IMG/VR virus record: IMGVR_UViG_3300045971_000277
Span: 1 to 31,180 of that record
Strand: one strand, 5' to 3'
DNA length: 31,180 nt
From: a virus
Shown here: in pieces, positions 1 through 31,180 of the stretch
How the letters are laid out: each line of letters starts with the position of its first letter
Position numbering within the stretch: position 1 is the stretch's first letter
Translations under genes and position numbers: made by a program
The notes under the pieces: model-generated
Told to the model about the DNA's origin: nothing
The model's input: only the letters and a program-made list of their open reading frames with translations
Databases searched by the model: none

Positions 1-80
1 GGTATCATAGATTGACTTCATACATAGCAGCTGGCTTTGATAAAATTCCAGCGATGGTATGGTAAACTCTAGCGGTAAAG

Positions 81-668
81 GTGGACGATGTGTCGGACAC
101 GTTAGTATTAAACTCGTCGTGGCAGCCCATCCGTACTATTTCATGGGAAGACGCGTTTTCGCTACTATTCAATCAAGGTAGCGACACCAGAATCAGCCGC
201 ACTAAGGCACATGTCGTTGAGTATTACGACGACCGCCGCGTGCATTCAGCGACCGAAGAGTGGCGGGTTCCGTCTGTGATTAGGCTAGCCGACACGTTCG
301 TGCGCAACCGTAATATGGTAAGGTTTTCTCGCGATGCCATATACACGCGTGACCATGGTATATGTCAGTATTGTGGCTCAAAGGTAGGCCGTGACGAGTT
401 TACCTTAGACCATATCGTACCGAAGTCGCGTGGTGGTAAGACCACCTGGGTAAATACAGTTGTAGCATGCGTAGCTTGCAATCAGCGCAAGGGCGATGCC
501 TCACTAACTACGTGCGGGATGGCGATACTAAAGCAGCCAGTCAAGCCTGACCGACCGATGGGCCAATTCACGGTTGAGTGGAATCGTGGAATGCCACAGG
601 CGTGGCGCTCATATATGCGTGATAACCTATATTGGTTTGGTGAGCTAGATAATGATAATGTCGGGTAG
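81..668 (+). CDS. HNH endonuclease (McrA/HNH_5-like)
   Basis: TLVLN...VPSVIRL N-terminal signature; RDHGICQYCG, TLDHIVPKSRGG, NTVVACVACNQRKG HNH/Zn motifs. True start may be the GTG at 90 (AAGGTGGA upstream). Confidence 0.92.
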   Translation: MDDVSDTLVLNSSWQPIRTISWEDAFSLLFNQGSDTRISRTKAHVVEYYDDRRVHSATEEWRVPSVIRLADTFVRNRNMVRFSRDAIYTRDHGICQYCGSKVGRDEFTLDHIVPKSRGGKTTWVNTVVACVACNQRKGDASLTTCGMAILKQPVKPDRPMGQFTVEWNRGMPQAWRSYMRDNLYWFGELDNDNVG

Positions 669-682
669 GCACGACGTTTGCT
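667..682 (+). promoter_or_regulatory. sigma54 (-24/-12) consensus site 1
   Basis: AGGCAC-GACGT-TTGCT matches TGGCAC-N5-TTGC(A/T) with correct GG..GC spacing; lies right at the HNH stop codon. Confidence 0.55.
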
Positions 683-747
683 ACGCCGATGTCGCCTCCG
701 CCCGACACCAATATAGTCGAAACGCGCGGATTTACGTATATGATGAA

Positions 748-763
748 TGGCACGTCACTTGCT
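748..763 (+). promoter_or_regulatory. sigma54 (-24/-12) promoter of the membrane-protein gene
   Basis: TGGCAC-GTCAC-TTGCT is a perfect consensus; predicted start ~774, immediately before RBS AAGGAG (776-781) and ATG 787. Confidence 0.75.
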
Positions 764-786
764 ATATCGGTTCATAAGGAGACGTT

Positions 787-1089
787 ATGAACCGTACATT
801 CTCGTTAGTCGGCGTTGGCTTTGGGCTCGTGGCATTCTTGGCTTTTGGATTGCTTCCGTCTGTATTGTATGGTGGGTACGCAGGCATTTTATTGGCAGGC
901 GGCATCTTTGGCACGCCATTGCAGCCTACCCTAGTAGTGCGTGCATTCGTTGTGTTTGGAATGGTATTTGGCGTGACCGCCATTGCTTCGCTGTTCGCCG
1001 TGATGGGAGCCGCCATCGGAACTGCCGTTGGCGCGCTTACGCAGTTTAACTCACCAAGAAAGGCTACAAATGATCAGGGTATTCTGTGA
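787..1089 (+). CDS. small Gly/Ala-rich multi-pass membrane protein
   Basis: Strong RBS AAGGAG; nearly the whole protein is hydrophobic with GxxxG patterns; from memory it resembles a conserved hypothetical family of Geobacter/Anaeromyxobacter-type bacteria (unverified). Confidence 0.8.
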   Translation: MNRTFSLVGVGFGLVAFLAFGLLPSVLYGGYAGILLAGGIFGTPLQPTLVVRAFVVFGMVFGVTAIASLFAVMGAAIGTAVGALTQFNSPRKATNDQGIL

Positions 1090-1312
1090 TGTATGCTCGA
1101 CAGAGCTTGAGCTAAGCATGACAAGCCGTATCTCCTGCAGCTGGGGCTGCGGGCGCGACCTTTGCCTGTCTCATGTATTGTGGGACCAGCACGATCAGCC
1201 AGCATGCAAGTTCTGCGCTGAGTCGAAGTTGCTTAAGGTGCGTCTGAACGATATGGCGCGGGGTACGGAGCGGTTTGCGGTTGAACTGGTCGCACCCGTA
1301 TCTCCACGATAA
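1070..1312 (+). CDS. small Cys-rich (zinc-finger-like) protein
   Basis: ATG 1070 preceded by AAGAAAGG; CDVC, CSWGC, CLSH, CKFC motifs; overlaps the end of the previous gene. Confidence 0.65.
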   Translation: MIRVFCDVCSTELELSMTSRISCSWGCGRDLCLSHVLWDQHDQPACKFCAESKLLKVRLNDMARGTERFAVELVAPVSPR

Positions 1313-1457
1313 TATCATTAGGCCCCGCTACTGACTTTACGTAGTCAAGTAGCGGGAATGTCTGATGCATGTAGCCATCAGGCCCGATAATACTAATCAG
1401 GTCCTTAAACTCAGGATCCCAGATTCCGAAGCTGACCAATTCGGCTGCGTCGCCCAT
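1233..1457 (-). CDS. possible small hypothetical protein
   Basis: Protein-like composition and fills an otherwise empty gap (1313-1498), but no clear RBS and it overlaps the convergent gene. Confidence 0.25.
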   Translation of the reverse strand: MGDAAELVSFGIWDPEFKDLISIIGPDGYMHQTFPLLDYVKSVAGPNDIIVEIRVRPVQPQTAPYPAPYRSDAP

Positions 1458-1498
1458 ACTGAATAGTAACGCGTGTGGCGCATTTGGTTACCATACTG

Positions 1499-1533
1499 TA
1501 TCACCGTGACTAGTATTATACGGCACGGTGATA
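1499..1533 (+). promoter_or_regulatory. 10-bp perfect inverted repeat covering the RBS of the 1535 gene
   Basis: TATCACCGTG (1499-1508), 15-nt loop containing TATTAT, CACGGTGATA (1524-1533); ATG at 1535. Confidence 0.6.
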
Positions 1534-1534
1534 T

Positions 1535-4495
1535 ATGTCAAAACATACCTATAATCTCCCCGACGGACTCAATACTGAGAGCCTAGCGACTAAGCTAGCT
1601 CAAATTGCGGGTAGGGACTATGCGGACGCCCGCGTAATCTTTAACGCTATTATGAGTGATGCTAACGGCAAGCCCATATCGAAAGATCAATGGGAATCTG
1701 CGGTCCGGGTTAAGGCTGGCATGCGTGCCAGTAAGATCTGGCCCATTATTCGTAAGATGCTGAGCGATCATCGCATGGTGACGGCGCAGAAGTATCGTAT
1801 GAGTGAGCCAGAGCCGTCTGATGGGTCTGATGACTATCACGATCCAAAGCCGTCGCCTGGACCGTGCAAGCGTAAGAACTGCAGCGGCAAGGCAACGCAT
1901 GGCGGATATTGTAAGTCATGCAACGATGGCATGAAAGAGGATGCGTTTGACATGGCTCGTGGCGCGACTAAGGTCGCCCATCCGGTATGGGACCTATCGA
2001 CTGAGGGTCACGGCGATCCTGTAGTTGTACGTAAGATACAGGAAGAGGCTGAACGCGGTAAGATCGGTGAGCCCGGCTGGCTTGGCCGGATGGCATCGAC
2101 CTACATTGGCGGTAAGCGGGTTGCGGGCAAGGTGACAGCGGTTGATGGCACTCAGATTACGATGGACGTCGACGGCGAGCCTGTCTCGTCCGATCTCGCC
2201 TTTGTAAGTTTTTTAGCCGATAGGGACGCTGCAGAGCCAGCATCGCCCCTGACTAAGTCGGCTCAAGAAGTACCACCCGCACCAAAGCCGCGTTCGATTT
2301 TCCAAGAATGGGGCGATGTAGCCAAGGCTGTCGGTCAGTCATTCGGCCGTGGTAAGAAGCCCGGTGGCAAGCTTAACATTAAGCAAGAAGAGCAAGAAGG
2401 CGGAATGCCGCTGCTGGATGGCGGTAAGAACCCAGATGGTTCGATGATCCTGCCGGACGCCGACGAGCTACGCACATTCCTAATAAAGCTTCTACCGTCG
2501 TTCAGCGGTAAGCAGAAGTCTGCACAGCAACAGACGCTACCCGGCATGGGTGCACCGCCAACACCACAACAACCGGCACAGCCGTCTCCGCCGCAACCGG
2601 CGCAACCAGCACAACCTGCGGGGCTTGGCATCAACGTGAGCCCACAGCATAATATCCGTGGTCCAATCATCCGCCGTCTGACGAATGAGCTAGTGCGCGG
2701 CATCGACAACATTCGCCAGCGCTCGATCAATCGCATGATTGATGTGTATAAGGACCAGTTTGCGCCGAAGCTGAAAGAGCGCAAGTACATGGATATTTTG
2801 TGGTGGTGGAATCGTGAAGCCATCATCCAGAACCAGCTGGGCCAAATCATCCAGGTCTTGGATAAGACTTATCAGGCGCCGATGAAGGCTCCATACCAGC
2901 AGCAGTCGATACACGAAGTGCAGGAGCACAAGCCAGAAAACGCGCCTGATCAACCAGAGGCCGTGCCGCAAGCACCGGAGCCTGAACAGCTAGAACTATT
3001 TAAGAAGGCACAGGCACTAATACAGGCCGAGCTTCAGAAGGCCGCACAGCGCATGGGGCCGAATGCGGCATCGACGTTTGAGTTACAGTATATTGTTCGG
3101 GTTTTAACCAAGTTTGGTTTCCCGATTAACGACAAGCAGGCATTGATGTCGGTGCTTGAGTTAAACAAGAACCATGCCGTATCGAACGTCGTCGACCGTG
3201 TGCCTGACGCCGATTGGGCTGAATTTATACAAAACGTGGGCAAGCCAGCCGCCGACGATGGCGCGCTTGTAGATTCGCGTCCTGAATGGTGGACCCAGTA
3301 TCGTCCGGTTTCACCTGAGAGCGAAGGATCGTTCGACGACTATGATATAGATGAAGCTCCACCAATGTCGATGGATGAAGCGCTACCGAAGAAAGCGCAA
3401 GCGCAAGACACGATTAAGCGTAACTGGATGGCTCTAGAGTGGCTGTGGTGGATGGCCGACGCTGGATTCTCTCTAAACAGCTATGAGAATATGAAGGAAC
3501 TGGCAGCAAAGTTCCCGATCTCGGCCCATCGCGGCCCGGCCTTAGCCGCATCGATGTCTGATACGGAATACGAAGACCTATGGCGGTCTGGTCAGATTAA
3601 CCAGTTCGGCTCCATGAACGGCCTACCTGAAAAGCTGCAGCAGCACAGCGAGGGTGACCGTGGGCCGGTAGAAGATGCGTGGCCCGCTAATTATCGCAAG
3701 TGGCGTGAGAACACGAACGTGAACGAGCCCGTTAAGGTCGTGCGTGAAGTGCCGAAGAATGACATGATGGACGTTGGCGAAGAAGCAGAAGTCTCGATGG
3801 AAGACGTTCGTCCGAAGTCTATACCGTCGCGGATGACCAATAATGATCCTAAGCCGACCGGCACGACCAACATGACGACGGTAACGCAGATGCCTCAGCG
3901 GATTCCGTTTAATCAGGTTCGGCCGATGCCAGGGTTCACTTCAGGCCAGATACTGAAGCAGCCCGGTGGCAAGCTATCGGTGTTGATTGCTAAGCCGGGC
4001 GGGCGTGACCAGACTACCGCGTCGGTCGGTCAAGGCGTTATGCTACGTAAGTTTGGTCAAGGCCTTGGATACATCGTTGGGCAAGATGGCGGCGGCAAGC
4101 TAGTAGTTTGGCTCGAGAAGTTACAAGATTTACGTGCCGTCGACGCATCCGAAGTCGAACTTGACCTTAAGAATCGTAAGCTAGCTTCAGTCGCCACCAT
4201 CGTAGCTGATGCCGTGCGAAATGCGCAGCAACAGAATCAACCAATGCAGCCGATGCAGCCCGGCCCTAGCTCACCTAATGCCCCAACGACTCAAGAAGGA
4301 ATTCCGGTACAGCCCGGCGACATTATAAAGCCAAAGACTGACGCGGGCCCGCCAGCCAATCCTGACAATACCGGCCAAGTGCAGTCGGTCGGACCAGATG
4401 GATCCGTGGTGATGCAGACTGAGCAGGGTAAGCCCGCAGCGGTTGCGCCGGATGATACGAAGAAATTCGAAGCTATACCAAGCATTAATATCTAG
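1535..4495 (+). CDS. large modular putative internal head/virion protein (986 aa)
   Basis: Long ORF with Pro/Gln linkers, a Cys cluster (CKRKNC..CKSC), SH3-like segments and repeated KxAQ motifs; located in the head module. Confidence 0.7.
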   Translation: MSKHTYNLPDGLNTESLATKLAQIAGRDYADARVIFNAIMSDANGKPISKDQWESAVRVKAGMRASKIWPIIRKMLSDHRMVTAQKYRMSEPEPSDGSDDYHDPKPSPGPCKRKNCSGKATHGGYCKSCNDGMKEDAFDMARGATKVAHPVWDLSTEGHGDPVVVRKIQEEAERGKIGEPGWLGRMASTYIGGKRVAGKVTAVDGTQITMDVDGEPVSSDLAFVSFLADRDAAEPASPLTKSAQEVPPAPKPRSIFQEWGDVAKAVGQSFGRGKKPGGKLNIKQEEQEGGMPLLDGGKNPDGSMILPDADELRTFLIKLLPSFSGKQKSAQQQTLPGMGAPPTPQQPAQPSPPQPAQPAQPAGLGINVSPQHNIRGPIIRRLTNELVRGIDNIRQRSINRMIDVYKDQFAPKLKERKYMDILWWWNREAIIQNQLGQIIQVLDKTYQAPMKAPYQQQSIHEVQEHKPENAPDQPEAVPQAPEPEQLELFKKAQALIQAELQKAAQRMGPNAASTFELQYIVRVLTKFGFPINDKQALMSVLELNKNHAVSNVVDRVPDADWAEFIQNVGKPAADDGALVDSRPEWWTQYRPVSPESEGSFDDYDIDEAPPMSMDEALPKKAQAQDTIKRNWMALEWLWWMADAGFSLNSYENMKELAAKFPISAHRGPALAASMSDTEYEDLWRSGQINQFGSMNGLPEKLQQHSEGDRGPVEDAWPANYRKWRENTNVNEPVKVVREVPKNDMMDVGEEAEVSMEDVRPKSIPSRMTNNDPKPTGTTNMTTVTQMPQRIPFNQVRPMPGFTSGQILKQPGGKLSVLIAKPGGRDQTTASVGQGVMLRKFGQGLGYIVGQDGGGKLVVWLEKLQDLRAVDASEVELDLKNRKLASVATIVADAVRNAQQQNQPMQPMQPGPSSPNAPTTQEGIPVQPGDIIKPKTDAGPPANPDNTGQVQSVGPDGSVVMQTEQGKPAAVAPDDTKKFEAIPSINI

Positions 4496-4558
4496 TCTGG
4501 GTTTCTAGCGTAGTGCGGTGAAATTATTATCTACGTGCGGCAATAAATAGGAGTTACA

Positions 4559-4882
4559 ATGGCACTTCAGAAATGGGCAGTTGACAGCGCGGCTAAGAAG
4601 TACTGGGAAGAGTACTATCGTGAATATGGGCGCTCGTGGGTACGTGATATCCCGCGCCGGATTCGTGCTGCGGTTAAGACTGCTGCTAAGTCTAACGCAA
4701 TTGCGATCGAGGCCGGTCTAGTCACCCCGATTGGCACCACGTGGGACGACGAGTCGGTATATCTGGAGGGCGTATTCCGCCCCGCTACCGGCCCTGCAAT
4801 GCTCTTTAACGCGTCATTCGATCACGAAGGTAGTGTGACTTCGTTTGATGCGATTCCGCTGGAAGCTACCAAGCCGGAATAA
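4559..4882 (+). CDS. hypothetical virion-associated protein with AVDxxAKxYW motif
   Basis: RBS AGGAG; its N-terminal motif is shared with an internal segment of the 8208 protein. Confidence 0.8.
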   Translation: MALQKWAVDSAAKKYWEEYYREYGRSWVRDIPRRIRAAVKTAAKSNAIAIEAGLVTPIGTTWDDESVYLEGVFRPATGPAMLFNASFDHEGSVTSFDAIPLEATKPE

Positions 4883-4884
4883 GC

Positions 4885-5085
4885 ATGACGAAACGGGCGA
4901 AAGTCATCCAGATATCGCCCAAGCCTGAGCCAGTCAGGAAGTCTGAGTCGTATTGGCTATGTGCAGGCTGCAATGATAAGATCTCTATACCGTCTGGTCT
5001 TACTGCAGATGAGTTAGTCGACATGACGCGGTCACACATGGAAGTGTGCGAGCCTACACAATTAGCAAAAGCAGCGAATCAGTAG
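4885..5085 (+). CDS. small zinc-binding-like protein
   Basis: Starts 2 nt after the previous stop; CAGC...HMEVC (C2HC-like). Confidence 0.65.
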   Translation: MTKRAKVIQISPKPEPVRKSESYWLCAGCNDKISIPSGLTADELVDMTRSHMEVCEPTQLAKAANQ

Positions 5086-5096
5086 CCGAGGATACC

Positions 5097-8000
5097 ATGA
5101 ACACACGGATAGCACTAAAGGCTTATACCAAGGGCGAGACACAGGATCTAGGTCATGTGGCTGGTCCGTTAGCTAAGTTCGCCAAGAAGTATGCTGCGGC
5201 GTACGAGGCTAAGGAGCGCGCTATTATAATGCGCAAGAACCAGGATCAACTGGTAAGCCCAGTCCTTGATGTGTTGCGCCAGAAGATCGCAGCCAAGCTT
5301 GGTGAGAAGCAGCTGTCGACACCAATTGCGATGCGCTTTGACGCGTATCAGGCGGTTCGCAAGGCGTCTGAGCACGATCAGGCTGATTCTGGCCTATCGC
5401 GCCTCGCTCGCCACCTTGAGGCTTCGTGGACCAAGGACCCTATGGGTTCCATCACCCTAGGTGAGGTCATGGAGCTTCGCCGTCATTATAGCGATTCCTA
5501 TCCGAAGTCCAAGGTCGCCAAGGTGCTCGACACTGAGCTACCTAAGGTCGGCTATGCCCAGCTTCCTGTGGCAAAGCTTGCCAAGATCGCCGCGCAGATT
5601 CAGGATCAGGCTGATTTCGATCAGGCCATTCTGATGCACCAGCTGGCTGGTGACGACATTCGCTCGGTCCAAGCCCGCACACTGATCCGTGAGCTAGTCG
5701 ATCTTAAGGGCACCACGGTTGAGGCCAAGACGGCAGCAGCAGCAGCAGCAGATGATCGCACCAATATGGAGCGCGTGACGGACCGTATTGCGAAGGAAGC
5801 CCAGCTGGGTGGCCCTCCGTCGCATAAGGGTCCGCCGATGCCGCCCCATAAGGGTCCGCCAATGGGCGAGCCTCCTGATGAAGGTATCTTGGATGGTGGC
5901 ATCGATGACATCATGGACATGGGCGACCTCGACCTAGAGGGTCCGGGCGAAGAGCTACCGCTTGGCGCACCCGAAGAGGGTGGCGCTGGTGACGCTCCAG
6001 AACTGGCCGAAGAGGTTCGTGAGTTCACACAGAATGAAGTCGCCCCGAATCTCCCGGGCATCGAAGAGTACAATGAGGTTGAGCGTGCCGAGACCGGCGC
6101 GGGTCCCGTAGACGACCCGATCGATTGGGCATTTGCTGAGGGTCAGGAAATGGGCGAAGATGGCCAGCCTGCCCACACCGTTAGCCCGTCGAAGCCCGGC
6201 TGGGTCGAGGAAGAGCTAAGTGAGCACGGCGTTGACGGCCCGCCAGCTGGTGAGCCGCCTATGGTTGACGACCTTGATAGTCTCGAGGATGATGTCGAGA
6301 ATATCGTGATGGCTCGTGCCGCTGGCAAGTTCCAGGCCGTAACGAAGTCTCCGCCCGGTTTCGAGAAGTGGGTCATGAATCGTAAGGCTGAGGGCATGGA
6401 CCCCGACATGGCGTATGCGACGGCTTGGGCCAAGCACAGCCGTGGCGAAGCCCCGACGAAGCAGGCGCAGTGGGACCGCGACACACAGGAGTGGCTGAAT
6501 AGCTTCGGTGGTGGCGATGAGCTGCCGGGCGGCCTGTGTCAGACCTGTGGTGAACCCAATTGTGATGACGAGAATTGCGTGGTCGACCGTAATCTAAATC
6601 AGGCTAAGCCGGGCCGGACCGACAGTCTTGTTGGGCGCGATCCCGATGCCGTGCTGGACCAGCCACGTGGTGATAGCCCGTATGGTGGTGGCGGGGCCAA
6701 GAGGCGGTTGGATGAGCGCATTAAGGGCCGTGGGCACGAAGGCCGCCCTGAACTTGGTGGCCCGCGTCTAGCCGCTGGTGGACTTAATAAGACGCCGATG
6801 AGCAATGGCGAGCATCCTAAGGTCACCACCTACGCGCCTGAGCGTGGCAAGGATGGAGGGGCCGAGTTGACTAAGGACGAGACTAAGGCGCTATCGGTGA
6901 ATGAAATCGAAGCCGCTATTATCGACCGTGGTGAAACCGTCAAGGTCGGCAATGTATCAATCCTGATCAACAATCAGGATGAGGTCGAGCTTTGGGTCAA
7001 GGACGCTGGTCGTGCCTGCGATCTGCAGGATATCGACGTCGCCATCGCTGATTTTATCCGGTATGCCACACTAGAGCGTGAAGTGCCCAAGGGTAATGCG
7101 GGCAGCTTCGCCGTTACTACGTTGCAGCCGGTTCCGTGCGGTAAGTGCGCTAGCGTCAATTACTTCCAGCCCACTACAAACCCGTCTGATCTGTTTGAGT
7201 GCGAGTGCGGTCACCGGACAAAGAATGCGACGATCATGTCGCTGGTCAAGCACGGCCAGCTAAACCGTCTGTATCACCTCAAGGTTGAGCTACCGTCGGC
7301 CGCCCGTGGTTCGAAGCAGCAGGTTAAGAACGCGATGGCGCACATCATGAAGAACATGGTGGGCAAGTCCGTCACAGCTTCGTTCGAAGGCGTACGTAGT
7401 GGCATCGCTAGCATTCGGATCGATCACGCTAATAACGCAGCCGTGTCGAAGATCGTTGACACCTTCAAGCGTGCCGGATTCAAGCACGTTGCTCAACTGA
7501 GTGGTGGCCCGGTTCCGGGTGGCGCTGACATGCCTGTCGCAGAAATGCCGAAGGACACGGTTCCGGCTGGTAAGCCTGCTGGCGGCAATGCGGCTCCTCC
7601 GCCTGCAGCGGCTGGTGACGTCGGCATGGGCATTTCGATGCCTGACATGCCGTCGACGCTGAAGCACTATAAGAGCAAGGGCATCGGGTTCGTTGAAGCA
7701 CTAGCGAATCTAAAGAAGGATTTCCCTGAGTTCGTTGAGAATCACCTGACCGGCAACCCGCAGGCTGAGGCCGATCTGTTCGCATTGGCACAGCAGCTGT
7801 GGTTCCAGGCTCCAGCACCGACACCGGATGCGGCTCCGCCTCCTGAGGGTGCTGCACCCGGCATGGCCGCCACTGCTTTCAAGGATCCAGCCGTACGTAA
7901 GCCGAAGGATCACGTGAGCGTTGGCAAGAAGCCGCTAGGCACTGAGTCGGATAGCGAGCACAAGATGAAGTCGCCCGCGATCAAGAAGAAGCATCCGGCG

Positions 8001-8198
8001 AAGCAGAAGAGCCCGACGGATCTTGGCAAGCACAGCGATGATAAGGACCCGGGCAGCTTCGGCGCTGAAAAGCCGCCGAAGGATGGCAAGCGTCCGGGCG
8101 CTGGCGATGCTAAGGGGACCAAGGCTCCTTCGAAGGGCATGCACGGCAAGGATAGCGACAACGACCCAGCTAAGTCAATTCCGCTTCCAAATAAGTAA
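5097..8198 (+). CDS. large modular putative internal head protein (~1033 aa)
   Basis: Start reassigned to ATG 5097 (GAGGA RBS); acidic and Pro-rich linkers, CxxC clusters, a PPG..AYATAW mini-domain, Lys-rich tail, KEAQ/KQAQ/HVAQ motifs. Confidence 0.75.
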   Translation: MNTRIALKAYTKGETQDLGHVAGPLAKFAKKYAAAYEAKERAIIMRKNQDQLVSPVLDVLRQKIAAKLGEKQLSTPIAMRFDAYQAVRKASEHDQADSGLSRLARHLEASWTKDPMGSITLGEVMELRRHYSDSYPKSKVAKVLDTELPKVGYAQLPVAKLAKIAAQIQDQADFDQAILMHQLAGDDIRSVQARTLIRELVDLKGTTVEAKTAAAAAADDRTNMERVTDRIAKEAQLGGPPSHKGPPMPPHKGPPMGEPPDEGILDGGIDDIMDMGDLDLEGPGEELPLGAPEEGGAGDAPELAEEVREFTQNEVAPNLPGIEEYNEVERAETGAGPVDDPIDWAFAEGQEMGEDGQPAHTVSPSKPGWVEEELSEHGVDGPPAGEPPMVDDLDSLEDDVENIVMARAAGKFQAVTKSPPGFEKWVMNRKAEGMDPDMAYATAWAKHSRGEAPTKQAQWDRDTQEWLNSFGGGDELPGGLCQTCGEPNCDDENCVVDRNLNQAKPGRTDSLVGRDPDAVLDQPRGDSPYGGGGAKRRLDERIKGRGHEGRPELGGPRLAAGGLNKTPMSNGEHPKVTTYAPERGKDGGAELTKDETKALSVNEIEAAIIDRGETVKVGNVSILINNQDEVELWVKDAGRACDLQDIDVAIADFIRYATLEREVPKGNAGSFAVTTLQPVPCGKCASVNYFQPTTNPSDLFECECGHRTKNATIMSLVKHGQLNRLYHLKVELPSAARGSKQQVKNAMAHIMKNMVGKSVTASFEGVRSGIASIRIDHANNAAVSKIVDTFKRAGFKHVAQLSGGPVPGGADMPVAEMPKDTVPAGKPAGGNAAPPPAAAGDVGMGISMPDMPSTLKHYKSKGIGFVEALANLKKDFPEFVENHLTGNPQAEADLFALAQQLWFQAPAPTPDAAPPPEGAAPGMAATAFKDPAVRKPKDHVSVGKKPLGTESDSEHKMKSPAIKKKHPAKQKSPTDLGKHSDDKDPGSFGAEKPPKDGKRPGAGDAKGTKAPSKGMHGKDSDNDPAKSIPLPNK
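5733..5750 (+). repeat. (GCA)6 microsatellite encoding poly-Ala
   Basis: Six perfect GCA copies directly after KT. Confidence 0.85.
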
Positions 8199-8207
8199 GA
8201 GGGTACG

Positions 8208-10811
8208 ATGGCGATCAAGGATACATTCTCGGAGTTGCCCCGGAGTATTTTCGAATCGAATCGCCTGACTGATGACGTACGCAGCCAACTGCGTGGCATT
8301 GGTAGCGAGACCGGGTGGAATGCAGACCGGATCATGGACAAAATCCGTGGTCCGTCGGCTCCGGTTGTATCCAATTTGCCTTGGAATGGCCGCACAGCGT
8401 CAATCTGGGATGCAGACCAGCTAATCAGCTACAAAGTCAACAAGCTACCTGAGTCTGTTACGCTCATGTGGGCTACGGGCGAGGCTCCGTACAAGGAGCT
8501 TGGCCAGTATGACAATGACCGTGACGCAAAAGAAGCTGCGCTTAATCACTATCGGCGTGAGTACCTAGGCGATACTGGGGTGACCCGCGCAGAGATTTGG
8601 GCCGCTATTGATAGTTCCAAGCGTAGCGCCCGGCTTAGCCCGGTCGTCAACGTCGTGGAGATGGACGGCAGCCGGATCCTGACGAAGCTTGGCTATAATC
8701 GCATGATTGGTTCGCCGTCCGGTGAGGACGTGCGCAGCTGTGTCACCCACTATTACCCGGGTCACCAGATTGAACGTGCCAGCGACAATTATAACGGCAT
8801 CGTCACACTCGTGTTGGCTCAGATGGATCCGGGCAACATGCCGGTTGATTCTGGCGACCCCGGGACCAAGCGTGGGCCGGGCGTAGGCGAAGAGCTAGAA
8901 GGAACGACGGGCGAGCCTACGGGTCAAGTGTTGACGGCCCAGCAGGCTCCGCCGCCAGCCGATCCGGCTCAGGCTGCGCCACCTGCGGATCCGAATCAGC
9001 CGCCAGCCGATGGTGCACCCCAGCAGGATCCGGACCAGCCACCGGCCGAAGAGTCTATGGCTGATTCAGGTATGTCGTTGGAAGACGCTTTAGCGCAGTT
9101 AGGCGAGGCGATCCAGTCGGCGACGGATGCGGCACAGTCGGTCAAAGAGCGCGTGGAAAGCGGAGACGCCATCCTGCACGGTCAAGAAGTCGAAATGTAC
9201 GACGACGCCCCGCCACCAGCCCCGGCTGCGGCGGCTCCGATCAATCAGCCAGCTGCGGCGGCGCCGGTCGGTGGCACACCGGTTCAGGCGCAGCTTGGTG
9301 GGACCAAGGGTAACCAGTTCCTTGAAGACATGCACAAGCAGGAGCTTCTAGAGAAGCTTCGTGGCAAATCGCGTGACACGATTGATAAGATGAACCGCGA
9401 GATGCAGAATCAGCAGCCGCCAAAGCCGAAGCCCACGCCGATCACGCCTGTACTACGCAAGAAGGACGCGCCTAAGCCTGAGAAGGAAGTTGCGCCGCAG
9501 AAGACTCCAGAAGAGGCTGCGAAAGAAGAGGAAAAGCTTTGGTATAAGCTAGACGAGCTATTCCACAAGCGGTGGCCTGGCAAGGCTGGTACCGCCACAG
9601 CTGGCATGCAGTCCGGGTTTGAGCGGATTCCCGTCAAGATCCTCGAGAAGCTTGTCCAGCGCGGCGGGGCGACCCGTCGTGGCTACAATAAGACGGATCC
9701 GGTCACGGGCAAGAAGGAGTGGGTTCAGTCGTCCGAGCCTAAGTGGGATGTGCTGACGCCAGAAGAGCTAGACTTGGCTCGTAGCGCTATGGAAGGCGAC
9801 TACGAAGAGTATAAGAAGCGCGTGCGCAGTGTTATGCGCAGCGAAAACCAGAATTCTGGTTTGGGTAAGCCGCATAAGATTGAGGCGGTCGACCAAGAGG
9901 CCAAGGATTATTGGGAAGACCTATTTGGTCCATATGGCGTCAGCATGACCGAGGAAAAGGTTGCGGCGCTTGCATCGGATGCGATCGAGATCTGCGCCAG
10001 CCTTGGCATGGCGGCAGATGAAAATCAGCTGATCCAGATTGTATCGACCGTCGCGAATCGCCCGGCCGTACATGGCGCTCTAATGAAGTTTGCGCAGGAC
10101 GGCCAAGAATCGGATGATGCATTGGTCGATCAAATCCTTGAAATCTCCCAGTCTAATCATGATGTGTCGAAGGTTGTCGACCGCATGACGCTGGAGTTCT
10201 TGATCAAGAATAGCGACGCCCTGCACAACATGTCGCTTGAGCAGCAGCGGTCGATGATGTGGCGTGCCGTGCGTGCTGACGGACGCTACCGCAAGCGGTT
10301 GATGAACCTGCGCGACAAGGCGCTTGGCATCGTTAAGCCACCGGCCGCACCGGCTGAAGCCGCTCCTGCTCCAGCACCACTCGCACCAGAAATCGGGGTA
10401 ATGGCAATGAAACTAACAGCAGCCGGATTCAAGCAGCCCAAGCCGAACAAGGGTTTGGACGACGCCGTTGATGTAGTCAAGATGGAAGATATCGGCACCA
10501 AGCCGAATCCGGTCGTTCCCGGCCACATCCCGATGACGCATTCGAAGCCGACCCAGCGTGGTATCTATGTGCACCTAACGGTCACTTGGGAGCCAGATGA
10601 TGTCAAGGTCGGCGGTCAGTCGCTCTTACACTCGATCGAGAACTATGTCAAGGGCGTAGCGAGCCACCGTGAGTTCACCGATTTCGGCTTCATCGGCAAT
10701 GTCCACATTGACGACGTCGATCCGAAGGCCGGGTCCGCTAGTGTATACTTTAGGGCCAAGGATGGCGCGGGCGGCGCTGTCAAGGAAGTCAAGGAAACGT
10801 CGAAGGAATAA
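8208..10811 (+). CDS. large modular putative internal head protein (867 aa)
   Basis: RBS GAGGG; Pro/Ala/Gln linkers that begin at xxAQ motifs; AVDQEAKDYW motif. Confidence 0.75.
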   Translation: MAIKDTFSELPRSIFESNRLTDDVRSQLRGIGSETGWNADRIMDKIRGPSAPVVSNLPWNGRTASIWDADQLISYKVNKLPESVTLMWATGEAPYKELGQYDNDRDAKEAALNHYRREYLGDTGVTRAEIWAAIDSSKRSARLSPVVNVVEMDGSRILTKLGYNRMIGSPSGEDVRSCVTHYYPGHQIERASDNYNGIVTLVLAQMDPGNMPVDSGDPGTKRGPGVGEELEGTTGEPTGQVLTAQQAPPPADPAQAAPPADPNQPPADGAPQQDPDQPPAEESMADSGMSLEDALAQLGEAIQSATDAAQSVKERVESGDAILHGQEVEMYDDAPPPAPAAAAPINQPAAAAPVGGTPVQAQLGGTKGNQFLEDMHKQELLEKLRGKSRDTIDKMNREMQNQQPPKPKPTPITPVLRKKDAPKPEKEVAPQKTPEEAAKEEEKLWYKLDELFHKRWPGKAGTATAGMQSGFERIPVKILEKLVQRGGATRRGYNKTDPVTGKKEWVQSSEPKWDVLTPEELDLARSAMEGDYEEYKKRVRSVMRSENQNSGLGKPHKIEAVDQEAKDYWEDLFGPYGVSMTEEKVAALASDAIEICASLGMAADENQLIQIVSTVANRPAVHGALMKFAQDGQESDDALVDQILEISQSNHDVSKVVDRMTLEFLIKNSDALHNMSLEQQRSMMWRAVRADGRYRKRLMNLRDKALGIVKPPAAPAEAAPAPAPLAPEIGVMAMKLTAAGFKQPKPNKGLDDAVDVVKMEDIGTKPNPVVPGHIPMTHSKPTQRGIYVHLTVTWEPDDVKVGGQSLLHSIENYVKGVASHREFTDFGFIGNVHIDDVDPKAGSASVYFRAKDGAGGAVKEVKETSKE

Positions 10812-10954
10812 TGCAGGATTACGACACAGAGGTCCCAGCGACCGGGCGTGAGCTTGCTGTCTGCCCATTAGACCCGGAGTATGACCCGGACCTACATGAC
10901 TATACAAGTGAAGGTGATCTTTATACTCCTATAGTCGAGGCACTGGATGAATAA
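10811..10954 (+). CDS. 47-aa acidic peptide (not in ORF track)
   Basis: MQDYDTEVPATGRELAVCPLDPEYDPDLHDYTSEGDLYTPIVEALDE; TAATG overlap at both ends, AAGGA upstream, exactly fills the gap. Confidence 0.7.
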   Translation: MQDYDTEVPATGRELAVCPLDPEYDPDLHDYTSEGDLYTPIVEALDE

Positions 10955-11933
10955 TGCGGTACATAGCTCAGAACATGAGTCAGGGCAACCTGCAGATATC
11001 GTTCCGGTCGCCCAGCCCGAACCAGCGTCAGATCGGCCAGACCATACTGATCCCGCAGGGGTCGGCAGTGGACCTGTTGTCGATACTGCCGGACCTACGC
11101 TATTGGAAAGAGCGGGTCCCGGAGCTACTCAGCCTCCAAGCTCGTGGCAGAATCCGCTTAGAAGTATCGGAGTAAGTCAAATCCGGTACGAGTACCGGTG
11201 CAAGATCTGCCAGCTGTCCAGCAAGGCCCCCACCCTATATAAGAAGCTTCACGAGCTGGTCTTCACTGATCGCATGAGTTGGAATCAGGCGATGAATGAG
11301 GTCAATACTTATATCAAACAGCATGGCATGCAGCTACAGATGTTGAATACGATGAACATGTCAGGTCACTTCAATAAGCATATTCAAATTGAAGACCCGG
11401 TTGTGGCGGCCTACGACAAATTCGACCAGAATGTAGCGACGCCTCCGATTCCAGCTGCAGTACGCGCACTCGTCCCATTGGTCAACAACGCACACCAGTC
11501 GGACGTTGATGACTATCGCAACATGGATGCGATTCGCCAGAAGATTACGGCGCAGCTTGAGAAGCTTGAAGCCCAGTTGGATGTAGTAGACCCGAAGACG
11601 AACCAGAAGAAGCTAGATAAGTGGGCGCTTGAGCTATACACAAAGGTAGTGAAAGAGACCCGCGCATGCATCGTTGACCTCAACGACATGCGTAAGTCCG
11701 AGCGCCTTATGAATAGTGTGGTACAAGCATTACTGGATCGCCTTACGTTTGCTATTATCCCACAGTTGCTTAGTGAGTATACAATGGTAGTAGAGGAGCT
11801 TGATCACGCTCAAGTTCCAAAAGCATTAGTGGATCGAATTGATGACAGACTACGACGGAAGACGGCTGAGATTATAGCGAACACGGCGCGTGCTGCCGTT
11901 ACAGAGGTTCAGCGGCAGTTCAGACTAAGGTAG
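10947..11933 (+). CDS. Zn/HTH-like plus coiled-coil protein, candidate terminase small subunit
   Basis: CKIC...HFNKH metal-binding/HTH-like region followed by long amphipathic helices; upstream of the large terminase. The ORF is solid; function and start are uncertain. Confidence 0.45.
   Translation: MNNAVHSSEHESGQPADIVPVAQPEPASDRPDHTDPAGVGSGPVVDTAGPTLLERAGPGATQPPSSWQNPLRSIGVSQIRYEYRCKICQLSSKAPTLYKKLHELVFTDRMSWNQAMNEVNTYIKQHGMQLQMLNTMNMSGHFNKHIQIEDPVVAAYDKFDQNVATPPIPAAVRALVPLVNNAHQSDVDDYRNMDAIRQKITAQLEKLEAQLDVVDPKTNQKKLDKWALELYTKVVKETRACIVDLNDMRKSERLMNSVVQALLDRLTFAIIPQLLSEYTMVVEELDHAQVPKALVDRIDDRLRRKTAEIIANTARAAVTEVQRQFRLR
10954..11175 (+). CDS. 73-aa hypothetical protein, overlapping the 10947 ORF in another frame
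   Basis: TAATG-coupled to the 47-aa ORF; globular beta/alpha hydrophobic pattern (MRYIAQNMSQGNLQISF...VDLL...ELLSLQARGRIRL). Confidence 0.6.
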   Translation: MRYIAQNMSQGNLQISFRSPSPNQRQIGQTILIPQGSAVDLLSILPDLRYWKERVPELLSLQARGRIRLEVSE

Positions 11934-11942
11934 ACAACGACA

Positions 11943-12386
11943 ATGGATACACTAAATAATGCTCACGTCGTGCTAATTCTAGCAGGATACATTGTCACTC
12001 AAGCTTTAACAGCTACTTTAATCTATTGGGCTCTTAGTCGCCAATCGACTGCGCAAATTAAGAGCCTGTTTGAAAGTCGCGGCAAAGAGCATTTTATCGC
12101 GGGGTTCAACGACGAGCTGAGGTCAACCATCACGCGGGCCATCAAGGAAAGTCAGGCCGACGTACTCACATTGGTTTATGACCACGTAAATAAAGAGCTT
12201 GCCGCCACAACCCAAGTCACGCGTGAACTAGTCTCGGAACGCCTACGTGAGATCGATGCCCGTATTATGGACATGCGCGATGCCCTCCGTAAGATTGACA
12301 TGATGCGCGATGAGATGAGCGTGACGAATAAGATTATTGGCGTCATGAGTGAGCGCCTCAATCGGTTCTTTGAAGAGGCAAAATAA
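11943..12386 (+). CDS. single-pass membrane protein with coiled coil
   Basis: N-terminal hydrophobic helix VVLILAGYIVTQALTATLIYWAL, then heptad-rich helices; TAATG coupling to the next gene. Confidence 0.7.
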   Translation: MDTLNNAHVVLILAGYIVTQALTATLIYWALSRQSTAQIKSLFESRGKEHFIAGFNDELRSTITRAIKESQADVLTLVYDHVNKELAATTQVTRELVSERLREIDARIMDMRDALRKIDMMRDEMSVTNKIIGVMSERLNRFFEEAK

Positions 12387-13444
12387 TGCGGCCACGCCAC
12401 ACTAGCCAGAACGGTATCATGCTACACAAGGGCGACCTTGTGGCCGATGCTGCCTACGCTGGTGTCCCGCGTCTGCTTGATGAAGGTGTCGGCCGCATCC
12501 TGTCGATTAATGCTGGATACGCTAAAGTGGCGTGGCGTGATGGGTCCGAGGACACTGTGCGAGCGGCCGACCTGATCCGTGTGGTGGATCGATATGAGCC
12601 GATGATCCACGAGTCGGCCTACGAAATCCCGAAGTATGTGGCAGGCACCCGCGTAATCTTGGGTAATGGTGACCAAGGCCGCGTTATTGAAGAGGTCATG
12701 GGGCCTACTGGGTTCAAGTCATTCAAGATCAAGATTGAAAAGTCGGTAAGCCCGACCGGAGTTGGCCGCATGGTATATGCGACTAATAACGGGATGTCGC
12801 GAATTGCTTCGATTGAGCCTGATACGTGTGCTGCGTTTAGCAAAGAATCGGGCGAGGTCGTGGCGGTCGTCGGCTGCGAGTTAGTCGTTGGCGAAGCCGA
12901 TCAGCAGGTTGGACTGCAAAAGTACAGCAGTCTGCCGCAGGACCATGGCATGCTGTTTCCGTACGACCCGCCGCGTGCCGTCATGTTCCACATGGGCCGC
13001 GTCAGCTTCCCTATCGACGTTATATTCATCGACCAAAATGGCTATGTGGCCGCGATTGAAGAGTCTCGTGAGCCGGGCGTAGAAGAACATTGGGGCCACG
13101 GTCGGGTATCGGCCGTATTGGAAGTCAACGGTGGCTGGTGCAGCCGTAGTGGCGTTATGATTGGCGACCGTGTTAGACTTGGGTCGCGCCATTCGGCACA
13201 GGAAGCATTTGAGCCTCAACACAATCGGACCGACCACGCGGTACGCCCGGTCGACCCCAAGATGGATCCGAATCGGTTCAAGGGGCACGATGTGCCGGGT
13301 GAAGTTTTGAATAGCGGTGACAGTTTTGCCGGTGCCGGTAATGGACCGGGCCGTGATGATTTCGCGCAGCAGGACTCGACCTTCGGTCGTGATCCGACTA
13401 AGTCGATCGATGGACCGGGTAAAGACGTAACGCGACCCTCATAG
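12386..13444 (+). CDS. multidomain protein: two SH3-like barrels plus DUF192 (UPF0127) domain
   Basis: GLQKY..LPQDHGMLF..MFHMGRVSFPIDVIFID..VLEVNGG..GVMIGDRV (~12860-13185) matches the DUF192 pattern. Confidence 0.8.
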   Translation: MRPRHTSQNGIMLHKGDLVADAAYAGVPRLLDEGVGRILSINAGYAKVAWRDGSEDTVRAADLIRVVDRYEPMIHESAYEIPKYVAGTRVILGNGDQGRVIEEVMGPTGFKSFKIKIEKSVSPTGVGRMVYATNNGMSRIASIEPDTCAAFSKESGEVVAVVGCELVVGEADQQVGLQKYSSLPQDHGMLFPYDPPRAVMFHMGRVSFPIDVIFIDQNGYVAAIEESREPGVEEHWGHGRVSAVLEVNGGWCSRSGVMIGDRVRLGSRHSAQEAFEPQHNRTDHAVRPVDPKMDPNRFKGHDVPGEVLNSGDSFAGAGNGPGRDDFAQQDSTFGRDPTKSIDGPGKDVTRPS

Positions 13445-13452
13445 GTGAATAT

Positions 13453-16101
13453 ATGTTCAAACACAATCGTCAGGCACGCAAGGCATTATACGGGTCGCTG
13501 AAGTCGGCGGCCGGTAGCACCCGTACGGCTAAGCTTAGCTGGTACTTACAGCGGCATGAATCGGGCGACAGCGGCAAGACCGTTACGGCGCAGTCGGCAC
13601 CGAATGAGTCGTTGCAGATGGTGCGTGAGTTACTGAGTGCGTATAGCTGGCCGCAACAGCCTAAGCTATTCTACACCGGTATGCGTCACACCGGAGCCCG
13701 CATGGGGGCGACCGAAGTCGGCAGCGCCGTCATCACGGTCACGGGCGAAGTGCGGACTCCCATTGGGGTCCAGTTGGGCTTCGACGTCCCGGTTGAAATC
13801 CGTGACGGCCAGATGCTAGAGCCGAGCGTGATGCTGGTTAACGGCCACGTTGCCGTGATTTCGCAGTCAGCGATTGACAATCTCATCAATAACAACTCGA
13901 CGTTTGCGGACCAGCCGCTTCGTGGCATGTATCAGGCCCCGATGGATGGCGTAGACAATCAGGAATCCCCACGGATCCCGCGCCGCACCCCCGGCATGTT
14001 CCATATGTCGTCGAAGCAGTCTGCGCTACGTGATTTCATCCGGACTCGCGGCCACAAGGGCACGGAGAAGTTAGCCCAGATGGACGCGCCGTCGGGCGTT
14101 AACGTGACGTCCATCGAACGTATGCCAGCTGAGATTGATGAAGAACCCGGCATGCCGACATTTGCCGTCAGTGGATCATTTAATGGTCAGCCATTTGAAG
14201 TAAACTTGTCAATCGAACTTGATGGCCGCGACATGGAGGCACAGCACGTTGCTGGTGTTGACATATTCGGCACTGACGTTGATAGTACGTTTTTTGATGC
14301 ACAGGAGCAGATATTTGTCGCTATTGGCAATAGCCCAGCATATACCGAAGCCATGAAGGAATATGAGGCTAGTTATACTCAACATCAGGCCCAGATGGAG
14401 CCAGCACCAGCTGCCGTGGCACCATGGGAATTAGAGCAGATGCAGGGGCACACAAACCCTGTGACATTAGAGCAGGGCCCAGCATCAACACGTCCAGGCC
14501 TGCAGAAGTGTCCATCATGCGGTGGCCAGCCGCACCCGACGACCGCGCCCTACTGCAGCTCAAAGTGTCTAAAGCTGGACCAGCAGACAACGCACTTTGA
14601 CCAACGTCGGCGTGGCCAGATGCAGCAACCGGCCCCACAGCAGCCAGCTCCACAACAGCCCGCCGCAGCCCCGCAACAGGGTCAGCAACCGGCGAAGCCA
14701 CAGCAGAAGCAGATGTCGCCGCAGGAGGCTATACAGGGCCTGCAGGGTATTGTACAGAATCTGGCGAAGGAGATGCAGCAGCCAGCAGCACCGAAGGCTG
14801 CCCAGATGCAGTCTGAGGATCCGGACGATTTTGACAATGGCCTTGGCCATCAGTCTGATCCAGTAGGGTACACCGATGAGCAACAAGTCATATCAATAGT
14901 AACAGCGATTGTCAACGGAAAAGAAGTTACAGCGATACCAGAGTTTGGCGGTGGCAGCTACCTCTATGTACTAATTGATGGGCGTGTTCCGAGTGCTGCG
15001 CAGCAGCCAATGGCCGATCTGGCTGGCGATTTACTAGCTGACGCCACATACACGCAAGTTGATTTATCTGGTGTTAAGATAGATGCGTATGATGATTTAT
15101 ATAATTTAGTAAAATCTGGCGAGATTGACCAATACGTTGTTGGTCGCCGCGCGCAGATGCAGTCTGAGGACCCTGACGTCCACCTGTATGGTGAGGACGA
15201 GAGAGAAGAAGCTAGCAAGCCCAGCAAGGGGCGCGAGCAGCACAATAATCATCCGACGTCTGAGTTTATGCCTGGAGCTAAGGTTAAGGTGACAAAGAAG
15301 CTATCGGCACCAACCCGGGGCGGGCCACGCGTTGTGATTGAGTCTGGCGCGTCAGGCCATGTCATCCGCGACATGGATGGCCATGGTAATGAGGTCTACG
15401 TCGGCTTTGAAGATGGCCGCAAGTTCGTTATCCCGGCCCGCTATCTTAGCGGCGGCGTAAAGAAGAAGTCGCAGGCCGAGCCAGAATTTACTAATCTTAC
15501 ACATCCTGACCAAGAGCGCGAGGATGACGACGTAGACCCAAGCATGGTCGAAGAGCAGCAGGAACTGCTTGAGCCCGGCATGTCGGTCCGTACCAAGGAA
15601 GAAATGATGGGGTACGAGATTGAGAATATTCGGTTTATCGAAGGCGATTATAATGGGGGCAAGACGCGTTATGAGGTAGAGGTTAAGTACGCGCCCGATG
15701 GAGTGGCTGACGAGTCGGATGGTGAGCTGCACAACGTGACGATCGCGTTTGAAACGGTTCCGGATCTGAGCGGGTACGGCGTTGACATGTTTCCTAAGAT
15801 AGACTATAGCATGTCTTCACAATTGCTTCCTGCCCCAATCCTAGAAGATGTATTAAAGTACGTAGACGAAAATCTAACAGACCACATTGAGTATGCACGG
15901 ACGCTGGGCGAGACTGAACGGCTTGAGGCGGAAGAATACGAGCGGCAGCGCCATGACGATGAAGCTGGTGCGGCCGAAGACCGTGGCGATCTTGAGCGGC
16001 AGAAGAAGAAAGACGAGCATGCATTCAACAATCCCGACATCAATGATATGATTGGCGACGAATACGAATGGGACGAGCACGACCGCCCACGCAAGGTATA
16101 A
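13453..16101 (+). CDS. modular cassette polyprotein (882 aa), putative head cargo
   Basis: RBS AGGTG; modules separated by A|QM motifs; includes a CPSC..YCSSKC Zn ribbon, an SH3-like domain and acidic domains. Confidence 0.75.
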   Translation: MFKHNRQARKALYGSLKSAAGSTRTAKLSWYLQRHESGDSGKTVTAQSAPNESLQMVRELLSAYSWPQQPKLFYTGMRHTGARMGATEVGSAVITVTGEVRTPIGVQLGFDVPVEIRDGQMLEPSVMLVNGHVAVISQSAIDNLINNNSTFADQPLRGMYQAPMDGVDNQESPRIPRRTPGMFHMSSKQSALRDFIRTRGHKGTEKLAQMDAPSGVNVTSIERMPAEIDEEPGMPTFAVSGSFNGQPFEVNLSIELDGRDMEAQHVAGVDIFGTDVDSTFFDAQEQIFVAIGNSPAYTEAMKEYEASYTQHQAQMEPAPAAVAPWELEQMQGHTNPVTLEQGPASTRPGLQKCPSCGGQPHPTTAPYCSSKCLKLDQQTTHFDQRRRGQMQQPAPQQPAPQQPAAAPQQGQQPAKPQQKQMSPQEAIQGLQGIVQNLAKEMQQPAAPKAAQMQSEDPDDFDNGLGHQSDPVGYTDEQQVISIVTAIVNGKEVTAIPEFGGGSYLYVLIDGRVPSAAQQPMADLAGDLLADATYTQVDLSGVKIDAYDDLYNLVKSGEIDQYVVGRRAQMQSEDPDVHLYGEDEREEASKPSKGREQHNNHPTSEFMPGAKVKVTKKLSAPTRGGPRVVIESGASGHVIRDMDGHGNEVYVGFEDGRKFVIPARYLSGGVKKKSQAEPEFTNLTHPDQEREDDDVDPSMVEEQQELLEPGMSVRTKEEMMGYEIENIRFIEGDYNGGKTRYEVEVKYAPDGVADESDGELHNVTIAFETVPDLSGYGVDMFPKIDYSMSSQLLPAPILEDVLKYVDENLTDHIEYARTLGETERLEAEEYERQRHDDEAGAAEDRGDLERQKKKDEHAFNNPDINDMIGDEYEWDEHDRPRKV
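14803..15178 (+). repeat. 25-nt direct repeat pair (QMQSEDPD) flanking an AT-rich in-frame module
   Basis: CAGATGCAGTCTGAGGATCCGGACG at 14803 and CAGATGCAGTCTGAGGACCCTGACG at 15154 (2 mismatches), 351 nt apart. Confidence 0.85.
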
Positions 16102-16102
16102 C

Positions 16103-16672
16103 ATGCCATTGTATAAAATGTCAGATATCGGCGATCGCGTTAATAAAGAAATTAAGGATCTCAACGAGGCAGAGATCCCAGAGATTGATATCGAAATGGC
16201 GGTTCAGCGTAAGTATCCTGAGGCTGAGCATCTGATTGTTCCCCATGGCGGCAAAGAGGCTCAGCGTGATGTAGCCCCATCGCGGACCGAGCCGATGTTG
16301 ACGGGCGCACATTATGATGAGCGCTCGCAGACCGCGATGGCGTCGTTTGCCATTCAAGATTTTGAGATCGGGCTCCGCTGGTTGCTTAGCACCGATGATA
16401 GGCCGCACTGGATGTTGAATCACAAGGAAGTTGATGAGCAGACTATCGCTGGTTTGTTCCGCTCCGTGCCGCAGGCCAAGCAGGTCCCGGCGATTTTGAC
16501 GATGGCGGCCATTAATGCACTAACGCGGTTTGACGGATTCCGCGAGGCGCTCCAGAGCAATCTCAATGGTGGCCCGCAGTCGACAGCATGGCAGCCGACG
16601 GTTCTGCAGGCTGCACGACTCGACGCGATGTCGCGCCGCGCCTTTGACCAATTTTACCGAAAGCACCGGTAG
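16103..16672 (+). CDS. hypothetical protein
   Basis: Start reassigned to ATG 16103 (AAGGT RBS, 1 nt after the previous stop). Confidence 0.7.
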   Translation: MPLYKMSDIGDRVNKEIKDLNEAEIPEIDIEMAVQRKYPEAEHLIVPHGGKEAQRDVAPSRTEPMLTGAHYDERSQTAMASFAIQDFEIGLRWLLSTDDRPHWMLNHKEVDEQTIAGLFRSVPQAKQVPAILTMAAINALTRFDGFREALQSNLNGGPQSTAWQPTVLQAARLDAMSRRAFDQFYRKHR

Positions 16673-16701
16673 CGGTACCAACCAGCGAAAGCTGAGGGCA
16701 C

Positions 16702-17061
16702 ATGGACGAAGAAATCCTAGAACGTTTGACGATCGTATCCGATGCCAGCTCGCGTCAGCTTATTGGCGAAGTTGACGTGACTGAAGGCAATGAGTATGTA
16801 ACGGTAGTACACCCGCTGATGTTCATGGAGCAGAAGAAAGCGGGCGCGGATGGACTGATAGTAACGCCGATGTTCATGCCGGTTCTGCTGTCGGAATACG
16901 TCGAAGCTATGCTGGTACGGCCTATCAGCATTTATACGGTACCGGCTACGTCAAAGCTCGCGATGCTATATCGGGCTGAATGGGACGCTTACTACAAGGC
17001 TGCGAAGGCATCGGAGGCCGGAATCATTATCACGGACAAGATGCCAGATGGCGGCAAATAA
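16702..17061 (+). CDS. Sm-like fold phage protein (putative)
   Basis: RBS GAGGG; QLIGEV...VTVVHPL...FMP...IYTV...LAMLY...AGIII pattern typical of small phage Sm-like proteins. Confidence 0.55.
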   Translation: MDEEILERLTIVSDASSRQLIGEVDVTEGNEYVTVVHPLMFMEQKKAGADGLIVTPMFMPVLLSEYVEAMLVRPISIYTVPATSKLAMLYRAEWDAYYKAAKASEAGIIITDKMPDGGK

Positions 17062-19111
17062 TCTCAACATAGGTAATTACGAGAATAACGACGAGAGTAT
17101 AGATGACTTCTTACTCAATTTCTCGCTCCGTGTCCAGCAAGCTACCCGTATCGCGCCTGCGCCGGAAGAGAAAGACGAAGACTTAAAGTGGGTACGTGAG
17201 CCAGCGCCGAACGCAATCCAGTGGACCGTAGGCCGCAATTGGCTCAACAACCCATCGACGTATAAGTATCAGCGCCAGTATCAAGTCATCCGCGATTTCT
17301 TCGAACTGTATTGCCCGATCTGCAATCCACTAGACCACGAGTCTCGTGATTGCTGGGGCAAGACGCAGATGTATCTCGAGGATGAGGTACTGCTGGAGTG
17401 GAACCCGGCTGAACGCGACGACGTATGCCCAAAGTGCCGGTCGACTCGTAAAGAGTTCGTCGACGATGGCATGTTCAATAACTACAACCAGTTGCACGGT
17501 GTGGTCGGCATGAGAGGTGGCAAGACTGCCACGACCTCTATCATCGCTACGTATTTCGAACATCGCCTCTATAATATCCACTACGAGACTGAGGGTGGTA
17601 TATCGATTGCGCTCCAGCAGCTGCCGGGCCAGCCGTTCGACGTTACTTTCATCGCCTCGTCTGACATCCAGTCGCAAGATACGATTTGGGCTCACTATAT
17701 AGCGCGTCGCCGCCAATCACCGTGGCTGCAGCGTTATATATCGTGGATTAAGAAAGGTGAAGCAGCTGCGCCTAAACTACCTGGGGTCAAGTCCAATGTA
17801 TATGAAGAGCTAGAAAAGTCGATTACGAACGGCCATTTGAACGTAACGTTCGGGTCAATGAATAGTAACTCGTCCGGTCTAGCTGGGCGTACTCGCCTTG
17901 CTGCATTTATCGACGAATTATCGCGCTTCCAAAATACCGAATCGCGTATGTCAGCCGATGAAGCTTACCGCGTTCTTGAAAACTCGCTCGCTACGGTACG
18001 GACAATGGCGGCCAAGTCTGGCCTGCCGTCCTACCTTGGCCTGATGGGCTCGATTTCATCGCCGATCTCGATCGAAGACAAGGCAATGCGGCTGTGGTTC
18101 CAGTCGCCCGATATTAAGCGCATGTATGCGTTTAAATATCCGACGTGGCTGTTCAATCCATTCATCACCCGAGCCGATCTTGATGACGCGTTTATTAAGG
18201 ACTATGTAGGTGCGAAGCGCGACTTCGGCGCGGATCCGCCGGCCGCCACGTCTCCGCTGATCGAGGATGAAGAGCATTTTAGACGGCAGACGATTGCGCC
18301 AGACTTAAAGCCGACGACGCGAATCGAGTACTACGTCAAGACAGACAAGGTGGGTAACCAGTATAAGGCGGCCCGCGCATTGTCGACCGACTTTGACTCG
18401 CAGGTTGAACGCTTCGTCGTGTTTGACGCTGGCCTGACGTTCGACACGTTCGCTGGCGCCGCTGCCCATGGTGAGTGGGTTGAGACCGAGGAAGGTCCGG
18501 TCTGGATGACGATTTTCGATTGGATTCTACGGGTGCTACCAGAGAAACATCCAGTCCGTATGGATGTGTGGTTTGATTCTGTCCTAGACATCATTAAGAT
18601 ACATAAAGTAAAGCAACGAATCGCACGGGTTGAGTTTGACCGATGGAACTCAGCCCATCTGATCCAAAGCATCCGCGATATGTCAGTACCAGCTGAGCAT
18701 AAGGGTACGGTCGTCACGGACTTCGTTAAGTTCGTGGCCGATGCTAATATGGGTAAGGTGCGCCTACTACCACCGCTCGAGGATGACCATAAGGTCGAGC
18801 CACACCTGATGAGTCCAGCCGGTACCGTGTTCTATGAAATGGCCCGGATGGAGCGGTCGCCGGACTTGCGTAAAATCTTTAACCCGAAGAAGGGTGAGCG
18901 GATCGGCTGGAACTCAGACGACGTCGCACAGTGCGTCGTCCATGCCCACCGTATGGTGCAGGAGGTTATTGCTGTGGACCAGCACGGTGCCCATAATTCT
19001 CCAGAGATGCGCCTGCGTAACGAAACCGTGGGTGGGGCATCGTGGGCACGTGGCAGGGGTGGTGGCCGGGTCTTTGTACCTAAACAGAATATAGGAACGC
19101 GAGGTTGGTGA
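17048..19111 (+). CDS. terL: terminase large subunit
   Basis: Walker A GMRGGKT, Walker B AAFIDE, coupling motif ISS, RNase H-like nuclease acids FDAG, FDRWNS and SDDVA; N-terminal CPIC/CPKC Zn insertion. Confidence 0.93.
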   Translation: MAANNLNIGNYENNDESIDDFLLNFSLRVQQATRIAPAPEEKDEDLKWVREPAPNAIQWTVGRNWLNNPSTYKYQRQYQVIRDFFELYCPICNPLDHESRDCWGKTQMYLEDEVLLEWNPAERDDVCPKCRSTRKEFVDDGMFNNYNQLHGVVGMRGGKTATTSIIATYFEHRLYNIHYETEGGISIALQQLPGQPFDVTFIASSDIQSQDTIWAHYIARRRQSPWLQRYISWIKKGEAAAPKLPGVKSNVYEELEKSITNGHLNVTFGSMNSNSSGLAGRTRLAAFIDELSRFQNTESRMSADEAYRVLENSLATVRTMAAKSGLPSYLGLMGSISSPISIEDKAMRLWFQSPDIKRMYAFKYPTWLFNPFITRADLDDAFIKDYVGAKRDFGADPPAATSPLIEDEEHFRRQTIAPDLKPTTRIEYYVKTDKVGNQYKAARALSTDFDSQVERFVVFDAGLTFDTFAGAAAHGEWVETEEGPVWMTIFDWILRVLPEKHPVRMDVWFDSVLDIIKIHKVKQRIARVEFDRWNSAHLIQSIRDMSVPAEHKGTVVTDFVKFVADANMGKVRLLPPLEDDHKVEPHLMSPAGTVFYEMARMERSPDLRKIFNPKKGERIGWNSDDVAQCVVHAHRMVQEVIAVDQHGAHNSPEMRLRNETVGGASWARGRGGGRVFVPKQNIGTRGW

Positions 19112-21207
19112 TGCGGCCGTACTACATTAGGCGTGCTGCCGTTGACATCGTCACGGAGCCAGAAGCAAAATCGACGCAGCCGTCGGGTAAGCTATCGCCC
19201 GAGACAGAGTATCCAGCGGGTGAGCAGTCGTCGTCGCAGTCCGGCGCCCCGTCTACAATGAAGGGCCTGCCACTGGTCGCGGAGTCTGACACGATAACAT
19301 TAGCCGATGTGGTGCGGATGGCCGAGATTGGTCAGGACTTAGATGACCTGACGACATCGCCGCCACCGCAGGGCGATTCCAAGATGACGTCAGTCCACAA
19401 TCAGGGTGATTCATATACGAATGACAACACGGGCGAAGGCACGATCCACATGGGCGCGATCGGGTCGAAGCCGTCGACGTATCCACCGCATTCGTCCGGC
19501 GACGGTCCGCTAGGTGAGCGGTTCGACGACACCGACGACATTATCGTGCACGCCACGGTCGGCACTGGTCGGGATCCGTATCGGGTTGGGTCGCTGTATT
19601 CATATAACGAACTGATACCGCAGCACCAGCATGAAGTTGATATTAACTGGAAGCGCCGCCGTGGCCGCCACTTCATGTGGTTACGTACATCGATGCGCCT
19701 GCCGGAGTTGCTATCAGAGTCACGTGAATGGTACGACAAGAACCGCGATAGCAAGTGGAAGATTGCGGATCGCGAGCGTGTCGTTGATCTAGCCGAAGTC
19801 TTCATGAAAGGTGCGACCGTCACACCGCTGTTGGTGTCACCCGTAGGTGAGGTCAACGGTGGGCTATGGGAAGGCTACCACAGGCTGAACGCACTTGATA
19901 TATTGGCGGCCCAGTCTGTACCGGTGCTGATGAAGGTTGACCTGCGTGACACCGACTGGAAGATCAAGCTAGCCGATGAGCAGCGTGAGCCGTGGGTCGC
20001 GGTTGACCTTGACGGCACCATATTGAACGAGGGGCCACACGAGGGCGACGGACGGCCTCCGCTGGGTGAGCCGTTCCCGGGTGCCAAGGAAGTCCTACAG
20101 AGCTTCATGGATCAAGGTTACCGCGTATCGATCTGGACTGCACGTCAGTATTTCGAAGACGACGACAGCGAAGGCGCTGAATGGCAGGCCGAGATTGATA
20201 AGCACCTCAAGTATCACCAAATCCCGTATAGTGACATCTACGTCGGCAAGAAGCCACCTGCGGACGCCTTTATTGACAACAAGGCTATACATTTCGATGG
20301 TAGTTGGCCCGATATGGCCAAGCAGACCGAGATGATGCTGCGCCAGGGTCACATCCGGATGATGGCGAAGAAGCACACTGGATGTTTCATTGGTCTGACG
20401 GTACCGGCGAAGGCCGCGAGTGCTCTGGCGGTCGAAGGCGGCGAGTCCGCTGATAGTATGCACGTCACGATGTTTTATCAGAAGGGCGTGACGGACGAAG
20501 AGGCGGCCAAGATAGAAGAAATTTGGACTGAACTATGGGATCAGTATCGGCCGCTACGGATCAAGCTAAGCAAGACTGATGTATTTGATGCGAGTGAGCA
20601 TTCGGACAATAAGGAAGTCTTAATCTGCCCGATTGACAGCGATGATATTCAAGAGCTGCACTCAACGCTGTTGGAGCGTATCGAGTCGGCCGGAATCGAG
20701 CTGCGACAGAGCTTCCCCGACTATAAGCCGCATGTGACGCTAAAGTATTTAGATGATGGTGAAGAGTATCCGGATCACATTGATCATGTTAGCTTTGAAA
20801 TCGATCAATATGAGTTTGATCCAGGTAGTGGTGTCGAGAAGGAAGCCCATGACGGCACCTTCTCGATATCGGACGACGCGGCAGATTCGTATACCGATGT
20901 TGACGGTTCCCGTGGCGACCTGTCGGTTGATCGGGCTCCGTCGACCGAACATCTGAAGCGTGGGGCGGTGGAGTTTAAGTGGCTGAAGACCGAGGGAATA
21001 AACAAATCATACATCTGCATGGTAGGTGATGAAAGGGTTGGATACGCTACCGGAGCAAGGCTGTTAGGCCAGATGGAAAATAAGCCGTGGGCTGCATATA
21101 AGATAGTAAAGGGATGCGAGATATTTATTGGTCACTACGCTACGGTATTCAAGGGTGGCGACCGTGGTGCCGCGCATGCAATTGAGGCGACATACACGAA
21201 GCGCTAG
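19111..21207 (+). CDS. multi-enzyme protein: ParB/Srx-like + HAD phosphatase + 2H phosphoesterase (Acb1/LigT-like) + small C-terminal domain
   Basis: TGATG overlap with terL and GAGG RBS; LWEGYHRL (ParB-like); VAVDLDGT, WTAR, KPPADAFID (HAD); MHVTMFY and YKPHVTLKY (two HxT motifs). Confidence 0.85.
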   Translation: MRPYYIRRAAVDIVTEPEAKSTQPSGKLSPETEYPAGEQSSSQSGAPSTMKGLPLVAESDTITLADVVRMAEIGQDLDDLTTSPPPQGDSKMTSVHNQGDSYTNDNTGEGTIHMGAIGSKPSTYPPHSSGDGPLGERFDDTDDIIVHATVGTGRDPYRVGSLYSYNELIPQHQHEVDINWKRRRGRHFMWLRTSMRLPELLSESREWYDKNRDSKWKIADRERVVDLAEVFMKGATVTPLLVSPVGEVNGGLWEGYHRLNALDILAAQSVPVLMKVDLRDTDWKIKLADEQREPWVAVDLDGTILNEGPHEGDGRPPLGEPFPGAKEVLQSFMDQGYRVSIWTARQYFEDDDSEGAEWQAEIDKHLKYHQIPYSDIYVGKKPPADAFIDNKAIHFDGSWPDMAKQTEMMLRQGHIRMMAKKHTGCFIGLTVPAKAASALAVEGGESADSMHVTMFYQKGVTDEEAAKIEEIWTELWDQYRPLRIKLSKTDVFDASEHSDNKEVLICPIDSDDIQELHSTLLERIESAGIELRQSFPDYKPHVTLKYLDDGEEYPDHIDHVSFEIDQYEFDPGSGVEKEAHDGTFSISDDAADSYTDVDGSRGDLSVDRAPSTEHLKRGAVEFKWLKTEGINKSYICMVGDERVGYATGARLLGQMENKPWAAYKIVKGCEIFIGHYATVFKGGDRGAAHAIEATYTKR

Positions 21208-21255
21208 TCCACATATTATTACGAAATAGGGTCACCAACCTATTATTAAGGTAGC

Positions 21256-24200
21256 ATGAGCATCGAGATTTTTGGATCGTATGGCAACCCGCGCCAGCAG
21301 GCAGCGAAGCCCAGCAATATGCCGGGTGGTCTAACGGCGACGCAGACGGAGCAATTGGCATCGCGTTTTGAAACAATGATGCCAAGCATCACGTCTGGTG
21401 CGGCCGATCCTAGCCGGATTCAGAAGCTATTCACCGACACCCTACCGAAGGGTGCCAATTGGGATCCGCGTACGTCCAAGACTGCCCAGATGGGATCTAA
21501 CATCTCTGGTATGGGTGGCAGTAGCGGCGGCAAGACAATGATGACGAACCAACGGCCTTACCAGCCTGAGTTCGAATGTTACCTACATGGGACTACATTG
21601 TCGTACATGGACGGCACTACAGTCGAAATCCAAAATGCTAAAGTAGGCGATAAAGTTTTGGATAAGCTTGGACATATCCAAACCGTTGAACGCTGGTGGT
21701 GTAGTGGTAATCCAGAAGAATTAATGGAAATTATGTTGTGGGGTGGAGTGAAGTTATACTCTACTACCAACCATAATCACCATGTATTTAAGATGCCGCG
21801 TGAATGTCCGACGGGCTGCGGACTACAGCACTTCCACAATAAACGATACGGGGCGCAGCATTTTGGTGGCGTCGGCACGAATCAAGTGACGATGCCGAAG
21901 CAGTATTTCAAGATTGAAAAGCTACCGGCTGGCGAGATAGTGCAGGGTGATTATCTCATGATGCCGCGTAAGTTTGACGAAATCGAGACGGATGTAACGC
22001 CAGATCGAGCCCGTCTTCTTGGCTATTATATAGCAGAAGGTGATGCGGCAGGCGGCAATGGCATTCAATTTACCTTTGGTTCGCATGAATTAGATACACT
22101 AGTAAAAGATACCGTAGCGATTCTAAGCTCTGAGTTTAATGTGGCTGCGGGGATGTCTGATCGTCGGACGCACGCGAGGCCAGCAAACGCCATAACGATT
22201 AGAAGCTCTACTACCAGCGCACGAGCTGCTGCGGAATGGTTTATACGACACGGTGGCCAATATTGTTATACGAAGCGGCTGTCGGCTGATGTGATGCGAT
22301 GGCCGCTTGTCTTGAAGGAAGAGTTAGTGCGTGGCATGTATCGTGGCGATGGCAGCCAGTTCTATGTCAAAACCGAGAAGGATGGCTACGTCAGCTACAG
22401 ATTCGATTGTACTTATACGACGACGTCAAAGCAACTTGCGTCACAGCTACAGTTAGTACTGGCCCAGCTTGGCATTTTTGCTAAGATTAAACATAAGAAG
22501 GCTAAAAAGCGTGAGACTGGCATCAATGAATCAGATTGTTATGTTCTTATATCGCGCGCCGATCATGGTGGCAGGCTTGCCGACTTAGTATGGGGCGAGG
22601 ATTCGCTATTTAAGTCGGACTCGTCTGCGCCGACTGAATCACACTACTTAGTTGATGCCGATTACATTTACATAGAAGTAAAGTCGGCTAAGGTCGTTCA
22701 GAATGATCAACCCGTATATAACTTAACGGTATCGGGCGATCACTCATATCTTGTCTACAATGTAGGCACATATAACTCGCCCGACCGCCAACAGTATCCG
22801 GTCCACCGCATCCTAGCCAATCGATACTGGCGCCTGTTCTATAAGATGGACCCGGTCATCGGCAACTGCATCGACATGTACGGCGACATGCCGTGGTCGC
22901 CGTTTAAGCTGACCGGTCCAGGCGTCGAGGGCTCCATCCTAAATACGATGGAGGCTACGGCCCAAGAGTCAGGGCTGATGCACACGCTACCGGCGATGAC
23001 GAAGGAATTCTTCATCACGGGCGAGGCAATTCCCCACCACTTCTTTGACGACGCCAAGGGGTATTGGACCTATATAGCCCTACACAATCCAGACCAGCTG
23101 GAAGTGATCGACGCGCCATTTATCAAGATGGACCCCATCATGGAGTTCGTGCCGGATGACCGGCTTCGGTCCATTATGGGCTCCAATCATCCAGCGCTGC
23201 GTAAGGTGCGAGATCAGATGCCGCCGCAGCTGCAGTCGCTGCTGCAGGCTCGTCAAAATATACCGCTATCCAACATCAACGCGACCTTTATCCCGCGTAA
23301 GCTACATCCGTACGATACGCGTGGTACATCAATCTTCTCCCGCCTCTGGCGTATCTTCATGTATGAGGACGCCATATTTAATGCGAGTATCCAGACGGCC
23401 CGTCGCCACGCTGGCCCGCTTAAGGTCGCCAAGTTAGGTAATGCACAGACCGGTTGGATCCCGGGCCCAGAGCACGAGGCAAAGCTCTTGCAGCTTCTGG
23501 CCCAGGCCGAGCTTGACCCGCATGCATGGCTCGTCTACCACTATGGTATCGCGTTCGAAACGGTCGGCACAACCGACCGTATGATGACGATTAACCGTGA
23601 ATGGGAAATCATCGAGCGTATCAAGTTGGTCGCGCTTGGCATCTCTAAGAGCTTCCTCACGGGCGAGGTAACATATGCATCAGCCGCTACCGGCTTGCAG
23701 GTCTTCTTGCAGCGTCTCAAAGCACTGCGCAATTTCTTTGAACAAAAGTACATTATCCCGAAGTTTTTCCTACCGCTTGCTGAAATTAATGGCTGGATTC
23801 GTCGATCGCCTGCTGAAATCCAACATCAGTTCCGCATTAAGCGAAGCCATCAAGAACTCCTAAATGAGCAGCGCTACATCGTACCCAAGATTGTGTGGGA
23901 GAAGTCGCTAGACCCAGCGATCGATCAGGCACTTGTGACCGCTATGCAGGCGCTCGAGAACATGGGAGTCAAGTTTAGCAAGACGACCAAGATGGCGACG
24001 GTCGGAATCGCGTTCGAAGAGGAAGCTCGCAAGATCGCTCAGGAAGAGCAATTTGAGCGCCAGTTCCTGCCGAAGCTCCCGTCACAGCAGCCGCCCGAAG
24101 GTGGCGGTGGAGGCGGGGGTGGCGTCGGTGGCATGTCGGGCGGTCCAGAGCCGATGCCCGCGCCGGGTAATGAGGGCGATACGTCGGGCGCGGAGCAGGC

Positions 24201-24801
24201 CGGTGGCGGCACAGCTGGCCCGCCCGGTCCAACGCCGGAACCGGCTGCACTCAAGACGCAGGCGGGCGAAGGCAAGAAGACTGATGAGGTTCAGTCGATC
24301 GAATCGCACGAGCCCGGGTACGCGGAGAACACTAAGCTACTTCGGTCTAAGATTTGGCGTGACAATCGCTACGGCAATTGGGACGCGGAAGAGGCCGAAG
24401 ATATTATTGAACTTCTACATACGGCCACCACTGATTCTCCGTTCTGGACTAAGCTGAGCAAGGATCCAGAGTTCATGGCGGCGCTCAAGTCGGAAGAGCC
24501 CGGCGCGGTGTGGCACGAGATGGAGAAGTATCTGACGAAGTGTGGCTATCCAGACCAAGATCAGGATGAGCTATACGATATCTTGGTGGCCGAGAATGTG
24601 ATGCCGAAGCGTGACCTAGAACATCTGCAGGAGATCGAAAAGCAGATGGAGGCTGAATTTGTCGGTAGCGATCCAAACCTGCTGGTCGGCGCGTCGACAG
24701 CAGCTACCGGCAATCTCAGTGGTGACATTACTGAACGCCTCATGAAGGCCCGCAAGGCCAATGCGAAGGCGACGAAGCCTAAGTCGAAGAAGAGGAAATA
24801 G
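21256..24801 (+). CDS. portal protein (intein-containing; ~781 aa after splicing)
   Basis: Lies between terL and the protease; RLFYKMDPVIGNCIDMY and RGTSIFSR..RRHAGPLKVAKLG segments resemble portals of large myoviruses; Gly/Pro-rich C-terminal extension. Confidence 0.85.
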   Translation: MSIEIFGSYGNPRQQAAKPSNMPGGLTATQTEQLASRFETMMPSITSGAADPSRIQKLFTDTLPKGANWDPRTSKTAQMGSNISGMGGSSGGKTMMTNQRPYQPEFECYLHGTTLSYMDGTTVEIQNAKVGDKVLDKLGHIQTVERWWCSGNPEELMEIMLWGGVKLYSTTNHNHHVFKMPRECPTGCGLQHFHNKRYGAQHFGGVGTNQVTMPKQYFKIEKLPAGEIVQGDYLMMPRKFDEIETDVTPDRARLLGYYIAEGDAAGGNGIQFTFGSHELDTLVKDTVAILSSEFNVAAGMSDRRTHARPANAITIRSSTTSARAAAEWFIRHGGQYCYTKRLSADVMRWPLVLKEELVRGMYRGDGSQFYVKTEKDGYVSYRFDCTYTTTSKQLASQLQLVLAQLGIFAKIKHKKAKKRETGINESDCYVLISRADHGGRLADLVWGEDSLFKSDSSAPTESHYLVDADYIYIEVKSAKVVQNDQPVYNLTVSGDHSYLVYNVGTYNSPDRQQYPVHRILANRYWRLFYKMDPVIGNCIDMYGDMPWSPFKLTGPGVEGSILNTMEATAQESGLMHTLPAMTKEFFITGEAIPHHFFDDAKGYWTYIALHNPDQLEVIDAPFIKMDPIMEFVPDDRLRSIMGSNHPALRKVRDQMPPQLQSLLQARQNIPLSNINATFIPRKLHPYDTRGTSIFSRLWRIFMYEDAIFNASIQTARRHAGPLKVAKLGNAQTGWIPGPEHEAKLLQLLAQAELDPHAWLVYHYGIAFETVGTTDRMMTINREWEIIERIKLVALGISKSFLTGEVTYASAATGLQVFLQRLKALRNFFEQKYIIPKFFLPLAEINGWIRRSPAEIQHQFRIKRSHQELLNEQRYIVPKIVWEKSLDPAIDQALVTAMQALENMGVKFSKTTKMATVGIAFEEEARKIAQEEQFERQFLPKLPSQQPPEGGGGGGGGVGGMSGGPEPMPAPGNEGDTSGAEQAGGGTAGPPGPTPEPAALKTQAGEGKKTDEVQSIESHEPGYAENTKLLRSKIWRDNRYGNWDAEEAEDIIELLHTATTDSPFWTKLSKDPEFMAALKSEEPGAVWHEMEKYLTKCGYPDQDQDELYDILVAENVMPKRDLEHLQEIEKQMEAEFVGSDPNLLVGASTAATGNLSGDITERLMKARKANAKATKPKSKKRK
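21577..22776 (+). mobile_element. intein with LAGLIDADG homing endonuclease (400 aa) in portal
   Basis: EFE|CYLHGT block A, TTNH block B, LLGYYIAEG and VRGMYRGDG LAGLIDADG helices, VYNLTV..HSY block F, TYN|S end; lower GC than the exteins. Confidence 0.93.
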
Positions 24802-24806
24802 GTAGT

Positions 24807-24830
24807 CTAGTAATATCTTTATATTACTAG
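24807..24830. other. AT-rich perfect 10-bp hairpin/palindrome after the portal stop
   Basis: CTAGTAATAT-CTTT-ATATTACTAG, followed by a second small hairpin GTGAAT-AGA-ATTCAC (24834-24848); no U-tract. Confidence 0.6.
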
Positions 24831-24887
24831 CGTGTGAATAGAATTCACTATCAAGGAAGGTCGCTCCGCACGTGTATCCGAGGCTCT

Positions 24888-25010
24888 ATGGGTTTTCATA
24901 AAACTGGACTTGCCACATCGTTAGGTATCGTAGAGCAGCCTAAGCAGGCTGAGAAGCCACCGGAGTCAGTTGAAAAGCCCCAACCGAAGCAAGCACAGCC
25001 GGTTAAATAA
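24888..25010 (+). CDS. 40-aa peptide coupled to the protease gene (not in ORF track)
   Basis: GAGG RBS; MGFHKTGLATSLGIVEQPKQAEKPPESVEKPQPKQAQPVK; TAATG overlap with the protease start. Confidence 0.7.
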   Translation: MGFHKTGLATSLGIVEQPKQAEKPPESVEKPQPKQAQPVK

Positions 25011-28000
25011 TGAGTTTCGTCAGGTACGCTAAGATACAAGTACTAGCCTCATGGGAAGTCGATCAAGACGGCCATAGCAGAATCGCGCACGCGAATGTAA
25101 CGGCAGCGGAAGCCCCGCTGCCGTCGTTCTATGCGAATCCTGGCAACCCCGGTACGTTGGATGTCAAAGAAGCCCTAGCGAAGGTTTCGAAGCAATATGA
25201 TATCAGTGCTGACCCGCGTGAATACATTTTTGAAGCGGTACGAGCCGTCACCGCAGGCGTATCTAATGAGAATGGCGACGCTTTTCATCGTGACGAACTT
25301 CTTCGTTTCGATCATCGCCTTGGCTGCGCAGTTTATCAGACTTTTATCCTAAAGCCACACCACGTTAATCACCGCGCCGAGAATCCTAAGACGGCCCGTG
25401 GCGTTATCCTAGATTCACACTACAACGACACCGCGCCTGCCTTAGAGATGTGCCCAAAGGAAGGTTGCGGCAATCGTACAGCAGAGCGTGAAGGCCGTGA
25501 CCGTACCGGCATCTACTGTAAGGCTTGCGGCACCACGGTCAAGGATGAATTCGTTGAGGTCCTGTTGGCCGTCAATGCATCGAAGGACCCGTCGTTTGCC
25601 GAAGGCGTGCGGACCGGCGTACTGAATGCGACCTCGATGGGCTGCTTTGTCCCAGGCACTCTTGTTACGATGGCAGATGGCAGCCGTAAGGCCATTGAGG
25701 CTGTTGTGCCGGGCGATTTTGTTATCACCCACACTGGCGCGGTGGCTGAGGTAGATGAAACCTCCGAACACGCTTGTGATGACGACATTGTTAGTATTTC
25801 TGTTGCGGGTGTGCAGGCCGACATCGTAGCCACTAATGACCATCCATTCTGGGTTGTAGATCGCGACACCAACTCTGGCAAGTGGGTGCACGCGTGTGAA
25901 GTTAAGCAGGGTGACTACTTACTTAGCCCGAAGCGCGACACTAAGCCAGTTGAAATAGACATTAAGTTAGCACGCCTAGCAGGGTATTTTGCTGCAGAAG
26001 GTAACTTTATTAGAGCTTACGATGGTCCGCTATCTGGCGAGCGAGTTGGGGTTGAGTTCTCTCTGAATGCGACAGAAACATGCTATTTAGATGAGATCCA
26101 AAAACTATTGATAGATCTTGGCGCCGATCCAAAGCGCTACGTGCGGGCTGACCGTAACATTGGCGTTGTTAAGGCGTATCGTTGCAAGGAGTTAGCTGAT
26201 AAGTTATTGCAACTAGTCGGCGAGCATGCACACAATAAGCATCTGTCCGATGAGATTTACGGTTGGCCTCGCGAAGCCCAGTTAGCATTTGTTGGCGCCA
26301 TCATTAATGGCGATGGTTTTGGCATTCACGAATACGGACATTCATGGACCCAGTTCACGTCTGTGAGCCAAGACCTTTGTGATCAAGTATCTCAGTTATT
26401 GGTTAACCTTAATATCCCACATCGCACTTCTGTTACAGCTAAGCGTTCCGGGTTTGGTTCTGAACGTCCCGTTTATGACCTGCATATAACAGGCGACTAT
26501 CAATTGGAGTTGGCTACTTCTACCGACAAGGTTAAGAAGACCTCTGCCACTGGTAATAAGATGGTTGCCAGTGTTCCATCTGATGCTGGCATTCTTCGTA
26601 AGGTGCGTAAGGTTGAACCAATCCAGTATACCGGAAACGTATATAATTTCGGCGTAAAACACGACGATCACTCTTACGTAGCGGGTGGCATTGCGGTTCA
26701 CAATTGCGTGTGCGACTCCACCACATGCAACGTGTGCGACCACGTCGCCTATAACAAGAGCGAGTTCTGCACTCACATCCGTGCAGGCAACAAGAAGAAG
26801 ACATTCAAGACGGCGGCAGGCGAGCGTGTCGCGTTTGAGTGGTGCAATAACGTCGTGTTTACCGAGCTAAGCCGGGTTGACCAGCCAGCTGACCCGACCG
26901 CACTACAGCAGGAGATTCTCGAGTTCACGGCGAAGATTGAACAAGAATCGACGAAGCCAGAAGCGCTCCGGAATGAGACTGAGCTACTCATCCTGTCGAA
27001 ACGCCTAGCCGACCTCAACGTTAGGGTGGCACAGATGCAGAAAGTGCCTGCCCCGCAACAGACCGACGCTCCCGCGCCGGGTCCAAAAGAGAACGCAGAG
27101 CTACCACAAGATAAACCGGACCAGTCAGCTAAGGTGCCGATACAGGAATTTGCTGACGGTAAAGAAGAGAAAGAGAAGAACGAAGAGGCACCCAGCCTTG
27201 CCGCAGTTGGCATCGATCCGGAGTCGATCGGTGCAGGTCACATCGCCGGACTTTCGGATCAATATTTAGCAGAACTAGACGCAGCAGCCAATCACGTGGC
27301 AACCAAGCCCGAGGGAGTTATAATGTCACAGTTTAAGTTCAAGACAGCATATAAGGATATGCGCCTGCAGGTAACTAAGCAGGGTAACTATCGGGTCTTT
27401 AACGATGCCGGTACCGTTTTCGTCGTCCGTCCGGAGCCGAAGGTGGCGGTGGCGGATCGCAAGGAGTTCGGCATCGGCATCATGCGTGACATTGCTGATA
27501 CCGGCATCGTCGCGACTGCCAAGAAGTACAGCGTGGCCTTCGGCCCGCGTACTGCTAGCGTCCTAGAGCATCACCTCGAGGATTTCGAGAAGGGCCGCGA
27601 CGAGGGCGACACCAAGCCTGCTACGGCTGACGGCATGCGTGATCACGCCGACAGCGAGCACGGCACGCCTAAGAAGAAGATGACGGAAGGCGTTGAGCGC
27701 GACCACGCTGAAAGCGAGCACGGCAAGCCGAAGCAGACCGTGACGGAAGACCACGTTGAGGATATCGAGGATGGCCGCAAAGAGGCCCCGGATACCGCCG
27801 TGGGTGAAGAGAACACGGTCAACAAGGACAAGCACCCGAAGAAGACAGTCAAGGACAACGTGCTGGACGACGCTGTCGTGGACCATGCTGAGGGCAAGAA
27901 CAAGAAGAAGGCTCAGGCGGATGAGAAGTCCAAGCCGTCCAAGTCTACGTCCAAGCCGTCTACGTCCAAGCCGTCTACGTCCAAGCCGTCGAAGAAGGAT

Positions 28001-29374
28001 GAGGCATCTAAGCCAGCCAGCAAGGGTGCGGCTCCCAAGGAGTCTGCCCCGCCTGCGGCCAATGAGCCGTTCGGCGGCGCGACTGACATCAGCGACGACG
28101 AGCTTGACTCGGCCTTCGACTCGGCCACCACGTCGCCGGGCGAGCAGGAAGGCACTGCGACCGCAATCCGCCTCTGGACCGCTAACAAGACCGTCATTGC
28201 CGACCTTGGCAAGCAGATCGAGTCGCTCAAGGCTGTCAACACTGGTCTGATGGTAGACCAGATTGCACCAGTTCTACGTGATATCGCGTCTAAGTCGATG
28301 GAAGTTGATGGCGTCGTGCACAAGCTGTCTGAGTGGACTCAGGGCTCGACTTCGTACGGCAAGGTGTTTGAGCAGCTAAACGCCCAGCTGTCCACCGAGC
28401 TACAGGCCGTTGCGGCTGCGCTGAAGGAGCAGAACACCACGCAGGTAGTCCGCCAGGAACTGAAGCCGGGTAAGCTGGCACAGCTTGAGGGTCGTAAGCT
28501 TGAGGTGGCTCTCGCGGCTGTCTCGGCTACCCTCGATAAGATGCTACAGATGGGCCAGGGCCAGGGTGACGTTGGTATGCCGCTGGCGGCCAAGAAGGAT
28601 GGCAAGCCGTGGTACGAGAAGTTCAACAAGAATGAATCTGGCAGCAAGTCGGCTAGCAAGTCCAAGTCCGCTAGCAAGGGGGCCTCAGTGGAAAAGACCG
28701 CGATGGATAAGGAATGCAGCCGTCACGGTAAGGCTTGCTCGTCTAAGGGTGCGAAGACCGCCGGGATGGAAGTCACGGCGGCCAGCAAGAAGTACGAGTC
28801 CCGTCTAGACCGCGTCTACAAGCGTCGGTTTGCGCAGCTTGAGTCGGAGAAGAACAAGAAGGTGGCGGAGGTTGAGGTTGATGTGGCTGGCAAGTTTAAG
28901 CGTGCGCTTAAGCTGGTCGCGTCCCGTCAGCGTCTAAATCTCGAGACCTCACCGATCAAGGCGGCGTTCGCTGACACCCTACTGACTCCAATGGACTTGG
29001 GCGGTGACGATTACTACCCCGGCATGGACGAGCAGCTTGCAGTGTCGCTGATCGAGCGCGCAGCAGCTGAGGGTCTCGAAGAGTTCGTCGAGAAGACCAT
29101 CGAGCGTGCTGCCGAAGTCATGAAGCTGTCCGAGGACGCGTTCAACGCACTGGAGGCCGATATCAAGAATCTACAGACGATGGCTCCTCCGGTGTCGCGT
29201 AAGGCTGCAACTGGCCACGATGGCAGCAACGTGCGTCGTGCCGCTGCTCAGGGTAATCTTCAGATTGCACCGTCATCCGTAGAAACCGCACCGACCGCTG
29301 ATGGTCGGCACAATCGCACAGAGCTTCGTACCGCATTAAATAACACCAAGATCAACCGCCAACGGGGTATATAG
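25010..29374 (+). CDS. prohead maturation protease fused to a long scaffold-like region (intein-containing; ~1100 aa after splicing)
   Basis: NENGDAF, HVNH..ARGVILDS, TSMG|C putative catalytic Ser, CNVC..FCTH and FTELSRV..PADPTA motifs; coiled-coil C-terminus; lies between portal and capsid genes. Confidence 0.88.
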   Translation: MSFVRYAKIQVLASWEVDQDGHSRIAHANVTAAEAPLPSFYANPGNPGTLDVKEALAKVSKQYDISADPREYIFEAVRAVTAGVSNENGDAFHRDELLRFDHRLGCAVYQTFILKPHHVNHRAENPKTARGVILDSHYNDTAPALEMCPKEGCGNRTAEREGRDRTGIYCKACGTTVKDEFVEVLLAVNASKDPSFAEGVRTGVLNATSMGCFVPGTLVTMADGSRKAIEAVVPGDFVITHTGAVAEVDETSEHACDDDIVSISVAGVQADIVATNDHPFWVVDRDTNSGKWVHACEVKQGDYLLSPKRDTKPVEIDIKLARLAGYFAAEGNFIRAYDGPLSGERVGVEFSLNATETCYLDEIQKLLIDLGADPKRYVRADRNIGVVKAYRCKELADKLLQLVGEHAHNKHLSDEIYGWPREAQLAFVGAIINGDGFGIHEYGHSWTQFTSVSQDLCDQVSQLLVNLNIPHRTSVTAKRSGFGSERPVYDLHITGDYQLELATSTDKVKKTSATGNKMVASVPSDAGILRKVRKVEPIQYTGNVYNFGVKHDDHSYVAGGIAVHNCVCDSTTCNVCDHVAYNKSEFCTHIRAGNKKKTFKTAAGERVAFEWCNNVVFTELSRVDQPADPTALQQEILEFTAKIEQESTKPEALRNETELLILSKRLADLNVRVAQMQKVPAPQQTDAPAPGPKENAELPQDKPDQSAKVPIQEFADGKEEKEKNEEAPSLAAVGIDPESIGAGHIAGLSDQYLAELDAAANHVATKPEGVIMSQFKFKTAYKDMRLQVTKQGNYRVFNDAGTVFVVRPEPKVAVADRKEFGIGIMRDIADTGIVATAKKYSVAFGPRTASVLEHHLEDFEKGRDEGDTKPATADGMRDHADSEHGTPKKKMTEGVERDHAESEHGKPKQTVTEDHVEDIEDGRKEAPDTAVGEENTVNKDKHPKKTVKDNVLDDAVVDHAEGKNKKKAQADEKSKPSKSTSKPSTSKPSTSKPSKKDEASKPASKGAAPKESAPPAANEPFGGATDISDDELDSAFDSATTSPGEQEGTATAIRLWTANKTVIADLGKQIESLKAVNTGLMVDQIAPVLRDIASKSMEVDGVVHKLSEWTQGSTSYGKVFEQLNAQLSTELQAVAAALKEQNTTQVVRQELKPGKLAQLEGRKLEVALAAVSATLDKMLQMGQGQGDVGMPLAAKKDGKPWYEKFNKNESGSKSASKSKSASKGASVEKTAMDKECSRHGKACSSKGAKTAGMEVTAASKKYESRLDRVYKRRFAQLESEKNKKVAEVEVDVAGKFKRALKLVASRQRLNLETSPIKAAFADTLLTPMDLGGDDYYPGMDEQLAVSLIERAAAEGLEEFVEKTIERAAEVMKLSEDAFNALEADIKNLQTMAPPVSRKAATGHDGSNVRRAAAQGNLQIAPSSVETAPTADGRHNRTELRTALNNTKINRQRGI
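25643..26704 (+). mobile_element. intein with LAGLIDADG homing endonuclease (354 aa) in prohead protease
   Basis: SMG|CFVPGT, TNDHPF block B, LAGYFAAEG and VGAIINGDG, VYNFGV..HSY, VHN|C canonical end. Confidence 0.95.
27557..27900 (+). repeat. degenerate ~60-nt (20-aa) His/Asp-rich tandem repeats
   Basis: RDHADSEHGTPK and RDHAESEHGKPK exactly 60 nt apart (27641, 27701), with more divergent units on both sides. Confidence 0.7.
27944..27988 (+). repeat. 15-nt tandem repeat x3 (STSKP)
   Basis: Three perfect copies of TCTACGTCCAAGCCG. Confidence 0.9.
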
Positions 29375-29390
29375 CCAGCGATTTGCTGGT
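29374..29390 (+). terminator. short hairpin after the protease stop (weak terminator or processing stem)
   Basis: GCCAGC-GATTT-GCTGGT; lacks a good U-tract. Confidence 0.25.
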
Positions 29391-29443
29391 AATCATTATC
29401 TAGCTACGAGGATGTTCCTCAAAGCTTTCAATAGGAGTCACAC

Positions 29444-30202
29444 ATGGGATCATTAACAGGCAACCCAGCGTACCTTGGTTCGTTCCAGAACCAGATCTAC
29501 CCGAACGGGCTTGATCTAGGCCGCTGCGTTATTCATCAGGATCTCGGGGTATTCTATGCCGCCCCGGGCACCACTTTCCGTCAGGGTCAGTTCGTCAAGA
29601 TGACCTCCACTGGCATTCAGGTTTGCTCTGCTAAGGCTGACGTCTACCTTGGCCTAGCTAAGTGGACTAAGGCTGACAATTACTACGCGGTTGCTGTTGA
29701 CGAGCCCGTAACGCTCGTTGGCACCACCGTGATGAGCCTCAAGCACGCCAACCTCGTCGCCAGCACCATTCAGGTTCGTTCGGTGACTGGTATGACCGGC
29801 GGCACTGCTTACACAGGCGGCGGCACTGACTACACCGTGAACACCACCAACGGCACTTTGGTTCGTGTCGGTGGCGGCGCAATTGCCGATGGTCAGACCG
29901 TGTTCGCTAGCTACACTTGGACTCTGTCGGCTTCCGACCTAGACTTCCAGGGCCGCAACTTCTGGAACTTCACTGATGACGTCTCAGTTCAGGATAACCG
30001 CGTTACCATTATCACTGACTGGTCCGTGATCTTCACGACTCAGTACGACTCCTCGCAGGCTTACGCGGTGGGTGGTGCAATCTACATGGATGCCAGCGGT
30101 CGTCTATCTTCGGATAGCTCTGCCAGCGCTCAGGTCGTAGGGTCGATCATTCAGGTTCCGTCGGCTACTGACCCGTTCCTTGGCGTTGTCTTCAAGGGCT
30201 AA
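29444..30202 (+). CDS. capsid decoration/cement protein with an inserted beta-sandwich domain
   Basis: RBS AGGAG; directly upstream of the capsid gene; beta-tulip-like C-terminus (TTQYD..YAVG..G.L..VVG..QVPS..PFLG); insert DYTVNTTNGTLVRVGGGAIADGQTVFASY; strongly biased codons. Confidence 0.75.
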   Translation: MGSLTGNPAYLGSFQNQIYPNGLDLGRCVIHQDLGVFYAAPGTTFRQGQFVKMTSTGIQVCSAKADVYLGLAKWTKADNYYAVAVDEPVTLVGTTVMSLKHANLVASTIQVRSVTGMTGGTAYTGGGTDYTVNTTNGTLVRVGGGAIADGQTVFASYTWTLSASDLDFQGRNFWNFTDDVSVQDNRVTIITDWSVIFTTQYDSSQAYAVGGAIYMDASGRLSSDSSASAQVVGSIIQVPSATDPFLGVVFKG

Positions 30203-30224
30203 TAAGGATTAAGGAGATATAACC

Positions 30225-31180
30225 ATGGCACAGGTACATAACCCATACCGTCAGATCAAGCGCACAGCGTCAGCTGCCGCTCCTGCGGTTGCGCCCGTAA
30301 AGGCGCCAGTCAAGACCCGTTTAGCCAGCAAGGCCGATGAAAGCAATTTCGACGCCACTGGCACTTTCAACCCGCAGGCTTACGGCGGGTTCCGCGAGGA
30401 CATTCAGAGCGCAATTGGCAACAAGCGCGCTAAGATGTTCGATGGCAGCGGCGAACTGAACGCGTACGATAATAAGGACGCGCTGCAACAGATCGCTTAC
30501 CTGCTTAACAACGTCACCAAGAAGGCCTCCCCCGGTACGTTCTACCGTGAGGCTTCCAACATGAAGTCGGATGACCGCCGCAAGGTTCTAGCGGCTGCTC
30601 TAGCTGATCCGACCGGTGAAGGCTTTGCTATCGTTGGCCAGGAGCTTCTGCTCCCGATCAAGGATATCATCGACTACGAGGGCTGGGCACGCAAGATCTT
30701 CCGCGTCCGTCCGCTCGCGCAGGGTGAGTTGTTCCGCATCGCCAAGGACGTTCGTGCGACTGCCTGGACCGTTGGTCAGGATGGTCAATCGATCGAGTCC
30801 CGCGTGTACGGTAAGTACATCACCCCGTCTGAGTTCAAGGTTACCTCGTTCCCCACCGTTGACATCGAAGACATCTATCAGATGAACTTCGACGTCCTCG
30901 ATCGCGCTCAGGACACTGCGCGTCAGGAGATCGAGCTTGAAGAGGATAAGCGCGCTCTTGCCATCATCGACCGCGCCAGCGTCACCGTCAACAGCCCCAC
31001 CATCTTCTCGACTCTCGGCGTGGCTGCTTTCGAAGACATCCGCTATCAGGTTGAGCGCCACCGTCTCGTGGTTGCCAAGTTCCTCATCAACCGTCGCGAG
31101 CTTTCCGACCTCATCAAGACCGCCATCGGTCAGGGTGCAGGTGGGCAGCACGTTGACCCGGTGACCGAGCGCGAGCTAAT
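30225..31180 (+). CDS. major capsid protein (HK97 fold), 3'-truncated by the window
   Basis: RBS AAGGAG; open to the window end: MAQVHNPYRQIKRTAS...PIKDIIDYEGWARKIF...EFKVTSFPTVDIEDI...DVLDRAQDTARQEIELEEDKR; strong codon bias; position after the decoration gene. Confidence 0.9.
   Translation, partial: MAQVHNPYRQIKRTASAAAPAVAPVKAPVKTRLASKADESNFDATGTFNPQAYGGFREDIQSAIGNKRAKMFDGSGELNAYDNKDALQQIAYLLNNVTKKASPGTFYREASNMKSDDRRKVLAAALADPTGEGFAIVGQELLLPIKDIIDYEGWARKIFRVRPLAQGELFRIAKDVRATAWTVGQDGQSIESRVYGKYITPSEFKVTSFPTVDIEDIYQMNFDVLDRAQDTARQEIELEEDKRALAIIDRASVTVNSPTIFSTLGVAAFEDIRYQVERHRLVVAKFLINRRELSDLIKTAIGQGAGGQHVDPVTEREL

Follow-up and report, generated by a model that had tools for sequence, protein, structure and literature searches.

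The window, a stretch of viral DNA of 31,180 nt, carries P0001, a modular 882-aa open reading frame of an uncultured giant phage. The gene lies in a block whose products run in the order 328-aa protein, 147-aa protein, DUF192 protein, P0001, ~200-aa protein, 119-aa protein and large terminase, with synteny seen in contigs L002, L003-L006 and L020, and P0001 is a late-operon protein of a phage of ~200 kb. In its capsid protein, this phage is akin to Rctr197k, phage G and PaBG; a tblastn comparison of P0001 with the phage collection gave Rctr197k, likewise uncultured, as the sole match.

Predicted structure divides P0001 into six segments, of which at least four are folded (Table 1). The N-core is modeled as a helix on a curved antiparallel sheet, cystatin/NTF2-like (AF2 pLDDT 82), and its top Z of 7.8 in a comparison with VIA is to cystatin/NTF2-type folds and singles out no specific relative. 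A search for such a relative across Foldseek PDB, BFVD and VIA returned generic cystatin/NTF2 folds only, and a BFVD match to phage G gp7 was set aside, having no sequence support. No Phage_Mu_F (MuF) domain and no Pfam or PHROG match was found in residues 1-208. The N-core was also considered as a protease and rejected, since no His/Ser pair is conserved in its alignment and a different gene encodes the protease. The SH3-like domain (pLDDT 83-97) is a five-stranded small barrel that superposes on SH3 domains, with Foldseek TM scores of 0.70-0.77 and an rmsd of 2.5-3.1 Å over ~61 residues. Between the two, the zinc ribbon (pLDDT 86-91 in P0001) is kept in P0002-P0005, P0008 and P0009. It scores below the cut-offs for YacG, with 17 bits in NCBIfam (cut-off 79) and 13 bits in Pfam (cut-off 25.5). 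The likeness to YacG is confined to the CxxC...CSxxC core, and a match to MYND is likewise weak and below its curated cut-off. Profile searches of every P0001 module against Pfam, PHROG and NCBIfam gave nothing above threshold.

Table 1. Features of the P0001 gene and related motifs in other head-block genes of the window
Feature	Position (nt)	Strand	Description
P0001 ORF	13453..16101	+	882 aa; inside conserved gene block
N-core	13453..14076	+	residues 1-208; family-defining conserved domain; ends K-L-A
Site A, left copy	14074..14084	+	GCCCAGATGGA = A-Q-M-D; K-L directly before
Module M1	14077..14391	+	residues 209-313, 315 nt; ends H-Q-A; no counterpart in nearest ortholog
Site A, right copy	14389..14399	+	GCCCAGATGGA = A-Q-M-E; 315 nt from left copy
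Zinc ribbon	14509..14569	+	CxxC...CxxxC; C353, C356, C368, C372; part of backbone
Gln/Pro-rich linker and one helix	14617..14802	+	residues 389-450; common to P0001 and ortholog
Site B, left copy	14800..14827	+	28 nt = A-Q-M-Q-S-E-D-P-D; K-A directly before
Module M3	14803..15153	+	residues 451-567, 351 nt; ends R-R-A; no counterpart in ortholog
Site B, right copy	15151..15178	+	28 nt; 3 synonymous differences from left copy
SH3-like beta-barrel	15250..15462	+	residues ~600-670; second family-wide conserved domain
Site C	15460..15474	+	K-K-K-S-Q, C-terminal to SH3 domain
Module M5	15475..16098	+	residues ~675-882; window-specific, after site C
K-T-A-Q-M	21478..21492	+	portal N-terminal region (gene 21256-24801)
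R-V-A-Q-M	27023..27037	+	junction of prohead-protease domain and long scaffold-like C-terminal part (gene 25010-29374)
K-R-A-K-M	30423..30437	+	major capsid protein, 2-6 residues before PHROG homology; candidate propeptide cut

P0001 belongs to a family that has so far not been described, with at least 320 homologue clusters that match it mainly over residues 1-210 and a fixed backbone of an N-domain, a linker often with a zinc ribbon, and an SH3-like domain. The SH3-like domain is found in 125 of 150 family representatives, and the distance from the N-core to it ranges from 17 to 840 aa across 115 members, whose architectures vary. The family is widespread and uncharacterized, and it is in its hypervariable middle that anti-defense or host-takeover functions would be expected. 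Module identity in excess of N-core identity was tried as a signal of cassette exchange, and it mostly recovered the well-conserved SH3 module.

A recurring motif in P0001 and other head-block proteins

The nucleotide pattern GCSCAGATGSA occurs four times in the 31-kb window, always on the + strand and always within the P0001 gene (0.15 expected). At the protein level, A-Q-M is found four times in P0001 against 0.2 expected, a count reached in 0 of 400 shuffles, and the protein holds 9 of the 31 QM dipeptides of the genome. For the broader motif [KRH]xAQ, the head-gene block alone shows enrichment (24 vs 6.1 expected; 8 vs 7.2 in the rest of the genome), and per protein this enrichment is limited to P0001, the protease-scaffold protein and the protein of 986 aa; P0054, on the distant contig L020, has four sites against 0.5 expected. 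In the stretch between N-core and SH3-like domain of the 115 family members there are 91 [KRH]xAQ sites against 17.6 expected, and their number tracks the length of the stretch (r = 0.75). Directly after the N-core, A-Q-[MLVI] is present in 22% of members compared with 2% of control windows, while A-Q itself follows the N-core in only about one-third of the family.

Related motifs are RVAQM where protease and scaffold meet and KTAQM in the portal, with KRA|KM in the capsid protein, as in the substrate sets of prohead proteases. The junction motif aligns with R-A-A-Q-R in Rctr197k, and L020 has E-A-Q-M at the same junction, matched by position and not by alignment. Equivalents of the portal motif are KTGQA (L004), KTAQS (L020) and KHAAM (Rctr197k). 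The capsid-protein candidate has no Gln; its equivalent in L020 is R-S-A-N-R-M, and it is not conserved in Rctr197k. Phage G gp27 has an annotated length of only 282 aa. The protease itself matches only PHROG 18299, "head maturation protease", with no sequence match in Pfam, NCBIfam or PDB. Judged from motif statistics, position and conservation, the linker motifs of P0001 are probably cutting sites of the head protease.

A different role for the motif is conceivable, if rather unlikely: it could be a structural or interaction linker that is left uncut, for instance a hinge or a peptide on which the scaffold or some other partner docks, with P0001 working intact as a "polyvalent" protein. Modules would then sit at the motifs because flexible linkers are the sole places that tolerate insertion. 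This would suit the disordered setting of the sites, all of which in P0001 lie in linkers with pLDDT<60 between folded domains, the many family members that have no motif, and the lack of conservation of the capsid-protein site. However, a passive linker does not explain why enrichment of basic-x-Ala-Gln is confined to head-block proteins, nor why the motif recurs where the protease domain ends and at the portal N-terminus, places at which related motifs are found in relatives 30-70% identical. The presence of the full motif at both ends of inserted modules also speaks against it.

Module gain at the motif-bearing linkers

The first-pass annotation had read this part of the gene as an array of AT-rich modules bounded by repeats that encode A-Q-M, and the nearest ortholog, P0002 from the syntenic contig L002 (76% identical), agrees with that reading: it has neither M1 nor M3, and the breakpoints fall inside the A-Q-M-coding repeats. 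The close-ortholog comparison rests on this single ortholog, and a search of viral and metagenome contigs for further close ones returned distant orthologs only. Both modules are also missing from four more distant relatives (P0004, P0005, P0006 and P0007). P0002 further ends without the C-terminal 206 residues of P0001 and has a 9-residue tail where M5 stands. On the C-terminal side of the SH3 domain there is a third conserved site, KKK[AS]Q, with equivalents of KKK-A-Q in P0002 and P0005 and KS-A-Q in P0003, and beyond it comes M5, the third module specific to the window. At site B, just before the SH3 domain, P0003 has two different extra modules, each bounded by [AS]QM.

The contrast in base composition described earlier was reproduced, with 17/60 GC at 15061-15120 and 42/60 at 13681-13740, and a codon profile of the gene extends it: GC3 is 0.73 in the N-core, 0.47 in M1, 0.60 in the zinc segment and 0.66 in the Gln/Pro-rich linker, followed by 0.40 in M3, 0.65 in the SH3 segment and 0.57 in M5. 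M1 and M3 therefore have the lowest GC3 in the gene, and the value of M3 falls at the 3.7th percentile of genome windows. Given this composition and the absence of both modules from the ortholog and four outgroups, we read them as gains. From sequence comparison, three modules have been gained exactly at the [Lys/Arg/His]-x-Ala-Gln(-Met) linker motifs of P0001.

The reverse polarity, in which the ancestor had M1 and M3 and the ortholog and other relatives deleted them between direct repeats, seems to us quite improbable. Direct repeats of 11 and 28 nt do lie beside the modules and could mediate deletion. However, with five relatives devoid of both modules, loss would require several independent events, the GC3 of M1 and M3 is distinctly below that of the backbone, and relatives of M1 exist elsewhere as free-standing genes. 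Stand-alone homologues of the modules had been suggested as something to look for, and the outcome was mixed. M1, predicted to be a small alpha+beta domain, equates to a whole stand-alone domain and has such homologues in other phage contigs (P0125, P0136 and P0145; 91-94 aa), but for M3 and M5 no homologue of any kind was found by word-indexed search, in the phage's own genome or in the loci compared, and neither matched a Pfam family. The structure model of M3 is of low confidence; that of M5 consists of a beta domain and a long charged helix.

The repeats themselves are as first described, with GCCCAGATGGA at 14074 and 14389 spaced by 315 nt, and a 25-nt repeat at 14803 and 15154 with two mismatches, which can be extended to 28 nt with three mismatches and a spacing of 351 nt. 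A further element, GGCCAGATGCAG, is indeed present at 14614, where P0001 reads GQM, but it does not begin a module as had been thought: the ortholog reads GQA there, and the flanking Gln/Pro-rich linker is common to both proteins. Natively, the SH3 module begins with the right copy of site B (QMQSEDPDVHLY), which is kept in P0002, P0003 and P0005. Recent duplication of a target site upon insertion, also part of the earlier proposal, is not borne out, as the likeness of the DNA repeats is no greater than their shared peptides require. All three mismatches between the site B copies are at synonymous third positions, and with independent codon choice for the given peptides, the probability that at least six of the nine codons are identical is 0.21; for the A-Q codons of junction 1, identity has a probability of 0.15. 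Since DNA identity does not exceed what peptide and codon usage predict, the repeat is better seen as a repeated peptide motif than as a young DNA duplication.

This bears on whether a dedicated system, integron-like or driven by a homing endonuclease, inserted cassettes at CAGATG sites, which we regard as very improbable even though HNH endonucleases and inteins abound in the genome and the breakpoints are precise. In addition to the limited likeness of the repeats, the junctions show no inverted repeats or hairpins (searched over 13950-15600), Hint or endonuclease features are absent from the modules, and family scans found no recombinase or nuclease adjoining the P0001 gene. The comparison with integrons therefore finds no support, as the absence of inverted repeats and of a recombinase among the neighboring genes gives no indication of such machinery. 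It is equally hard to credit that the ATG of the motif is an internal start codon from which each module is made as a nested product of its own, with no cutting involved: SD-like GGAG/AAGG sequences do occur 8-10 nt upstream of the opening ATGs of M1 (14080) and M3 (14806), such sequences precede only 6 of 31 internal ATGs, and the Met of A-Q-M lies a few residues upstream of the starts of stand-alone homologues, but the right-hand copies have no SD-like motif, GGAG is missing in the ortholog, and relatives often have Leu, Val, Ser or Ala after A-Q.

Proposed mechanism and relation to known systems

We lean, with some reserve, toward a single explanation that combines site-linked module gain, prohead-protease cleavage and ordinary recombination. 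Short disordered linkers between and after the backbone domains carry [Lys/Arg/His]-x-Ala-Gln-(Met/other hydrophobic), and M1, M3 and M5 have each joined P0001 exactly at one such linker, so that each has a whole motif at either end. The phage's prohead protease would recognize the motif and cut it, probably after Ala, and the chain would be loaded as one unit and then cut into separate domains inside the capsid. Gain, loss and exchange of modules may come about through illegitimate or microhomology recombination in the motif-coding DNA or next to it, and selection would keep an event only if it is in frame and leaves whole domains and sites intact; a dedicated recombination system would not be needed. 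Because linkers are the only places that tolerate insertion, breakpoints should fall there also for a motif with some other role. If the motif is truly cut, the capsid-delivered proteins of a large and almost unstudied group of phages become readable from sequence, and P0001 shows the stepwise addition of injected proteins, with a module landing between two copies of the site and being released while its neighbors stay undisturbed. If it is uncut, P0001 nonetheless illustrates cleanly how domains can accrete in frame at linkers in nature.

Several known systems offer partial parallels. The same logic applies to RNA-virus polyproteins, in which a foreign domain with a copy of the viral protease site on either side is released without disturbing its neighbors; these viruses belong to another realm, with another genome type and protease, whereas P0001 is a putative virion protein of a DNA phage. 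Among the head-protease substrates of phage T4, which include IPI-III and Alt, one short motif, L/I-x-E, marks many head proteins. The phage of P0001 resembles T4, phiKZ and SPN3US in this respect. In SPN3US, gp53 has several copies of the motif, at least three of which are cut (PMC10052503), and the motif ends in Glu, as A-x-E (PMC5694885). Unlike these Glu-ended motifs, the putative site of P0001, as deduced from its sequence, is basic-x-Ala followed by Gln.

Polyvalent proteins of phages and conjugative elements are predicted to be packaged into the head and to be delivered along with the DNA, in some cases after proteolytic processing (Iyer et al. 2017, PMC5512222). P0001 is similarly a large, multi-domain phage protein of mosaic and rapidly shuffled domain content, but none of the domains typical of that class (MPTase, SNF2, methylase, ART, PBECR, DarA-N and others) was detected in its modules. 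It differs also in that its domains are separated by one recurring motif, shared with portal and protease, at which modules are gained. The Dar proteins of phage P1 (DarA, DdrB) are accessory head proteins that are proteolyzed before or during packaging (PMC5512222); they have no sequence relation to P0001, and the only link, a weak match in fold between the N-core and a P1 head chain, has a Z of 6.5, which by the tool's own statement counts as noise.

A more speculative extension, to which we give limited credence, is that protease-site linkers double as exchange points, such that units of the form "Gln-hydrophobic ... domain ... basic-x-Ala" move between the head polyproteins of different phages. 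If so, any protein between two sites would automatically be packaged, released and injected, the movable units would include separate early genes elsewhere, and the arrangement would parallel a gene-cassette array at the level of proteins, with no need of a recombinase. The known relatives of M1 were considered as donors and rejected, as they come from GC-richer phages. The closest of them, P0028 (57% identity), is flanked by K-V-G-Q-I, K-T-A-Q-V and T-L-A-Q-V.

Module gain at linker sites

The nearest ortholog of P0001, the 882-residue modular protein of the window, is P0002 (479 aa, 76% identity), encoded on a 7.5-kb contig whose genes are arranged in the same order. The two genes align at the DNA level across the N-core (residues 1-208), the zinc-ribbon/linker part, and the SH3 part, while three segments are present in the window and absent from the P0002 gene. 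Three-way junction alignments place the breakpoints within GCCCAGATGGA and within a 28-nt repeat, with homology restarting immediately after the stop codon. The first-pass annotation, whose coordinates and counts all proved correct on recheck, had suggested that modules were inserted at a putative cleavage-site sequence and had proposed looking for module presence/absence with breakpoints at CAGATG; this is what comparison with P0002 reveals, and the insertion-at-site reading is thus supported. Its proposal that a further module starts at a GQM does not hold, as the sequences on both sides are shared with the ortholog, which has GQA at this position.

M1 (residues 209-313) and M3 (residues 451-567) are also missing from the relatives P0004, P0005, P0006, and P0007. 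GC3 is 0.47 in M1 and 0.40 in M3 (the 3.7th percentile among all coding windows of the genome), against 0.60-0.73 in the flanking segments. Because of both observations, the simplest reading of the sequences is that M1 and M3 were gained in the window's lineage. In another relative, P0003, the same pre-SH3 position is occupied by two different additional modules, with AQM or SQM bordering each one. After SH3, a KKK/KS-[AS]-Q motif is common to P0001, P0002, P0003, and P0005, with KKKAE in P0007, and the tails beyond it in these five proteins are unrelated and 9 to 206 residues long. The three modules specific to the window thus each lie at one of three conserved sites. New here is the capture of module gain at such sites by comparison of two close orthologs.

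An exhaustive profile-free homologue search returned 320 clusters, nearly all matching residues 1-210 only. The N-core is followed by an SH3 domain in 115 of 150 representatives; in these 115, the spacing between the two ranges from 17 to 840 residues and the post-SH3 tails from 3 to 767. The intervening stretch holds 91 [KRH]-x-A-Q sites versus 17.6 expected, and longer stretches hold more sites (r = 0.75). Of the family members, 22% have A-Q-[MLVI] after the N-core, compared with 2% of control windows. Minimal members have a single site after the N-core and then the SH3 module directly; longer ones have this module at a greater distance downstream, again behind a site of this type. In P0009, an 80-residue N-terminal extension is linked to the N-core start by K-G-Q-M-N-M-F (residues 70-85). 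The extension may be one more module joined at QM or may reflect a wrongly called start.

The integron comparison drawn earlier fails as a mechanism, because we found no hairpins at the module junctions, no recombinase adjoining the P0001 gene in family scans, and no excess DNA identity between repeats. The three mismatches of the 28-nt repeat are all synonymous, and since the DNA identity of the repeat pairs is unremarkable given the shared peptide and genome codon usage (P = 0.21 and 0.15), the repeated unit is the peptide and not a young DNA stretch. The simplest account would be ordinary illegitimate recombination, possibly helped by motif-coding microhomology of 9-11 nt, with selection retaining events that keep the reading frame, the domains whole, and the sites intact. 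Two origins are conceivable for AQMQSEDPD, the nine residues duplicated at M3: an old target duplication, or import of M3 from a different polyprotein having this same SH3-module leader.

Folds and relatives of the modules

The predicted N-core structure (pLDDT 82) places a helix on a curved sheet and matches only generic cystatin/NTF2-type folds. In the whole-protein model, the N-core, M1, the zinc ribbon, one helix, SH3, and M5 (residues ~675-882) are folded, and all AQM or KKKSQ sites fall in low-confidence linkers; Foldseek supports the predicted SH3 assignment. The search for stand-alone module homologues succeeded for M1, a complete small domain that other phage contigs encode as separate genes of 91-94 aa, located among small ORFs, and failed for M3 and M5, with no relatives detectable in homology searches. 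The closest M1 relative (57% identity) lies in P0028, a three-part protein whose parts are separated by KVGQ-I, KTAQ-V, and TLAQ-V.

The conserved zinc ribbon (CPxC...P[YF]CSxKC) weakly matches the DNA gyrase inhibitor YacG (NCBIfam E 0.003, Pfam E 0.07) and MYND fingers, all far under curated cut-offs. At 8-10 nt before the ATGs opening M1 and M3 there are SD-like sequences (GGAG and AAGG), and the right-hand repeat copies have no such motif upstream of the ATG, a weak hint of possible internal starts.

The motif as a putative head-protease site

The window contains four copies of GCSCAGATGSA (0.15 expected), all of them in frame within the P0001 gene; the protein has four AQM (0.2 expected), and of the 31 Gln-Met dipeptides encoded genome-wide, 9 belong to it. 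Across the genome, the head block alone shows an excess of [KRH]-x-A-Q (24 versus 6.1 expected, 0/300 shuffles; 8 versus 7.2 in the rest of the genome); per protein, the excess is confined to P0001, the protease-scaffold protein, and a 986-aa protein. The latter, with no family match and seven K-x-A-Q sites versus 0.8 expected, is a candidate second motif-punctuated polyprotein. P0054, the family member in the 188-kb contig L020, has four sites versus 0.5 expected.

Release of the modules by the putative prohead protease is plausible on these patterns. RVAQM stands exactly at the end of the protease domain, at the start of a Pro-rich linker, and aligns with RAAQR in the uncultured virus Rctr197k; L020 has EAQM at the equivalent junction, by position and not by alignment. 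The portal N-terminal KTAQM has the counterparts KTGQA, KTAQS, and KHAAM in three relatives. The capsid protein bears KRA-KM just ahead of its conserved part, equivalent to RSA-NRM in L020 and not conserved in Rctr197k. Variants of the motif with Ser or Lys after basic-x-Ala are likewise enriched in the head block, which would fit cleavage after Ala with little constraint on the residue that follows. Against a protease site count the lack of a cultured relative in a tblastn search of the phage collection with P0001 and of any Pfam, NCBIfam, or PDB match assigning the protease to a family.

One motif marking many head proteins, as proposed here, is known from the head-protease substrates of T4, phiKZ, and SPN3US, and some such substrates have several cuts (PMC10052503); however, their motif ends in Glu, unlike basic-x-Ala-Gln. 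Polyvalent proteins (PMC5512222) share with P0001 a mosaic multi-domain logic and predicted head packaging, but P0001 has none of their signature domains.

Genome and gene neighbourhood

The virus record is 101.9 kb, the window being its first 31 kb, and its length and CheckV completeness (48%) suggest a phage genome of about 200 kb. The major capsid protein shares 70% identity with that of Rctr197k and is distantly related to its counterparts in phage G, PaBG, and Lu11.

Positions of the features discussed (window coordinates unless another sequence is named)
Feature	Position	Remarks
HNH or homing-type endonuclease genes	81-668; full record (G000) 31544-33244, 34263-35147	several, dispersed over structural region
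986-aa protein	1535-4495	
DUF192-domain protein	12386-13444	
P0001 ORF	13453-16101 (+)	882 codons
SD-like motifs	14060-14082, 14790-14808	
M1, M3 (GC3)	14077-14391, 14803-15153	
Absent from P0002 gene	14085-14380, about 14769-15150, 15474-16101	
Zinc ribbon	14485-14580	residues 345-376
GQM	14614	
Large terminase	17048-19111	
2H-phosphoesterase fusion	19105-21207	700 aa, between terminase and portal; ParB-like, HAD/phosphoheptose-isomerase-like, 2H-phosphoesterase (Acb1/LigT-like) matches
Portal with intein	21256-24801	LAGLIDADG/Hint matches
Protease-scaffold protein	25010-29374	1454 aa; N-terminus matches PHROG of head maturation proteases; intein (LAGLIDADG/Hint matches); then long scaffold-like part
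Ig-like protein		between protease-scaffold and major capsid genes
Major capsid protein	from 30225	
P0028	contig L012, 8001-8891	296 aa, among small ORFs; middle part closest to M1; without N-core

The protease intein directly follows a Ser-Met-Gly-Cys motif, and the portal and protease orthologs in L004 and L020 carry neither intein. In all relatives examined (L002, L003-L006, L020, and the P0022 contig), the DUF192-domain gene immediately precedes that of the family member; RHSAQ, a basic-x-A-Q motif, follows the DUF192 domain in the window, and KSAQM is found in the L020 counterpart.

Follow-up and report, generated by a model that had tools for sequence, protein, structure and literature searches.

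A putative polyvalent protein with ParB/sulfiredoxin-fold, HAD and 2H domains, encoded between the genes for terminase and portal of an uncultured giant phage

What might a protein with several unrelated enzyme domains do when it is encoded among the head genes of a phage? The question is raised by an open reading frame (ORF) at 19111-21207 of the window, the 31,180-nucleotide stretch of viral DNA analyzed here. It comes from a giant phage that has not been cultured and is a relative of Virus Rctr197k (genome ~200 kb), and the record is ~48% complete. On the reading that we prefer, and consider about as likely as not, this ORF encodes a phage-type polyvalent protein, with several independent enzymes in one chain, that is delivered to the host.

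The gene and its genomic setting

The genes that define the locus are as follows:

17048-19111, + strand: large terminase subunit (context), phrog_17415 E 3e-49, 43% identity to the Virus Rctr197k terminase
19111-21207, + strand: the whole ORF, 698 aa, putative polyvalent head-module protein, its start overlapping the terminase stop (TGATG)
21256-24801, + strand: portal interrupted by a LAGLIDADG intein (context), phrog_16240 E 2e-75, PF14528 and PF14890
25010-29374, + strand: large ORF (context) whose N-terminal domain is a head-maturation protease and which also has a Hint/LAGLIDADG insert plus a long extension, phrog_18299 E 4.7e-26

The ORF is a real gene, with a GAGG located 6 nt 5' of the ATG at 19111 and the portal gene directly downstream. 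In the public annotation the gene begins at M50 (P0002, 649 aa), but ATG 19111 is the better start because nine relatives show conservation of residues 7-39. The gene order terminase, putative polyvalent gene, portal and protease fusion was found at four loci (the window, Rctr197k, L003, and L004), with slot proteins of 2175 aa containing GNAT and HAD domains in Rctr197k, 515 aa in L003, and 878 aa in L004.

Within the ORF, we delineated the following parts:

19129-19227, + strand: family-specific N-terminal linear motif AAVNIVDEPE...LSxPxEYPAGEQ (residues 7-39), aligned in 9 relatives
19291-19545, + strand: "mid" region (residues 61-145), polar and, by composition, probably disordered
19558-19959, + strand: predicted ParB/sulfiredoxin (Srx)-fold domain (residues ~150-283), from an AF2 model, fold matches and phrog_1033
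19960-19989, + strand: ParB-HAD linker WKIKLADEQR, with A288 invariant
19990-20346, + strand: capless HAD phosphatase domain (residues 294-412), from phrog_1238, 2obb/1xpj alignments and structure comparison
20362-20826, + strand: 2H phosphoesterase domain (residues 418-572), from PF13563, the model and Foldseek
20863-20961, + strand: family-specific tail motif GDNxxDxYTDVDGSRxDLxIxRxPSxE plus 3-6 residues (residues 585-617), 12 relatives aligned
20965-21204, + strand: orphan C-terminal domain (residues 619-698), appended past the end point of the relatives

An earlier note on this DNA, made from the sequence, had proposed three enzyme domains in this one head-module ORF, and profile and fold matches bear this out. 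All the positions it gave agree with the translation, in which EGYHR begins at 19870 (E254), KIKLA spans 19960-19974, DLDGT begins at 20005 (D299), RMMA at 20356 (R416), HVT at 20461 (H451) and 20731 (H541), EKEA at 20839, and KRGA at 20956.

The ParB/Srx-HAD core and possible cleavage sites

The ParB/Srx assignment rests on the fold and one motif. GGLWEGYHR is almost invariant in 20 sequences, with E254, G255, H257, and R258 invariant, and phrog_1033 gives a profile match at E 0.0038. The AF2 model (pLDDT 85) resembles sulfiredoxin 6ky4 (Z 8.6), and Foldseek matches include pNOB8 ParB-N, PadC, and Noc.

In the HAD domain (phrog_1238, E 9.6e-16), motif I is D299-L-D301-G-T303, and K381, D385, and D389 are invariant among relatives. 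It shares the minimal capless fold of ~120 aa, and the conserved DxDGT, Lys and Asp motifs, with BT0820 and VC APC26283 (PDB 2obb and 1xpj) and with the 3'-phosphatase domain of T4 Pnkp. Its fold matches (2obb Z 11.1, MDP-1 Z 10.8, T4 Pnkp phosphatase Z 9.7) place it about equally close to polynucleotide 3'-phosphatases and small-molecule phosphatases, and its scores lie far under the cut-offs of the small capless HAD families (22.8 vs. 165 bits for NF046079). Unlike in BT0820 and VC APC26283, the HAD domain here always has a ParB/Srx domain or the "mid" region ahead of it. The "mid" region, which contains the short conserved motifs DSYTNDNTGEG..HMG and PHSSGDGP, directly precedes HAD in more distant relatives (at least 14 proteins).

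Among relatives, ParB and HAD are adjacent in every case and in constant order, and their linker reads [KR]xAQ in 11 of 20 relatives and KLAD in our ORF. This bears on the suggestion that the ORF encodes a polyprotein, in which a head protease would cut Ala-containing linkers (..HA before ParB, K-x-A, and ..M-x-A after HAD) and/or the terminal motifs, so that ParB, HAD, 2H, and the C-terminal portion would be set free within the capsid as separate pieces. Such processing, to which we assign a minor share of probability, would be compatible with every functional reading. The basic-x-Ala sites of the earlier note were only partly upheld: IVHA, KIKLA, and RMMA, three of the five, lie on family-conserved Ala-containing boundary motifs, whereas EKEA and KRGA are not conserved, IVHA and RMMA depart from the strict pattern, and [KRH]xA occurs at chance level in the ORF (11 vs. 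7.3 +/- 2.3 in shuffles, p ~0.08). The strict form [KRH]xAQ has no site in this ORF, but it is enriched genome-wide (32 vs. 13.7 +/- 4.1 in shuffles) and in 19 relatives (22 vs. 6.2 +/- 2.3), where 12 of the 22 sites fall at the ParB-HAD linker and the remaining ten all fall between mapped domains. The gene two positions downstream encodes a head-maturation protease domain. Against cleavage, the ParB-HAD order is constant and the linker is confidently modeled (pLDDT 85-93, pTM 0.81), as would be expected of a structural element no less than of a cut site.

The 2H domain and its possible substrates

The 2H domain matches PF13563 above the family cut-off (E 1.3e-10, 42 bits), is modeled at pLDDT >90, and has H451-V-T453 and H541-V-T543 invariant in 24 sequences. 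Among solved structures, its best relative is the 2',3'-cyclic phosphodiesterase 5h7e of D. radiodurans, found by Foldseek (2.7e-6), where LigT also matched and FBB1 Acb1 (7t26) ranked fourth (E 2.4e-5), and by a profile search of PDB sequences (9.4e-11), in which Acb1 was matched over 16 residues only (E 0.009). The best profile and Foldseek matches are of the LigT/ThpR type (5h7e, E. coli ThpR, PF13563/TIGR02258), with full-length alignments covering both HxT motifs. However, the domain scores far under the TIGR02258 equivalog cut-off (29 vs. 65.7 bits) and, unlike LigT/ThpR, it is viral, fused, and located in a structural operon. Its best viral structural matches are large actinophage head-morphogenesis proteins.

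The earlier note described this domain as Acb1-like, citing a resemblance at the second motif. That local resemblance stands (FPDYKPHVTLKY / FDDYTPHITLSY, 8 of 12 positions identical), but the assignment is weak. The hhalign profile comparison places the domain equidistant from T4 Acb1 (prob 79.5, E 1.5e-5, both HxT motifs aligned) and from ThpR of E. coli (prob 68.5, E 4.6e-5), and the Pfam Acb1 model reaches 26.6 bits, under its curated cut-off of 27 and lower than PF13563, although P0031, a 44%-identical relative, scores 27.2. T4 Acb1 (gp57B) and FBB1 Acb1 (PF23474) share with our domain the 2H fold and two HxT motifs, yet they are small, stand-alone proteins (152 aa and a 144-aa chain), whereas the 2H domain here forms part of a 698-aa protein encoded in the head operon. 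We regard as improbable the view that it is a true Acb1 orthologue, that is, a dedicated anti-CBASS nuclease for 3'3'-cGAMP and related signals, fused to helper enzymes.

A role in RNA-end healing is a more serious candidate, though still one that we would not expect to be correct. Here, the 2H domain would hydrolyze the 2',3'-cyclic phosphate that remains after cleavage by host anticodon nucleases or other metal-independent RNases, HAD would act as a T4 Pnkp-like 3'-phosphatase, ParB/Srx could provide NTP-dependent phosphotransfer, and a ligase encoded elsewhere would seal the break. Besides the T4 Pnkp match, the HAD fold matches Pnkp1 from the Pnkp1/Rnl/Hen1 complex (Z 8.9), and phrog_415 "polynucleotide kinase" is matched at E 2.8e-5. 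The top 2H matches are RNA 2',3'-cyclic phosphodiesterases, and the RNA-repair "Swiss Army Knife" 2H-SAK family is matched in two relatives and RNA_lig_T4_1 in one. Conversely, a P-loop kinase, Rnl1- and Rnl2-type ligases and RtcB were not found in the protein or in the 102-kb record, which covers half a genome, in a search where the PF09511 control likewise matched nothing anywhere. Repair enzymes are normally early genes, and a head-operon position is unusual for them. Most co-occurring domains are nucleotide-centered (InPase, NUDIX, RelA/SpoT, mCpol, nucleotidyltransferase) rather than ligases or kinases. As the 2H domain finds its best matches of solved structure among RNA 2',3'-cyclic phosphodiesterases, RNA ends are favored as much as signaling nucleotides by this evidence. 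Host nucleotide immune signals are preferred only narrowly over broken tRNA as the target.

Relatives and the polyvalent-protein reading

The catalytic residues of the ParB/Srx, HAD, and 2H domains are invariant across relatives. These relatives occupy the same genomic slot and retain the N- and C-terminal linear motifs, but their enzyme modules are swapped or reordered. The 23 close relatives differ in module layout: P0004, P0006, and P0007 place 2H on the N-terminal side of the core, P0011-16 carry InPase, and some consist of the ParB-HAD core alone. There are also relatives that retain HAD, InPase, and the "mid" region without ParB. The InPase domain of the relatives matches the Pa193 portal at its C-terminus (PDB 9b41, E 8.9e-19). 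More distant HAD and 2H homologues (1887 matches at E<1e-3) are found in proteins of 500-3400 aa together with InPase, Peptidase_S78_2 (XkdF-type head protease), Phage_Mu_F, ADP-ribosyltransferases (ART), SLT, NUDIX, RelA_SpoT, mCpol, His_Phos_1, and CTP_transf_like, and HAD and 2H are adjacent in at least seven unrelated architectures.

These relatives also bear on whether the protein is a non-delivered packaging or assembly accessory, whose ParB-like domain would act with the terminase on phage DNA, its fused hydrolases being cytoplasmic and late in infection. ParB-like nuclease domains are often encoded beside terminase genes, and the start of our ORF overlaps the terminase stop. Nevertheless, this explanation, which we consider unlikely, would not account for the interchangeable hydrolase cargo, the relatives without ParB, or the MuF, protease, and ART domains that accompany the homologous domains.

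The polyvalent-protein reading fits a published effector class thought to be capsid-packed (Iyer, Burroughs, Anand, de Souza, Aravind 2017, PMC5512222). As in that class, several unrelated enzyme domains share one chain, the gene lies among the virion genes of a portal-terminase phage, and modules are gained, lost, or reordered from one homologue to another. The 2H, InPase, and ParB domains are described there as specific to phage-type polyvalent proteins, which are predicted to be packaged, and for 2H domains packaged in heads the prediction is that they counteract oligonucleotide signaling (PMC9503650). The general idea of the earlier note, a capsid-delivered kit for counter-defense or RNA-end repair, agrees with these predictions and with the MuF, head protease, ART, SLT, and InPase company in relatives. 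Unlike the proteins in PMC5512222, our ORF lacks MuF, metallopeptidase, and ART domains, and Pfam and PHROG profile searches found no MuF, portal, or protease domain within it. HAD is not treated in that work ("haloacid" and "phosphatase" have 0 occurrences), and its ParB version is DdrB-like, while the ParB-fold domain here is below the cut-offs of all Pfam ParB models. The phage head proteins of MuF-2H-ART type (for example P0039 and P0047, and actinophage "RNA ligase"/capsid morphogenesis fusions) share the head-module context and a 2H domain 39-40% identical over ~160 aa, but they have a MuF anchor and follow the portal gene, whereas our ORF has no MuF and precedes it.

If delivered, the putative polyvalent protein may enter the procapsid close to the portal, its conserved terminal motifs possibly serving as address or processing signals, and would pass into the host together with the DNA. 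There, the 2H domain would open phosphodiester bonds, cyclic or 2'-5'/3'-5', in nucleotide signals or RNA ends, HAD could then strip the resulting terminal phosphate, and ParB/Srx may bind or hydrolyze NTP, or nick nucleic acid.

New relative to PMC5512222 is the fixed slot between terminase and portal, and also new are the always-linked ParB/Srx-HAD core, the family-specific terminal motifs, and the orphan C-terminal domain. The N-terminal motif lies within a stretch of low complexity that is probably disordered, and a search of the genome's other ORFs did not find it. The tail motif forms the extreme C-terminus in most relatives (P0003 ends ...EHLKR). For the 80-residue orphan domain that follows it here, sequence searches found no homologues and the AF2 model has low confidence; its ESM Atlas model resembles viral hypothetical proteins of 74-78 aa and DUF2969 (TM 0.65-0.72).

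Start codon and genomic setting of the terminase-portal ORF

The ORF under study lies among the head genes, in the slot between the large terminase and the portal, and its immediate neighborhood consists of the following features:

17048-19111, + strand: large terminase (phrog_17415, E 3e-49)
19111-21207, + strand: polyvalent-type ORF, from ATG 19111 to the stop at 21207, 698 aa
21256-24801, + strand: portal with a LAGLIDADG intein (phrog_16240, E 2e-75)
about 21600-22760: portal intein, with a LAGLIDADG homing-endonuclease domain (PF14528, E 1.1e-11; PF14890)
25010-29374: protease-fusion ORF, 1454 aa, with a head-maturation protease (phrog_18299, residues 48-140), a Hint/LAGLIDADG insert at residues about 212-565, and a long extension

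The ATG at 19111 is preceded at 6 nt by GAGG and overlaps the terminase stop codon in the sequence TGATG. In the public gene call (P0002), the ORF starts at M50 and is 649 aa long, omitting 49 upstream residues (window 19111-19257) that carry a conserved motif. Because residues 7-39 are kept in an alignment with nine relatives, we take the longer ORF from ATG 19111, rather than the one from M50, to be the correct one on grounds of sequence conservation.

Downstream of the portal follow, in order, the 1454-aa protease-fusion ORF, a 252-aa ORF, and the major head protein. The protease of the fusion falls into one group with the proteases of phiRSL1, BcepSauron, and Erwinia jumbo phages. The viral record, whose first 31 kb form the window, is 101.9 kb long and has an estimated completeness of 48%, so the phage genome is probably about 200 kb. 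Its terminase is 43% identical to that of Virus Rctr197k, the nearest named phage. The order terminase, ORF homolog, portal, and protease fusion is found in four loci (the window, Rctr197k, and the related loci L003 and L004), and the arrangement of the ORF among its flanking head genes is the same in L002, L003, and L004. The gene occupying the slot varies widely, from 515 aa in L003 and 878 aa in L004 to 2175 aa in Rctr197k, where it carries a GNAT domain and a C-terminal HAD. The portal homologs of L003 (773 aa) and Rctr197k (795 aa) have no intein insert, and the L003 homolog of the protease fusion is 1359 aa long.

Other genes in these loci include an HNH endonuclease gene at the start of the window (81-668; PF01844, E 3.9e-15) and, upstream of the head module, a 352-aa ORF (12386-13444) with a DUF192 domain (PF02643, E 1.3e-24). 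The L003 terminase (25-3657) is 1210 aa long and contains an insert of ~500 aa matching endonuclease- and helicase-like PHROGs, probably a further case of a mobile element inserted into a head gene.

Three enzymatic domains and the relation to Acb1

An earlier note on this DNA described the ORF as a polyprotein of a ParB-like, a HAD, and an Acb1-like 2H domain. Each of its motifs maps, on translation, to the residues assigned to it, and the presence of three enzyme domains in one ORF between terminase and portal was borne out by domain matches, structural models, and the flanking genes. Foldseek recovered the ParB/Srx and 2H folds, and the HAD fold was recovered by structure matching. Based on these matches and models together with the invariant motif residues discussed below, all three signatures are real and look catalytically intact.

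Membership in the 2H superfamily calls for two HxT/S motifs on the characteristic fold and for a score past the cut-off of a Pfam model of the clan, and the domain shows both. PF13563 matches the domain at 42 bits (E 1.3e-10; cut-off 27), and H451-V-T453 and H541-V-T543 are invariant in 24 sequences. An AlphaFold2 model of residues 415-698, built from the 24-sequence alignment, has pLDDT >90 over residues about 418-575, and Foldseek places it with a probability of 1.0 among many 2H structures, including the D. radiodurans CPDase (5h7e, 2.7e-6), archaeal and E. coli LigT/ThpR, and, at rank 4, the Acb1 of phage FBB1 (7t26, 2.4e-5). The best viral structural matches are large actinophage proteins labeled structural, capsid morphogenesis, or "RNA ligase". 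Sequence and model both identify the domain as a 2H enzyme.

Its membership in Acb1 is less well supported than the label in the earlier note suggests. The resemblance described there to the second HxT region of T4 Acb1 is accurate, since BLASTP against T4 Acb1 (taken from the T4 record using PF23474) aligns FPDYKPHVTLKY with FDDYTPHITLSY at 8/12 positions, although it aligns only this segment. The label "Acb1-like", however, does not hold at the curated Pfam threshold: Acb1 (PF23474) scores 26.6 bits against a cut-off of 27, and PF13563 is the better match (LigT_PEase and AKAP7 score 28.2 and 21 bits, respectively). Profile comparison by hhalign aligned the 2H alignment with T4 Acb1 (probability 79.5, E 1.5e-5, 106 columns, 17% identity) and with E. 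coli ThpR (probability 68.5, E 4.6e-5, 112 columns, 21% identity), and a profile search of PDB sequences gave 9.4e-11 for 5h7e and 0.009, over 16 residues, for Acb1.

The HAD domain shows the features that define HAD-superfamily phosphatases, namely DxDxT as motif I, S/T as motif II, K as motif III, and an acidic pair as motif IV on a Rossmannoid fold. It matches phrog_1238 (E 9.6e-16), its phmmer alignments to 2obb and 1xpj span DxDGT through the Lys and Asp motifs, and residues D299, D301, T303, K381, D385, and D389 are invariant; scores to the generic Pfam HAD models are under their cut-offs. Structural matches were obtained from a predicted model of residues 140-420 (pLDDT 85, pTM 0.81).

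Structural matches of the HAD fold
2obb: Z 11.1
MDP-1: Z 10.8
NT5C-like deoxyribonucleotidases: Z about 9-10
T4 Pnkp 3'-phosphatase: Z 9.7
GmhB and HisB-N: Z about 8.6-9

The ParB/Srx domain was recognized mainly by its fold. Sequence similarity is weak (phrog_1033, E 0.0038; ParB_N at 19 bits in two relatives, cut-off 26.3), with no match of the ORF protein to Pfam ParB models at E<=0.1 and no DdrB-ParB among the matches listed; sequence divergence may hide membership of ParB_N (PF02195) or a DdrB-like ParB family. The model superimposes on sulfiredoxin 6ky4 (Z 8.6, rmsd 2.4 over 78 residues), and Foldseek gives probabilities of 0.96-1.0 to pNOB8 ParB-N, PadC, Noc, and CTP/CDP-bound ParB. Together with this fold, the protein has the conserved Gly-x-x-Arg-type nucleotide-binding motif by which the ParB/sulfiredoxin superfamily is defined: GGLWEGYHR is near-invariant in 20 sequences, and EGYHR is invariant. 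In the relatives compared, ParB/Srx and HAD are always adjacent and in a fixed order. The linker between them is conserved (W-x-x-[KR]-[VLI]-A, with an invariant A288) and modeled with confidence. The pairing is a reasonable target for biochemistry.

Domain shuffling, terminal motifs, and possible processing

A search of 5.8 billion clustered proteins yielded just 23 relatives. Common to them is the linked ParB/Srx-HAD core (residues about 103-421), while the remaining parts differ: a 2H domain follows the core in the ORF protein, P0003, and P0005 and precedes it in P0004, P0006, and P0007; an InPase (PF18823) stands in place of or beside 2H in P0011-16 and P0019-23; and some relatives consist of the core only. 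A wider set combines HAD and InPase with the "mid" region (residues 61-145 of the ORF protein, probably disordered), without ParB. In the closest relative, P0003 (76% identity), residues 6-279 form an insertion of ~270 aa directly after the conserved MLPYY start that has no Pfam match and adds to the cases of module gain among these proteins.

An exhaustive HMMER search returned 1887 matches at E<1e-3, in which HAD and 2H recur in proteins of 500-3400 aa. Domain scans (30 proteins in one batch and 17 in two follow-ups partly overlapping that batch) identified InPase in 11 proteins, Peptidase_S78_2 in 4, and His_Phos_1 in 3, along with Phage_Mu_F, ADP-ribosyltransferases, SLT, CTP_transf_like, RelA_SpoT, NUDIX, mCpol, GNAT, and Gln_amidase. 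HAD and 2H are adjacent in at least seven otherwise different architectures. With the single protein as query, no related loci turned up in viral contigs; the alignment as query recovered one locus from viruses and two from metagenomes, and 185,579 species genomes yielded none and thus offer no prophage or host clue.

Two linear motifs are specific to the family. The first, AAVNIVDEPE..LSxPxEYPAGEQ, is N-terminal, and the second, GDNxxDxYTDVDGSRxDLxIxRxPSxE plus 3-6 residues, forms the extreme C-terminus of most relatives but is internal in the ORF protein and P0015. We infer that they act as address or processing signals. HMM searches with the motifs, covering every ORF in the genome and in three related loci, detected the orthologous gene only; the head proteins of this phage therefore do not carry them as a common tag. 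The short sequence DSYT[ND] occurs twice in the ORF, at 19411-19425 (residues 101-105, in the disordered "mid" region) and at 20884-20898 (residues 592-596, in the conserved tail).

In the ORF protein, the tail motif is followed by an orphan domain of 80 residues; the chain goes on with GAVEF... exactly at the point where P0003 apparently ends with ...EHLKR. The domain is absent from all 155 of 155 relatives, and it has no sequence relatives in phages or the 5.8-billion-protein set. Comparison with the small proteins in the terminase-portal gap of Pseudomonas phage Lauda and phage NCTB gave no similarity. Its predicted structure in the ESM Atlas resembles viral hypothetical proteins of 74-78 aa.

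The polyprotein reading proposed in the earlier note relied on basic-x-Ala sites before each domain and toward the C-terminus. Three of these coincide with boundary motifs that contain Ala and are conserved, N[IM]xx[HF]A before ParB, [KR][VLI]A[QD] in the ParB-HAD linker, and I[TS]M[ED]AA after HAD, but the remaining two, EKEA and KRGA, are not conserved in relatives. The general pattern [KRH]xA occurs 11 times in the ORF (7.3 +/- 2.3 in shuffles), and the stricter [KRH]xAQ does not occur in it. Genome-wide, [KRH]xAQ is enriched (32 observed vs 13.7 +/- 4.1 in shuffles). Of these 32 sites, 24 belong to the portal, the protease fusion, or the large ORFs that precede the terminase (window 1535-16672 and 21256-29374), a distribution compatible with a linker or processing motif. 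It is likewise enriched in 19 relatives (22 vs 6.2 +/- 2.3); 12 of these 22 sites occupy the homologous ParB-HAD linker, and every one of the remaining 10 falls between mapped domains. Given this enrichment, cleavage may occur in the family; the ORF protein itself, with KLAD at this position, has by comparison lost the strict linker site.

T4/phiKZ-type head proteases cut at (S/A/G)-x-E. This pattern is found 18 times in the ORF, barely over chance (12.4 +/- 3.0), and it is speculation that cutting might occur at the candidates YPAGE|Q and PSTE|H.

Polyvalent class, and possible delivery and function

The ORF product fits the class of phage-type polyvalent proteins as defined by Iyer et al. 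(2017). It combines at least two unrelated domains (ParB/Srx, HAD, 2H, and the orphan C-terminal domain), it is encoded among the virion genes of a portal-terminase phage with protease and major head protein downstream, and its homologs show combinatorial architectures with cataloged polyvalent domains, including InPase, GNAT, MuF, S78 protease, ART, RelA/SpoT, and NUDIX. Iyer et al. do not discuss HAD ("haloacid" and "phosphatase" occur 0 times; PMC5512222). A later paper with shared authors considers it probable that virions package MuF- or portal-fused 2H domains as a counter to oligonucleotide signaling (PMC9503650). With both the class definition and this prediction in existence, the counter-defense kit inferred in the earlier note re-derives a published hypothesis; its three-domain head-module protein is confirmed, and its interpretation is supported in part, the label "Acb1-like" not being borne out. 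As the concept itself is already published, the additions made here are the conserved slot, the terminal motifs, and the ParB/Srx-HAD unit, all of which are concrete and testable.

Taken together, polyvalent class, delivery, and a role as a nucleotide or RNA-end phosphoesterase make up a reading that we consider about evenly balanced between right and wrong. The ORF protein would be translated together with the head proteins, enter the capsid close to the portal, and reach the host along with the DNA. The 2H domain would then open cyclic or 2'-5'/3'-5' linkages, HAD would take off the resulting terminal phosphate, and ParB/Srx may bind or hydrolyze NTP, or nick nucleic acid. The nucleotide-centered company of these domains (InPase, NUDIX, RelA/SpoT, mCpol, and nucleotidyltransferase) tilts us toward host signaling nucleotides as the target.

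RNA-end healing by the ORF protein is a less likely but genuinely supported alternative, drawing on a HAD fold like the T4 Pnkp phosphatase and on a 2H domain whose best matches are RNA 2',3'-CPDases. T4 Pnkp-type end-healing enzymes, however, join a P-loop 5'-kinase to the HAD 3'-phosphatase and have a partner RNA ligase; the ORF protein shares their phosphatase fold (Z 9.7) but has no P-loop kinase, and no kinase or ligase was found in 102 kb, about half the genome, where PF13671, PF09414, and PF01139 had no match. The protein also differs from the MuF/SPP1 gp7 head proteins, in that Phage_Mu_F (PF04233) was not found in it, although this domain is present in the distant 2H relatives P0039 and P0047.

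If the protein is packaged and active as a nucleotide or RNA-end phosphoesterase, it would be a compact case of a phage bringing ready-made phosphoesterases that could act before phage gene expression. Genomics-based predictions of this kind exist for 2H, InPase, and related domains, and we found no experimental test of the idea in the literature searched. A broader and rather doubtful proposal is that the position between terminase and portal is a programmable cargo slot in this giant-phage clade, in which the terminal motifs would serve as capsid/portal address or processing tags, and any enzyme between them (ParB/Srx-HAD, 2H, InPase, GNAT, or others) would be loaded and injected. Within this frame, ParB/Srx-HAD could be a previously unrecognized two-step unit for processing nucleotides or nucleic-acid ends, by NTP-dependent phosphotransfer or hydrolysis and then dephosphorylation. 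With slot and terminal motifs constant and enzymatic cargo varying, the family is a clean natural experiment, and its comparison could reveal which signals direct proteins into the capsids of giant phages.

The InPase of the relatives (P0013, residues 173-297) is homologous to residues 629-750 of the portal gp19 of Pseudomonas phage Pa193 (PDB 9b41 chain L; E 8.9e-19). On packaging of the ORF protein in the virion, this homology bears only indirectly. The published cryo-EM model of that portal covers residues 94-528 (PMC11456595), and since it stops ahead of the InPase-homologous part, the domain probably forms a flexible extension of the Pa193 portal.
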